Shown one piece after another: positions 1 through 64,000 of a stretch of 64,000 nucleotides of DNA (position 1 is the stretch's first letter; each line of letters opens with the position of its first letter). The stretch covers positions 1 to 64,000 of the forward strand of contig QPMI01000657.1 of NCBI GenBank assembly GCA_004431415.1. Direction: 5' to 3'. This DNA is from Cyanophora paradoxa CCMP329 (Eukaryota > Plantae > Glaucophyta). The notes under the pieces were generated by a model that was given only the letters and a program-made list of their open reading frames with translations, ran no database searches and had not been told where the DNA came from. Made by a program: the position numbers and the translations under genes.

Positions 1-3000
1 CGCAGGCCTTGGGGTAGGCTGCGCGCTCAGCGGGGGCCGTATTGGGGTTCCGGTGCGGGCGTGACTATTTTGGGCCTGGATGGGCCTGCAATGGCTTCAT
101 CTTGGGGGGCGCGGTCTGTCTCGCTGGTTTTGGGGGGCGACACTGGAGCGGTACATTTTCCTTTGCGTTTGTGCTGCGCCAGGGCTTCGGGGAGGCAGCA
201 GCGTAACCGCACCGGCAGCTGAGGGGGGCATCCCGTGGCAGTTCTCCCGGGGCCAGCGCAGCCACCGGTATTGCCCGGGGCTGCTCGGGCTGGGAGGCGG
301 TGCTCGTGGGCGCCTCCGTATCCAAGGCCTGCGAGCCTAGAATCCGAGAAAGAATGAGGCCGCGCCAGGTGGCGCAGTTAGACACAGTGCCCGTGAAGGA
401 GGGTGTGTAGGCCGTGGGGTCATGTTCCAGAGCACGGACAAGTATTTCGGCGAAGGCACAGACGAAAATCCCGCAGTTGAAGCGATCGTTTTGGGCCGGG
501 ATGGGGAATCGGGTGGCTGAGGGGAGGGCCAGGTGAGAGCGTCGTCGGCGCCGGTCGAGGAGCCTAGGGCTGCGCATTCGCGCTCCATGTTGAGCCATTT
601 TAGGAGGGGCAGGAGTTGACGGCGGGCCTCTTCGGGGCCCGGGAGATTGTATCCATCGTATAGTTCAGCACGGCGAGCACGGAGATGGAGGGCTGCAAGG
701 ATCCAGTGGCCCGGGGTGTGGATAGGGAAGAGTAATAGGTCATAGTCAAAGACATTAATTCCGCGCCCAGCGGTGCGACGGCGCAGGCGGGCGCTGCCCG
801 CCGGCGTTATTGTCTGGGGAATAGCGGCGTAGAAAGTGTGCGGGAAAAGTAAGACGCGTCGGCGAGGGTTAATTTCTCCGCTCGCAAGAAGGTTTAGTCG
901 GGCAAGGTAGTAGTTGATGACGTCGGCGTTCACCCAGGACGAGCCGTTCAGCGTGGCTAGGTCATGGAGCGATACGGAGGCACTGCCAAACAGTGCAGCG
1001 GGGCCGCTGCGGGCTGCCGGGAGCTCTCGGACTGCGCTGTTGGGTAGAGCGCGGGTAGGGGAGCGGCGTACTTGGGCCCAGGCGGCACGTAATGCAGGTG
1101 GGGACGGCGGAGCCGGCCACCCTGCATTACTGGCATTAATATTGGTGATGCTGTTAGCAGCTGCCGGCCTAGCTACAGGTCTAGGTCTCGGGCTCGAGCT
1201 CGGGGCGGCGGTAGGGGGCACCGGCGTTGCGGGTATCGCTGTTGTAGGGGGGGCCGTGGCCGGCCACGGTGCTGGGGGAGCAGCGCGGGTTCGAGAGCGG
1301 CGCGACTGGCTGACTAATTGTAGGTCTGATGAGAGGGTGAGCTGGCCGTTGGGTATCCGTCGACGCGGGGCCGGGGCCACCACGGTCGAGGGGCTCGTGG
1401 GCTCATCCCTAATCCTGGCTGGCATCGACCTCGCCGGTGAGGGCTCAGCAGGGCGCGAGGGTCGAGGTGCATGAGTTTGGCGGCGAGTAATCCCGTGTCG
1501 GCGTTGCCAGGACTGGACTTCGCTATTGCGAGCCTTCCAGATTGCTTGGGTGTAGTCTATGATGGTGGCCATAATTGCGTTGGCGCATTTAAGCGCCGCC
1601 GGTCTACGTACATCTAAGTAAATCAGGGCAGGGATGAGGCTACGAGGAAGGAGGAGCCTGACGGTGTGGCGGGGAGAATCGCAGGCAAGGTCGGCGAAGA
1701 GTTTGCTGCCGAGGCTTTGCCACTGATCGGGCAGGCCATAGAGTGGCTGCGTGAGGTGCGAAGGAAGGGGGCCCGGCCGTTGGCGCTGACGCTCTGACCA
1801 TCCCCAGTTTGCATCGTCAGCCAGTGCAAAGGCCGGGAACAGTTGGCGCAGCAACAGTCCGTCCTGGCGCAGGGCCGGGGGCAGCTTGTAGGCTGGGTCG
1901 CCAGCTGCAGCCGCATCGACTGCAGTTTTTAGGCGTTGAGACGATATGGTTTCGTACAATAGGTTGAATATCTTAGTTTGGGCTTCGATACGGAGGGTGC
2001 GTGTTGCTGGGCAGAGACCAAAGGCGTGGTCGTGGGTTTCAGGCGTCCCGCTAACGATAGGGGGGGCCGCGGTGCCTGGCGTGCGTCTCGTGCGGCCGGG
2101 TCGCCGTTGGGGCCGTTCCGGATCCCACCGTCTTCCTCGGGGTCGGACGCAGGCGGCTGCCATGGCGGGGCTGGGGTGGGCCGGCCGTCTGGGCCTAGCA
2201 CGGACGCGCAGCCTGCGCGAACACAGAGTCCATTTGGATTTATTGCACTATAGAGATGGGGAGCGTCCCGGGCACGTTCACCCATGAGGGGTGCGAGTCC
2301 GGAGCTGAATTTCGTGATTTGAGCAAGCCTCGCATTCAGGGGGTGCGATGCATCGCGGGAGAGCCTTTCTTGCGGTATTCGCGGGCGAGGCGCGCACGGT
2401 CGACCGGACTGCCCAAATGGCATTTTTCGGTTGCAAGGAGACGGGAGAAAGTTCCGAAATTCGCACGTATTTTTTTACGTGTGCTCGCGGGTCAGACTCA
2501 ACTCTGTAAACTCTACGAAATGTCGTAGTTCTCGTTCCAGCAGCGCGGGGGCGAAAAGAGTAGGACCATGTCAAATCCGCCAGGGGAAAGACCGGCTCCC
2601 GGCGGGCGTGCCACGCGCGTTTTGATGCAACTGTTGCGGCCGGGGACGGGTCTTCGGGGTCAGATTGCCAGGCTGCTTCCTCAGGTCAGCCCAGGAAGAA
2701 AGTTCCCGGCCGTCGAGTGCCTGCCGGGAGAGGTCTGCGCTGGGTGCAGAGCCAGTGCCGCAGCGGCGAGGCGGTCGGCTCGTGCGTTGTCCCGATCAAA
2801 TGCACGGTTTGGAACCCGTTCTTCTTCCACCAGCAGGGGCAGGCTTGGTAGTCCTGGTGTATGCTGACCTAGCGCAGCCCGGGCTTCGCGCCGCCTCTGT
2901 CGTTCTGCTCGCCTGGAGGCACGAGACGCTTGCTGCATTTGGTGACGGCTCGGCGGGCGTTCCGACGGTGGATGTGGGCAGTGCCCGCGCGAAGTGCTCG

Positions 3001-6000
3001 GAGATATAGTTGTAGGCGCCGGTTAGCGGTTCGCGCGCCCTTCGTATACTCCCGTGCGGGGCCATATTGAGCTATCAGTTCCGCCTCCGTAGGTTCGGGA
3101 GCGACCGGTCTCGGTCAGAGAGGTAGGATTCGTATGAGTCTGCGTCTGATTCCGAGTCGTGGTCGCCACTTCAGCGGGGGCGGCAGCCGGGCGCGGCGGC
3201 GCCGAGTTATATATTCTTCTGGTGGGCTTTGACTTTGACAAGACGTTCTTCGTATAGCATTCTGTCGGGTGCCACGGCCCTTGCTAGTGCAAGCCGGATG
3301 CACTGCACCTCAGCATACGCTTTAAGGTGATGGGAGTACGAGGCTCGAATGCAGCTGCGAAGGGTGGCGATGGCGCGATGCGAGACGTACTTGGAATAGT
3401 CCGCCATTGCAGTGAAAGCTGTCAGTTTTCACTGTGCAGCCTTCGGGAGAGAGCAGCAGGGCGGACAGGACGGCGAGAGCTCGCCTTTGTTATTGTTCAC
3501 TGTGCCAGGACACGGGGCCACGAAAAAGTCGCTGCCGTCGGTCGGATGGCGTCTGCAAGGCCGCGAAGTTCGCACCTGGTCAGTATCGACGCCGGTTGTG
3601 CCCAGCCGGTCAGCTAGTGCGTGAATTTGTTGACGGAGGCTATCCTCGCTGCGTGCGGGCAGCTTCGTCAGCTAGTGAGGCCGGGTTGCTCTCACGGGCC
3701 AGACGCCAGCGTAGGCCGTGAGTGCAGCTTCTGAGGCGGCGTCCATGGTACTGGCATCCGTGGCTGCGAGTCGGCGCTCGCGGTCGAGCGGGAGGGAGGT
3801 GCGGCCGAGCTCCGCGGCAATCAGGTCCAAAATGGGTCAGCATACTCTGACGATGGGATGCAGAAGTCGCTCAACTGTCGGCGTTGGGGGTAGGCCCGAG
3901 GCGCTGTCGGCGGGGGGACGGTCCCAGGGTCGCGAGCGGCGACTCCATCTGGCCGCTGGGGCGCCTCGTGATCATCTGGATCATAATTCCAGTCCTGTTC
4001 CCACGGGGGGAGGAAATGAGTGTCGCGGAACTCGGGCCACCACGTTATTTTATCTTCAAGGAAAATGCGAGCATGCTCGGCGACACGGCCTGACCGCGAC
4101 TCGGGGACCAGGCTCTGAAGTCGGGCGGGGTAGATGTAGGCTGTGTCTTCGGTCCAGCGGCACCGTTGGGAGGCCGGGTCTGAGTGGTCACATGCGCGCG
4201 GAGAGCCTCTGCTTCCGGCGTTTTCGCTGTGAAGCGGCTGTCGCATTCTTTGGGATCCATTATGCAGCGGAAGAAGGAGACGGTTCGCCGGTGGTGTCAT
4301 ATATGTGGTCCTCTCGGTCGTCCTGGCCTTTGTCTCGGCGGACCCAGTGTTCGAGCTCAACTAGGACGCGTTCTCTGCCGTCGTCAGCGTCAGTTGTCCG
4401 CCGATATTGCAGATGCGTCCTAGATACGCTTCCGTTGTCCAAACGAAGCCGCCGACTTTGTACTGGGCGAGAGCAGGCCGGCTTCAAGAAGGGTACGTTG
4501 GGCTGCAGCCGGATTTTGCGCAGGCTGCAGGTGCATGGGGAAGCGGAGACGACGGGGGATGGCGCGCGGGCCGACGGGCTGACATATTGCTCGGTGAACG
4601 ACGGGAACCAGGAGGAGGTCTATTGAGTCGCTGTTTAATTTTCCCGCTGCCCCATAAGCTAATCCAGTCGAGCACACTGACGCCGTCGGGCCCCGTGACG
4701 TCAGCAGCTGTGAGGATATCGTGGCGCCAAAGGAATGGTGCAGCCTCACGCAGGAGGCGCGGGGGGAGCAGTGTTGTGAGCACAAAGCGGCGTTCGAGCT
4801 GCGGGTGAGGCAGGGCCGGAACGAGATAGTCCTTGCCTGAGTCGAGTTTGTAGCCGGCGCGGGTCAGATTTCGCGCTACAGCTAGTGCAAAATTGTCTCT
4901 GTAGGCTGCGGGGCCCAGCTGTAAATTGGGGTAGCAGTATGGCGGAAGGGGAAGCCCCAGTTGCTCCTGCGCTGCGAAAATGCGGTGCATGATATACGGG
5001 AGAAGCAGGGGGTGGTTCGTGCGGATGGTTTCATCGAGCACGTGAATGGCCAGCTGTTCGTCCTCCGTTCTCTTGAGGCCGTAGAAGCCTCGGCTCCACA
5101 TGAGCGCGTTGGGCGTGGACCCCCTAAGGCGGGCATGATGTTTAGTGAGCGTCATCCAGAGAGTGTCGAGCTGGGCACATTGTCTCTCGGTAAAGGAAAC
5201 AATCTTGCAGGCGTAAGTGATGCGAGGGAGAAGGACGCTATTTACTATGTATATCGTCTCTTTGGCGGTGAGTTCTTACGCCTTAGTATCGCGCAGGCTG
5301 CCCGAGCTGTTGAGTATACAGCCTCAAATTGCCGCCGCCAGTCCAGATTTGCTGTCATCCAGACCCGAGCACCTTGAATGGTTTGTTCGGCGCAAGGACT
5401 TTGTCGGCCGGTTCTTTAGCATCGGGCGGGCCTAGTAGCGGGCAGACGGGCGTGGGAGACGTTGTTGTACGTAAATTCGTTTTCTTCGCGTTGAGGGCAA
5501 TATCATGTATCCAGAAGAATTCAGAGGCCAGGTCTGCGTGCAGCTGGATGCCCCGGGCTGTACCGCTAATAAGTACGGTGTCGTCTGCGTATGCTTGCCC
5601 CGGCGAGGTCACCCGAGGCAGGCGCGCTTCGCAGGCGTCGGGTGGGCGCGGGCAGGTTAGCGTCAGACGCAGAGGCGGCGGGCCCATGGAGTATTGGGTG
5701 CTCTCCGCAGCGCTGACTTCGCGTAAAGCCGATAGAAATACGTCATAGAAGATGAGCCAGTGAATTGGGGACTCGGTTCCTCCTTGCGGGAGCCCGCACT
5801 CCACATCGAAGGGTCAGTTGGGCCGTACCCTGTCGCGACGGACGCTGTACGTGATGTTGATATTTGTCCGTAGAGGCTTATGTACCGTTCGGGAATTTTT
5901 AGGCGGCGGAGTGCCATTTCCATGCTAGACCAGCTGACGCTGTCGTAGGCTCTGCGAATATCTAGCAGTAGCAGATAGATCGGTTTCGAGAATTGTTTTG

Positions 6001-8544
6001 CGTCCTCCAGTAGCGCGCGCAGCATGTACAGAGGCTCGTCGGTGGACTTGCCTCGAGTAAAGGCGAAGTTCGCGCCCTGTAATATGTCGTGTTGCGGAGA
6101 ACGCGCGAGAGGCGGTCAGTGAGGACTGCCGTCACGAGTTTCAGCGTGCATTCTTGGAGTGTAATGGGGCGGACATTGTCAGGGTGCCATCCCATTCCCC
6201 GCCCTTGGGATAAGACATATATTTCCGTGAAGAAGGGCGCAGGGACAGACGAGAGTTTTAGGATCAGATTTACCGTAGTGAGGATTACCTGGCGGCACGT
6301 CGGGAACAGGTTATCGGGTTCTTGGAGCGGCTCCGGTCCAGGCCCGCCTTGCGTAGTTCTTCGCAAGTTTTCTTTGAAAGGACCGGTGCCGTCCACAGCA
6401 TTTTTATCATTTCGTGGGAAAATCCCGAGGGCCCCGCCGCACCGTTTCGGAGAGAGCCGATGATTCGGTCCAGTTCGGCCTCGCTGGTGGGTTCCATTAG
6501 GTACACATAAATTGCATCATCAATATCCTGGCGCGGGGAGTGAAGTCGGCGCCATATTGAGGCCTCCTGTGCACATGTACTAAGTGGCAGCGCGCCCGGG
6601 TCCCTGTTCGCTGTGAGTGGGCTACGCTGCCGTGTCCAGGCATGCATGTGATGGCGTGCGAACTGTTTCACTGCATCTTCATTGCCGTATACCTGATATT
6701 CTCCAGCGTGGCAGAGGGAGAAGGAGGTAATCGGCCTGCGTTCTGGGGCTTCAAGTGTTTGGCGGAGGTATTGGGCGAGGTCTGTCTTGAACATGCGCTG
6801 CGAGCGCTCTCGGTTTGCTCTGATTGTCGTGGCTTCGAACGTTTAATGTGGGCCTGGACTTTGGTGTCCAAGGCCGAGGCCCAAGTGGTGAAGCTTGGAA
6901 AATAGTCGAGCCAGCTTGGTTGTCGGGCAGAGAATGGCGGCGGCACAGGGGGTAGTGGGAGTTTAAGATAGCCTGACCGCTTGTCTATTGGGAGTTTGTC
7001 AAGCCGGCGGTTGTGATTTGAGATTGCCCTGCGCAGGTCAGAGAGGGAGTGCCGTACGCGGCGCGGCGTGGAGTCGATCCCGTGGCGCGCCGCTTCCCAT
7101 GCCTTGCGCAGTTCCTGGGCCCTCGTGAGCAGGTTGGATTCGGGCGGCCGCGGCGGGAGAATTTTTGAGGGATTTTTGGGGGCGTAAAGATGCAAATACT
7201 GGCGATTGGCCGAGGTCACAGATGTGGGCGAGAGTGGATTTGAGGGCTTCGTGCAGGCGGGCTAGGCGGTCCTCTGGCGGGGTGCCGTCGTCGTCCTCCA
7301 GCGTTGCGAGTAGCTCTCGTACGCTAGCTGAGGACCCCGGCACCGGCTGCTGTAGCTTTTCTTCCAGTAGTTCTTTGAAGCGAATTTTTGTGAGCGATGC
7401 CTGTGTCGCGTACTTGAAACGCGGGGGGCCGGGCGAAGACGCTGGGGGCCCCAGTTTATATTTGATGGCCAGGGCCCGTTTACTGTACTCTGCAAGGAGT
7501 GGGAAATGGTCCGAGGGGAAAGGGGCGTTTCTAGGCGACGCTTGGGCCGCTCGAAGGGCGTTAGTCGCGACTTGGGATTGTAAGATGTAGTCGAGCCTGG
7601 TAGCATGGCGGAGCGTGCCATCTGGGGCGATGCCTCGAGGGTTGGGGTTGTCAGGAGCGTCAGGAAATATGAAGGTGATTTGGTCGTCGGTGCCCATGGC
7701 TGTGGCAGCGTCGGAGAGGGTCCAGTCGTGAAGCAGTTCATGCCACCAGCGGTGATCAGGTTCTCGTGTGGTCGCATATTGCCCCTGTCTGATTTTGCCC
7801 GTCTCGGGACAGAGGCAGCTGTTAAGAATCGCCAAGGAGGAAAAAGTGCGCGCGGGGGCGGAGCGCCCAGTCAGCGTACATGGTCGCGCGGAGATAGTCG
7901 AAGATTTTCGCACTTTCAGTAGACCGCGCCGTCCGACTTTCGCCGGGGGGAGGTACACGCTGGCGATAAAGATCTGAACATTATTTGCAAATCGAAGCTC
8001 ACAGCCGGCCACGCGGCCTGGCATTGTGTAGGTCTTAAAACAGTGCTTGGCCATATTTTCTGAGAGAAAAAGGGTTACGCCGGAGCCGCGGGGGAGGCTC
8101 GATTTTGGCGGAGTTTCTTCTGCGAGAGGGGCGGGGTGGGCGGGGCTCGAGCTGGGAGCTCCTGAGCACTAGTTGTGCGCGTGGCCGAGTCGGCGTGCAC
8201 GGACGTGAGCATGAGCCCCGATGTCACTGACCTGCGCATCGCTCTGACCGTAGCCTGGGTGCAGTTAAGTGATTGGACCCCTAATACGCTCAGCCCCCAG
8301 TCAAGCATATATTTCTGGATCTGGCCGACATGGTTGACGCTAGAGCAGGTGCGGGCGTTCCAGGTCGCGAGTCTCCAGTACTGGTCAGAGTCAAAGCGGC
8401 GGCGTATGATACCCGATTTTCGGTGAGTGCCCGCAGGTTTGGCTCCGAGGCGCTCGTGTGTAAACAGCTCGAGGGGAAATAGCGTGCGGAGCAGCGGCGC
8501 GGGACGGCCGCACCAGCGGGGCCAGGCGTGTTATATGCGGTCAT
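1..8544 (-). CDS. LINE copy A ORF2 polyprotein (frameshifted in this assembly)
   Basis: APE: LATWNAR, IASVYLP, TRLDYIL, SDHFP (~8400-7450). RT: RPITLQE, LLDIRRAYDSV, LPQGG..SP, AYADDT (~6500-5355). RNase H: ATDAS, NNNKGE, TDS, VKVKAH, NARADRLA (~3770-2760). CCHC: CVRAGC..ETHDHAFGLC. C48: GHW, YDG, QNDRFNCGIF (~980-420). Start codon uncertain. Confidence 0.88.
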
Positions 8545-9569
8545 GGGACTCTGGGCGGGTGGAACATTTTCTTGTGCCCCTGGTGCAGGCCAGACTCCAG
8601 GCCTGGGTTCTTCGCGGCGGTGCGCGGGGGGCGGGCCGGATAGCGCTGTCGTTGGATGCCATGATGCCGGGCTCGCGCGTGATGCATGGGCCAGCATGGC
8701 CGGGTCAGCTTGGCCCGCCGCGGCGAGGGCCGAGCCCGCTGCCGCTGCCTGGCGGCGCCACCCCGCATTCGCATGTGAGCCTCTAGCGCTGTGGTCATGG
8801 CAGCTATCGGGCCCGATTGACTGGTTGCTCCCGATTGGCGGGTGCACAATGAATGGCGACGACGACGTAGTGCCGGCGCTAGCGGCCGTCCGGGAGGCAG
8901 AAAAAATTCTTTTTCTGTTCATGCATATGTCTTGGGGCCGGGGACTCGGACGGTTCGCCGGAGCCAGTGATCGAGCTCGCGGTAGGCGTCGCGGAGATTC
9001 GAATTCGGGTCGGGATCCAGCTGCAGCGCCGGCCGCGGCGTGCACCGCCGTGCAGTCTACAGTGCAGACCGTACACGTGCGGGCCACTGACAGTGAGGCT
9101 ACGTATGCTATGCTGGCGGTAGCGCCGGCGGCGCACATACACAGTGTCATACTGGTACTAGTAATTGTAGTGGCGGTGGCGCTAGCTGTTGTGATTGCCT
9201 TGGCGTACCCATCTTTGGCAGCCCTAGCTCTAGATCGGGATCTGGGGCCTGCTAGGTCGTGATCGGGGGGGCTGTTACTACTCAAGTTAAAGGTGGCGCC
9301 GGCGCCGGTGCGCGTGCCGGCGCCAGCTGTTTCGGTATCATATGCATTAGTGCTAGTGCAAGGCATTATAACTACTCGGAGCCGCGTATACGTATACGTA
9401 CGTGCCGACGGCGCCGTCAGGTCGAGGCCGGCATCGGCACCGGTACCGGCGTCGGCGTCGGTCCTCTGGCATCTTTGATCATGACAGGCTAGCCGGCGCC
9501 GGCGCCGTAGTACTAGTAGCTTCTGAGGTACAGGTCTGTAGCGGGGCCGGCTTCGGCACCGGCCTCGGG

Positions 9570-9878
9570 CTCCTGGCTTCGCTTAGGGACTAGCTGTCGT
9601 GTTACGTATACAGCAGGATCCGCGGCCTGCTGGGGCCGAGTCCGGGAGGCAGCGGTCGGTGTCGTAAGAACAGGCTGGCGCTTCAGGCCGGTGGTGCAGT
9701 CATGATTAGACTGTTCTCCTAGCGTGGCTGTCGAGCGTGCGCGAGCCCGGGCTAGCCGGATCCGCACAGTTGATGGGTACGTTTTCCACCCACGTACCCC
9801 TCTGGGCCTCGCGTGCAAGTCGTGATCGGGTCTAGATCTACAGGGCCAGGTGCGCGTCCGGCGCGTATGAGTACGGGT
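9570..9878 (-). repeat. ~300-bp structured segment upstream of ORF2; also at 18964-19266 and 55505-55813
   Basis: Direct match with few differences. Hairpins GGGTACGT/ACGTACCC, CAGCAGG/CCTGCTG and CAGTC/GACTG. Confidence 0.9.
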
Positions 9879-9977
9879 GTTCTCCTTTGGGTCCCCCACT
9901 GGTACCACCGCTCTGCACCTGTTTAGCTCTAGCTCGAGATCTGGATGTTGTGACTTCGGCGTCGAGGTGTCCGTACA

Positions 9978-10043
9978 TGACGGGACTAGAGCTAGCGCTA
10001 TTACTGGTTCTGACGGGACTAGAGCTAGCGCTATTACTGGTTC
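9978..10043. repeat. 33-bp tandem duplication in the LINE inter-ORF spacer
   Basis: TGACGGGACTAGAGCTAGCGCTATTACTGGTTC x2; also present in copy B at ~55913-55978. Confidence 0.9.
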
Positions 10044-10125
10044 AGGATCTAGGCCGGAGGGGCTTGGCTGCCTTACTCTTAGCTTGCTGTGGCTCGCGGC
10101 GGTTGGCGCTGGAGTTGCAGCTAGC

Positions 10126-13100
10126 TCAGTACTGCCAGGGCAGCCGCTGCTGTCCAGGGCCGCCGCCACCCCGGCCGGCGCCAGCCCCAAAGCCGCGGCC
10201 ACCACGTGCTCCTCGTCCACCCCTGCCGCCGGCGCCACGGCCTGGGAGTCCGCGCCCACCGCGGGGGGGGCCCATCCCGCCCCGGGCTCTCCCAGCAAAG
10301 CCGCCCCGGGGGAGGTCGCCCCAGATGATGTCCACCCCACGGCCACCGCGGCCATTGGCTGCGCCCGCCCCGCCGCGGGCATCCAGATGCCGGCTCCGCC
10401 GCGGGCTCCATGGGCTCCGCCAGCCCCGCCGCGGCCTCCAGCGCCGCCTGCACCGCCCCAGTCGCCTCCGGCCCTCCAAGTCCGCCACGGCCGCCCGCAG
10501 CCCCGCCGGGCCCCCGCCACGCGCTCCGCGGTAGGCAGCGTCCACATACAGTCCACCGCGCCCTCCGCCCGACCCCCAGGTGCTTGCCCTCCTGCAGCTG
10601 CCGGCTCGTCCCGGTTCCGCCGGTCGAGGGGCTGGCAGTTGTGTCCCCCCCCGAGCTCGCCACGGTAGTTGAGCAGGGGCTGGTTGATGTTGTTGACGCT
10701 GGTGAGGAAGTGTGCCGCGCACATGAGGGCTTCGGACTGGGGGAGGGGGATGACCACGTGCTGCCGGTAAGGATAATTATGTGAGATGGGGGGGGGGCCT
10801 CGGGCGGAGGGGAGGTGGGGGGTACCACATCGTGGGTGACCTCGAGAATGATGACCTGTCCCCCCCGCGCGTCGTGGAGGTCGAGGGCTCGGAGAGGGTT
10901 GGGTGCGCCGTGAAGCCCATGCGCTCGCGCCTCGCCGCCCACTGTTCGTCATCTAGATCCAGCACACGGAGCTGGCGGCCACCACCGGTGGAGTAACGCT
11001 CGCGTCAACCATCGAGGCTTGGACACCCACCTCGATCTGCGGGAGGGAGGGGTAAGCGCAAGTAGGGGGGGCTTTGCATGGGTAGGGCGGACAGAGGTGG
11101 GTACGGTCGGGTTGTCATGTACAGGACGCCGGCGGCCCGCAGGTCCATGATGAACTGCCGGTCCGGCACAAGCTGTGTGATGTCCAGCTGGCATTCGTTG
11201 CCGGGGAAGGGGACATGCTCCTGGTTGGCGTCGGCGTGCCCACAGCCGGCGTGGGCCCCGGCAAAGATGAGGACTCCGTTGAGGACATGCTTGCGGTCGT
11301 TGTTCCAGCAGAAGTCCGGGTCCGGGTCTTGGAAGCGGGGAGGTGATGAGGGCTGAGTTGTTGTCTGCGGCCAGGAGGTAGCCAACGTTTGCCTGCCAAG
11401 GGAGGGAGGGGAGAGTCAGAAGGGGGGTAAGGTGGTAAGAGCAGGTGGCAGGTCGGACCAGGAAGTTCTGCGCGGCCTGTGCGTGCGACGCCGGGATCAG
11501 GTAGCGGCTGTCGGCCGTTCGGGCACTTGACTGCCAGCTCGTTGTAGGCCACGACGACATCGTTGGCCTCGTACGCGTCGGGGTTGATGCCAGACGTGAG
11601 GGCGCGGAGCACTGTGTTCTTCATGAAGCTCGAGAGTGTCCCCCTCTCCATCTTGCGGCACCCTAGCTCGGCTTCGATCGCAAAGAACTCGGTGCTGGAC
11701 GCGGGGGCGTCAACGTGGATGCCGACTGAGAGCGGCCCTGTTGCGCCAAGCACGGCGAGCGTCGCGAGTTGCGGCGTGACCGGTGTAAGGAGCTGGGCTG
11801 CGCGCCGAGCCTCCGTGATGTTGGCATACTTGATTGCGATGCACGGGCTGGACTCCTCGATCCGGTCGCCGCAGACCACGTGGCCGCAGCGGAGGTCACA
11901 GCGTCGTCGGCGGTGCTGGATTCTGGCAGCGGCGGGAGGGGGTTGCGGAGTGCTGAGGGGTCGGCACCCTCGCCGATGCGGTGGTCCGGATGCGGGCCCG
12001 GTCGGCTTGGTGTGCGGCGGCGATGCGGCCCCGGATCTCATTGACCACCGCTCGGATCTGGAGGCCTTCCCGTCGGCATGTGGACCGTGCAGAGGCCAGG
12101 ATCTCGTCGCGGGTGTCTTGCGGGGCGTCTGGGGGGACGAGTCGCGAGGCCAGGCCGTCGCCGAAGAGGACCAGATAGACCTTTGCAGTGTTAGGTCCGG
12201 TCCCGTTGGCTGCTGCTGCCGGCCTGCCGCCGCCACCGCCTCCGCCGTACACGTTGCCGTCGCCTCCGGCCGGGCTTGCCCATCGTTGTCGCCGCCGTCC
12301 TCCCGTCCCAGTTGAGACGGCGTCCAGCACCGCCGGCCCAGTTTCCGCCGTCCCGTCCGCCTGGCCCGCCAGGCCCGTCGTTCCCGTCGCGTTGACCACC
12401 GTTGCGCGCAATGCGCTCGTCGTGCCGATCGCCGGCGCCGCGGGCCTGGCCGCCGTGTCCATCCCGTCCGCCGTGCCCGTTGCGGCCGCCGTGCTGGCCG
12501 GCGCGTTCACGTGCACCACCTACATGTACCCCCCCTGCGTCAGCGCTCTGGGCGCAGCCGTGCATGGGGCGGTGTGGGGCCTACCCTGGCCACCCCAGCA
12601 TCGTCATCGGCGCCCTGTGCTCCGCCATGCTGGCCATCTCCATGCTGTACCCCCCACCTCCAGCGCCACGGTCAGCATGCGCCTCTTCGATATCTCGGCC
12701 GTCTGCAGGGGCACCCACATGGTCGGCCCTCAGGCATTGGGCCCCAGCTTGCCAGGGCTCAGTGCGGTACTCACCGCGTTCTCGTGCATCCCCCATGTCG
12801 GCGTCACCCTCGGCGTCCCCTGCGTGGTGATCTTCGCCCTCGCCATCTGCGTGGGTGCCCGCCGCATTGGTGATCTGGGTGTCCCCCCCGCAGTATTCGG
12901 GGCAGTGCTCACGCTGGCCCATGCCGCCGTGTTCATCGTTGCGGTGTACCCCCCCCTCTCCAGCTCCACGGTCAGCGTCATCGTCTCGGTCGTCATCTCC
13001 TACGATAGTGCCCTCATGGTCAGTCCTTCTGATTGGAGGACGGTCGCTAGCACGGGGGCAGGGGCGGTGCGGACTCTCGTTCTCGTCGTCGGCGTCATTA

Positions 13101-14350
13101 GGGTCGACGTCGACGTCGTCGGCATCGTTGCGGTTCCCGGCGCCCCCGTTCCGGTGTCCCCTGTGGCCCTCGTCGTCGCTGTCGCCTCCAGGGTTCGCTC
13201 CTTGCCCTCCGCCGGCCAGTCCGCCGTCGCCAGCTGCGCCTTGGCCTTGGTTTCCGTCACCCTCAGCTTGCCGGCTGCCTCGTTCGCCCCCTCTTCGCGA
13301 TCGCCACGGTCTTGGCCCCCGCCGCTGCGCCTGCCGCCGGGCGCCTGATCGTCGTCTCCCTGCTGAGCGTCCTCATATTCACTGTCCGAGTGCTGATCGC
13401 GGTGCTGCTGGCCGCGGTGGCGATGGCGCTCGGGTGACGGGATGGCGGCCCCGCGGGCCGGGGGCGTTCTGCGGGGCGCCCTCGAGTTCGCCCTGGCGCC
13501 GGCGCCGCGCGCATTGGTTCTGGGCAACGCCATCGGCGGGTGGGTCGTGAGCGGGGCGCACGGGACTGGCGACCAGCGCCACTGGGGGTCATCAGCTGGG
13601 CGGGCCCGGGCCTGTGATCGTTTGAGTGGGGCTGGGCGACTACAGCAGGGCAAGAGGCGGCGGGGCTCACTGGCATGGGCGCCGGGATGGGTCTAGAGCT
13701 CGACGAGCTCGGGAGTGACGCCGCGGGCACCTGTGATGGCCCAGCGGCAGATGCGAAGTACTGGCGGAGGTCGTTACGCTGCGGTTTCGCTTTGTGAGGG
13801 CGACTGGGGGAGGTGCCAACCGGGTGCCGGGGAAGTAATGGCGCACTGCTACGGGCCGACGGCGCCAGCCTCGCCGGCGCCTTGTCCGCGGCGTGCTGGT
13901 TGGCTGCCACTACGTGCGCCGGGCCGGGCGGCGTCCGATTGGTCCGGATTCTGCACATGAAGGGAGGTATGAACGGGTGAATCGGTGGTTGCAGGCGGAG
14001 CGTCAGGTTCCGGACCATTCGGGGTTGCCATTTCGGTTTGGCGTGTCGCCCGGCCTGTATCCACGCATAGACTTCTCCGTGTGGCGGCGGGACGGGGTGG
14101 CCGGCTCTGCCGACTGCGGGCGTTGTCGCTTCGATCCCGGCCCGGTTTCCGGGCCACGGCCAGTTCGGGGGTCAGCCGCCGCGTTGGGGTCGTCGTTGCT
14201 GTCAGCATCGTCGTCAGGCGCCATCCGGCCGCCCAGCCGCGCCAGCGGTGCGAATGGATTGCCGTCCAGGGTGCTGACTGCTGTACCCGTCCGGTTGTTC
14301 CTCCCCCGGGTCAGAGTTTGGGCTGTCTTAGGACTACAGCTAGCTGTAGC
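10126..14350 (-). CDS. LINE copy A ORF1, spliced, unknown fold with C-terminal RGG-rich tail
   Basis: High-GC3 frames joined by GT-AG introns (10761-10825, ~11037-11104, 11393-11458). Ends ...RGGRGARGGRGFGAGAGRGGGGPGQQRLPWQY* at 10126. Lies upstream of ORF2 and is co-duplicated in copy B. 5' boundary approximate. Confidence 0.65.
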
Positions 14351-14555
14351 TAGCGTTAACAATTGTCCGTGGGCAGATGCCTGAGGTCGGTGATTTTGTC
14401 TGTGGATGCATGTGCATGCATATGCTCGGCGTGCGTGCGTCTGCTTGCATGGGCAGTCGAGGGACGGCAGGCTAGAGATCCAGCTGTAGTGCATGCATAT
14501 GCAGGCCCCGGCTGGCGTCGCAAGGTGGTGGCGGGGGGCGGCCGACAGCAGCGGG

Positions 14556-17500
14556 TCCCCTCACGTCCTGGGCGACCGGCGGCGGCGTCGCGCGCTCCTG
14601 CGGCAGGGCGCGCGCGCGCGGGGGGGGCGCGGGCGGGTTGCACGGGCTCGCTCGGCGTCGGCGGAGGCGTCGGTGGCGTAGCGGCCTCGTCCCTCGCGTC
14701 CTGGGCGACCGCGGCGGCGTCGCGCGGCTCCTGCGGCGGGCGTGCGGCGCGCGGGCGGGGGCGCGGGCGGGCTGCACGGCTCGCTCGGCGTCGGCAGGAG
14801 GCGTCGGCGGCGTCGCGGCCTCGTCCCCTCGCGTCCTGGGCGTCCGGCGGCGGCGGCGCGCGGCCTCCTGCGGCGGGGCGCGCGGCGCGCGGGGGGGGGC
14901 GCGGGCGGGGCTGCACGGGCTCGCTCGGCGTCGGCGGGAGGCGTCGGCGGCGTAGCGGCCTCGTCCCCTCGCGTCCTGGGCGACCGGCGGCGGCGTCGCG
15001 CGGCCTCCTGCAGCGGGGCGCGCGGCGCGCGGGCGGGGGGCGCGGGCGGGGTTGCACGGGCTCGCTCGGCGTCGGCGGGAGGCGTCGGTGGCGTAGCGGC
15101 CTCGTCCCCTCGCGTCCTGGGCGTCCGGCGGCGGCGGCGCGCGGCTCCTGCGGCGGGGCGCGCGGCGCGCGGGCGGGGGCGCGGCGGGGCTGCACGGGCT
15201 CGCTCGGCGTCGGCGGGAGGCGTCGGCGGCGTAGCGGCCTCGTCCCCTCGCGTCCTGGGCGACCGGCGGCGGCGTCGCGCGGCCTCCTGCAGCGGGGCGC
15301 GCGGCGCGCGGGCGGGGGCGCGGGCGGGGTGCACGGGCTCGCTCGGCGTCGGCGGGAGGCGTCGGCGGCGTAGCGGCCTCGTCCCCTCACGTCCTGGGCG
15401 ACCGGCGGCGGCGTCGCGCGGCCTCCTGCGGCGGGCGCGCGGCGCGCGGGCGGGGGGCGCGGGCGGGGCTGCACGGGCTCGCTCGGCGTCGGCGGGAGGC
15501 GTCGGCGGCGTAGCGGCCTCGTCCCCTCGCGTCCTGGGCGTCCGGCGGCGGCGTCGCGCGGCCTCCTGCGGCGGGGCGCGCGGCGCGCGGGCGGGGGGCG
15601 CGGGCGGGGCTGCACGGGCTCGCTCGGCGTCGGCGGGAGGCGTCGGCGGCGTAGCGGCCTCGTCCCTCACGTCCTGGGCGACCGGCGGCGGCGGCGCGCG
15701 GCCTCCTGCGGCGGGGCGCGCGGCGCGCGGCGGGGGCGCGGGCGGGCTGCACGGGCTCGCTCGGCGTCGGCGGGAGGCGTCGGCGGCGTCGCGGCCTCGT
15801 CCCTCGCGTCCTGGGCGTCCGGCGGCGGCGTCGCGCGGCCTCCTGCGGCGGGGCGCGCGGCGCGCGGGCGGGGGCGCGGGCGGGGCTGCACGGGCTCGCT
15901 CGGCGTCGGCGGGAGGCGTCGGCGGCGTCGCGGCCTCGTCCCCTCGCGTCCTGGGCGTTCGGCGGCGGCGGCGCGCGGCCTCCTGCAGCGGGGCGCGCGG
16001 CGCGCGGGCGGGGGCGCGGGCGGGGCTGCACGGGCTCGCTCGGCGTCGGCGGGAGGCGTCGGCGGCGTCGCGGCCTCGTCCCCTCGCGTCCTGGGCGTCC
16101 GGCGGCGGCGTCGCGCGGCCTCCTGCGGCGGGGCGCGCGGCGCGCGGGCGGGGGCGCGGGCGGGGCTGCACGGGCTCGCTCGGCGTCGGCGGGAGGCGTC
16201 GGCGGCGTAGCGGCCTCGTCCCCTCGCGTCCTGGGCGTCCGGCGGCGGCGGCGCGCGGCCTCCTGCAGCGGGGCGCGCGGCGCGCGGGCGGGGGCGCGGG
16301 CGGGGCTGCACGGGCTCGCTCGGCGTCGGCGGAGGCGTCGGCGGCGTCGCGGCCTCGTCCCCTCGCGTCCTGGGCGTCCGGCGGCGGCGGCGCGCGGCCT
16401 CCTGCGGCGGGGCGCGCGGCGCGCGGGCGGGGGGCGCGGGCGGGGCTGCACGGGCTCGCTCGGCGTCGGCGGGAGGCGTCGGCGGCGTCGCGGCCTCGTC
16501 CCTCGCGTCCTGGGCGTCCGGCGGCGGCGGCGCGCGGCCTCCTGCGGCGGGGCGCGCGGCGCGCGGGCGGGGGGCGCGGGCGGGGCTGCACGGGCTCGCT
16601 CGGCGTCGGCGGGAGGCGTCGGCGGCGTAGCGGCCTCGTCCCCTCGCGTCCTGGGCGTCCGGCGGCGGCGGCGCGCGGCCTCCTGCGGCGGGGCGCGCGG
16701 CGCGCGGGCGGGGGACGCGGGCGGGGCTGCACGGGCTCGCTCGGCGTCGGCGGGAGGCGTCGCGGCGTCGCGGCCTCGTCCCTCGCGTCCTGGGCGTCCG
16801 GCGGCGGCGGCGCGCGGCCTCCTGCGGTGGGCGCGCGCGCGCGGGCGGGGGCGCGGGCGGGGCTGCACGGGCTCGCTCGGCGTCGGCGGGAGGCGTCGGC
16901 GGCGTCGCGGCCTCGTCCCCTCGCGTCCTGGGCGTCCGGCGGCGGCGGCGCGCGGCCTCCTGCGGCGGGGCGCGCGGCGCGCGGGCGGGGGCGCGGGCGG
17001 GCTGCACGGGCTCGCTCGGCGTCGGCGGGAGGCGTCGGCGGCGTCGCGGCCTCGTCCCCTCGCGTCCTGGGCGTCCGGCGGCGGCGGCGCGCGGCCTCCT
17101 GCGGCGGGGCGCGCGGCGCGCGGGCGGGGGCGCGGGCGGGGCTGCACGGGCTCGCTCGGCGTCGGCGGGAGGCGTCGGCGGCGTAGCGGCCTCGTCCCCT
17201 CGCGTCCTGGGCGTCCGGCGGCGGCGGCGCGCGCCTCCTGCGGCGGGGCGCGCGGCGCGCGGGCGGGGACGCGGGCGGGCTGCACGGGCTCGCTCGGCGT
17301 CGGCGGGAGGCGTCGGCGGCGTCGCGGCCTCGTCCCCTCGCGTCCTGGCGTCCGGCGGCGGCGCGCGGCCTCCTGCGGCGGGGCGCGCGGCGCGCGGGCG
17401 GGGGACGCGGGCGGGGCTGCACGGGCTCGCTCGGCGTCGGCGGGAGGCGTCGGCGGCGTAGCGGCCTCGTCCCTCGCGTCCTGGGCGTCCGGCGGCGGCG

Positions 17501-18536
17501 GCGCGCGGCCTCCTGCGGTGGGGCGCGCGGCGCGCGGGCGGGGGCGCGGGCGGGGCTGCACGGGCTCGCTCGGCGTCGGCGGGAGGCGTCGGCGGCGTCG
17601 CGGCCTCGTCCCCTCGCGTCCTGGGCGTCCGGCGGCGGCGGCGCGCGGCCTCCTGCGGCGGGGCGCGCGGCGCGCGGGCGGGGGCGCGGGCGGGGCTGCA
17701 CGGGCTCGCTCGGCGTCGGCGGGAGGCGTCGGCGGCGTCGCGGCCTCGTCCCCTCGCGTCCTGGGCGTCCGGCGGCGGCGGCGCGCGGCCTCCTGCGGCG
17801 GGGCGCGCGGCGCGCGGGCGGGGGCGCGGGCGGGGCTGCACGGGCTCGCTCGGCGTCGGCGGAGGCGTCGGCGGCGTAGCGGCCTCGTCCCTCGCGTCCT
17901 GGGCGTCCGGCGGCGGCGGCGCGCGGCCTCCTGCGGCGGGGCGCGCGGCGCGCGGGCGGGGACGCGGGCGGGGCTGCACGGGCTCGCTCGGCGTCGGCGG
18001 GAGGCGTCGGCGGCGTCGCGGCCTCGTCCCCTCGCGTCCTGGGCGTCCGGCGGCGGCGGCGCGCGGCCTCCTGCGGTGGGGCGCGCGGCGCGCGGGCGGG
18101 GGGCGCGGGCGGGGCTGCACGGGCTCGCTCGGCGTCGGCGGGAGGCGTCGGCGGCGTAGCGGCCTCGTCCCCTCGCGTCCTGGGCGTCCGGCGGCGGCGG
18201 CGCGCGGCCTCCTGCGGCGGGCGCGCGGCGCGCGGGCGGGGGCGCGGGCGGGGCTGCACGGGCTCGCTCGGCGTCGGCGGGAGGCGTCGGCGGCGTCGCG
18301 GCCTCGTCCCTCGCGTCCTGGCGTCCGGCGGCGGCGGCGCGCGGCCTCCTGCGGCGGGGCGCGCGGCGCGCGGGCGGGGGCGCGGGCGGGGCTGCACGGG
18401 CTCGCTCGGCGTCGGCGGGAGGCGTCGGCGGCGTAGCGGCCTCGTCCCCTCGCGTCCTGGGCGTCCGGCGGCGGCGGCGCGCGGCCTCCTGCGGCGGGGC
18501 GCGCGGCGCGCGGGCGGGGGGCGCGGGCGGGGCTGT
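14556..18536. repeat. GC-rich tandem array, ~140-bp unit, ~28 copies
   Basis: The same position of the unit recurs at 15901, 16041 and 16181 (period 140). Units differ mainly by a few SNPs and single-base indels. Confidence 0.95.
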
Positions 18537-18835
18537 CCGGCACGCCTTGGTGGCGGTCGGAAGCGTAGGCGGGCTGTTTGCGCCCCTCGTTGTCCCGGGC
18601 GATCGTCAGCGTCAGTAGCGCGGCCGCGGTACGGGTTGCTGCGGTCGAGCGGGGGAGGGGAAGCCAGCGGGTTGCAAGCGCGTAGCTACCCGAGTTTGAG
18701 CGTGTCTGGCTGAGGTCTCCAGCGGTGTGAGCATTCGGGCAGGCTGACAGAATCTCGGCTGACGCTGAAAGCTCGAGGTTTCCTAGGAGCTGTCTACAGC
18801 GGACCGGGTCCGCATTCAGATAAGCGTGCAGGCAC

Positions 18836-18930
18836 GCATTCAGGGCAAGCGTTCGAGGCCAGCGTTCAGGGCAAGCGTTCAGGGCCAGCGTTCGGGGCAA
18901 GCGTTCAGGGTCAGCGTTCCGGGCATGCGG
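18836..18930. repeat. 13-bp minisatellite (GCGTTCAGGGCMA-like, ~7 copies)
   Basis: gcgttcagggcaa / gcgttcagggcca / gcgttcggggcaa / gcgttcagggtca in tandem. Confidence 0.8.
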
Positions 18931-18963
18931 CTCGGCCGAGGATGGACGCGGCGTAAGGCCGGC

Positions 18964-19266
18964 CTCCTGGCTTCGCTTAGAGACTAGCTTTCGTGTTACA
19001 GCAGGATCCGCGGCCTGCTGGGGCCGGGTCCGGGAGGCAGCGGTCGGTGTCGTAAGAGCAGGCTGGCGCTTCAGGCCGGTGGTGCAGTCATGATTAGACT
19101 GTTCTCCTAGCGTGGCTGTCGAGCGTGCGCGAGCCCGGGCTAGCCGGATCCGCACATTTGATGGGTACGTTTTCCACCCACGTACCCCTCTGGGCCTCGC
19201 GTGCAAGTCGTGATCGGGTCTAGATCTACAGGGCCAGGTGCGCGTCCGGCGCGTATGAGTACGGGT
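18964..19266 (-). repeat. Second copy of the ~300-bp LINE segment; candidate 5' leader of copy A
   Basis: Matches 9570-9878 in the same orientation, and the match ends sharply at 19266. Confidence 0.85.
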
Positions 19267-20124
19267 TAATTTGCACCATGCTCTCGCAGCTAGAAGAGTG
19301 GGGGGTACGTACCGAACTGACGCGCACTCGTCCTGCTTCGCGCCTGCACTGGCATGCACTACGATGCGTATAGACCTTGCGCCGTCCCTGGGGCCGCACA
19401 GAATCGACGTGCGCCACCCCTGCGTGCAGTGCCGCCCGCCCCATGCTAGCTACATCTATATGCTGAACGCGACTTGCACGGCCGCGTCCCTGAGCGTGCG
19501 CTGCGGCCATTTCACATGCACTAGACTACATTCATCGCTTCTGAGGTGCCCCCGTCGCCCCGCTATGCGCAGACACAAGGCACATGCATATCATATACTT
19601 CTGGCGCTATAGAACTCTCTAGTTACCGGCCTGTCTACCCCCTCGCAGCCGGCCTCGCGTCGCGCAGCCGGCCGCTCCGCACTCCCGCGTGCCGCGCCTG
19701 GGCCGGCCGCGGGTTAGCCGAGCAGCTAGTGCCGCGCGGGCCAGGCGCGGGGACCGTCGGACACGGGAGCTCGAGTGCGGTGGCGCGCGCGGCTCGCGCG
19801 CCGGCAGAGCGGAGCGCGCGCGCGGCGCGACGCCCCGCGGCCGGCCGCGCGCGGAGGCGCGGCGGGCGGCGCGCGGCGCGATTATGCTTAGCTGCGCTCT
19901 ACAAGCAGTGCATGCTGCCGCAGTGCAGTGCAGCTGCAGGCTGGCACATCGCGGTTGCGTGGGCGGCAAGTCGTTGGCGGCGGCAACTTCCGGCAAGGAG
20001 CCTTGCGCGGGACTCGGGATACAGCAAAAAGAGACGTCCGGCGGCGCCGGCCTTATCCACAGCGGGGTACCACAAAAAGACTTATCGCCGACGGAAAAAA
20101 GACCGACTTGCAAACTGGCCGACT

Positions 20125-20193
20125 TGGACAGCGTGACAGACAATCCGACGGGTAGCAAGGGGGGTTTGAGCAGCTGACCCCCCCTTGCAATAA
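20125..20193 (-). mobile_element. Possible Helentron/HINE (DINE-like) 5' terminus
   Basis: Minus strand reads TTATT-GCAAGGGGGG...CCCCCCTTGC (hairpin 20155-20188), then TCGGATTGTCTGTCA. It coincides with the point where the Tx1-like LINE stops without a tail. Other end not identified. Confidence 0.3.
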
Positions 20194-20789
20194 GAGGAGG
20201 GGCGAAACGCAAGCCAGTAGTGACAGGGAAGGCAGACGATGGGGCTGAACCAGGCGGGAGAGGCAAATATAGCGAAGTAGAAGAGAGAGAAGGGTACACA
20301 CGAGGAACGTCACCATACACAAAATACTCACTGCCAAAAACTATACGGTCTGACGGTCGCTGAAGATAAAGAGGCGGAACTGCCTGAGGGCTAACAGTGA
20401 GAGATGGAGGAGGAAGAGGCAGAGCTAACGACAAAGGGAACGGAATCAAAGGTACAGGGAAGGCATGGAATACACGAGGAACTGGAAGGTGGAGGGGCCA
20501 GTGCTCCTAACTAACATCGATGAAGCATCTGATGGAGGTGACGGCAAAACAACTGAGGGTAAACTAAGTTGAGGTGAAGCGAAGATTGATACAAGACTAT
20601 CATGAATCAAAGGGGGCCATGCAGGAACCGGCGGGCGAGGTGGATCTGGCGGACAGCCAGAGGGAAGCCGAAGGTACAGGAGAGGAAAGCCGCAGGCGCC
20701 GAGACACATGGACAGGGACGGTTCGGCATCGGGAGGCAAGGTTGAATTCGACGGAGACCGGGGGCGGCGGATTCGTGAAACGGAAGGTA

Positions 20790-23700
20790 TCAGAGAAGGA
20801 CTAGGGGGGGCAGGGAAGTACGGAGCCGCTGAGCAGGTGGCGACGGTGAGGGTGCAGGGGAGCGAATCCGTCGCAAAGTCGGAACAGGCTGACGGGGCTC
20901 GGCATATGTAGCCGCAGCTGCAGGAGCTGGAGCGAGCACTGGGGGTGCCGGATCCGGAGACTGGAGGCGGGGGCGCTGGGCAGGAGGCACAGGATCTGGA
21001 GGATTCTCTGAACTAGAGGGGGTTCGAGGTCGGCGAACGCCACGGGCGTTAGCAGGATGTTTATCAGCCCGAACATGACGGTCACGATCAGCAGAAGACT
21101 GAAAGTTCTTCCCACAAATAGGGCATATTAATGTGGAGGCAGAAGCGGCGCTAGCACTAGCATCGGCAGACGAGCTCAAACGAGAACTCGAGGGAGCCGG
21201 GACCGAAGCTGTATCAGCGCTAGCAGATGGCCTCGCAATGTGCTGAACTTGAGGATTCACGCCGACGCCATTAACTGTAGCAGCAGGCCTAGGGGTAGCG
21301 ACTGCAGGGGGGCCCGGGACCGCGACTGCTGGGGGGCCCAAGCGCTGTAGAGGGATAGCTCCGCGCACAGAAAAGAAGCTCGCATCAAAAATAGATTGAG
21401 GGGGCTAGGGCGGTCACGTGACTCAGGGTTTGAACCATCGTAATCAGAGCCCTCCCCTAAATGCCGTAAACGAAGAAGCTCAATGCGCTCGACAGCAGGA
21501 GGCAACGTAATCTCGAGAATATCCAGAAAACGTTTCCACAGGTTTAGCAGAGCATTAACGGAGTACACTGGTACCCGCTCAGCAAGTAAATTATCGGGTG
21601 ACAGATATGCACGGGACAGCTGAAAAATTGCGTAAATGCCCGCCAAAATATAACCGAGATACCGAACACAGAAATCGGCATCCACAGAAGATGTGATCAA
21701 TGTCCCCGCAACACCGGGAACTTGTGGATCTAGAATAGCGGAGAACGTAATAGGAGGCAATGGTAAAGAGGGCTGCACGTCCTCGGGCAAAGCCTCTGCT
21801 AAGGATGTGAGCTCAGCATGCATGGCCCGCCAAAAACCCTGCACCACAGGGCAATCAAAGAAAACGTGCCGCACTGAACGATGCTGCCCATCATTACAAG
21901 CGCGGCAGAAAATAGCCGCGACCGGCGGCCGTTGTAAAGATGGGAAAGCCTTATATCGGAGACGGAAGAGGACATCGAGCCACAGCATAGGAAAGGCACG
22001 AAGGGCGACGAGCTGAGACACGCGATTAAGAGGGAGATCCAGACCCCAGTGTTCTGAAGGCATCTTAGCCCTACTCCGCACCCGCCACAGTCGCTGTACC
22101 TCGAGCTGGTAAAAGCGCCGAACAGAAAAGCCCTGAAGCGTGAGCATCTTATCGAATGTGAAAGCAAAATTGCTGTAGGAAAGCGTAGCTGTCGAACCCG
22201 TACCAAGCGAAACCAGAATTGGACGCGAACCTCTGCGCAAAGAAATAAAATACTGGGAGGAGAGCACATGAAGCGGCAAGAGGCCAGCTGGTACGCCAGG
22301 GTACAAGAGCGGATCTGGAGGGCGGCCACGGGGCCACGGGACGAAATCCAACACCCGTGGGACAATCTCACCTTCAAAAAGAGGGAAGGCCACAAAAAAG
22401 CCCGAGGGACCCCTCAGATACACATATTTATCATCTTTCGATTTATACCATAAGAAACGTTCCGGTACGGCATTAGCAGTAAGCGTTGTAAGCCAACTGG
22501 ATGGCAGGGCACGACAAATTTGATCAAAGGCAGCAGTATAATCAACTAGCATTGCAGGGGGAGCACGAAATCGGTGCAACTGTACATCCCAAATGTCAGC
22601 GACGCGCTGTACACCGGCTCTCGCAAACTCAGTATGTGTCTGTGCTGCAATGTCACTAGGAAGAACATATAAAGGATTAAGAAAAATAGGCTGGGTCAAA
22701 ATTTGATGCACGGTTGTAGGAGATGCAACGGCTTGACGATCTCGCCACGCCTCAAACAGCATCTGCCAAAGCGGTGGCAAATGCAATCTTGGCAAGATGG
22801 CAGACACATCAAGCCCCAAAATGACATTAGCATAAGAGAATGGAGCCAACTGACGGTCTATTTGGTATTGAATATATTCCTTCCAAGGAGCTGAACAGGC
22901 CGGGTCGTTAAGGAAGGCAAGCCATTTAGATTTTAAAGCCAGCGAAAATGTAACAATATCTGGGCAATTTAATCCACCGTCTTTAAACGGAAGCGCCGTA
23001 ACATATGTAGATACGGAGCCGCGTACACCCGAAAAGTTGCGGATTAAATTACTCCAAGCTTTATAACGATCACCTCCCGGTTCTAAAATATACAGCGGAT
23101 AATGTAGTGATCCCACAATAGCAGCCCACGCAAGTAAAACACCAGAGCGTAGAGGCATCCGATTTCGGTTAACTGACTGTGCGCGCAGAACGAGAGCAGC
23201 AGTCTTTTTATTCCAAAACCGGTCATGCACTAGCTCCAGAGGGAACCCGAGATATTTGGCGATCTTGGCATCTGCGGAAATCTCAGAAGGATCAACCTTC
23301 ATACGCTCAAAAGGACAATCAGGTGGAAGAGATAAATTTGAGTGCATGGGTAGTATATGCGATTTTTCGAGATTAATTTTCGCCCCTGTTAACCGTTGAA
23401 ATTTCTTAATGAGAGCGTCCCAAATGGGGAATTCCGCAAAGGAGGTAATAAGAGGAACAGTATCATCAGCAAACTGGAGGACCTTGCATATGGACCGCCC
23501 AGAAATTTGCACCCCGCGTATACGGGGTTCAGTATCGATTAACATGATTAATAGATGCGCGATAGAGGACCACCCTGCCGGACTCCGCACCGGATGGGAA
23601 ACCGAGGCGTTGTCCAGCCATTAATATGGATCATCCCCGACAGATCAGAATACAAAAGACGGACCCAGTCAGTAAAGTATGACCCAAATCCATATTGATT

Positions 23701-25681
23701 CAAGGTCCAGAAAAGAAACTCCCAATTCACCCGATCATAGGCTTTGGAGAAATCAAGGAACCCCAAACAAAGTTCCTCGAGATCGGGATTATCCCCCTCA
23801 TAATACATCAATAAATATACGAGCATAAATTGATGCACCGCAGAACGTTTGGTGATAAAACCCGACTGATATTTTGATATTAAGCGGGGCATGATAGGGG
23901 TCAAGCGGTTAGATAATGCCCGCTCGACTGCTCGCTCCTCTACATTCGATAGAGCGATAGGCCGACGGTTAGTGACCAAAGTCGCATCCGTACCAGGTTT
24001 CGGAATTGGGACAATGAGGATATCTCGTAGCGAGCCAGGGGCCGCCTTCCGATTATGCATAGCCTTAAGGTATTCCATAAAATCTGGACCAATGTCGCCC
24101 CAGAAAGTACTATAAAATTCAGGTACTAAACCATCAAGTCCAGGGGATTTTCTAAGCCCAGATATATCCTTAAACGATTGCAACAATTCATAGGCGGCCA
24201 GTGGGGTATCGAGATCCACGGCCTCCCGCGGTATGAGTTTATAAGGCGCATACAGTAACGCACATTCAGCCCGTTCATCACGATGCGCCGCCACCACACT
24301 TTGAGCTTGCTGACCATCGTATAAATCAGCGAAATGAGCTGCCGACAACGTCATAAGCACAAAGGGATTATCAGAAGCATAAGAGGGATCCGGGGTGTTG
24401 GCCGGCCGGAGTTTATTCTCACATCCGGTCTCCTGCTCAGCAGTTCCGAAATAATGAGTGAAAAACTCCCGTCTCGATGTGGCCTCGTTCTGACTTGAGA
24501 ATAGCGAGTCAGCTTGAACGGCAGCCCTACACACTTGAGGCATGCGTTCCCGCAGCTCTCTATAAAGAGCAGAGCGGCCACTCAAGAAACTGTCCCGTAA
24601 GATCTCGCCCTGCGAATAGGCGGTGATGAGACGTTCGAGACGTTTCATGGCAGACCAGTAAGCCGACTTATTCTTGCGCCGCTCAGTCGACTCCCACGCA
24701 GAGAGAGCAGTCTGTAGATACCGTTTAAGAGCTTCGAAGCGAAGAATAGAATCGGATGCAGGCGAAGGCCACTCAGCACGCCACATCTGAAAAACCTTCC
24801 GAATTTCAGCGAGATACGCTGGGTTCTTCCCATAAAGGTCCCATCGCATCTTCCAGCGACCCGGCCCACGCTGATGAACTGGAGGGGACAGCGTGAGTTG
24901 AATTCCAATGTGATCAGAAAGAGGCCTATCAAGATGTCTGGAAGTGTATTTCATCCATGGGACGAGCACTGGGTTCCATGCGAGTAGGGATTGAGAGACA
25001 AAGAAATAATCTAGACGAGATTCGACGGCCCCGAGGCTGCCTGGGCATTAGTCCGATAAAACGTTTTAAATCGATTAGACCGGCGCTCATCCGTAGCAAG
25101 CGATGCAACATCCTGGAGTTGATATTGCGAGCAAACCGCTTCAAAGGATGCAGGGGGCGACACCCGCCCGAAGTACTGTTCGCGTCAGAAGGCAAAAGGT
25201 GAAAGTTAAAATCACCACATAAGATTAAATGGGACCCCACAGGAACGACCGAATCCAGAGTATGACACAATGTCTCGTAGAAGCCTAACCGTTCAGCATC
25301 CTGAACAGGTGCGTAAATGTTGCACAGGTAAATATTTACAGTTCCAGAGCGCAACAGGAACAGCTGCAGCCGGGAACTCTGTGCAGGAGCTAGCGAGGTA
25401 ATGCTAAATCGCTTATTAGGGAAGAGAGTAGCTACACCTTGACTGGCAACTTCTGGATTGAAAGCCCAGTACGAAGGGGTAGCCCCCCACTTGCCTTTCA
25501 GAAAATCAGCGTCTACTTTACTCGATACGTGAGTTTCCTGTAAACAAACTATGGATTTGCGAGACTGTTCACGAGCACACTTAAGGAGATAATCAACGTG
25601 GTGCATACCAAGTGAAGCACAGAAGCTTGTGTCTCCTACTAATTTCCCTGCAACGTTCAGGGAGACAATATTGATGGCCAT
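20790..25681 (-). CDS. Tx1/L1-like ORF2 (APE-RT-zf-RVT, plus a C2H2 finger in the extension), frameshifted
   Basis: SLNVAG, CLQETH, NIYAP, CGDFN, SDH; KSPGLDG, RRPIALSN, FLDFSKAYDRV, GVRQG, QFADDT, KYLG, DGGL; CRAC..SVRHVFFDC; CPICGKNFQSSADRDRHVRADKH. Confidence 0.9.
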
Positions 25682-25759
25682 AGTATGATCACGGTGGTTT
25701 AAAGAATCCAGAGAAAACTATGTACAAGCTTAAATTCAAGAAGGGCAAAATACGAGACG

Positions 25760-26885
25760 ACCCTACTTGCCAGTGCCAGAACCGGCACCAGTGCCAGAAC
25801 CGGCACCCGAACGCGTGTTGGAATTGTACGGCCGGCGGCAGCGATCTGCATGTTCGTCATCTCCGTGGGCAGGCCAGCGGGCTGCGCTCAGAAACAAGGT
25901 GAGGGCGAGTTGAAAAAAGTAATAAGAGTGCCAATTTATGAGATGTCTATGCATCGTATTTAAACAGTAATCCAGTTTTAAAGCCCAGATCAGAACAATT
26001 GCAAGTTCAAGGTGCCGCAGCTGCAGCGCAGCCTTGGCATCATGCCGCAGCTGCAGTGCAGCTTTGGCAGTCCACAACCCCAACTGCAGCGCAGCCGGGG
26101 GGCCACCAACTGTACACCCCTATTAGATCTGAACAAAAGAAAGAGCTCACCGGGTCTATAGCCATGTCCGAAGGGCCGCCAGCGGAGCCAGAGGGGCGGG
26201 AGGTGCGGCAGAGGCCTTCCCGGCCCGGGCTTGGAGAATGGCCTGAAGGGGAAGACAATGCGGTGGGCAGGCTTGGAGAGCTGTCCGTCAGGCCCTGGCG
26301 GGGCGGAGAGCTCAAGGCCCATAGGACCAGTTGCCTCCGTCCAACGCGGGCCAGTTGCTGGGTAAGAATAAGTAAACTGATCAGCTGCAGGCTTATCTGC
26401 AGCTGCGCTGGGCCCAGCTGCGGCTGTCTCCTTGCGGGCCGCCTTCTGAGGCCGGGACGCTGAGGACGGAGTGGACGCGGCGGAGAGTTTGGAGGTATGA
26501 AATTCAGAGAGAGAGGGGTGATGGTCAGCTAGGGGATGAGGAAGGTGAGGCCGGCCTCCGCAACCATACAGGCGGCAGTCCCGCCAGCTGGCCGCCACAC
26601 GAAGCTCAAGCCCGTCGCCAAAGGTAACCGTATTAGGAAGAGCAACTTGCACATCGAGCGGGGGCAGCTCAGAGAGATAGATCTTCATAATCCCGGCTGG
26701 CATGCCCCGCTGCTGATAATGAATGTGCCGGACTTTCAGGCCGCGCTGCGCCAGCCAATGGCGGATAGGGTCCTCATCGGGCCGATGCTGAAACTTCTCA
26801 AGCCAGATCCAGTGATCCTGGCCCTGCGGGCGCTGAAGCGGCGGCTGGCCAGGGTCAGGAGGCAGACCGCCCGCCGGCGGCGTCG
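25760..26885 (-). CDS. Tx1/L1-like ORF1, partial
   Basis: Frame reads ...HWIWLEKF...GLKVRHIHY...GIMKIYL...DGLELRV..CRLYGCGGRPHLPH (RRM-like region and degenerate knuckle), then low-complexity sequence, directly upstream of ORF2. Confidence 0.55.
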
Positions 26886-28144
26886 GTACAGTATATTTTT
26901 ACGCGTAAAGTTTTTTGGAGACTTCCGCAAATATTTTCTGTACCGTACAAGCGAGTCCCTGCGGAGCAGGAGTGGCCTTGGGTATTGGGGTCTCAAGGCG
27001 TGAGGGTGGCCGCTCTTTGTTTTTAAAACGCGTACGGGGGCCCGCAACCGCGCGCGGTTATTATATATATTTATTGCTGCAGCTGTTGAGAGGACTACGC
27101 CGCCTAGTAGCTTCTAGCTTGGTCTAGCTATAGCTAGCGCCAGCGATTCGTGCCACGCCGCGGTGCGCCACGCCGGCGCCGGCGCCGCGCGCGCCGCGCG
27201 CGTATACGCGTGGCGGTCTCGTATACGTATACGGTACTGTATATCGATATCAGTTGCAGTGACGCTGATCATGAGCTGAGCGAAGCGACGCGTGACGCGC
27301 GCGGCTCGGTCACGTGCACGGCCGCGGTGACTCCAGCCTACCAGCCGGGTACATGTACAGAGGCTTTTTGCAATTTCCATCGGCGAAGGGGAAGCAAGCT
27401 GGAAGCCAATGACATTTGCGCTTGTCCGTGAATGGGGCGATTGAGCTTTTCGGCCAATGGCGATCGGGCTTCACGCGAACAATTTCGTTCGTACGTGCTG
27501 TTAGTGCTTGTTAGAGGTGTCAAATTTGAAAAGTAGCACCGCCATCGTGCTCCCTAGGGTCGAAAATGGGTACCTAGGTCTAAAACTTTTGTCTATAAAA
27601 TCAATTTGAAGTTCAGGACAAGATAGGCACAGACCTAAGGGCCTCTCCTTTCCCCAAGGCCGAAAGTGAGGGGGTAGGGGGGTACAGGCTCATGATCAGA
27701 CGGCCCTTAGCGCGGGAACAACCATGCCTCCGAGGCGCGGAGCTAAGCGTCAGTAGCAGCGACAGCAGGCCGGGGGGCCAGGGGTGCCAGGGGGGGCCTT
27801 CGCTGGCGCCCGGCCGGGGCTCGCTAAGGGAGGGTTCAGCCGGTATACGTACCCGCAAATAATAACAGTACCGTAGAACAGCTATTTTCACGAATCCGCA
27901 AATATTTCTGTACCGCAAATTACCCGAAGTACAGTACGGTGTTAGTACCGTGTTACAATCAAGGAAACAAACTTGCAACTCCGTTCAAACCTCCGAAACA
28001 CTCGTCAGATTTACAATGCATATGAATCTCGAAGATATGATTGATTCTAGCTGTCAGCAAATTTAAGTTCCGGATTCGAAGCGGCCCATTTTACAGTACC
28101 CCAATTACGGCTCTTTGGTAATTTTTAATGGCGTTCTGGGATCC

Positions 28145-28511
28145 TTTTTTTTTTTGAGAGACTACGGTGGGGCGAACCCCCCGTAGGTAGTGATATTAAA
28201 GACAACAAAGCAATCACAACTCAAAGATACAGTAAACTAGCACAAAATATATACAGAATCAAGAGGGATCACGAGAAGGGACACGATCAGAAGAACGCAA
28301 AAGATAAGGAGAACGAGCACGAGGAGAAGGAGTAGAAGAACTCAAGGGCGTCGACGCAGAATTACTAGTCACACTAGAACGACGAGGAGCACGGGGACGC
28401 AGCAAATAAGGAGAACGAGCACGAGGAACTACAGTCGAAGACGAAGATCTAGACGAAGACGACAAGACAGAGCTAACAGCAGAACTAGAAGACGTAGTCG
28501 CAGGAGGCAAA
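28145..28511 (-). mobile_element. 5'-truncated retroposed LINE 3' fragment with poly(A) tail and 15-bp TSD
   Basis: T11 at 28145-28155. GGCGTTCTGGGATCC is duplicated at 28130-28144 and 28512-28526. Ser/Arg-rich ORF tail ends RDPS*. 3' stem-loop at 28162-28186. Confidence 0.92.
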
Positions 28512-30074
28512 GGCGTTCTGGGATCCGCGCACCGTGCGACGCACGGTTCCAGCGGTTCGATTTCCGCCCTGAGGGCGCCCTCGAGCTCCGTTCAAAATTT
28601 TAAGTACCTAGGTAAATCGCAAAATGTGAACAAGGCACTTCAACATCGATATCACATCATTCACATGCACTGTCAAGCCATGAATCTCATGATCAGTGTC
28701 GACTGCGACAGTGTCAAGTCAACGTCACTGTCAACATACTGCGAGCTCAAGTCTGCGACTGCGACGACAAGCTCGAACAAGCAGGGGGGCAAGCCCCCCC
28801 GCACCCCCCCATTTATTGAACTTGTATAATCTGCAATATCAATGAATCGCAAATCTCGCAATTTCGCGAACGCGTACGTGAATCGCAGGGCTTCTCCAGT
28901 GCTATAGCTCAGCGGCTAGTCTCTGTGTGTGAAGTCTTTGTGTGAACGTGAATCGCGCCGCGGCACCATGAATTGTAATCGCGAAATTCGCACTGCTGTC
29001 TCTGGTGGGCAGGTGCCACGGTGCTTTAATTTGCGCATGCCGCAGTGCGCTCTCAGCGGAGCATGATTATAATTAATAACTGCACGTGCACATGTTGGGC
29101 GCCGGCGCCGGCCTCGTCATCGATATATATCGTCACTATCGTGGCAGTCTGCCAGATCTAGACACTCTCGTGGCAAAAGAATAATCACGATCCTAGGGCT
29201 CATGATCATCGGATCAGCATCGTCTTCAAATTGCTACAGCCGCGCTACTTCGAATTCAGGGAATCGGGCGCTTCGCTCGAAAACTACATTACTAGCAGCA
29301 TGCGCAGCCCGTTCACGTGCACAGATCTAGAAGGTCCGGTGCAGCATGCGCAATTGCAGCACCGTACCCAGTGCCTGTACATGTGTGTACGCGGTTGTTC
29401 AGCCAACGACAGCTGCAAGCTGTAGCTGCCGCAGTGCTGTACAGCCCGTACTACGCCCGCGGTAGTACGCCTGCATGCATGAATGCAGCTGCAGCCTACA
29501 GGCTACAGCCTACAGGCTACAGCTTATACCAGTAATTACTCCGGTGCGCGTTTCCGTTACTTTCCGTTACTTTCCGTTAACGTTATCCGCCACCTTCCGT
29601 TACTTTCGGTTATCCACCAGTGACCGCCAGTGTCCGGCACTGTCCGCCACTAGGACTTTCCGTGCACGTGCACACCAGTGACACACTGACAGTGTGACAC
29701 CACTGGCCAGCTTAACTGTTCGGAACTTCTTCGAAGTCGCAATTCCGGTACCTGGTACCGGACTCCGGGAGCAACTTCCGATGATAACAATGAACGTCAT
29801 CGGGATATTGGACCGATTCGTACCGCATCGCGTCGCGATCGATTTCGAATTCAACTTGGCAACGACCGATCGGACGGATTCAGCTGGCCAGCCGCCAGCT
29901 GGCCGCTGGCCAGCGCGCGCGGCCGCGTCGCCCGGTGCCAGCGCGCCGGCTGGGCGGCGGGCGCGCGTGGGCGCCGGCTGTGCGGCCGCCGCCGGCCCGC
30001 CGGCCGGTTGTCACGTGCACAGTGTGGGCATGCGTGCGCTCACTGCTCATGATCAGCTGCGCATGCGCTGCGCA

Positions 30075-30608
30075 TGCGCGTTCACGTGGCAGCCCACTGG
30101 CAGGCGCCGCCAGGCGGTGACAGCGGTGTTTTACTACTGGTCCGAACTCAAAGTGCCAATTGAGTATGAGGTCGGGAGTTTGAATAGGGGCTCCGTTGCG
30201 TACCGTAGACTCCGTAGTACCGTAGTACGCTACTGCCAGCCTACTGGTACGTATACTAGGCTAGTACGGGGCCTCTATAGCTACAGGCTACAGCCGCCTA
30301 CTACGGGCCGCTGTGCGGCCTTCCGTGGCCGGGCTAGGCAGCTGCGCAGCCTGCAGCTGGCATGCTGCCAGGCTGGCTGGTTAACGTTGTGCCAGCCTCT
30401 GCCAGCCCAGCCTGGCAGTGCCAGGCTGCCAGCGCAAGCTTAAGTCAAGTGCGTTGGCCAACGCATGCGCAGTCACGCGCGTGCGGTGCGCGTTCACATG
30501 GCAGCCCACTGGCAGTCGCCGCCAGGCGGCGACAGCGGTCTTCTACTACTGGTCCGTACTCAAAGTGCCAATTGAGTATGAGGTCGGGAGTTTGAATAGG
30601 GGCTCCGT
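30075..30608. repeat. Pair of ~122-bp direct repeats (30075-30196, 30487-30608)
   Basis: Both run ...GGCAGCCCACTGGCAG...ACTCAAAGTGCCAATTGAGTATGAGGTCGGGAGTTTGAATAGGGGCTCCGT. Confidence 0.9.
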
Positions 30609-31293
30609 CGCGTTTTGGCTCGGCTGTTGCGTACTACTCGTGTTTTTTTACGTGTGTGCGCTTGCGTCATAAGTAATAAGTTATAACTTAGTATTAATTC
30701 AAGTTGCGCTGTTTACGAATCACGTGCACGGAACGAACTTCGGAATCACGAGCACGTGCATCTGTACGAGCTCGGGAATCACGTGATGAGGCTCGGAGTG
30801 TACGGCGCACTGTGCGTCGAAATGGGGTGTACACCCCGTCGGAAGGGCGCGTCACGTAGAACATTGATACATGTGCCGTGGTGTATCAAAATACTATCAA
30901 TGCGACGTCCACTTTCGCAAAAAAAGAAATGGGGTGTATACCCCACCACTCTCAAGTTTTACTCGGCCAGCTAGCAGGGCCCAAGTAAAGTACCGTACCA
31001 CTATATATAGCTATAGCTTCGCTACACGATTTCCTGCGAAGTTTAACCAGGACGGTCGAAACAAAATACAGTCTACTGACAAATATCGCTCAGACTAGCT
31101 CAAGAAGTAACGGGAATACATGTACACGAATGAACAGCTCACCGCGGCGAGGCATACACTTTTCAAGGGCCTCACTACACTCTGTAATTATAACTCAGTG
31201 AAAGAAAGTCCAGATTATCTTAAGCACGTACACAAAGGACACGGTGGTCATACACGCACTAACTACAATATTCTAAGCTAGAGCTATATATAG

Positions 31294-34200
31294 CTAGATC
31301 AGCATGGGTATGAAGTTTGCGGTCCAGGTGGGGTCCTCGGGCCCGGAGAGGAGCCGCTCGAGGGGCCGCAGGCGCATCCCCGTCTCCTCCGCGATGCGCG
31401 TGGCCCGGTTGATGGCCGCCGCCGAGGCGGCCGGGTCCGCCCTGCGCGCGCGCGCCCCCGCGAGTTACGTTTAAATTTGATCTCAAGCGGCTCGCGCTTC
31501 GATTCGCTTAAGCATCTCAGCATCTCGATTCGCTAGATCAAATTTGTTTTGAAGCGGATTCGCTCAAGCATCTCAGCGCTAGCGGACCTGCGCTCGACGG
31601 CGGCGAGGCGGACGCATGCCATAGCCTGCGCAGGCGCAGGCGCAGGCGGATCAATTTGATTTCACGCGCCGAGCCGGAGACGCGGGGTCCTTTAAATGTC
31701 ACTCGCCTCGTAGGGGCGCAGGCCGCTCCGGGCGAAGGCGTCCCTGGAGGCCTGCAGGTGCCGCCGGCGGCGCTCGGGGCCCAGGCCGGGCCGCCCCGCC
31801 CGCGCCAGCTCCAGCAGCGGCTCCGCCACCCGCTCGCTCTTGCGCATCGCCCTCAGCGCGCCCTCCACCTGATCGAAGCGTTATAGTCACTGAGTTACTT
31901 TCTATAATAGATCTATGAGAAGGTCTCACCCGGTCGACCAGGGCGGAGGCCTCCCGCGCCTCGCGCCTCGCCGCCTCGCGGGAGGGCGCTGCCGCCGCCG
32001 CCGGCCCCGCCGCGCCCTTGGGCGGCCCCGCCTCCGCCGCCGCGTACTCGCTCGCCGCGACGGCCGCCGATCCCCGCCCGCAGCCGCAGAAGCTTAAGCC
32101 ACGGGGCGGGCCGCCCAGGCCCGCGGAGGAGAGGGCGGCGTGGGCCTCCGCCTCGCGCCAGGCCGCGTACTCCAGCACGACCGCGAGCGCCGCTGGCGAG
32201 AGAGGGAAAGTGAGCGGGACCGGCGGTGTCGTCCAGACAAAACGGTAGAAGCTGGGGCTCTTAGTTGTTCTTCTTAGCTATCCCTGCCTTCTCTATTCTT
32301 CTTCTTAATGCGATTGCGGAGCGGGCGCACGGAAGGAGATCCAGATGGGGGAGCCCTGGGTGATGGCCAGCGCGAGGACGCCGGCCGCCGAGGACGCCAT
32401 CGCCCCCGCGCGCCCCGTCCCCCGCCACTCCAGAAGGCTCTGCGCGCGGCGCCGGCCCGTGTTTAGTTGGGCGCTTGTGAAATTGTTATTCCACGCGCAA
32501 GCTTCAGCCAAGCCAAGCTTCAGCCAAGCCAAGCTTCAGCCAAGCCAAGCTTCAGCCAAGCCAAGCTTCAGCCAAGCCAAGCTTCAGCCAAGCCAAGCTT
32601 CAGCCAAGCCAAGCTTCAGCCAAGCCAAGCTTCAGCCAAGCCAAGCTTCAGCCAAGCCAAGCTTCAGCCAAGCCAAGCTTCAGCCAAGCCAAGCTTCAGC
32701 CAAGCCAAGCTTCAGCCAAGCCAAGCTTCAGCCAAGCCAAGCTTCAGCCAAGCCAAGCTTCAGCCAAGCCAAGCTTCAGCCAAGCCAAGCTTCAGCCAAG
32801 CCAAGCTTCAGCCAAGCCAAGCTTCAGCCAAGCCAAGCTTCAGCCAAGCCAAGCTTCAGCCAAGCCAAGCTTCAGCCAAGCCAAGCTTCAGCCAAGCCAA
32901 GCTTCAGCCAAGCCAAGCTTCAGCCAAGCCAAGCTTCAGCCAAGAGAATCAGCCGCCAAAGGAGCTAGAAGCTAGCTATAGCTTTCCAGAATGCGCTCTA
33001 GGATTCGCTTAAAGCTTCTCTGGAGGATCGGGGGGGGGGGGGTACCTCGGCGAGGGCGCGGGCGACGCCGATCCACTGCCAGCCGTGCTCCTGCTCCTCC
33101 TCCTGGGGGGCGGGAAGGGTTCTCAGCGGAGCGGGAGGGGCCCAGCGGAGCTCACGCTAGGCCCAGGGCTGGTGAAGAGAATCTAAGCTCTAGAGAGCTC
33201 TAGAGAGCAGCCCAGCAAAGCTCACGCTGAGAGAAGGAGTGAGAGAGCCTAAGCGGGGCCTAAGCGAGCCGGGGTGGGGTCCCGGGGGTTGCGGGGGCCC
33301 GGGGGCGGGGCGGGGCGCGGTCGGGGCGGGGGCGGGCGGACGATCTCGAAGAGGTCGGAGAGCTGCTCGGCCGCCTCGTCGTCGTCCTGCGCGGGTGGGC
33401 GGGCGCGAGGGAGGCGGCCGGCGTGAGCTGAGAAGGGTGTGGGGTGTGGGCGAGGGGAAGGAAGGGGGGGTACCTTCATGGTGAGGCCGAAGGTGGCGAG
33501 CGAGGCGCAGACGGCCGCGTACGCGTTGATTCCCACCCGCCTGACGGGGCCCCAGGGTGAGAACGGAGACGCGGGAGAGCCCTCAAGCTTTAGTGTGGCG
33601 GAGAAGCCTAAGATCTGAGCGGAGGCGGGGGCGGGGGCGGGGGCGGGGGCGGGGGGGGGGGTGGGGGCACCCGAAGTGGCCGACGAGCTCGAAGGCGACG
33701 CGCTTCATCTCCGCGAGCTCCCCTGCGCGGAGGCGTGAGAAGGGAGGGGGGGGGGGGAGCGGGGGGAGAGAGGGAGGAGAGGGGTATATCTAGAAGGGCG
33801 CCGCCGGGCGGCGCCGGGGCTAGGAAAGAAGGGGGAGGGGAGGGGGGGTTTGGGCCGCACGGTGAGGAGGAGGGAGCAGAGGTACGTCACCGCGTAGTCC
33901 GTCTGGAAGGGGCCTGCGCGAACGAAGGCGCGTCGGGAACGCGGCAGAAGAGGAACACAGCCTTCGGCTCTTGTGCCCTTGCCGCCGAGCTCGAGGCCGC
34001 TAGGCTGGCTCCCCCACTAGGCTAAATATATCTCCCGCCCCCCAACCTTCGCCTCCGCGCGCGCTATAAATAGCGCTCGCGCACCGTAGTAGCCGCCGAG
34101 CTCGAGGGTGCGGCGGAAGAGGGACGTCGCCTCCACGAAGCTGCCCCGGAAGCAGCGCTGCAGGCCCGCCTGCCCCAGCACCCCCGCCCGCGCCTGCGGG

Positions 34201-37200
34201 AGGCGCGAAGTCGGCGGGGGCGGGGCGGGGCGGGAGGGGAAGGGGCGGAGGGGCGGAGGGGCGGAGGGGAGGGCCGGGGAAGGAGTCGACGAGCTCGGCG
34301 AGGGCCTTTAAGAAGCTCAATGAAGAAATCAAGTAATAAAAGAAGTAACAAGCTAAGGAGACTAAGTCTGGTCGGGAGGGAGGGAGGGAGGGAGGGAGGG
34401 GGCCGCACGTCGGGGGCGTCGACGAGCTCGGCGAGGGCCTCGGCCCGCTCCAGCACCCGCCGGCTCTCCCCCGCCCGCCCCATCACTGCCGGGGCCGAGG
34501 CGCCGAGGCGCGTCAGCGGCGGGCCGCCTTTCTATCTTTGGGATGGGGGCGGAGCGGGGCGGGGCGGGCGGGGCGGACGGAGGAGGACGGTAGAGAAGGT
34601 GGCGCTGATCCGCGCCAGGTTCACCGCCGCGATCTGCCCGACCGGACAAACGGATCTGCTCGACGGGGGCGGGGCGGAGGGGGAGGGGGAGGGGCCGGGG
34701 GCGCCCTGGGGTACGGCACGCACCTCCCAGGGCAGGTCCTGCAGCATGTCCAGCGCCCGCACCACCTGCGAACGAAGCCTTGAAGTGAGCGAGCGGGCCG
34801 CGCCGGGCGCTGAAGCCGGGGCATCATAGGATGAGAGTAATAGCTAATCGGCTCAGATTAGCTTCTTATCGGCGTAGATTAGCTTCTCAGCGTAAAGTCA
34901 GCGAGCCGAGCGGTCTGTTAGGGATCGTGCGGACGGGCGGGCTCGCCTTGGCGCCGAAGAGGGCCCTCAGGCCCCGCCCCAGCTTGGCCTGGAGCATCCC
35001 CACCAGAATCAGGCAGTTCGCCGCCGCCGATCGGATCTGATGGGGGCGGGGGTACAGAGGAGGTGAATAATAGAGGTGAGGAGGGGTCGAGCGAGCGGCG
35101 GGCGCTCGCCTGGGAGCGGCGGGCCTCCTCGGGGCTGGCGGCCCGGCGGGAGGTGACGGCCGTGAGGGGCTCGCTGGCGTATCGCTTCAGGATCCGCCGC
35201 ATCTGCTTCAGGATGCCTAGAAAAGAGGAAGACGTCAGAGAAGGACGTCACGGGTGGAGGAGGGAAGAAGAGGGGGGGACCGATGGCGGTGCCGACGGAG
35301 AGCTTCGAGGGGGGTATCGCCTCTCCCGCGCAGTCCAGCGCGAACAGCTGCGGCGAAAAAGAAGTGGGCACAGAACCGCCGCGGCGAACGAGGGCGAAAA
35401 CGGAAACGGGGGGTTACCGCGAGCTCCTGGGCGAACTCGAGCCGCCCCAGGATGAACCTGGCTCATGTTAGTCAGCGACGGCGCGACCCGCGGTTCGAGT
35501 GGGGGGTACAGGAGTTCTAGAGATCGAGCTCACTCGGCGAAGGCCCAGTTCCTAAGGCTCTCGACGAGCATGAGGCGCCAGCGGTGGGCTTCGTCGTCGT
35601 CGTGCCCGGGCCCCGGCCGGCCCTGCCGCGGGGCCAGGGGGCTCGCGTCGGGGAGCCAGCGCGAGGCCGCGAGCTCCGCCTCCAGCCTGTCCCCGGAGGT
35701 AAGCGGGCTTTCGCCAAGAGTCGCAGAGGGCGCGCTTCTAAGCAGGCGGCGGGGAAGCTCGAGATGAGAGCCCGCGTCTAAGCTCCAGTTTCTCGAAGGC
35801 GCGAGGGGGGAGGGGCGGGGCGGGCCTCGGGGGCAGGCGGGCGGGGAGGGCGGCGAGGTCGAGCCCCACGATGGTGATGACCATCTCCGCGAAGAAGCGC
35901 CGCGCCTGCGGGCAAAGCGAGGCCTCTCAGCAGGGCAGAAGCGCCTGAAGCAAGGCGAGGCAGGGCGCCTCAGGAGCTTCTCGTGCGTCATATCTTAAGG
36001 AAAGATAGAGATCTTAAGGAAAGACAGAGATCTTAAGGATCTGCCCCCATCTTAAGGATCTGCGCGGGGCGTCTCAGGAGCTTCTCGAGTCTATCTTGCC
36101 GAGTCGAGGCATTTGAGATCTAAAGGATCAGGGCGCCGCTCCGCCCCCGTTCGCCGTCGAACGCTCGCGATCAAGGCTCGGCGGGGCGCATGCATGCGGC
36201 GGGGCACCCATATTGGTCTTATAAGAGGTATTAGAGTTACAAGAAATCTGGACCTAATTGTCATTAGGGGCGGACCTCGGGCATGGCGCCGCGGAAGGAA
36301 TTAGAGGTATTAGAGATCTGGACCTAAGGATATCAAAGATTATTAGGGGCGGACCTCGGGCATGGCGCCGCGGGAGACGGCGGCGGCGGCGGCGGCCTCC
36401 ATGTGCGGCAGCGCCCGCTCCGCCTCCTCCGCCTGCCGCCAGTGCAGCCTGCGAGGAGGGCGAGGGGGGCGCCGGTCAGGCGGGGGCGAGGCGGGAGCGG
36501 GGAGGGGCGGACGCGAGGTGCGTGGGGCCGGCGTCGGGCCCGGGGGCCTCCTCGAGGTAGCGCGCGTGCGCGGCGTGCACGTCGCGCCGCTGCGCCCGCG
36601 CCATCGACCCGTACAGCGCCTCCTGCGAGGACGACGAAGAAGCCTTTGAGAGAGGGGAAGCATTAAGAAGCATTTAGAGGGGAAGCCTTCAGAGGCAATT
36701 CGAGACGAAGCCGTCAGAGGAGGAGAAGAGGAGGAGGAGAGGAGAAGGGGGGCGGACGGACGGAAGCCGTCAGCGCCGCGGCGGGGCGGGGCGGGGCGCG
36801 GAGCACTAGAGCGCTGTCAAAACGCCGCAGAAGACTTTCGAGGAGAAGCCTTGAAGCCTACAGAAGCCTACTAGAGCGCCGCGGAAGGCTTTGATTTGAC
36901 TTGCGAACTAGTGCTCGCCTGGACGAGGGCGCTAGAGGTCCTTTCGCTGACTTAAGGAGCGCTAGAGCCTTTGGAAGCCTTCATAATTAGAGGAGCAGCC
37001 TTCAGAGGAGAAGCCTTTAGAGGAGAAGCCTTGAGCGAACTCGCCTGGACGAGGGCGTAGAGGAGAAGCCTTTAGAAGCCATTAGAAGCCTCTAGAAGGC
37101 TTTGATTTTGAGACCTTTAGAGACTGATTTAGAGCGAGCTCGCCTGGACGAGGGCGCTAGAGGTCCTTTCGCTGACTTAAGGAGCGCCTTTAGAGAGGAG

Positions 37201-40200
37201 AACTTTGGAAGCCTTTCGCCTTCGGAAGCCTTTAGAGAGGAGAACTTTGGAAGCCTTGAGCGGACTCGCCTGGACGAGGGCGTGGTGCCAGCAGAAGCGG
37301 GCGGAGGGGGGCGGCCACGCCGCCTCCTCGAACGCCACGAAGGCCTCCCCGCCCGCCCTGCCCCCCGCCTTCTCCTGCGCCCGGCCCCGCCCGTTGGACT
37401 CGAGCTCGACCGCCTCGCGGCGCGGCGGCGCACGCGGATGAGGCCGGCGGTGTAGAGTTCCCTTAGCGCGGAGGCGACGGCGGCGTCGCCCATCCCCGAC
37501 GGGTCGGCCGCCGCCACCGCAGCAGGCGTGAACTCAGCTCCGATCACCTGAGGCCGGTGGGAGGGGGCGGGGTGGAGTTAGCGTCGCTCGCTGCAGTGCA
37601 GAGCGAGCAAGGTTGTCAGCCAGCCGGGCGCACCGAGGCGAGGCGGGCGGCGGCCTGCGCGGAGGGCGAGAGGCGGTCCACTCTCGAGAGCACGATCTGG
37701 CCGACCTGCGCTCGAATCCGCGCGGGTCGGTTTTGAAGCGGAAAAAGGTCCGCGTGTATCCCCCCGCACCGTGTCGGGGATCCCGCCGGGTGTCTGCTGC
37801 GACGGGGTCCCAGCGTGCAGGCAGAGCTGCGGGGGTACGTCGATTGCCGGCAGAAAAAGGGGGGCGGGGTACGGGTCGCTCACCTCGACGAGGTAGAGGG
37901 GTACGCCCCCGGACTTGTCGAGGACCGCCTCCACCGCTTGCTGCGGGTTCGGGTTCGAATCCGCGAGAAGAAGTTTTGTTTGTGCGCCGGTACAAGCCGC
38001 GCTGGCGCCGCACCGGCGCCCAGGAGGTGCCCTGCCTGGACGAGAGGGATTCCAGTAGGGCGCGGGACGACTCCCGCGAAAGTGGTCCCTGCCGGATTCG
38101 AGCCTGAGTCCTCCGCAAACGGAGCCGTGCCGGGGTGGGGGGGGGGGGGGGGCGGTCGGGGGTACCAGCGCGATGTGGAGGGGCCGCCAGGCCTGGTGCG
38201 GGTGCTGGTGGCGCCCCGGCGTGGGCGGCTCGGCGCCGCCGGTGGCGGCGGCGAGCGCGGCGGCGGCGGCAGAGGCCAGAGATGCCTGCGAGCCGGAGAG
38301 GATCCTCGAGGGCCGCGGCGAGCCGGCGCCATACGCGTCCGCCTGCCCACCGCCGTGCGGCGAGCCGCCCGGCTGCGCTTGCGCCTGCGCCTGCGCCTGC
38401 GCCTGCGCCTGCGACAGGGTGTGGTAGATCGCGGAGGCCCTCCGGTGGCCCATCCCGTACCCCGACCTGCGGCGCGAGCCAGCCGGTCAGTTGCGATCGT
38501 TCAGATCGTCGCGATCTTGGGCGTGGCGCAGAGAGCACAGGCGGCGGGGCCCGCCGATGAGGCTGTACGTAAAGCCTCTACTTTTTAAAGCCTCTAATTT
38601 TTCGGTCGGAGCTTAGCTTCTTAAAGCTAAAGAAAGATCCTAATGAGCTTCTTGAAAGGTCTAATCTCGAGGGCGCTCGCAACCTGTAATCACTAGATCT
38701 GGGGGCGGGGCGGGGCGGGGCGGGGCTCGCACAGGCGGCGGGGCCCGCCGACGAGGGCGACGAAGTCACGCGGGGGCGACTGCAGCGGCCGCGTCGTGAT
38801 GAAGATCTGGCCCCGGGGCCCCGGGGCCCCGCCGTGAGCGAGGGCGAGGCGAGAAGCGAGAAGAAGGTGCGGCGGCCCCCGCGAGGCTAAGAATGCTTTC
38901 TATATAAGATACGCCGGTCCGCTTTCCAATGTATCTCAAGCTCTCTAAGCTCTTTCTTTAGCTTTTCTCGAGAAGCGACGTCTTCTCCAGAAGTGGAGGA
39001 CGGTGGAGAAGACGGAGGCGAAGGGGGGAAGTCGGGGAGGACTCTCAGTTAGGCCCTCAACGCTAGGGCGAGGGCCGGGGCGAGGGCGAGGGCGAAAGGG
39101 GCCGGGCGAGGGTCTAGCTTTCCGAGGGTCGAAGGAAGGAAAGGGGGAGGGGGGCTTCGGAGCCAGGCCGTCAGCAAAGAAAGCTGAGAGCGCTAGCCAG
39201 CCATCCAAGAATAAAGTTCAGAAAGCTTAGAGAGCCAAGGAAAGCCAGCTAGTAAGCCTATATGTTTTTAAGAGAGCTGAGCTTAGAACGCTTAGAGAGC
39301 TGGGAAAGCGCACGAGGATGCCGGGGCAGGCCTCGCGGACGTGGCGGAGGACGTAGAAGCTCGCCGAGTCGCACCAGTGCGCGTCCTGCACGCCGCAGCT
39401 CGCCTCAGCGCCTCAGCCGCCAGACCCCAATGGAAGCTGCGAAGCTGCGCTCTAGTGGAAACCTCCGCGAAGCTAGAGGAAAGCCGCTCTAGGAAGCGAT
39501 CTAGCTGCGATCTAGTCCGGGGCCGGGGAGGCGGGCTTTGGATTCGTAGGGCCTTATCCGATCCACTGGAAACCACCGCAGAGCAGTGCGATGCGCTCTA
39601 GAAACCATCGCGAAGCTGAGCCGTGCGGGCGAGGCGGGGGGCGGGCTTCGAGGAACAGAGCGACGGGCTTGCGGCAGCCGCCGCGCTAAAGCTTCTAATG
39701 TCTCGATCAGCGCTAAGCTTCTTAGAGCCTCTTAAAGCTAACGATCTTAAAGCTTAAACTCTCGGGTCGGGGCGGGGCGGGGCCACGGGCCTCAGAGCTA
39801 AGCTTCTTCGAGCTTCTTAAAGCTGTAGATCTTAAAGCTTCTTAAAGCTTAAGGGGGGGCGGGCCTCGAGAAAGAGGGCCACGGGCCGGCGGCGGCCGCC
39901 GTGCCGCGCCGCCTCCTCCGCCTCCACCGCCACGATGAACCTGAGGCGGGGCCGGGCCGGGGTCAGACAGAGGAGGAGGAGGTCAGAGGGCGGTGCAGGC
40001 CTAGGCCTAGCTATAGATCGCCGGGGGGGGGGGGGGGGGCGGGCGGGCCAGGGCGGGGCCGGGGGCACCGCTGGAGGATGTCGGAGATGGCGCCCAGGCT
40101 CCGCACGCCGATGATGTCCAGCGTGCTCTTCAGCGCCCGCCGCGACCTGCCGCGAAGGGAAGAGTCAGCGGAGAACAAGTTAGAGAGGAACGGAGGCGAA

Positions 40201-43200
40201 GCGGGCGCCGGCGCGGGCGCGCACCCGCTGCGGAAGCTGCGACCCGAGGCGCCGGCGGGCCCGCGGGCGGCGGCGCCGCCGCCGCCGTCCGAGCCGAGGC
40301 CCAGGGCGGGGTACAGGAAGGCGGCGTCGTCGGGGGAGAGGAGGCCCCGCGCCACCAGCTCCGCCTTTCGGGGGGGGGGGGGGGGGATTATTAGAGAGGC
40401 GAGAAAGTAAGAGGAGGAAGAGAAGAGGGCCGATAGCTATATATAGACGCGGGCAGCCTCCCTTCCGCCGAAGAACGAGCATTGCCGGAAGATCTCTCTC
40501 GCGCGCGGGCGGACCTGCGAGCTACCGGCCGAGGCCAGGACCCCGCGGAGGATCCACAGCGGCGTCCCCTGCGCCCCGCCCGTCAGGCCAATCTAGGAAA
40601 ATGGCTGGCGGGGGCGTTTCTTAGGCCGCGGCCCGAGGCTTTATAAGATTTCGAAGAAAGAGGGGGGAGGGAGGGTCCGGGTGGGAGGGCGGGGCGGCTC
40701 ATCGGACCCCAACTCAGCGATCTAGAAAGTGGCTTTCTAGAAAGTGCATGGCGGGGCCGCGGTTCTTGGGCCCCGCCCGAGGCTTTGGAGGGCGGTTGGG
40801 GGCAGGGGGGGGGAGGGGGGGGGGGGGGGGGGGGGGCAGACCTCCTCGATGGGGTCGGCGGCGCCGCGGAGGACGGCGGCGCCGCGGGCCGAGCAGGCGC
40901 GCAGCACGGCCCGCGCCAGCGCCGACTTCCCCACCCCAGCCTCCCCTGCGCCCCGCCGGGTCACGTCGCGTCAGCGGGCGGACATAGCTTTCTAGCTTTA
41001 GCCAAAGCGTCACGAAGACGCTCAAGCTTCTTCCAAGAAGACTCTAAGAGAGGCACCCTCGTTTTAGCTTTCAAATTTAGCTAAAGCGTCAAGGAGACGC
41101 TCAAGCTCTCTCTTAGAAAACGCTAAGCAAGCAAGCGGGGCAGGTCTGGGGCACCCTCGACGACGACGGTGGTGCCGCGGGCGCGGTCGCAGAGGTCCGC
41201 GACGGCCTCCATCGCCGCCCCCAGCTCCTCGTCCCGCCCCTGCCAGGGAGGGAAGAGGGCGGGGGGTCAGGAGGAGGCCAGAAGAGGGGCGAAAGCGGGA
41301 GGTAGGCTAGAAGAAACGAGGAGCTCCAAACGAGGAGCTAGATCGGGCGAGGCGAGAGGAGGAGAGGAGCGGGGTGAGCAGGAATCTCGGGGGAAGCCAG
41401 CGAGCGCGCGAGCGAACTAGCTATCGATATCTAGCTAGAAGCTGGAAGCGGGTGGAGGGGGCAGATGCGAACGAGGGTCTAGAAGGGGATGACAAACGCG
41501 AAGGTCGCTGGCGCGAGGCCGGGCGGCTGGCGAGCTGGCTCTCTAGAAGCTGGAAATTTGACGGATTTCTCTCTGGCGCGCTGACCACGAGCGGGGCGCG
41601 GAGGGAGCGGCTGCGGAAGGAGGCGGTCCGCGAGTGCTGCGAGCCCTTTCGGGACCTGGGAGGAGGGAAGAGCTTAGCTCAGCCTGGAGTAGGGAGAGCA
41701 AAGCTTAGATTGAGCTTAGTTGGATCGTAGCGGACCGGTTGGACGGGGAGTTGTTGGAGTGGGGGCCCAGCCCCAGCGACAGGAGGCGCGAGGAGAGGAC
41801 TTTCGGGGTCCCCGGGGCCAGAGGCGAGCCCTCCGCCGAAGACGACGAGAAGGCGGGCGGCAGCGTCGCCGCCGCGGAGACCACGAGGGGTACAGGCACG
41901 GCCATGCTCGCCGGCGCTAGCGCCGGCGTCGCCGCGGCGGAAGTGAACGATCGCCTGAACTCGAACGACTGCGGCGCGCGTAAGGAGCACGGGGGTAGGG
42001 GTGAGTGGGAGGGGAAGGGGGGTACATACGTGGGGCCGGGAGCTGGCGCTGTCCCCCGAGACGCTGCCCGCTGTACCCTCCTCGGGCGCCTTCCGCTGGG
42101 GGCGGAACACCTGCGATCGCGACGATCGCGACGGGGGCTACAGAAATAATACGGCCCTGCGCGGGTTCGAACCCGGACTGGCTTGTCGAAGCCCTTGGCG
42201 TGTACGGCGGGCATCTCCTCGAACCGCACCGTCTGCAGCCAGGACAGGGTGAGCTCCGAGGAGGACGCAAGGGGGGGTACAGCTTCTCGCGCACGGCCGT
42301 GCGGCGCCCGTCCTGCACGGCGGCGACGACGCCAGCGTCCACGAGGACCCTCCGGGCCTCCGCGCCCTTGCCCGAATCCGCCTTCGCGGCGCCCATGAGG
42401 CGCGCCGCAAGGATCTGAGCGGCCCGGGTTCAGGCGTTTTTGGGGTACGTTTTGGGGTACAGGCGGACCACGCAGTCGCCAATAACGGCGTACTCCTTCC
42501 GGCAGGGCGCGCCGAGGATGCCAACGAACGCCCTGCCCCCCGCGACCTGCCCCGCAGCTTAGAAGAGGGTTTGGGGGGGGGGGGGGGAGACAAGGCCGCG
42601 GGGGGGTACGGGTGCGCACGCCGCAGGCGAGGGGCGCGCCCTCCTCGGCGAAGCTCTCCTCGAGGGCGAGGGCCGCCTGGACGGCCCGGCTCGCGTCGTC
42701 CTCGTGCGAGAAGCCGCCGGGCAGGCCGAACCCGAGGAGCGCCGACGCCCCCTTGTCGTCCCTGCGAACGAAGGCTTGAGAACGAAGGCGGGGGGGGGGG
42801 GGGGGGGGGTGTAACGTGCAGCCAGAGCTTGTTGACAGCGGCCCCGTACTGCTGCGCCGCGGCGTGGACCGACCTCGCCACCTGGGGGTACGCGGTTGGG
42901 AGTGAAAAGGACACGGGGGAACAACTAGCTAACGAAGACGTCGACTAGGGCGGTACGACGCACCTCGCCGAAGCGGTCGGCGTTGGCCGAGGAGGGGATG
43001 CCGACATCGATGTCTGGAAAGGAGGCTGGGGGTACGAGCTTCAGTGCACGCGCGGGGGGTACAGAGATGCACAGGAAGGGGTAGCGGACCGAAGACTACG
43101 TAGACCGTGCGAATCTGGCGGAGGAGACTCGGCGTCAAGAGGGGAAGGGTACCCGTCGGGACGGTGGGGGGGTACCTGGTTGGTCCAGAACGCGCTGTTG

Positions 43201-44438
43201 GTCAGAAGCAGGCCGGTTTCCCGCCAATCGCCGCCGGCTGCAAACTCTGCGGGGTACGTGGGCGGAGCGGACGAAGCGGGGGTACGTGAATCCGAACCGG
43301 GGACGAGGGAGATGGCGGCGGGGGCGTACGGGGCGAGGGCGGCGGCGGCGGGGGTAGAGCCCGCGGGGATCGGCGCGCCGCAGCCGCAGAGGGGCCCGAC
43401 CGAGGAGGGGGGGGAAGGCGAGAGGGGGGGCGAAGTGCCCCCGGGTAGGAGGAGGAAGCTGGACCCGTGGGGGCGGGAGGGGAAGGAGGGGGGTAGAAGG
43501 GCGTGGGCCTCAGGGGATGCCACAATCTGGTCCCCCGAGCTCGCCCTTTGCGCCTCGCACACTACCCCCGGATCAGACAGGGCGTAGGGGTCACTGTCGG
43601 GGGTACGGCACCCTGGCGGATGACGTCACCCGAGAAGACGGCGTGCGCCGATCGCTCCCCCCCGGAGATAAGGTGTGTCTCGAGGAGCCCGGCGCCTGGG
43701 GTACGCGAATGAGAGGGCGCGGGCCGGGGTACTGCGCGGGCCGGGGGCGCGGGGGGGGCTACCGAGGCCGGTGTGGACGACGAGGGAGTACCCGGCACGG
43801 GCGAAGCGGATGCCCTGGACGTCGAGGGCGGCGCGGGCGGCGAGGGCCACGGCCTCGGGGAGCGTGCGGCCCGCCGCGGGGACGAACGCCACCACAGCGT
43901 CTGCGGCGCGCAAAGCTAAGCGATCGCAAAGCTAAGCTAAGCTCTAAGCTGGGCTGAGACTGGTGGCCGCGCACCGCCGGCGAAGAAGAGGACCGAGGCC
44001 TCCCGCGCGTGGAGGAAGCGGACGAGCAGGCTGAAGTACTCGTTCAGGGCGGAGGTCAGGTTCTCCGAGGCCGCCGCGCCGTCGCTGTTCGTGAAGGAGC
44101 GCGCGAAGGACGAGAAGCCGCGGACTGTCGGGCGGGCGGGCGGGCGGCCAGGCGTCAGTCGGCGGCACGCGCGGCGCGCTTTCTTCACTTCTAAACCTCA
44201 GAGCGTGGCAGGGGCGCAGGCATGCACCGTCCAGGAACAGGGCGGCACCCTCGCACGAGGACGTGGAGTCCCGCCCCTTCCTCAGCTCGGCCAGCTGCTG
44301 CAGGCAGGCCGGCGAGGCGAGGTGGCGGAAGGGGAGGTACTGCAGCGCGTCGCGCAGCGGCTCGTTAGGCGAGGTCGCGCCCGTGCCGCCCGGCTCCAGC
44401 CGCGGAGCGGGGCCCATCGGTAACGGCTGCGCGTGCAA
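31294..44438 (-). CDS. Soluble adenylyl cyclase (ADCY10/sAC)-like protein: two class III cyclase domains + P-loop NTPase + helical C-terminus; many introns
   Basis: Exon peptides CEGAALFLD..GFSSF..ENLTSALNEYF..VLFFAGD; VHTGLG; VNKL..DDKGASALLGFGLP..SHEDDASRAV; EYAVIGDCV..LAARLM; AKGFDKPV; Walker A GEAGVGKS (~40940). Last exon ...WTANFIPMLI* ends at 31294. Start codon not resolved. Confidence 0.85.
32498..32944. repeat. Perfect 16-bp minisatellite (CAGCCAAGCCAAGCTT) x~28 inside a cyclase-gene intron
   Basis: Exact periodicity of 16 nt. Confidence 0.97.
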
Positions 44439-45206
44439 GCCCCGCTTGGCGCTATTCCGGGCCGCAAGCTACCGACTCGCCATCGACGCCTGCTGCTGCA
44501 GCTGTGCCGCGAGAAGAGCCGGCTTATCCGTCGAGCTGCAGTGGCACGCGTACGCTTGAGGCGGGACTGGTGTTGCTCGCTGTGCCTTCAGAGCCTGAGG
44601 CGTGCCTTCATAACCTGCTGCATGCGCAGTCGTGCATTGCTTGCAGGCTCCGAGAGCTTGGCGGCCTGCAAGCTGCAGGCTGCTCTGCGGCAGGCTGCTG
44701 CTGCTGCTGCCGCATGATCACTTTTGGAGCCTGATCTAGGCGAGCGCAATCTAGCCCGCTTCTTGGCCAATCTAGCTCGTTTCTCAGTCAATCTTGGGTA
44801 CTACGGTAGGTCCGGCGCCGCCGGATCGCCGGCCGGCGGGCTGACGGTCCATGCGCCCGTGAATCGGGTCGCTAATCCAAGGCTGATTTTTTTTTTTTGA
44901 GTTTTCCGTAGTTTATTAGGGGACAGAGCCCCTGGTACACAAAAAACATCGTTTTCTGTCTACCCTAGGCCTAGGTCTACCCTAGGCCAACTAATATACT
45001 TTAGCCTAGTCTACTCCCCACTATTGGGTCTCCGACTAGGCGCCCCAAGGGCTATACCCTATTGCGAGCCCCGCCCCCTCTACCCTTGAGGCGGCTCTCT
45101 CGGAGCCTCCCCCCCGCGACGGGCCAGGGCCGGTCACGATGGGGTGGGGTAGAGAGGTGGCAGGGGGCTGGGGCCGGGGAGATTGTTGGGCTGGCAGGCT
45201 CAGGGT

Positions 45207-48200
45207 TTAAAGCCAAGCGGCGAGATCCCAAAGATGAGAAGAGAGAGGAGGAGATCTCCGCGGTGGTACCTCACGTGTTCCCGTGCAGGACAGAGGAGCG
45301 GGCGTGGAAGGCGGTGGAGGTGGCGGTGTCGGTGGAGCGACAGGGAACAGATGGGACAGGTTGCTGGAGGGGCGAGATGGGGAGGGTGGAGCTGGAGAGC
45401 CCGTTTCGAGAAGAGGAAGGGTGGAGGAGGGGAGGGTGCGGGGGAGGAGGCTGGGGTGAGGGCCGGGCCTCTTCGGTGGGGAGGGCGGGGCGGCGGCCGG
45501 TCTTGTGGGGAGGCCGGTCTTGAGGTTCGGGAAGAGGCTCGGGCACAGCTGATGCGGCTGCGGACGACGCTCCATCCCGCCGCTGGGCGTGACCATGAGC
45601 AGCAGCAGGGGTGACGGAAGCTGCTGCAGCTGTTCTAGATCTGCGGGGGCGAGGTCCGGGTCCGGAATTATTGCCTCGGGCTGCACGGAATCCCGCCGAC
45701 TCTTGAATTTCTCGAAGGAGGCGCGGGCGTCGCGTCCGCACTGTTGCCGTGCCGTCGGCTTGTGCCACTGGTGTGTCAGGCGGGGGCACTTGCGTTGGCG
45801 GACTGTCCTTTGGACTCTGGGGCCTAGCTATAGAGGTGTCGCTGACGGCCGACGGGCGCGGGCGGGGTTGGAAGAAGGTGCGGATGTCTGCTCGCGAGTT
45901 CCGGGCCGCAGGCCTTGGGGTAGGCTGCGCGCTCAGCGGGGGCCGGTATTGGGGTTCCGGTGCGGGCGTGACTATTTTGGGCCTGGATGGGCCTGCAATG
46001 GCTTCATCTTGGGGGCGCGGTCTGTCTCGCTGGTTTTGGGGGGCGACACTGGAGCGGTACATTTTCCTTTGCGTTTGTGCTGCGCCAGGGCTTCGGGGGA
46101 GGCAGCAGCGTAACCGCACCGGCAGCTGAGGGGGCATCCCGTGGCAGTTCTCCCGGGGCCAGCGCAGCCACCGGTATTGCCCGGGGCTGCTCGGGCTGGG
46201 AGGCGGTGCTCGTGGGCGCCTCCGTATCCAAGGCCTGCGAGCCTAGAATCCGAGAAAGAATGAGGCCGCGCCAGGTGGCGCAGTTAGACACAGTGCCGTG
46301 AAGGAGGGTGTGTAGGCCGTGGGGTCATGTTCCAGAGCACGGACAAGTATTTCGGCGAAGGCACAGACGAAAATCCCGCAGTTGAAGCGATCGTTTTGGG
46401 CCGGGATGGGGAATCGGGTGGCTGAGGGGAGGGGCCAGGTGAGAGCGTCGTCGGCGCCGGTCGAGGAGCCTAGGGCTGCGCATTCGCGCTCCATGTTGAG
46501 CCATTTTAGGAGGGGCAGGAGTTGACGGCGGGCCTCTTCGGGGCCCGGGAGATTGTATCCATCGTATAGTTCAGCACGGCGAGCACGGAGATGGAGGGCT
46601 GCAAGGATCCAGTGGCCCGGGGTGTGGATAGGGAAGAGTAATAGGTCATAGTCAAAGACATTAATTCCGCGCCCAGCGGTGCGACGGCGCAGGCGGGCGC
46701 TGCCCGCCGGCGTTATTGTCTGGGGAATAGCGGCGTAGAAAGTGTGCGGGAAAAGTAAGACGCGTCGGCGAGGGTTAATTTCTCCGCTCGCAAGAAGGTT
46801 TAGTCGGGCAAGGTAGTAGTTGATGACGTCGGCGTTCACCAGGACGAGCCGTTCAGCGTGGCTAGGTCATGGAGCGATACGGAGGCACTGCCAAACAGTG
46901 CAGCGGGGCCGCTGCGGGCTGCCGGGAGCTCTCGGACTGCGCTGTTGGGTAGAGCGCGGGTAGGGGAGCGGCGTACTTGGGCCCAGGCGGCACGTAATGC
47001 AGGTGGGGACGGCGGAGCCGGCCACCCTGCATTACTGGCATTAATATTGGTGATGCTGTTAGCAGCTGCCGGCCTAGCTACAGGTCTAGGTCTCGGGCTC
47101 GAGCTCGGGGCGGCGGTAGGGGGCACCGGCGTTGCGGGTATCGCTGTTGTAGGGGGGGCCGTGGCCGGCCACGGTGCTGGGGGAGCAGCGCGGGTTCGAG
47201 AGCGGCGCGACTGGCTGACTAATTGTAGGTCTGATGAGAGGGTGAGCTGGCCGTTGGGTATCCGTCGACGCGGGGCCGGGGCCACCACGGTCGAGGGGCT
47301 CGTGGGCTCATCCCTAATCCTGGCTGGCATCGACCTCGCCGGTGAGGGCTCAGCAGGGCGCGAGGGTCGAGGTGCATGAGTTTGGCGGCGAGTAATCCCG
47401 TGTCGGCGTTGCCAGGACTGGACTTCGCTATTGCGAGCCTTCCAGATTGCTTGGGTGTAGTCTATGATGGTGGCCATAATTGCGTTGGCGCATTTAAGCG
47501 CCGCCGGTCTACGTACATCTAAGTAAATCAGGGCAGGGATGAGGCTACGAGGAAGGAGGAGCCTGACGGTGTGGCGGGGAGAATCGCAGGCAAGGTCGGC
47601 GAAGAGTTTGCTGCCGAGGCTTTGCCACTGATCGGGCAGGCCATAGAGTGGCTGCGTGAGGTGCGAAGGAAGGGGCCCGGCCGTTGGCGCTGACGCTCTG
47701 ACCATCCCAGTTTGCATCGTCAGCCAGTGCAAAGGCCGGGAACAGTTGGCGCAGCAACAGTCCGTCCTGGCGCAGGGCCGGGGGCAGCTTGTAGGCTGGG
47801 TCGCCAGCTGCAGCCGCATCGACTGCAGTTTTTAGGCGTTGAGACGATATGGTTTCGTACAATAGGTTGAATATCTTAGTTTGGGCTTCGATACGGAGGG
47901 TGCGTGTTGCTGGGCAGAGACCAAAGGCGTGGTCGTGGGTTTCAGGCGTCCCGCTAACGATAGGGGGGGCCGCGGTGCCTGGCGTGCGTCTCGTGCGGCC
48001 GGGTCGCCGTTGGGGCCGTTCCGGATCCCACCGTCTTCCTCGGGGTCGGACGCAGGCGGCTGCCATGGCGGGGCTGGGGTGGGCCGGCCGTCTGGGCCTA
48101 GCACGGACGCGCAGCCTGCGCGAACACAGAGTCCATTTGGATTTATTGCACTATAGAGATGGGGAGCGTCCCGGGCACGTTCACCCATGAGGGTGCGAGT

Positions 48201-51200
48201 CCGGAGCTGAATTTCGTGATTTGAGCAAGCCTCGCATTCAGGGGGTGCGATGCATCGCGGGAGAGCCCTTTCTTGCGGTATTCGCGGGCGAGGCGCGCAC
48301 GGTCGACCGGACTGCCCAAATGGCATTTTTCGGTTGCAAGGAGACGGGAGAAGTTCCGAAATTCGCACGTATTTTTTACGTGTGCTCGCGGGTCAGACTC
48401 AACTCTGTAAACTCTACGAGTGTCGTAGTTCTCGTTCCAGCAGCGCGGGGGCGAAAAGAGTAGGACCATGTCAAATCCGCCAGGGGGAAAGACCGGCTCC
48501 CGGCGGGCGTGCCACGCGCGTTTTGATGCAACTGTTGCGGCCGGGGACGGGTCTTCGGGGTCAGATTGCCAGGCTGCTTCCTCAGGGTCAGCCCAGGAAG
48601 AAAGTTCCCGGCCGTCGAGTGCCTGCCGGGAGAGGTCTGCGCTGGGGTGCAGAGCCAGTGCCGCAGCGGCGAGGCGGTCGGCTCGTGCGTTGTCCCGATC
48701 AAATGCACGGTTTGGAACCCGTTCTTCTTCCACCAGCAGGGGCAGGCTTGGTAGTCCTGGTGTATGCTGACCTAGCGCAGCCCGGGCTTCGCGCCGCCTC
48801 TGTCGTTCTGCTCGCCTGGAGGCACGAGACGCTTGCTGCATTTGGTGGACGGCTCGGCGGGCGTTCCGACGGTGGATGTGGGCAGTGCCCGCGCGAAGGT
48901 GCTCGGAGATATAGTTGTAGGCGCCGGTTAGCGGGTTCGCGCGCCCTTCGTATACTCCGTGCCGGGGCCATATTGAGCTATCAGTTCCGCCTCCGTAGGT
49001 TCGGGAGCGACCGGGTCTCGGTCAGAGAGGTAGGATTCGTATGAGTCTGCGTCTGATTCCGAGTCGTGGTCGGCCACTTCAGCGGGGGCGGCAGCCGGGC
49101 GCGGGCGGCGCCGAGTTATATATTCTTTCTGGTGGGCTTTGACTTTGACAAGACGTTCTTCGTATAGCATTCTGTCGGGTGCCACGGCCCTTGCTAGTGC
49201 AAGCCGGATGCACTGCACCTCAGCATACGCTTTAAGGTGATGGGAGTACGAGGCTCGAATGCAGCTGCGAAGGGTGGCGGTGGCGCGATGCGAGACGTAC
49301 TTGGAATAGTCCGCCATTGCAGTGAAGCTGTCAGTTTTCACTGTGCAGCCTTCGGGAGAGAGCAGCAGGGCGGACAGGACGGCGAGGAGCTCGCCTTTGT
49401 TATTGTTCACTGTGCCAGGACACGGGGCCACGAAAAAGTCGCTGCCGTCGGTCGGGATGGCGTCTGCAAGGCCGCGAAGTTTCGCCACCTGGTCAGTATC
49501 GACGCCGGTTGTGCCCAGCCGGTCAGCTAGTGCGTGAATTTGTTGACGGAGGGCTATCCCTCGCTGCGTGCGGGCAGCTTCGTCAGCTAGTGAGGCCGGG
49601 TTGCTCTCACGGGGCCAGACGCCAGCGTAGGCCGTGAGTGCAGCTTCTGAGGCGGCGTCCATGGTACTGGCATCCGTGGCTGCGAGTCGGCGCTCGCGGT
49701 CGAGCGGGAGGGAGGTGCGGCCGAGCTCCGCGGCAATCAGGTTCCAAAATGGGTCAGCATACTCTGACGATGGGATGCAGAAGTCGCTCAACTGTCGGCG
49801 TTGGGGGTAGGCCCGAGGCGCTGTCGGCGGGGGGACGGTCCCAGGGTCGCGAGCGGCGACTCCATCTGGCCGCTGGGGCGCCTCGTGATCATCTGGATCA
49901 TAATTCCAGTCCTGTTCCCACGGGGGAGGAAATGAGTGTCGCGGAACTCGGCCACCACGTTATTTTATCTTCAAGGAAAATGCGAGCATGCTCGGCGACA
50001 CGGCCTGACCGCGACTCGGGGACCAGGCTCTGAAGTCGGGCGGGGTAGATGTAGGCTGTGTCTTCGGTCCAGCGGCACCGTTGGGAGGCCGGGTCTGAGT
50101 GGTCACATGCGCGGCGGAGAGCCTCTGCTTCCGGCGTTTTCGCTGTGAAGCGGCTGTCGCATTCTTTGGGATCCATTATGCAGCGGAAGAAGGAGACGGG
50201 TTCGCCGGTGGTGTCATATATGTGGTCCTCTCGGTCGTCCTGGCCTTTGTCTCGGCGGACCCAGTGTTCGAGCTCAACTAGGACGCGTTCTCTGCCGTCG
50301 TCAGCGTCAGTTGTCCGCCGGATATTGCAGATGCGTCCTAGATACGCTTCCGTTGTCCAAACGAAGCCGCCGACTTTGTACTGGGGCGAGAGCAGGCCGG
50401 CTTCAAGAAGGGTACGTTGGGCTGCAGCCGGATTTTGCGCAGGCTGCAGGTGCATGGGGAAGCGGAGACGACGGGGGATGGCGCGCGGGCCGACGGGCTG
50501 ACATATTGCTCGGGTGAACGACGGGAACCAGGATGGAGGTCTATTGAGTCGCTGTTTAATTTTCCCGCTGCCCCATAAGCTAATCCAGTCGAGCACACTG
50601 ACGCCGTCGGGCCCCGTGACGTCAGCAGCTGTGAGGATATCGTGGCGCCAAAGGAATGGTGCAGCCTCACGCAGGAGGCGCGGGGGGAGCAGTGTTGTGA
50701 GCACAAAGCGGCGTTCGAGCTGCGGGTGAGGCAGGGCCGGAACGAGATAGTCCTTGCCTGAGTCGAGTTTGTAGCCGGCGCGGGTCAGATTTCGCGCTAC
50801 AGCTAGTGCAAAATTGTCTCTGTAGGCTGCGGGGCCCAGCTGTAAATTGGGGTAGCAGTATGGCGGAAGGGGAAGCCCCAGTTGCTCCTGCGCTGCGAAA
50901 ATGCGGTGCATGATATACGGGAGAAGCAGGGGGTGGTTCGTGCGGATGGTTTCATCGAGCACGTGAATGGCAGCTGTTCGTCCTCCGTTCTCTTGAGGCC
51001 GTAGAAGCCTCGGCTCCACATGAGCGCGTTGGGCGTGGACCCCTAAGGCGGGCATGATGTTTAGTGAGCGTCATCCAGAGAGTGTCGAGCTGGGCACATT
51101 GTCTCTCGGTAAAGGAAACAATCTTGCAGGCGTAAGTGATGCGAGGGAGAAGGACGCTATTTACTATGTATATCGTCTCTTTGGCGGTGAGTTTCTTACG

Positions 51201-54200
51201 CCTTAGTATCGCGCAGGCTGCCCGAGCTGTTGAGTATACAGCCTCAAATTGCCGCCGCCAGTCCAGATTTGCTGTCATCCAGACCCGAGCACCTTGAATG
51301 GTTTGTTCGGCGCAAGGACTTTGTCGGCCGGTTCTTTAGCATCGGGCGGGCCTAGTAGCGGGGCAGACGGGCGTGGGGAGACGTTGTTGTACGTAAATTC
51401 GGTTTTCTTCGCGTTGAGGGCAATATCATGTATCCAGAAGAATTCAGAGGCCAGGTCTGCGTGCAGCTGGATGCCCCGGGCTGTACCGCTAATAAGTACG
51501 GTGTCGTCTGCGTATGCTTGCCCCGGCGAGGTCACCCGAGGCAGGCGCGCTCGCAGGCGTCGGGTGGGCGCGGGCAGGTTAGCGTCAGACGCAGAGGGCG
51601 GCGGGCCCATGGAGTATTGGGTGCTCTCCGCAGCGCTGACTTCGCGTAAAGCCGATAGAAATACGTCATAGAAGATGAGCCAGTGAATTGGGGACTCGGT
51701 TCCTCCTTGCGGGAGCCCGCACTCCACATCGAAGGGGTCAGTTGGGCCGTACCCTGTCGCGACGGACGCTGTACGTGATGTTGATATTTGTCCGTAGAGG
51801 CTTATGTACCGTTCGGGAATTTTTAGGCGGCGGAGTGCCATTTCCATGCTAGACCAGCTGACGCTGTCGTAGGCTCTGCGAATATCTAGCAGTAGCAGAT
51901 AGATCGGTTTCGAGAATTGTTTTGCGTCCTCCAGTAGCGCGCGCAGCATGTACAGAGGCTCGTCGGTGGACTTGCCTCGAGTAAAGGCGAAGTTCGCGCC
52001 CTGTAATATGTCGTGTTTGCGGAGAACGCGCGAGAGGCGGTCAGTGAGGACTGCCGTCACGAGTTTCAGCGTGCATTCTTGGAGTGTAATGGGGCGGACA
52101 TTGTCAGGGTGCCCATCCCATTCCCCGCCCTTGGGGATAAGACATATATTTCCGTGAAGAAGGGGCGCAGGGACAGACGAGAGTTTTAGGATCAGATTTA
52201 CCGTAGTGAGGATTACCTGGCGGCACGTCGGGAACAGGTTATCGGGTTCTTGGAGCGGCTCCGGGTCCAGGCCCGCCTTGCGTAGTTCTTCGCAAGTTTT
52301 CTTTGAAAGGACCGGTGCCGTCCACAGCATTTTTATCATTTCGTGGGAAAATCCCGAGGGCCCCGCCGCACCGTTTCGGAGAGAGCCGATGATTCGGTCC
52401 AGTTCGGCCTCGCTGGTGGGTTCCATTAGGTACACATAAATTGCATCATCAATATCCTGGCGCGGGGAGTGAAGTCGGCGCCATATTGAGGCCTCCTGTG
52501 CACATGTACTAAGTGGCAGCGCGCCCGGGTCCCTGTTCGCTGTGAGTGGGCTACGCTGCCGTGTCCAGGCATGCATGTGATGGCGTGCGAACTGTTTCAC
52601 TGCATCTTCATTGCCGTATACCTGATATTCTCCAGCGTGGCAGAGGGAGAAGGAGGTAATCGGCCTGCGTTCTGGGGCTTCAAGTGTTTGGCGGAGGTAT
52701 TGGGCGAGGTCTGTCTTGAACATGCGCTGCGAGCGCTCTCGGTTTGCTCTGATTGTCGTGGCTTCGAAACGTTTAATGTGGGCCTGGACTTTGGTGTCCA
52801 AGGCCGAGGCCCAAGTGGTGAAGCTTGGAAAATAGTCGAGCCAGCTTGGTTGTCGGGCAGAGAATGGCGGCGGCACAGGGGGTAGTGGGAGTTTAAGATA
52901 GCCTGACCGCTTGTCTATTGGGAGTTTGTCAAGCCGGCGGTTGTGATTTGAGATTGCCCTGCGCAGGTCAGAGAGGGAGTGCCGTACGCGGCGCGGCGTG
53001 GAGTCGATCCCGTGGCGCGCCGCTTCCCATGCCTTGCGCAGTTCCTGGGCCCTCGTGAGCAGGTTGGATTCGGGGCGGCCGCGGCGGAGAATTTTTGAGG
53101 GATTTTTGGGGGCGTAAAGATGCCAAATACTGGCGATTGGCCGAGGTCACAGATGTGGGCGAGAGTGGATTTGAGGGCTTCGTGCAGGCGGGCTAGGCGG
53201 TCCTCTGGCGGGGTGCCGTCGTCGTCCTCCAGCGTTGCGAGTAGCTCTCGTACGCTAGCTGAGGACCCCGGCACCGGCTGCTGTAGCTTTTCTTCCAGTA
53301 GTTCTTTGAAGCGAATTTTTGTGAGCGATGCCTGTGTCGCGTACTTGAAACGCGGGGGGCCGGGCGAAGACGCTGGGGGCCCCAGTTTATATTTGATGGC
53401 CAGGGCCCGTTTACTGTACTCTGCAAGGAGTGGGAAATGGTCCGAGGGGAAAGGGGCGTTTCTAGGCGACGCTTGGGCCGCTCGAAGGGCGTTAGTCGCG
53501 ACTTGGGATTGTAAGATGTAGTCGAGCCTGGTAGCATGGCGGAGCGTGCCATCTGGGGCGATGCCTCGAGGGTTGGGGTTGTCAGGAGCGTCAGGAAATA
53601 TGAAGGTGATTTGGTCGTCGGTGCCCATGGCTGTGGCAGCGTCGGAGAGGGTCCAGTCGTGAAGCAGTTCATGCCACCAGCGGTGATCAGGTTCTCGTGT
53701 GGTCGCATATTGCCCCTGTCTGATTTTGCCCGTCTCGGGACAGAGGCAGCTGTTAAGATCGCCAAGGAGGAAAAAGTGCGCGCGGGGGCGGAGCGCCCAG
53801 TCAGCGTACATGGTCGCGCGGAGATAGTCGAAGATTTTCGCACTTTCAGTAGACCGCGCCGTCCGACTTTCGCCGGGGGGGAGGTACACGCTGGCGATAA
53901 AGATCTGAACATTATTTGCAAATCGAAGCTCACAGCCGGCCACGCGGCCTGGCATTGTGTAGGTCTTAAAACAGTGCTTGGCCATATTTTCTGAGAGAAA
54001 AAGGGCTACGCCGGAGCCGCGGGGGGAGGCTCGATTTTGGCGGAGTTTCTTCTGCGAGAGGGGCGGGGTGGGCGGGGCTCGAGCTGGGAGCTCCTGAGCA
54101 CTAGTTGTGCGCGTGGCCGAGTCGGCGTGCACGGACGTGAGCATGAGCCCGATGTCACTGACCTGCGCATCGCTCTGACCGTAGCCTGGGTGCAGTTAAG

Positions 54201-54476
54201 TGATTGGACCCCTAATACGCTCAGCCCCCAGTCAAGCATATATTTCTGGATCTGGCCGACATGGTTGACGCTAGAGCAGGTGCGGGCGTTCCAGGTCGCG
54301 AGTCTCCAGTACTGGTCAGAGTCAAAGCGGCGGCGTATGATACCCGATTTTCGGTGAGTGCCCGCAGGTTTGGCTCCGAGGCGCTCGTGTGTAAACAGCT
54401 CGAGGGGAAATAGCGTGCGGAGCAGCGGCGCGGGACGGCCGGCACCAGCGGGGCCAGGCGTGTTATATGCGGTCAT
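45207..54476 (-). CDS. LINE copy B ORF2 polyprotein APE-RT-RNase H-CCHC-Ulp1/C48 protease (~3000 aa, frameshifted)
   Basis: APE 54360-53380 (WNAR, VYLP, GDLN, RLDYIL, SDH). RT in ORF 51275-52876 (AYADDT). RNase H ~49690-48660. C48 in ORF 46243-46839 with H/D/Q/C in one frame. Confidence 0.9.
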
Positions 54477-56060
54477 GGGACTCTGGGCGGGTGGAACATT
54501 TTCTTGTGCCCCTGGTGCAGGCCAGACTCCAGGCCTGGGTTCTTCGCGGCGGTGCGCGGGGGGCGGGCCGGATAGCGCTGTCGTTGGATGCCATGATGCC
54601 GGGCTCGCGCGTGATGCATGGGCCAGCATGGCCGGGTCAGCTTGGCCCGCCGCGGCGAGGGCCGAGCCCGCTGCCGCTGCCTGGCGGCGCCACCCCGCAT
54701 TCGCATGTGAGCCTCTAGCGCTGTGGTCATGGCAGCTATCGGGCCCGATTGACTGGTTGCTCCCGATTGGCGGGTGCACAATGAATGGCGACGACGACGT
54801 AGTGCCGGCGCTAGCGGCCGGTCCGGGAGGGCAGAAAAAATTCTTTTTCTGTTCATGCATATGTCTTGGGGCCGGGGACTCGGACGGTTCGCCGGAGCCA
54901 GTGATCGAGCTCGCGGTAGGCGTCGCGGAGATTCGAATTCGGGTCGGGATCCAGCTGCAGCGCCGGCCGCGGCGTGCACCGCCGTGCAGTCTACAGTGCA
55001 GACCGTACACGTGCGGGCCACTGACAGTGAGGCTACGTATGCTATGCTGGCGGTAGCGCCGGCGGCGCACATACACAGTGTCATACTGGTACTAGTAATT
55101 GTAGTGGCGGTGGCGCTAGCTGTTGTGATTGCCTTGGCGTACCCATCTTTGGCAGCCCTAGCTCTAGATCGGGATCTGGGGCCTGCTAGGTCGTGATCGG
55201 GGGGGCTGTTACTACTCAAGTTAAAGGTGGCGCCGGCGCCGGTGCGCGTGCCGGCGCCAGCTGTGTCGGTATCATATGCATTAGTGCTAGTGCAAGGCAT
55301 TATAACTACTCGGAGCCGCGTATACGTATACGTACGTGCCGACGGCGCCGTCAGGTCGAGGCCGGCATCGGCACCGGTACCGGCGTCGGCGTCGGTCCTC
55401 TGGCATCTTTGATCATGACAGGCTAGCCGGCGCCGGCGCCGTAGTACTAGTAGCTTCTGAGGTACAGGTCTGTAGCGGGGGCCGGCTTCGGCACCGGCCT
55501 CGGGCTCCTGGCTTCGCTTAGGGACTAGCTGTCGTGTTACGTATACAGCAGGATCCGCGGCCTGCTGGGGCCGAGTCCGGGAGGCAGCGGTCGGTGTCGT
55601 AAGAACAGGCTGGCGCTTCAGGCCGGTGGTGCAGTCATGATTAGACTGTTCTCCTAGCGTGGCTGTCGAGCGTGCGCGAGCCCGGGCTAGCCGGATCCGC
55701 ACAGTTGATGGGTACGTTTTCCACCCACGTACCCCTCTGGGCCTCGCGTGCAAGTCGTGATCGGGTCTAGATCTACAGGGCCAGGTGCACGTCCGGCGCG
55801 TATGAGTACGGGTGTTCTCCTTTGGGTCCCCCACTGGTACCACCGCTCTGCACCTGTTTAGCTCTAGCTCGAGATCTGGATGTTGTGACTTCGGCGTCGA
55901 GGTGTCCGTACATGACGGGACTAGAGCTAGCGCTATTACTGGTTCTGACGGGACTAGAGCTAGCGCTATTACTGGTTCAGGATCTAGGCCGGAGGGGCTT
56001 GGCTGCCTTACTCTTAGCTTGCTGTGGCTCGCGGCGGTTGGCGCTGGAGTTGCAGCTAGC

Positions 56061-58435
56061 TCAGTACTGCCAGGGCAGCCGCTGCTGTCCAGGGCCGCCG
56101 CCACCCCGGCCGGCGCCAGCCCCAAAGCCGCGGCCACCACGTGCTCCTCGTCCACCCCTGCCGCCGGCGCCACGGCCTGGGAGTCCGCGCCCACCGCGGG
56201 GGGGGCCCATCCCGCCCCGGGCTCTCCCAGCAAAGCCGCCCGGGGGAGGTCGCCCAGATGATGTCCACCCACGGCCACCGCGGCCATTGGCTGCGCCCGC
56301 CCCGCCGCGGGCATCCAGATGCCGGCTCCGCCGCGGGCTCCATGGGCTCCGCCAGCCCGCCGCGGCCTCCAGCGCCGCCTGCACCGCCCCAGTCGCCTCC
56401 GGGCCCTCCAAGTCCGCCACGGCCGCCCGCAGCCCCGCCGGGGCCCCCGCCACGCGCTCCGCGGTAGGCAGCGTCCACATACAGTCCACCGCGCCCCTCC
56501 GCCCGACCCCCAGGTGCTTGCCCTCCTGCAGCTGCCGGCTCGTCCCGGTTCCGCCGGTCGAGGGGCTGGCAGTTGTGTCCCCCCCCGAGCTCGCCACGGT
56601 AGTTGAGCAGGGGCTGGTTGATGTTGTTGACGCTGGTGAGGAAGTGTGCCGCGCACATGAGGGCTTCGGACTGGGGGAGGGGGATGACCACGTGCTGCCG
56701 GTAAGGATAATTATGTGAGATGGGGGGGGGGCCTCGGGCGGAGGGGAGGTGGGGGGTACCACATCGTGGGTGACCTCGAGAATGATGACCTGTCTCCCCC
56801 GCGCGTCGTGGAGGTCGAGGGCTCCGGAGAGGGTTGGGTGCGCCGTGAAGCCCATGCGCTCGCGCCTCGCCGCCCACTGTTCGTCATCTAGATCCAGCAC
56901 ACGGAGCTGGCGGCCACCACCGGTGGAGTAACGCTCGGCGTCAACCATCGAGGCTTGGACACCCACCTCGATCTGCGGGAGGGAGGGGTAAGCGCAAGTA
57001 GGGGGGGCTTTGCATGGGTAGGGGCGGACAGAGGTGGGGTACGGTCGGGTTGTCATGTACAGGACGCCGGCGGCCCGCAGGTCCATGATGAACTGCCGGT
57101 CCGGCACAAGCTGTGTGATGTCCAGCTGGCATTCGTTGCCGGGGAAGGGGACATGCTCCTGGTTGGCGTCGGCGTGCCCACAGCCGGCGTGGGCCCCGGC
57201 AAAGATGAGGACTCCGTTGAGGACATGCTTGCGGTCGTTGTTCCAGCAGAAGTCCGGGTCCGGGTCTTGGAAGCGGGGGAGGGTGATGAGGGCTGAGTTG
57301 TTGTCTGCGGCCAGGAGGTAGCCAACGTTTGCCTGCCAAGGGAGGGAGGGGAGAGTCAGAAGGGGGGTAAGGTGGTAAGAGCAGGTGGCAGGTCGGACCA
57401 GGAAGTTCTGCGCGGCCTGTGCGTGCGACGCCGGGATCAGGTAGCGGGCTGTCGGGCCGTTCGGGCACTTGACTGCCAGCTCGTTGTAGGCCACGACGAC
57501 ATCGTTGGCCTCGTACGCGTCGGGGTTGATGCCAGACGTGAGGGCGCGGAGCACTGTGTTCTTCATGAAGCTCGAGAGTGTCCCCCTCTCCATCTTGCGG
57601 CACCCTAGCTCGGCTTCGATCGCAAAGAACTCGGTGCTGGACGCGGGGGCGTCAACGTGGATGCCGACTGAGAGCGGCCCTGTTGCGCCAAGCACGGCGA
57701 GCGTCGCGAGTTGCGGCGTGACCGGTGTAAGGAGCTGGGCTGCGCGCCGAGCCTCCGTGATGTTGGCATACTTGATTGCGATGCACGGGCTGGACTCCTC
57801 GATCCGGTCGCCGCAGACCACGTGGCCGCAGCGGAGGGTCACAGCGTCGTCGGCGGTGCTGGATTCTGGCAGCGGCGGGAGGGGGTTGCGGAGTGCTGAG
57901 GGGTCGGCACCCTCGCCGATGCGGTGGTCCCGGATGCGGGCCCGGTCGGCTTGGTGTGCGGCGGCGATGCGGCCCCGGATCTCATTGACCACCGCTCGGA
58001 TCTGGAGGCCTTCCCGTCGGCATGTGGACCGTGCAGAGGCCAGGATCTCGTCGCGGGTGTCTTGCGGGGCGTCTGGGGGGACGAGTCGCGAGGCCAGGCC
58101 GTCGCCGAAGAGGACCAGATAGACCTTTGCAGTGTTAGGTCCGGTCCCGTTGGCTGCTGCTGCCGGCCTGCCGCCGCCACCGCCTCCGCCGTACACGTTG
58201 CCGTCGCCTCCGGCCGGGGCTTGCCCATCGTTGTCGCCGCCGTCCTCCCCGTCCCAGTTGAGACGGCGTCCAGCACCGCCGGCCCAGTTTCCGCCGTCCC
58301 GTCCGCCTGGCCCGCCAGGCCCGTCGTTCCCGTCGCGTTGACCACCGTTGCGCGCAATGCGCTCGTCGTGCCGATCGCCGGCGCCGCGGGCCTGGCCGCC
58401 GTGTCCATCCCGTCCGCCGTGCCCGTTGCGGCCGC
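56061..58435 (-). CDS. LINE copy B ORF1, 3' part, with introns
   Basis: Introns at 56695-56759, ~56973-57042 and 57333-57398; RGG tail ending QRLPWQY*. Confidence 0.65.
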
Positions 58436-58521
58436 GCCGGAGAACATCCCGTCTCCATCCCGTCAGCCTATGCCCGTTTGTCGACGTTGTCGCCCGTTTA
58501 ATTTGCACGACCAAAAAAAGG

Positions 58522-59265
58522 CCGGGGGTACGGGGGCGGCCGGTGGCGTACCCCTTTCTGAGGCTTAAGGGGTACGCCCCTATCCCTGCCGCCCCAAATG
58601 GCGCGCCTGTCGCCTGCGCTTCGCCTGCAAGCAGGTCAACCGAGCTGAGTTGGGCGGGGGTACGGGGGCGGCCGGCGGCGTACCCCTTGCTGAGGCGTAG
58701 GCGGGAACTCCCTGTCCCCGCCCCGCCGAACAGCGCGCCCGTCGCCTGCGCCTTGCCTGCGAGCAGGGCAACCGGCCTGAGCTTGGACGGGGGTACGGGG
58801 GCGGCCGGTGGCGTACCCCTTTCTGAGGCTTACGCGGGTACGCCACTAGTGCTCTCCCCGCCCGCTGAATGGTGAATTCGAACCTGTTGCCTGCACCTCG
58901 CCTGCGAGCAGGTCAACCGGCCTGAGCTTGGGCGGGGGTGCAGGGGCGGCCGGTGGCATACCCCTTGCTGAGGCATAGGCGGGTACGCCCCTCTCCCCGC
59001 CCCGCGGAATTGTGCGCCCGTCGCCTGCGCCTTGCCTGCGAGCAGGGCAACCGCGCTGAGCTTGGGCGGGGGTGCAGGGGCGGCCGGTGGCGTACCTCTT
59101 TCTGAGGCTTACGCGGGTACGCCCCTATCCCCGCCGCCCCAAATGGCGCGCCTGTCGCCTGCGCTTCGCCTGCAAGCAGGGCAACCGAGCTGAGCTTGGG
59201 CGGGGATGCGGGGGCGGCCGGTGGCGTACCCCTTGCTGAGGCGTAGGCGGGAACGCCGCTCTCCC
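58522..59265. repeat. Diverged ~135-bp tandem repeat (~5.5 units) with alternating A/B units and internal dyads
   Basis: Unit starts near 58526, 58657, 58790, 58935, 59068 and 59202. Units alternate TTTCTGAGGCTTA and TTGCTGAGGCRTAGG. Confidence 0.85.
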
Positions 59266-59295
59266 CGGATCATCGGATGGTCGTCCGACACTGAC

Positions 59296-59900
59296 GCTAG
59301 CTCATCTGCGGCCGGCTCGATCAGAAGTCGTTGGCGAACAGGGCACCCTGCTGGCACGCAAGAGTCGCGCACCTATGATAGCTGCCCCGCTCTTCTTTCG
59401 TCAATCTGCGCATGCATTCTCCAGCAGGTCAGTGCATGCGATCAGTCCGCTGGGAAGGCGTCTGCGGGCGCACCGCCGCACTGCATAAGCGGTCCGCTCC
59501 GAAGTTCCGATCCGCGGCTAGCGAGGGCGCCGGCGCACGCTATCCTAGACAAGCGAGAGCGACGCATGCGCAGCGCTAGCTCATCTGCGGCCAGTTCGAT
59601 CATGATCAGAGGTCGGTGGCCAACATGCATATGGCGCCCTGCCGGCATGGCGCACGCAAGAGCCGGCGCCGCGCACCTATGATAGCTGCCCCGCTCTTCT
59701 TTCGTCAATCTGCATTCTCCAGCAGGTCAGTGCATGCGATCAGTCCGCGGGGAAGGCGTCTGCGGGCGCACCGCGGCACTGCATAAGCAGTCCGCTCCGC
59801 GGCCGAATCGAAGTTCCGATCCGCGGCTAGCGAGGGCGCACGCTATCCTAGACAAGCGAGAGCGACGCATGCGCAGCGCTAGCTATAGCTCATCTGCGGG
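59296..59900. repeat. ~290-bp tandem duplication
   Basis: CCTATGATAGCTGCCCCGCTCTTCTTTCGTCAATCTG at ~59372 and ~59677. AGCTCATCTGCGG occurs three times. Confidence 0.85.
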
Positions 59901-60340
59901 TAGTTCGATCAGGCCAACATATGCATGGCGCGCTGCGCCTCGCAACCGCACCTCGCACACTGCGGACCCGGACTACCGGTACTGCCGCGCACATATGACG
60001 ACTGCGCATGCAGCACCGACACAACTGCCGCACACCAATGACGACTGAGCCTGCAACTAGGCTGCAAGCCGCTGATGGATGTACCGTCCTTCGATCGACA
60101 GATGGGTATACCGTATACAACAGATGGGTAAACCGTTCTTCGATCGCGATCGATCGCGATCCCCATGCATGGCCATGCAGGCTGATGATGCAGCACAGCT
60201 GCAGGCGCCGGCCGGAGCGCGAGCGCACGTCGTCATGCCAATTGCAAGTCAGAAAGGAGCCGAGGACGGTCTCACGGAGCTGCACAAACCTGTACCCCCC
60301 CGCAGTCAGCTCACAGAATCTAATAACACCCATTGGTCGT

Positions 60341-60410
60341 CATAATGACATCACCCTATAATGACATCACCGACTCTTTTAACAATAGTTCAACGTCATA
60401 ATGACATCAC
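60341..60410. promoter_or_regulatory. Three copies of ATAATGACATCAC (CRE-like) ~500 bp upstream of the plus-strand gene
   Basis: Motif at ~60342, 60358 and 60398. Function is inferred from position only. Confidence 0.3.
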
Positions 60411-60894
60411 AGAATCTTTAACAGCGATTCATAGCATACCTAATACCCAAAACCTCGAGAGGAACCTCGATTTGTGGATCAAAAGTGGATACTAGAAGTT
60501 CTAGAACCTCTGGTCTCTTCTTCCCTTCGGTCAGAATTAAATATTGATCATGAGACCAGCTGCAGAGGCTGACTTAATCGCCCGCGGGGTACGCGGTACG
60601 CGGATCCGGACTCGCGCATCCCGATCCTGGCATGGGAGTCCGATGATCTCCGATCCCAACCGGACGTGCCATCCCGATTTACAGCGCAGGTCCGACGGTC
60701 TAGATCGATATCTGGCTCCGGTCCGCGGCCGCGGGGATCCAGCCTCCAGTGCCCTCCACTGGGCCAGGATTTGCCGCGTTAAACGTTGAACCAAAATTTG
60801 CAGCGCACCCGGACGTGACCGTGCACGTCCCACCCGGCCGTCTAGCTAGATCTGAGCGGCCGTCCCACCCGTGAGAGGACACCCACGCCGCGCA

Positions 60895-63767
60895 ATGAGG
60901 GTGCATACATGGCCAGACGTCGCAGCTGATGGTGCGAGGCTCGCTGCGCCCTGCCGCTTCGCTCCGCCGAGCTTAAGGCGCGCGCGCAGCTGCGGAGGAC
61001 GAGGACTGGGCGTCTGGCCCGCGGGCAAAGGCCCCCGACTCTAGATCTCTCAGCCCCGACTCGTCGCCACGACGCCAACGCGACCGACGCTGGCCGACGG
61101 CGTGGGCAGAGATCCCTGCGGCCTTCAAGGAGGGCAACTCGTCCCTCTTCTTCGGCGGGGAGAAGCCGGCCACGTATTTGATGGTCGACATGCAGGAGTA
61201 TGCGAAGATGGAGGACGAGGCGGAGCAGGTCCTCCGGGAAGCGAACGGGAGCGACAGCGCTAGCGAGCCCGCGGACTCGCCTTTGCAGATCGGCCCGGCG
61301 ACGCCGCCGGAGCCCGCCGCCGACGCCGGCGCGAAGCCCAGTGCAAACGCCGGCTTCTTCGCGAGGCAGCCGGTCCGCGGCCCTCTCGCCCTGTAAGCTG
61401 CGCGCTGACCCTCCGTACCTGCAGTCGCACGCCCCGTACCTGTTCGTCGACGAGGCCGCCGCCGCCGCCGCGGAAACCGCCCTCGTCCTCCTCGCCACCT
61501 CCCTCGCCCCGGCGCCCCCGCCGAACGCCTCCAAGAACCGGTTCGTACCCCTCCCCCCACAGGCGCCCTCGCCGACGCCGTACCCCCCCCCCAGGGTCCT
61601 CTCCGAGGCGCCGCGGAGGCACGAGCCGCCCGGGAAGCGCGCCGAAGACGCCGCCCGCCTCGCAGACGTCTGCACCCCTCCTTTCCGACGACGTACCACC
61701 CTGAAGCTCGCGGCAGGGCCTCTCGGACGCGCGGCTGCTGGGGGCACCCCTGTTCACCTCCTTCGGCGGGCGCGTCCGCTTCCGCTGGATGCTCGCCGCC
61801 CTCCGCTTCTCCGGGTACCCCCACCTCGTTCGCCCCCCCCCCTCCCCCTTCCCCCCCGAACGTTAACCGGCCCGCAGGCGAGGGGCGTGCTCCAGGCGCT
61901 CGTGGCTGCGCTGCAGGCGGTGCCGCCCGCCGGCTGGACGCCCGCCGCGGCCGAGATCGTCGTCGACCACGCCTTTGCGCTCCTCCTGGTGCCCGGCCTT
62001 CCTGTACCCTTAGACCTTCCTCCTGTCCTCTTTACGCGGTACGCTGCAGGCGGGGACGGCGGAGGCGCCGCGGACGGCCCACGACCTCTTCGCGATCGAC
62101 TGGCCCACCGCCGCCCGCGTCCGCCCTCCGCCCCCCCCGACCCCCAAGGCTGCCTCTCCGACACGCCGCGCACGCAGCTCCTAGGACGGGTACAGCTGCT
62201 GGGCGGAGACCTGGGCTCCGCCCCGGGCGCCCTCCGCCCCAAGGTCCTCCTGTTCAGCGCTATGCTCTACGATAGGGTACCCGCTTCCCCCTTCGAACCC
62301 CCCCCCCCCCCCCCCCCCCCCAATCCCCCCACGCCCGCGGCCGCAGTACGACAAGCGGGAGGAGGCCATGGGCCTTTACTTCGAGGTCCGTACCCCTCTC
62401 TCAGAACTATTTCTGTACCCGCCGACCCTCGGCAGGCGTGGGCCGAGCTGGTGAAGCGGCAGCTGACCCCCGGGCCGCTGGAGGCCGTTCTGATCCCCGC
62501 CCTGGCCGACCTCCACTGCGCGCCCCACTCTCAGAAACGCTTCCGGCCGGAGCTGAACGCCGCGCAGTCGCGTACATGATGGCGAACCAGGGGCAGCACA
62601 TCGCGGACAAGGCGTACGTGCTCGAGGGCGCTGGCGCCGCCACCCGCTACTCCCTCTACCTCGTAAAGCACCTGGAGGGTAGGCCCCCCCCAGGCCTTCC
62701 CCGGGCGCCGGCTCTGCGCTCGATCGAGCCTCGACCGCAGTCGCTTCGCTGCGGGCGAAGCGCGACGCCTCGCGCGCCACGGCAGCCTCTCGGGAGGCCC
62801 TCGCCCTCGCCGAGTCCCTGGGACCCGACTACGGGTGCGGCGCCCCCCGCCTCGAATCCCTCCCCCGCCCTCCCCGCCCGACGCGCCGCAGCCTGCTGCT
62901 GGGGCGCATCCTCTCGGTGCACGCGCAGAACCTGCAGTTCAGCAGCCGCCTTCACTCGGTGCGCCCCCTCGAGCTCCCCTCTCCCGATCTCCACTCGAGC
63001 CCGCCAGGCGGCCGCGACGTGGGTCCGCACCCTGCGCGCCCTCATGGCCCTCGGCGACCCATCCTTCGCCGACCTCGACTTCGTACCCCACCAGCTCGTG
63101 CGCCCCCGTACCCCCCTCCCCTCCCCCCCGGGCGGCCCTCAGGCGGGCCCTCCGGCGTAGGTCTTCGCGGCCCGGAAGCGCATCTCGGCGCAGGCTCGCT
63201 CCCGAATCCTCGCCGTCGTCGCCCGCCTCGTCTCCGTGCGCTCCTCTCCATTCTCCTTACAGCCAATTGGCCCTTTATGAAGATTCGATCTCACGATAAC
63301 GAGCAGAAAGCGGACCCGAGGGGCGAGAGCCCGATGGCGGCGCACGTGCACTTCCACCGAGGCGAGCACTTCGTGGAGCTGGGTACGCGATTCCTTTCCT
63401 CTTCTGTTCTGTTTTAGGACCGAGGAGGGCTGAGAGCCGCGCAGGCAATCCGGCGCAGGCGCGGGAACACTACGAGGCGGCCCTGCGGATCTACCGCGGC
63501 AGGTTCGGGGATCATTTCATGGAAGACAACACGCGAATAAGGCACATTGTGGAGGCCCTGCGCGAGATCCATGCGACCGCCGGCGGCACGGACGGCGCGT
63601 CTGCGTCGGCCTTCCGGCCCGGCTTCCTCGCGCGCCTCTTCTCCCGGTCCCGCGCGCCCCCCGTGGCGCCCGCGGGCGACGGCCCGGGCCCACCCCTCCA
63701 GCTTCTGAGCACGCCCCGGGCCGTCACGGCAGAGCTTGAGCCGCTCGAGCGCGCGCGGGACCACTAA
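60895..63767 (+). CDS. Multi-exon hypothetical protein, probably helical/TPR-like
   Basis: High-GC3 exons (EIPAAFKEGNSSLFFGGEKPATYLMVDMQEYAKME; AWAELVKRQL; YMMANQGQHIADKAYVLEG; AREHYEAALRIY; RIRHIVEALREIH..ERARDH*) separated by short GT..CAG introns. Start uncertain. Confidence 0.7.
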
Positions 63768-63790
63768 CGATCGATCCTCCAATTTAAGGC

Positions 63791-64000
63791 TTTTTTTTTG
63801 GAAAAGCCCGACCGGGCCAGGTTCGTATTAAGGACAACAACAGCCGCCCCGTCGCTATCATCGACTGGGGGGGCGCCTAGGCTAGCTCTGAGACTCTGCG
63901 GCATAGAAGGAAGACGTCTTGCTACGTAGGCCTAGCTATCCGCGATCGAGCTGGAGCGTGTGGGGGTCTTGAGGCGGGAGTGTCCTTGGCCCTGAGGGGG
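63791..64000 (-). mobile_element. Probable 3' end of another retroposed element, running out of the window
   Basis: T9 at 63791-63799, followed by TATTAAGGACAACAA, which nearly matches TATTAAAGACAACAA beside the tail of the 28145 element. Confidence 0.5.

Follow-up and report, generated by a model that had tools for sequence, protein, structure and literature searches.

The window, a 64,000-nucleotide stretch of Cyanophora paradoxa contig tig00021571, contains two copies (A and B) of a minus-strand LINE, and upstream of each lies a multi-exon gene that we call gene X, complete in copy A and represented by its 3' part in copy B. The LINE, its neighboring repeats and gene X are laid out as follows.

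44887-54478, minus strand: LINE body of copy B (Pfam matches and sequence)
54195-52918, minus strand: APE domain (Exo_endo_phos) of copy B ORF2 (Pfam)
53146-51278, minus strand: RT domain (RVT_1, E = 2.6e-21) of copy B ORF2 (Pfam)
about 49400, minus strand: weak RNase H match in copy B ORF2 (Pfam)
46866-46246, minus strand: Ulp1/C48 domain of copy B ORF2 (Pfam)
44887-44898, minus strand: poly(A), 12 T's on the plus strand and thus A12 on the minus, preceded by an AATAAA-bearing 3' UTR
1-8546, minus strand: LINE body of copy A, 99.25% identical to B, with its 3' side cut by the window start
9566-9878, minus strand: repeat R (R1; 313 bp), separating gene X from the LINE in copy A
55501-55813, minus strand: repeat R in copy B (self-comparison of the window)
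18960-19266: further copy of repeat R (R2; self-comparison of the window)
14555-18535: 28.6 tandem copies of a 140-bp unit (88% GC), immediately upstream of gene X in copy A
9917-14224, minus strand: gene X, full, copy A (model g22354; RNA contig and models P0001, P0003 and P0004)
10128-10126, minus strand: gene X stop codon TGA, copy A (tail frame)
about 9917-9981, minus strand: 3' end of the gene X mRNA, copy A coordinates (RNA contig)
56061-58435, minus strand: gene X, copy B (model g22359), only the 3' 2.4 kb (repeat boundary, ORF list and mapping of P0002)
12489 in A and 58435 in B: boundary of the A/B repeat, beyond which the flanks differ

With an RT domain and an APE N-terminal to it in the same ORF, the element is an APE-type LINE. 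RT and C48 matches or fragments were also detected in copy A, and breaks in frame between the ORF2 domains fall on assembly indels. A GIY-YIG endonuclease was absent from every Pfam scan, the endonuclease being the APE. The original prediction had placed introns in ORF1 of a poly(A)-tailed LINE; the LINE itself, with its APE-RT-RNase H-C48 order, AATAAA and A12, was recovered, whereas no ORF1 family in Pfam matched the upstream gene. Single-base errors are frequent in this assembly: in the A/B alignment, 83 of the 96 differences between the copies are 1-bp homopolymer indels attributable to PacBio errors, which rules out true frameshifts in the gene X exons, and with assembly indels set aside the copies are about 99.9% identical. 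In the exons, RNA and DNA contigs agree with copy B plus five extra C's at 56238-56355; these five missing bases were handled by frame arithmetic. Rfam and tRNA scans of the whole window were empty.

Three introns of gene X are proven to be genuine, being removed from RNA and kept in both DNA copies.

57333-57398, minus strand: 66-nt intron, GT-AG, copy B; joint in contigs of runs X1, X5 and X8, intron kept in run X9
56973-57029, minus strand: 57-nt intron, GT-AG, copy B; joint 56972>57030 in X1 and X5, intron kept in X9
56695-56759, minus strand: 65-nt intron, GT-AG, copy B; joint 56694>56760 in X1 and X5, intron kept in X9
11393-11458, minus strand: 66-nt intron in copy A, identical in sequence to copy B (B-to-A coordinate map)
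11037-11092, minus strand: middle intron in copy A, which lacks one C in the assembly and so measures 56 nt
10761-10825, minus strand: 65-nt intron in copy A (B-to-A coordinate map)

The three pyrimidine-rich GT...CAG segments first recognized from sequence are thus minus-strand spliceosomal introns, with exact GT-AG joints in three probable RNA studies (X1 and X5 represent two studies and X8 a third). All three joints were present in X1 and X5 and that of the 66-nt intron alone in X8, with positions read from run contigs. The 66-nt intron has exactly the limits first proposed, its joint being listed as 57331>57398 with 'cut +1', which gives 57333-57398. For the middle intron the acceptor was placed correctly but the donor was not: it is the GTCCGC at 57029 (11092 in A) and not 57042 (11104 in A) or 11127. 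Pyrimidine content is 71-77% in all three, and the predicted branch-like motif, CTGAC or CTTAC, precedes the CAG in each. The 66-nt and 57-nt introns are multiples of three without an in-frame stop, while removal of the 65-nt intron switches frame into the exon for an RGG-rich tail, fusing two frames as anticipated (...VIILEVTHDV | HVVIPLPQSEALMCAAHF...). Beyond the A/B repeat, the two additional candidates at 13951-14015 and 13000-13074 match introns (gaps 14020-13951 and 13074-13000) in the published models P0001, P0003 and P0004. Near 11923-11974, a possible fourth intron (45-52 nt) was rejected, as the RNA contig is unbroken over 57398-58435.

The intron loss that marks a processed retrogene or a SpIRE was not seen, since all three introns are kept in A, in B and in an Illumina DNA contig of X9 that is unbroken over 56296-57541. 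It is highly improbable that copy B or its junction is a PacBio mis-join and that the 'spliced' contigs derive from an intron-less DNA copy. The frequency of 1-bp assembly errors would favor such an artefact, as would the labeling of X1, X5 and X8, whose 'RNA?' flag is a guess, although their coverage resembles a transcriptome. Against it, exact GT-AG joints recur in three studies, X1 and X5 have no coverage over the LINE spacer, which the DNA run X9 covers fully (a transcriptome pattern), and an X9 unitig stops exactly at 58435, as at a genuine branch rather than an assembly artefact.

The protein encoded by gene X has a low-complexity N-terminus, a globular central domain of about 400 aa without a recognizable family, and an RGG-rich tail, which is probably RNA-binding. 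Queries for the protein searches were the unspliced ORF and P0002:86-493, a gene model from the database. Pfam gave no match for the X exons, P0002:86-493, P0003:595-803, P0001:1-470 or the spacer frame, and PDB gave none for the gene X protein; no domain of the known LINE ORF1p types (coiled coil-RRM-CTD, CCHC knuckle, esterase or PHD) was recognizable in X by Pfam or PDB. The best Protein Atlas score, 0.75, offered no lead, and AlphaFold2 modeling of the X domain on a 3-row alignment reached a pLDDT of 35.7, too low for use. An early guess of a TET/JBP 2OG-Fe(II) dioxygenase, suggested by an H-x-D motif (GHAD), was discarded: there was no PDB match, CMD1-like members included, and GHAD is not conserved in the distant homologue P0005, which keeps a separate HVD and an AHxGC. 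Gene X is multi-exon, has host-like GC3 and belongs to no known ORF1 family, and so is not a classical ORF1.

Several properties of the transcript count against membership of gene X in the LINE. A 3,588-nt RNA contig covers B 55949-58435 and then continues for 1,284 nt into the flank of copy A (its loose end is A 12490-12519), placing the mRNA start at least 1.28 kb beyond the A/B repeat, in copy A's own flank; mapped gene models predict coding exons up to at least 14224. The mRNA stops before R, some 1.4 kb short of ORF2. The X-ORF2 spacer showed no RNA, depth being about 0 over 54079-55851, and an unspliced full-length X-ORF2 RNA was likewise not seen in the run contigs. GC3 is 0.85-0.95 in gene X, a host-like value, versus about 0.6 in ORF2, and by gene models X probably has about ten short introns, as in an ordinary Cyanophora gene (the mean is 9.2 introns per gene; PMC6704402). 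These features favor a reading, unlikely on the whole but a serious contender, in which X is a host gene (perhaps an ORF1 domesticated long ago), a young LINE landed or was kept downstream of it, copy B is a DNA-level duplication, and the introns are ordinary and uninformative about retrotransposition.

A structural tie of X to the LINE is found in its unspliced form, which is open all the way to ORF2.

54473-58514, minus strand: in copy B, read unspliced, a 1,348-codon open frame that ends at stop TGA 54475-54473
54473-54478 in B and 8541-8546 in A, minus strand: ATGA overlap between the stop of the long frame and the ORF2 ATG (sequence)

This frame spans the X exons, the three introns, the 3' UTR, R and the spacer, and a DNA contig at 54312-55942 matches copy B without gaps over the ATGA overlap. 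Over 56238-54476, a stretch of 1,762 nt that follows X's own coding part, there are 0 stops versus 14.3 expected, while the other two frames have 36 and 18; none of 5,000 shuffles of this segment was open, and, calculated piecewise, the openness upstream of the first in-frame ATG has a chance of about 5e-5. An ordinary host gene leaves this unaccounted for, since chance is very unlikely to leave a frame free of stops from exon 4, across the 3' UTR and spacer, up to the ORF2 ATG. Counting the other way, the unspliced frame of copy A does not stay open upstream of 12580.

Word-indexed protein searches with X matched Cyanophora gene models only, and among 1.84 billion representatives the sole homologue beyond near-identical copies was Cyanophora P0005. 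Its X-like domain (residues 447-851) is 24-27% identical to X, and directly after it come an ORF2 N-terminus and APE that are 55-58% identical to the LINE at 54443-53470; this second LINE is, from P0006, multi-copy and RT-bearing. The shift from X-like to ORF2 sequence in P0005 occurs at a position aligned with the donor of the third gene X intron. Against X being a host gene, its sole distant paralogue likewise immediately precedes the APE of a related multi-copy LINE. P0005 is an automatic gene model, and it could fuse two adjacent genes, which would count against LINE membership. An expressed ORF2 relative, 96% identical, diverges upstream of 53934, so not all ORF2 copies carry X; this too counts against membership. 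By position, X resembles an ORF1 in that an unspliced same-strand frame overlaps the ORF2 start at the ATGA and in that an X-like domain precedes a related ORF2 in P0005, albeit in an automatic model.

In copy B, the LINE and R are accompanied by the 3' 2.4 kb of X with its introns; X breaks off abruptly in exon 1, without a start codon of its own, and gives way to an unlike flank. Such an ending is as expected of a 5'-truncated LINE copy, and since the right flank of B, which has no relation to the rest of the window, is unlike that of A, a simple tandem duplication does not explain the pair. A target-site duplication was not found: no convincing repeat of at least 7 bp, long or short, links the two flanks of B, which counts against LINE membership and is consistent with a host gene duplicated at the DNA level. 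The 5' ends differ, B stopping in X exon 1 and A running on, among two copies only; about 2-4 copies were seen overall, two of them visible in the window, a low number that likewise suits a host gene. Because B has no target-site duplication and the 3' flank of A lies beyond the window start, RNA-mediated copying of B is what we infer rather than observe, and the position of A's 3' flank leaves room for DNA-level duplication of the pair.

Repeat R (313 = 3x104+1 bp) sits in the spacer between gene X and the LINE and recurs beside another LINE, which again speaks for a host gene and against LINE membership. All copies of R are open in one and the same frame; should R have come in later, the present open frame was not always open. 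R1 and R2 differ by 1.6% substitutions and sharply bound both sides of a block. R2 adjoins a second LINE on its 3' side, and R1 is within about 40-100 nt of the 3' end of the X mRNA. These boundaries could mean that block 9879-19266, comprising R, 390 bp, the array and gene X, is a mobile or chimeric unit of its own that lacks an RT and lies head-to-tail between two LINEs. R would be shared with the LINE either as a 5' module that both have in common or as a target-site duplication of the long kind, the latter having been published for the Dualen LINEs of Chlamydomonas (PMC9977147), and with B arising from read-through or template switching between two RNAs. We consider this improbable, as it leaves the same X-then-ORF2 order in the diverged P0005 family unexplained, and R1 is more simply viewed as a 5'-truncated fragment of the neighboring LINE family.

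X is thus linked to the LINE indirectly by the P0005 architecture, by the open unspliced frame to the ORF2 ATG, and by the co-duplication of X in B, whose 5' end is abrupt. We therefore lean, with modest confidence, toward gene X being the 5' gene of a giant Cyanophora LINE, an ORF1 by position and not by family. Read 5' to 3' on the minus strand, such a unit would comprise possibly the 140-bp array (which may be a monomer-type 5' region), multi-exon X, a spacer of about 1.4 kb, ORF2 (APE-RT-RNase H-Ulp1), and AATAAA plus poly(A). Its abundant RNA would be spliced, end internally near 9917-9981 and yield protein X with the RGG-rich tail, while the genomic RNA would be a rare read-through transcript left unspliced. 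Within this transcript, two introns would be in frame and stop-free, and the kept 65-nt intron would hold the frame open to the TGA over the ORF2 ATG, so that ORF2 could be reached by termination-reinitiation at the ATGA with early stop codons avoided, a form of translational coupling. Reverse transcription of this unspliced RNA could then have produced the 5'-truncated, intron-bearing copy B. The fuller proposal, which we hold only tentatively, is of a Cyanophora LINE clade with a multi-intron 5' gene and retrovirus-like RNA handling, in which a spliced, internally polyadenylated mRNA would give the RGG-tailed protein, unspliced read-through RNA would be the template, and introns and spacer would be kept stop-free for ORF2 restart.

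Retrotransposition is expected to remove sense-strand introns. To our knowledge, Penelope-like elements (PLEs) are the only retroelements with non-LTR integration that retain them. Intron retention by PLEs has been called 'highly unusual among retroelements' (PMC8557442). As in the Cyanophora element, genomic copies of PLEs hold spliceosomal introns that the mRNA loses, but PLEs have GIY-YIG, a telomerase-like RT, pLTRs and usually one 5' UTR intron, whereas here there are APE, RNase H, Ulp1 and at least three introns in a protein-coding 5' gene. Among bicistronic LINEs, SART1 reportedly couples ORF1 and ORF2 through UAAUG, and L1 is said to use termination-reinitiation. These elements likewise are APE-RT elements with a poly(A) tail in which an upstream frame ends on the ORF2 start (here ATGA). 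In the Cyanophora element, however, the upstream frame is unbroken solely when unspliced, including introns and about 590 codons without a recognizable domain, and protein X has no RRM, CCHC or esterase by Pfam. Retroviruses and intron-bearing LTR elements such as Ogre separate a spliced subgenomic mRNA from an unspliced genomic RNA; the division proposed here is alike, but the element is non-LTR and would integrate by target-primed reverse transcription. Splicing of LINE RNAs gives deleted copies in the known cases, the human L1 SpIREs, the opposite of the kept introns here. Like copy B, 5' transductions and chimeric LINE retrocopies join a LINE to upstream non-LINE sequence, and their transduced or chimeric mRNA parts are normally processed, unlike the three kept introns here and the same gene order in a distant LINE family.

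The window gives direct evidence that the gene X introns are spliced. If X is instead a host gene, the locus is an ordinary gene beside a LINE and cautions against models in which gene and LINE have been fused. If gene X does belong to the LINE, the element would be the first demonstrated case of an APE-type LINE carrying spliceosomal introns through retrotransposition, and it would mean that LINEs can split "mRNA" from "genomic RNA" via splicing. Introns and spacer open in frame up to ORF2 would then form a searchable sequence signature, and the element would inform the question of how mobile elements gain or lose introns and host-like genes in an intron-dense, early-branching alga.

Alignment of the contigs of four public sequencing runs to copy B at 52700-58600 proves that three segments of gene X, the multi-exon gene upstream of ORF2, are genuine spliced introns. 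Contigs from X1 and X5, runs of two different studies, omit 56695-56759 (65 nt), 56973-57029 (57 nt) and 57333-57398 (66 nt), and the 66-nt joint, given by the alignment as 57331>57398 'cut +1' and equal to 57333-57398, recurs in a contig of X8 from a third study. All three omitted segments read CT..AC on the plus strand, that is, GT..AG on the minus strand, and an unbroken DNA contig of run X9 covers 56296-57541. The original prediction had placed the 66-nt and 65-nt introns correctly; its middle intron is likewise present and spliced, but from another donor, GTCCGC at 57029 (11092 in copy A). Junction reads had been proposed as the check, and contigs of X1, X5 and X8 carry exact joints. The RNA label of these runs is a guess, but the LINE spacer is uncovered in X1 and X5, whereas a DNA run would cover it. 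A suspected fourth intron near 11923-11974 is not spliced in the contigs. Published models predict about seven or eight additional short upstream introns, including the two further candidates of the original prediction, and introns in Cyanophora paradoxa are short and many, averaging 86 bp in length and 9.2 in number per gene (PMC6704402).

The gene X RNA contig (3,588 nt in X1, 3,614 nt in X5) spans 55949 to 58435 and extends a further 1,284 nt into sequence matching the flank of copy A (12490-12519), so the transcribed copy is A and gene X starts well outside the A/B repeat. RNA coverage reaches 55916 and depth is near zero from 55851 down to 54079, which places the mRNA end near 9917-9981 in copy A, roughly 40-100 nt short of the repeat R and some 1.4 kb short of ORF2. 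The 3' UTR contains a 33-bp perfect tandem duplication (9978-10043), which accounts for the breaks at 55942-55949 in contigs of both RNA and DNA. Frame arithmetic with five added C's gives the spliced protein an RGG-rich tail, ...GRGGRGARGGRGFGAGAGRGGGGPGQQRLPWQY, with its stop at 10128-10126 in copy A. Its central domain of about 400 aa had no match in Pfam, PDB or Atlas, and structure prediction gave no usable fold (pLDDT 35.7); the queries for searches and fold were the unspliced ORF and database model P0002:86-493. On the minus strand at 12250-12520 and 58150-58450, the Gly/Asp/Arg-rich N-terminal region has a second overlapping frame (MDTAARPAAP...) with higher GC3 than the frame running on into the X domain; gene models switch between the two, and the N-terminus of P0005, a distant relative, is similar to both. 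Immediately upstream of gene X lies a 140-bp tandem array (14555-18535; 28.6 copies, 88% GC) containing spurious ORFs of >1,200 aa in several frames, which may be a monomer-type promoter region resembling that of mouse L1.

The published assembly was built from PacBio RSII data with Canu and has 67.6% GC (PMC6704402). Copies A (1-12489) and B (45907-58435) are 99.25% identical, and 83 of their 96 differences are 1-bp homopolymer indels; therefore most apparent frameshifts in gene X and the LINE are assembly errors, and with such indels set aside real divergence is about 0.1%. Illumina contigs show C's missing from B at 56238, 56252, 56267, 56314 and 56355, RNA and DNA contigs both adding five, and reading frames of this assembly are unreliable unless backed by reads. 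Copy A is truncated by the window start, and the sequences right of 12489 and of 58435 are unrelated to each other. A second, older 134-bp tandem array (58523-59267, 82% matches) begins about 85 bp past the truncated end of copy B. EukProt models matching the unspliced gene X ORF were tig00021571_g22354 (P0003, copy A) and g22359 (P0002, copy B), with tig00020951_g16454 (P0001) and tig00021569_g22353 (P0004) on other contigs.

Features of the LINE in copy B, of R and of a second LINE
54478, minus strand: ORF2 ATG
54195-52918, minus strand: APE
53146-51278, minus strand: RT
near 49400, minus strand: RNase H, weak match
46866-46246, minus strand: Ulp1/C48
44887-44898, minus strand: A12 (12 T's on the plus strand), preceded by AATAAA
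9566-9878, 18960-19266 and 55501-55813: R, sharply bounded, 313 bp
25681-24929, minus strand: APE, second LINE
24969-21257, minus strand: RT, second LINE
26898-25993, minus strand: 302-aa upstream ORF, second LINE

The second LINE (about 19267-26900, minus strand) is unrelated and AT-richer, and its orientation, shared with the other elements, suggests that LINEs are clustered here head to tail; 11 consecutive T's at 28145-28155 may represent the tail of a third LINE. R separates gene X from the LINE and recurs, with 1.6% substitutions, by the 3' side of the second LINE (18960-19266). All copies of R have the same frame open, the other two frames having 4-5 stops; a long target-site duplication, a shared 5' module and a fragment of a truncated LINE are candidate explanations for it. 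One low-depth X9 DNA contig omits 137 bp within R (55573-55711, shorter side only 20 letters) and may represent an R variant elsewhere in the genome.

We lean modestly towards the introns belonging to the LINE's own 5' gene, X, because of the gene order in P0005, the open unspliced frame to the ORF2 ATG and the make-up of copy B. In an exhaustive HMMER search of 1.84 billion representatives, P0005 (tig00000605_g2514, E = 2.6e-07) was the sole relative of X beyond near-identical copies. Its X-like domain (447-851) is followed directly by an ORF2 N-terminus and APE, and its LINE has a further copy, P0006, which lies on a different contig, matches at 98-100% identity and includes RT; the order X to ORF2 is thus common to two diverged LINE families. 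In the alignment, the change from X-like to ORF2 sequence in P0005 coincides with the position of the third intron donor of gene X. Identity of the ORF2 part to the LINE of copy B (54443-53470) is 55-58% and that of the X part to gene X is 23-27%, X evolving faster, as is common for ORF1s. That P0005 is an automatic gene model counts against membership.

Unspliced, the X exon frame is open for 1,348 codons, from 58514 across the three introns, 3' UTR, R and spacer to a TGA at 54475-54473 that overlaps the ORF2 ATG (ATGA). Over 56238-54476 (GC 64.6%) it has 0 stops vs 36 and 18 in the other frames and 14.3 expected; none of 5,000 shuffles had an open frame, and, calculated piecewise, the stretch that precedes the first in-frame ATG (55300) would be open by chance with a probability of about 5e-5. 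Gapless matches of Illumina DNA contigs to B over 54312-55942 show that the open frame is not an assembly effect. An artefact as the source of the whole case, with copy B or its junction misjoined and the spliced contigs derived from an intron-less DNA copy, is very unlikely. Against membership, in copy A the frame is no longer open upstream of 12580, and the 313 bp of R, which lies within the spacer and recurs beside the second LINE, are not a multiple of 3.

Besides the LINE and R, copy B holds only the 3' 2.4 kb of X, introns included, and its abrupt end within exon 1 resembles that of a 5'-truncated LINE copy. No target-site duplication was found around it, and the 3' flank of copy A lies outside the window; both points count against membership. 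A host gene duplicated at the DNA level together with the LINE is a weaker but serious contender: the mRNA of gene X is its own, abundant, fully spliced and ended before the LINE, and gene X is host-like in intron density and composition (exon GC3 0.85-0.95 vs about 0.6 in the LINE), while the P0005 order and the open frame favour membership. RNA contigs in three runs, about 96% identical to the LINE APE region (52726-53934), end in the same foreign sequence upstream of 53934, so another expressed family member with a different 5' side exists, which also speaks against X as part of the LINE. It is improbable that X belongs to a chimera or to a separate unit bounded by R, sharp as those bounds are; such a reading would leave the order X to ORF2 in P0005 unexplained. 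Our literature search found no intron-retaining LINE, and published work regards the keeping of introns through retrotransposition as peculiar to Penelope-like elements (PMC8557442).

Follow-up and report, generated by a model that had tools for sequence, protein, structure and literature searches.

Many classes of transposon have acquired proteases that remove ubiquitin-like modifiers, and the silencing of transposons in animals and fungi depends centrally on SUMO. Among non-LTR retrotransposons, the nematode elements NeSL and Utopia-1_TSP carry an N-terminal Ulp1-like C48 protease (PMC4640811), and the cryptophyte element Dualen-1_GCr has a single ORF of 5,287 residues with the order SET, C48, APE, RT, RNase H, CCHC, RLE (PMC5029228). 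Green-algal Dualen/RandI elements carry a Josephin protease and a Symbiodinium ORF2p an OTU protease, both N-terminal, and interference with host protein modification has been proposed as their role (PMC8557442, PMC13405545). Ulp1/C48 domains also occur in DNA transposons, namely Crypton (PMC3212892) and Ginger (PMC2836005).

Here we describe a LINE of the glaucophyte Cyanophora paradoxa CCMP329 in which a C48 domain lies downstream of the reverse transcriptase. The window, i.e., the whole stretch of DNA that was analysed, comprises 64,000 nucleotides (positions 1 to 64,000 of contig QPMI01000657.1, assembly GCA_004431415.1). What is new is the position of C48 on a LINE, which is unusual, the C48 cargo as such being already known from other transposons. 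A first-pass annotation of the locus had regarded this architecture as non-standard, in agreement with the searchable literature, where the proteases on non-LTR elements (Ulp1, Josephin, OTU) are N-terminal only. Glaucophyte transposons have hardly been described so far.

Two copies of the LINE and the order of their domains

Judged by its sequence, the element is an APE-type non-LTR retrotransposon (LINE), present in the window as two copies on the minus strand. Copy B (44887..58435; 13,549 bases) is apparently full length, as indicated by its identity to copy A, the 5' boundary they share and its AATAAA signal and A12 tail; copy A (1..12489, delimited by blastn and MAFFT against copy B) has its 3' part cut by the start of the window. 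The two are 99.25% identical over 12.5 kb; blastn and MAFFT count 6-17 mismatches between them and 86-88 single-letter gaps, which almost always concern a G or C. They start at the same sharp 5' boundary, upstream of which their flanks are unrelated; the satellites adjoining the two 5' ends are unrelated to each other as well. Short-read contigs depart from the element sequence at 46936 in three runs and also at 46220, a pattern expected of 5'-truncated copies. The flanks beyond A12 and beyond the 5' end share no word of 10 bases or more that could be a target-site duplication, except GC-rich chance matches, a comparison that short duplications would escape. About 90% of the sampled words were present in twenty runs from 15 studies; none was found in four runs guessed to be RNA, and no run containing the words is recorded as RNA. 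The copies appear to be young members of a high-identity family.

Reading along the minus strand, a protein-like frame with an RGG-rich end, possibly ORF1, is seen by translation at 56100..58100 and has no Pfam match. The apurinic-like endonuclease (APE) follows at 53436..54147 (Exo_endo_phos in Pfam at E 8.2e-6, its 26.2 bits exceeding the cut-off of 24.5; no match for this piece in a PDB search), and then the core of the reverse transcriptase at 51283..52138 (RVT_1, E 2.6e-21), with YADD at 51503-51514. In the PDB the RT matches R2 at 3e-11 and L1 ORF2p at 4e-7. A conserved segment of about 340 residues (49950..50970), open in the true frame, separates RT and RNase H; it matches no Pfam family and is 43% identical to the corresponding part of P0183, a divergent Cyanophora LINE family treated below. 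The RNase H-like region (48668..49680) contains the motifs ATDAS, NNNKGELLAV, VKTDS and KVKAH, followed after about 146 residues by DNARADRLA, so that a D-E-D-(H)-D series is visible but its last Asp is set apart by that distance. Its Pfam RNase_H match (E 0.016, 15.8 bits) stays under the cut-off of 25.8, and a PDB search with the piece gave no match. Of the profiles that the first-pass annotation had named for these enzymes, RVT_1 and Exo_endo_phos are accordingly above their cut-offs and RNase_H is below.

A LINE-type CCHC finger lies at 47914..48128, where CVRAGC, a loop of about 55 residues and ETHDHAFGLCP are found in true-frame segments; no Pfam family matches it, and ETHDHAFGLC is conserved in P0183. 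From the post-CCHC segment to C48 the true-frame translation gives a linker of about 150 residues, rich in Pro, Arg and Ala (46878..47300). Just after C48 comes a Cys/His motif, CRCGYAAASPEALAQHKRKGKC (46059..46124), the frame of which is fixed by the read-supported letters 46129 and 46010 and for which Pfam gives only a C2H2 hint at E 0.1. By frame bookkeeping, an open Pro-rich tail then extends over 45274..46058 to a stop codon at 45271-45273. We call this tail only putatively coding, because its GC content shows no drop at the second codon position. It includes a PIP-like motif, RADIRTFF (45871-45894), and the same tail in a frame shifted by one would stop at 45203 and give a peptide matching the C-terminus of P0183. 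The 3' untranslated region (44887..45270), as read from the sequence, holds AATAAA at 44912-44917 and A12 at 44887-44898, the poly(A) signal lying 1.3 kb beyond C48.

The order in ORF2 is thus APE, RT with YADD, middle segment, RNase H-like region, CCHC finger, Pro-rich linker, C48, Cys/His motif and low-complexity tail. This bears out the earlier placement of C48 downstream of RT, the RNase H-like region and the zinc finger, with a Pro/Arg linker before it, and its presence in both copies, where it occupies the same place. The further claim that C48 lies inside a poly(A)-tailed unit holds for copy B, where AATAAA and A12 are seen; the 3' end of copy A is beyond the window. The proposal that ORF2 ends in C48 does not stand, since the frame stays open for about 320 more codons.

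The C48 domain and its reading frame

In copy B the domain occupies 46244..46877 on the minus strand, as located by Pfam, the match to SENP1, the catalytic residues, AlphaFold2 with Foldseek, and short reads. The PF02902 profile, proposed earlier as a check, scores 48.6 bits against a curated cut-off of 20.7 (E 1.1e-12) and covers profile positions 4-190 of 217. The motif series of the first-pass annotation is present where it was claimed to be: SLHDLATLNGSSW at the start of the domain (46877-46839), IHTPGHW (46629-46609), ELYDG (46572-46558) and QNDRFNCGIFVC (46398-46363), all on the minus strand like the last helix, WRGLILSRIL (46273-46244). Such a series is far beyond chance. In the PDB, phmmer finds SENP1 (E 2.7e-11) with His, Asp, Gln and Cys all aligned, i.e., the HW, YD, Q and C of SENP1 line up with the catalytic residues of the LINE domain. 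Across an alignment of 40 sequences the columns H75, W76, Q147 and C153 never vary and D92 hardly does; all five residues are present here, including the full His-Asp-Cys triad and oxyanion Gln that had been proposed. The first of the two Trp residues that clamp the Gly-Gly tail is found in SSW|VNAD, in the preceding window frame, joined to the rest by the read-supported letter 46838.

The AlphaFold2 model of the domain (pLDDT 83.6, pTM 0.83) has SENP1 and SENP2 as its top Foldseek matches (E 1.6e-9, TM 0.73-0.75), followed in order by SENP3/5, Ulp1, SENP7, XopD/NopD and NEDP1. The match to NEDP1, a NEDD8 protease, is weaker (E 1.5e-4), and I7L of poxviruses comes no higher than rank 49; viral processing proteases reach E 2.5e-3 and TM 0.45. 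On these alignments and this model, the domain is best described as a catalytically complete C48 protease of the Ulp1/SENP type, and from its similarity to SENP1/2 we infer that it would be specific for SUMO.

Neither copy has an intact domain in the assembly. In copy B it is split over three window frames, with breaks at 46838 and 46295. In copy A (340..978) it shares one ORF with the zinc-finger region, 337..2163, as the first-pass annotation had noted; this is correct for two thirds of C48, counted from its N-terminus. At A position 525 the frame breaks, ahead of the Gln/Cys motif, which falls out of frame. The gap list against copy B shows one letter missing at exactly this position. The copy A domain has a weaker Pfam match (E 2e-6, profile positions 2-129 only), and the alignment with SENP1 covers residues 424-556 of this 636-residue piece. 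The earlier description of the domain as intact is therefore right in that it is catalytically complete once the reads restore the letters, and wrong for the assembly at face value.

The breaks were analyzed with contigs from four independent short-read runs, over positions 46000-51999. These contigs add one G or C at 14 places, and we added the letters to the window sequence to compute coordinates and lengths. All 12 of the listed insertion places coincide with a frame switch between successive open pieces. Because the contigs of all four runs restore the letters, the window frame breaks are single G/C omissions in the assembly. With the 12 listed letters, one frame is open from 51042 to 45274 (1,927 codons) and covers the RNase H-like region, CCHC finger, Pro-rich linker and C48; with a further letter at 51039, carried by copy A, it reaches 2,025 codons. 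Joining the 1,927-codon frame to the RT piece requires two letters beyond the 12 listed, counted in the contigs but given no position there, and from the 2,025-codon frame the join rests on one inserted letter, counted within 51270-51512 (X1 record 7) with its exact place unlisted. If the RT join holds, the ORF spans no fewer than 2,600 codons between 53146, where the RT piece begins, and the stop, and it may extend further upstream. The frame switch from APE to RT coincides with a letter, at 53085, present in copy A and absent from copy B. Single contigs run from the CCHC region through C48; examples are X1 record 1 (46083-48449) and X3 record 9 (46000-47961). With the omitted letters taken from the short-read contigs, C48 shares the reading frame of RT in the real genome, and the fusion proposed in the first-pass annotation is supported, with one unplaced letter at the RT join. 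Single G/C letters are missing from the assembly roughly once per 400 bases, and therefore none of its reading frames can be trusted at face value.

Relatives, constraint and the role of the protease

The nearest relatives of the element are Cyanophora paradoxa LINE gene models. One of them, P0183, comes from a different assembly and represents a divergent family with the same domain order, so that C48 is present in a second Cyanophora LINE family. At the protein level, from the gene model, identity to the C48 of P0183 is 42% overall and about 63% in the His-Asp core, compared with 43-58% for the other domains and only 29% for the linker. Cross-family conservation of catalytic residues is shown for His and Asp only, because the Gln/Cys part is unreadable in the P0183 gene model. 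Outside the Cyanophora LINEs, the closest C48 domains are cellular SENPs of 40% identity or less. A HMMER search with C48 gave 1,276 matches, of which the best 150 all have at most 1,079 residues and at most 41% identity; among these 150, the 10 scanned with Pfam contained no RT. Since the best 150 are short and the 10 scanned are without RT, we see no LINE-C48 fusion among the closest relatives, though more distant ones are possible. A scan of JGI metagenomes with C48 found no relative. When the copy A piece of 636 residues was the query, a word-indexed search of proteins returned nothing, probably because the Pro-rich linker swamped the word list; with the C48 part alone it returned P0183.

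The GC content of C48 at codon positions 1, 2 and 3 is 0.66, 0.49 and 0.66, a pattern shared with the RT, middle and RNase H segments but not with the linker, which peaks at the second position (0.78), or with the tail. Within the family, a sub-family contig of run X1 has 12 differing sites in the RNase H-like region, of which 8 are synonymous and 8 at third positions (P = 0.019), and the C48 region has no variant contigs.

The best overall explanation, which we hold to be somewhat more probable than all others together, is that this is a young APE-type LINE whose ORF2p carries a SENP-like C48 acting on host proteins. Because C48 would be translated as part of ORF2p, it would travel with the RNA-protein particle of the element into the nucleus, where it could act as an isopeptidase for SUMO (or another ubiquitin-like modifier). 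Its likeliest targets would be silencing or repair factors that depend on SUMO, at the place where the element is transcribed or integrates. A precedent for such anti-silencing comes from the repression of the R1/R2 LINEs by the SUMO pathway in Drosophila (PMC7676866), together with the methylation of young transposable elements in Cyanophora (PMC12344493).

Could the protease instead serve the element itself, by cutting the giant ORF2 polyprotein (or an ORF1-ORF2 fusion) at Gly-Gly-type sites like the CE-clan proteases of adenovirus, poxvirus and ASFV? CE-clan viral proteases process polyproteins, and I7L is among the fold matches, albeit at rank 49; the ORF is unusually long, given the RT join, and a PPGG motif located after the RNase H-like region and before the CCHC finger is conserved in both families. 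However, the domain is much closer to SENP1/2/Ulp1 (E 1e-9) than to the viral proteases. SENP-type enzymes recognise a folded ubiquitin-like domain, and the idea is somewhat weakened because Pfam finds none in the ORF pieces. To our knowledge, the LINE ORF2 proteins studied so far act uncleaved. Processing is in our judgement unlikely, and C48 probably does not cut the element's own polyprotein.

It is quite improbable, too, that C48 is a functionless passenger, a captured piece of a host Ulp1 gene that has not yet decayed. Transposons such as Mutator-like elements often capture host Ulp1 fragments; the window copies are nearly identical, so that intactness within the family says little, and none of the sampled words occurs in the runs guessed to be RNA. 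Against this, the capture must be old, because even the best cellular relatives are 40% identical or less, and all catalytic and tunnel residues have nevertheless been kept. P0183, which is about 50% different elsewhere, keeps C48 in its place with a His-Asp core far better conserved than the linker, and the codon-position GC pattern of C48 is that of the constrained domains. An artefact, i.e., a host Ulp1 gene beside the LINE or a wrong assembly join, is scarcely credible: the assembly is error-prone, as the single-letter gaps between the copies attest, but C48 is at the same place in both, independent runs yield single contigs that extend from the CCHC region across C48, the P0183 model has the same order, and the poly(A) signal lies well beyond the domain.

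A more speculative extension of the host-directed reading, which we regard as possible but doubtful, is that glaucophyte LINEs have recruited a host SUMO protease to ORF2p as a counter-defence module, which is brought in cis to their own chromatin or integration site, removes SUMO from silencing or repair factors, and is kept by selection in several LINE families of the genome. PCNA is a possible target because the PIP-like RADIRTFF adjoins C48. If true, these retrotransposons would encode an antagonist of SUMO-dependent genome defence. The LINE offers a clean test object, with young-looking copies and a catalytically complete SENP-like domain at a new position, and the diverged sister family P0183 makes selection tests possible.

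Comparison with known systems

RT, RNase H and CCHC follow one another in this order in the I group and in Dualen as well. Among solved structures, the RT is somewhat nearer to R2 enzymes than to L1 ORF2p, a comparison that does not place the clade. Pfam found neither SET nor ubiquitin-like domains in the ORF pieces. After the CCHC finger there is no RLE detectable as an R2 match in the PDB up to E 10 or as a Pfam match, although a degenerate RLE could escape a sequence search. Like NeSL and Utopia, the Cyanophora LINE has an Ulp1-like C48 protease within a non-LTR retrotransposon ORF (PMC4640811). However, those elements are target-specific, with the protease upstream of RT and a restriction-like endonuclease at the C-terminus (PMC4640811), and they are defined by an N-terminal Ulp1 and no APE, whereas in the present element APE is N-terminal, an RNase H-like region is present and C48 lies far downstream of RT. 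With Dualen-1_GCr it shares a giant algal LINE ORF containing C48, APE, RT, an RNase H (in the present element an RNase H-like region) and CCHC, but in Dualen-1_GCr C48 precedes APE and RLE closes the ORF, and in the Cyanophora LINE C48 sits where RLE would be.

The LINEs with Josephin or OTU are similar in that their ORF2 also includes a cysteine protease for the removal of ubiquitin-type modifiers, but these proteases belong to clans other than CE/C48 and are N-terminal fusions, whereas C48 is downstream here. A Gypsy-type element, L001, also carries a C48 protease. Crypton, Ginger and L001 resemble the Cyanophora LINE as cases of the repeated capture of C48 by mobile elements; they differ in that Crypton and Ginger are DNA transposons and L001 is an LTR element, with the protease in a separate ORF in CryptonS and L001 and thus outside any RT polyprotein. 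Cellular SENP1, SENP2 and Ulp1, finally, have the same fold, His-Asp-Cys triad, Gln and Trp tunnel as the LINE domain, but the cellular enzymes are stand-alone proteins with N-terminal targeting regions, whereas the C48 of the LINE is part of a retrotransposon ORF.

Copies of the element and errors in the assembly

Two copies of a ~13.5-kb LINE lie on the minus strand of the window: copy A (1-12489), truncated by the window start, and copy B, which measures 13,549 bases in all, ends on its 5' side at 58435 and aligns to copy A over 45907-58435. The 3' end of the copy B unit carries a poly(A) signal (AATAAA, 44912-44917) and is closed by A12 (44887-44898), and the 5' start falls on the identical base in both copies, with unrelated flanks upstream. 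No target-site duplication was found around copy B. Short-read contigs exit the element at 46936 (in three runs) and at 46220, and look like 5'-truncated copies. About 90% of the sampled words of the element are present in 20 sequencing runs from 15 studies, none of them recorded as RNA.

By blastn the copies are 99.25% identical over 12.5 kb, with 6 mismatches and 88 gap openings; a MAFFT alignment counts 63 single-letter omissions in copy A and 23 in copy B, nearly all of G or C. This pattern, 86-88 one-letter gaps between otherwise identical 12.5-kb copies, points to an error-prone long-read assembly and not to decay. We checked the frames with contigs from four independent short-read runs, aligned over 46000-51999. 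All four agree on 14 places where one extra G or C is inserted (14 omissions in 6 kb), of which twelve could be located: 46010, 46129, 46295, 46838, 47671, 47705, 47962, 48190, 48956, 49921, 49949 and 50970. Besides these insertions there are no other indels, and the four runs share just one substitution, at 50534. Ten of the 12 located insertions are letters present in copy A and absent from copy B. Because the short reads restore omitted G/C letters that copy A often carries, the window's frames are unreliable at face value, and single G/C losses make every ORF call in this genome assembly suspect.

Elsewhere in the window, a second, unrelated APE-RT LINE (21257-25681, minus) occupies a lower-GC stretch (48-56%). 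It matches Exo_endo_phos (the APE endonuclease) at E 2.5e-6 and RVT_1 at 2.7e-17, its reverse transcriptase (RT) is 24% identical to that of the element studied here, and the ORF 3' of its RT (21257-23590) matches nothing in Pfam at E 0.001. Past the 5' end of copy A, at a distance of 2-6 kb, lies a satellite of ~140 bases that is very rich in GC (14629-18549, up to 88% GC); on its far side is an isolated fragment (18931-19266), 96% identical to the element's 5' region at 55501-55813. Another satellite, of 134/279 bases (58523-59267), directly adjoins the 5' end of copy B, and blastn finds nothing similar to it beyond copy A. At 32386-33073 there is a perfect 16-base tandem array.

A SENP-like domain in one frame with the reverse transcriptase

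The features of copy B, all minus-strand and given here from 5' to 3', begin with a putative protein-like frame (~58100-56100) whose end is rich in RGG; it has no Pfam match and may be ORF1 with an RNA-binding tail. It is followed by the APE (Pfam E 8e-6), the RT (E 2.6e-21, containing YADD), a conserved stretch of ~340 residues without a family match and an RNase H-like region, whose D, E, D and H motifs can be made out and for which Pfam gives only E 0.016. The latter is interrupted at 48695-49131 by ~146 residues between KVKAH and the final DNARADRLA, an insert partly conserved in P0183, a Cyanophora gene model of a divergent sister LINE family. Next come a LINE-type CCHC finger (CVRAGC ... 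ETHDHAFGLCP), a segment that looks helical, a Pro/Arg/Ala linker of ~150 residues and the Peptidase_C48 (Ulp1/SENP) domain.

The first-pass annotation placed an intact C48 domain at 46243-46880, almost exactly its true extent, 46877-46244. All catalytic residues are indeed present, but the window sequence splits the domain over three frames, with breaks at 46838 and 46295. The part of it that is free of stops (46246-46866) scores E 1.1e-12 with Pfam Peptidase_C48 (48.6 bits, cut-off 20.7) and 2.7e-11 with human SENP1 in the PDB; with a 636-residue piece of copy A, the SENP1 alignment reaches back to the N-terminal helix (SENP1 residues 12-135). The catalytic residues which that annotation had proposed, His (IHTPGHW), Asp (ELYDG), and Gln and Cys (QNDRFNCG), align with those of SENP1; when 39 of the best hits are aligned with the domain, H75, W76, Q147 and C153 are invariant and D92 nearly so. 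The AlphaFold2 model derived from this alignment (pLDDT 83.6, pTM 0.83) has SENP1 and SENP2 as top Foldseek matches (E 1.6e-9, TM 0.73-0.75), followed by SENP3/5, Ulp1, SENP7 and XopD/NopD; the NEDD8 protease comes in at 1.5e-4 and I7L of poxviruses at 2.5e-3. Judged from sequence and predicted fold, ORF2 encodes a complete SENP1/2-like catalytic domain.

Every located insertion sits at the hand-over between successive open pieces, in the direction predicted for a lost letter. Adding the 12 letters gives one open frame from 51042 to 45274 (1,927 codons), and the C at 51039 carried by copy A extends it to 51335-45274 (2,025 codons). Joining the RT piece (53146-51278) to this frame requires one further letter between 51335 and 51278. 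A contig of run X1 has exactly one gap over 51270-51512, and one of run X3 has three over 50685-51550, which account for both insertions counted without a listed place. The proposed fusion of C48 to the RT thus holds, in a frame open with read-supported letters, to which we infer the RT join. The frame switches into the APE piece (54147) and from APE to RT (53085) correspond to letters in copy A that are missing from copy B.

ORF2 does not end in C48, as had been thought: the frame stays open through a Cys/His motif and a Pro-rich tail before it stops (45271-45273). Directly after C48, in the read-confirmed frame, CRCGYAAASPEALAQHKRKGKC (46124-46059) carries a CxC...H...C motif with a Pfam C2H2 hint of only E 0.1. 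The tail is open and only putatively coding, because it lacks the drop in second-codon-position GC that marks folded domains and reads support the frame only above 46000. It includes RADIRTFF (45871-45894), a match to the loosely defined pattern for PCNA binding, [KR]xx[ILM]xx[FY][FY], possibly by chance in a tail this long. One more lost letter would move the tail into a frame ending at 45203, whose last residues, RGDLLLSLLIFGISPLGFKP, match the C-terminus of P0183.

Constraint and possible function

The codon-position GC of C48 (0.66/0.49/0.66) follows the pattern seen in the RT, the RNase H segment and the segment between them, and the domain is kept in the P0183 family, which has diverged by about half. 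Variant X1 contigs, representing a sub-family, differ from the window at 12 positions over 49189-49558; eight of these are synonymous in the ORF2 frame and eight lie at third codon positions (P = 0.019), an apparent sign of purifying selection between sub-families that concerns the RNase H-like region only. Within the element's own family, the contigs of the four runs contain no variants in the C48 region.

Translated within ORF2, the domain would serve as an isopeptidase for SUMO (or a related modifier), with host proteins in the vicinity of the element's RNP as its substrates. In Drosophila, R1/R2 LINEs are known to be repressed in a SUMO-dependent way (PMC7676866), and young TEs of Cyanophora are methylated (PMC12344493). 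A role as a polyprotein-processing protease is less likely, because by Foldseek C48 resembles SUMO-specific enzymes much more closely than it does the processing proteases of viruses and Pfam detects no ubiquitin-like domain in the ORF. That C48 is a functionless passenger is a weakened proposition, since the conservation pattern counts against it, and an artefactual fusion is excluded because short-read contigs cross the junctions.

Relatives and known systems

The nine best relatives of the RT are EukProt gene models of Cyanophora paradoxa (37-56% identity). The GC content of the window (58-88%) is consistent with the 67.6% reported for this genome, whose repeats are given as RepeatModeler totals only, with LINEs at 2.47% of the genome (PMC6704402). 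P0183 is found with the C48 part alone (E 7e-22). Its order is identical (middle segment, RNase H-like region, CCHC finger, linker, C48). Its domains share 43-58% identity with those of the element; C48 stands at 42%, its His-Asp core at ~63% and the linker at 29%. The Gln/Cys part of its C48 is unreadable in the gene model. With C48 as query, HMMER run exhaustively against 1.84 billion representatives gave 1,276 matches; none of the best exceeds 41% identity or a length of 1,079 residues, and the ten proteins scanned with Pfam lack an RT and are all ordinary SENP/Ulp1-type proteins. A metagenome scan found no relatives. Among the matches nearest to C48 is P0013 (38% identical), a separate ORF (5534-6799) on Logan contig SRR30758780_5360, directly behind a pol gene (protease, RT, RNase H, integrase) that belongs to a Gypsy-type LTR element; the sample is unrelated, and this is a further retroelement with C48 cargo.

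Matches of the RT to the PDB (R2 at 3e-11, L1 at 4e-7) do not yield a clade placement, and a sequence search against PDB R2 proteins detected no restriction-like endonuclease (RLE) after the CCHC finger. C48 domains are found in the DNA transposons Crypton and Ginger as well (PMC3212892, PMC2836005), green-algal Dualen elements have Josephin-like proteases (PMC8557442), and the Josephin and OTU domains on ORF2p are reported to be N-terminal fusions (PMC13405545). In NeSL and Utopia-1_TSP the Ulp1/C48 domain is N-terminal and accompanies an RLE (PMC4640811), whereas here it lies downstream of the RT in an APE element. The cryptophyte Dualen-1_GCr has the order SET, C48, APE, RT, RNase H, CCHC, RLE (PMC5029228), while here C48 follows the CCHC finger. 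In the searchable literature, Repbase being outside this scope, we found no description of an APE element whose C48 comes after the RT, the RNase H and the CCHC finger. A LINE with a protease for ubiquitin-like modifiers is a known theme, and what is new, as far as checked, is the position, the combination of clan and architecture, and the host lineage; we therefore class the element as a variation on a known theme.
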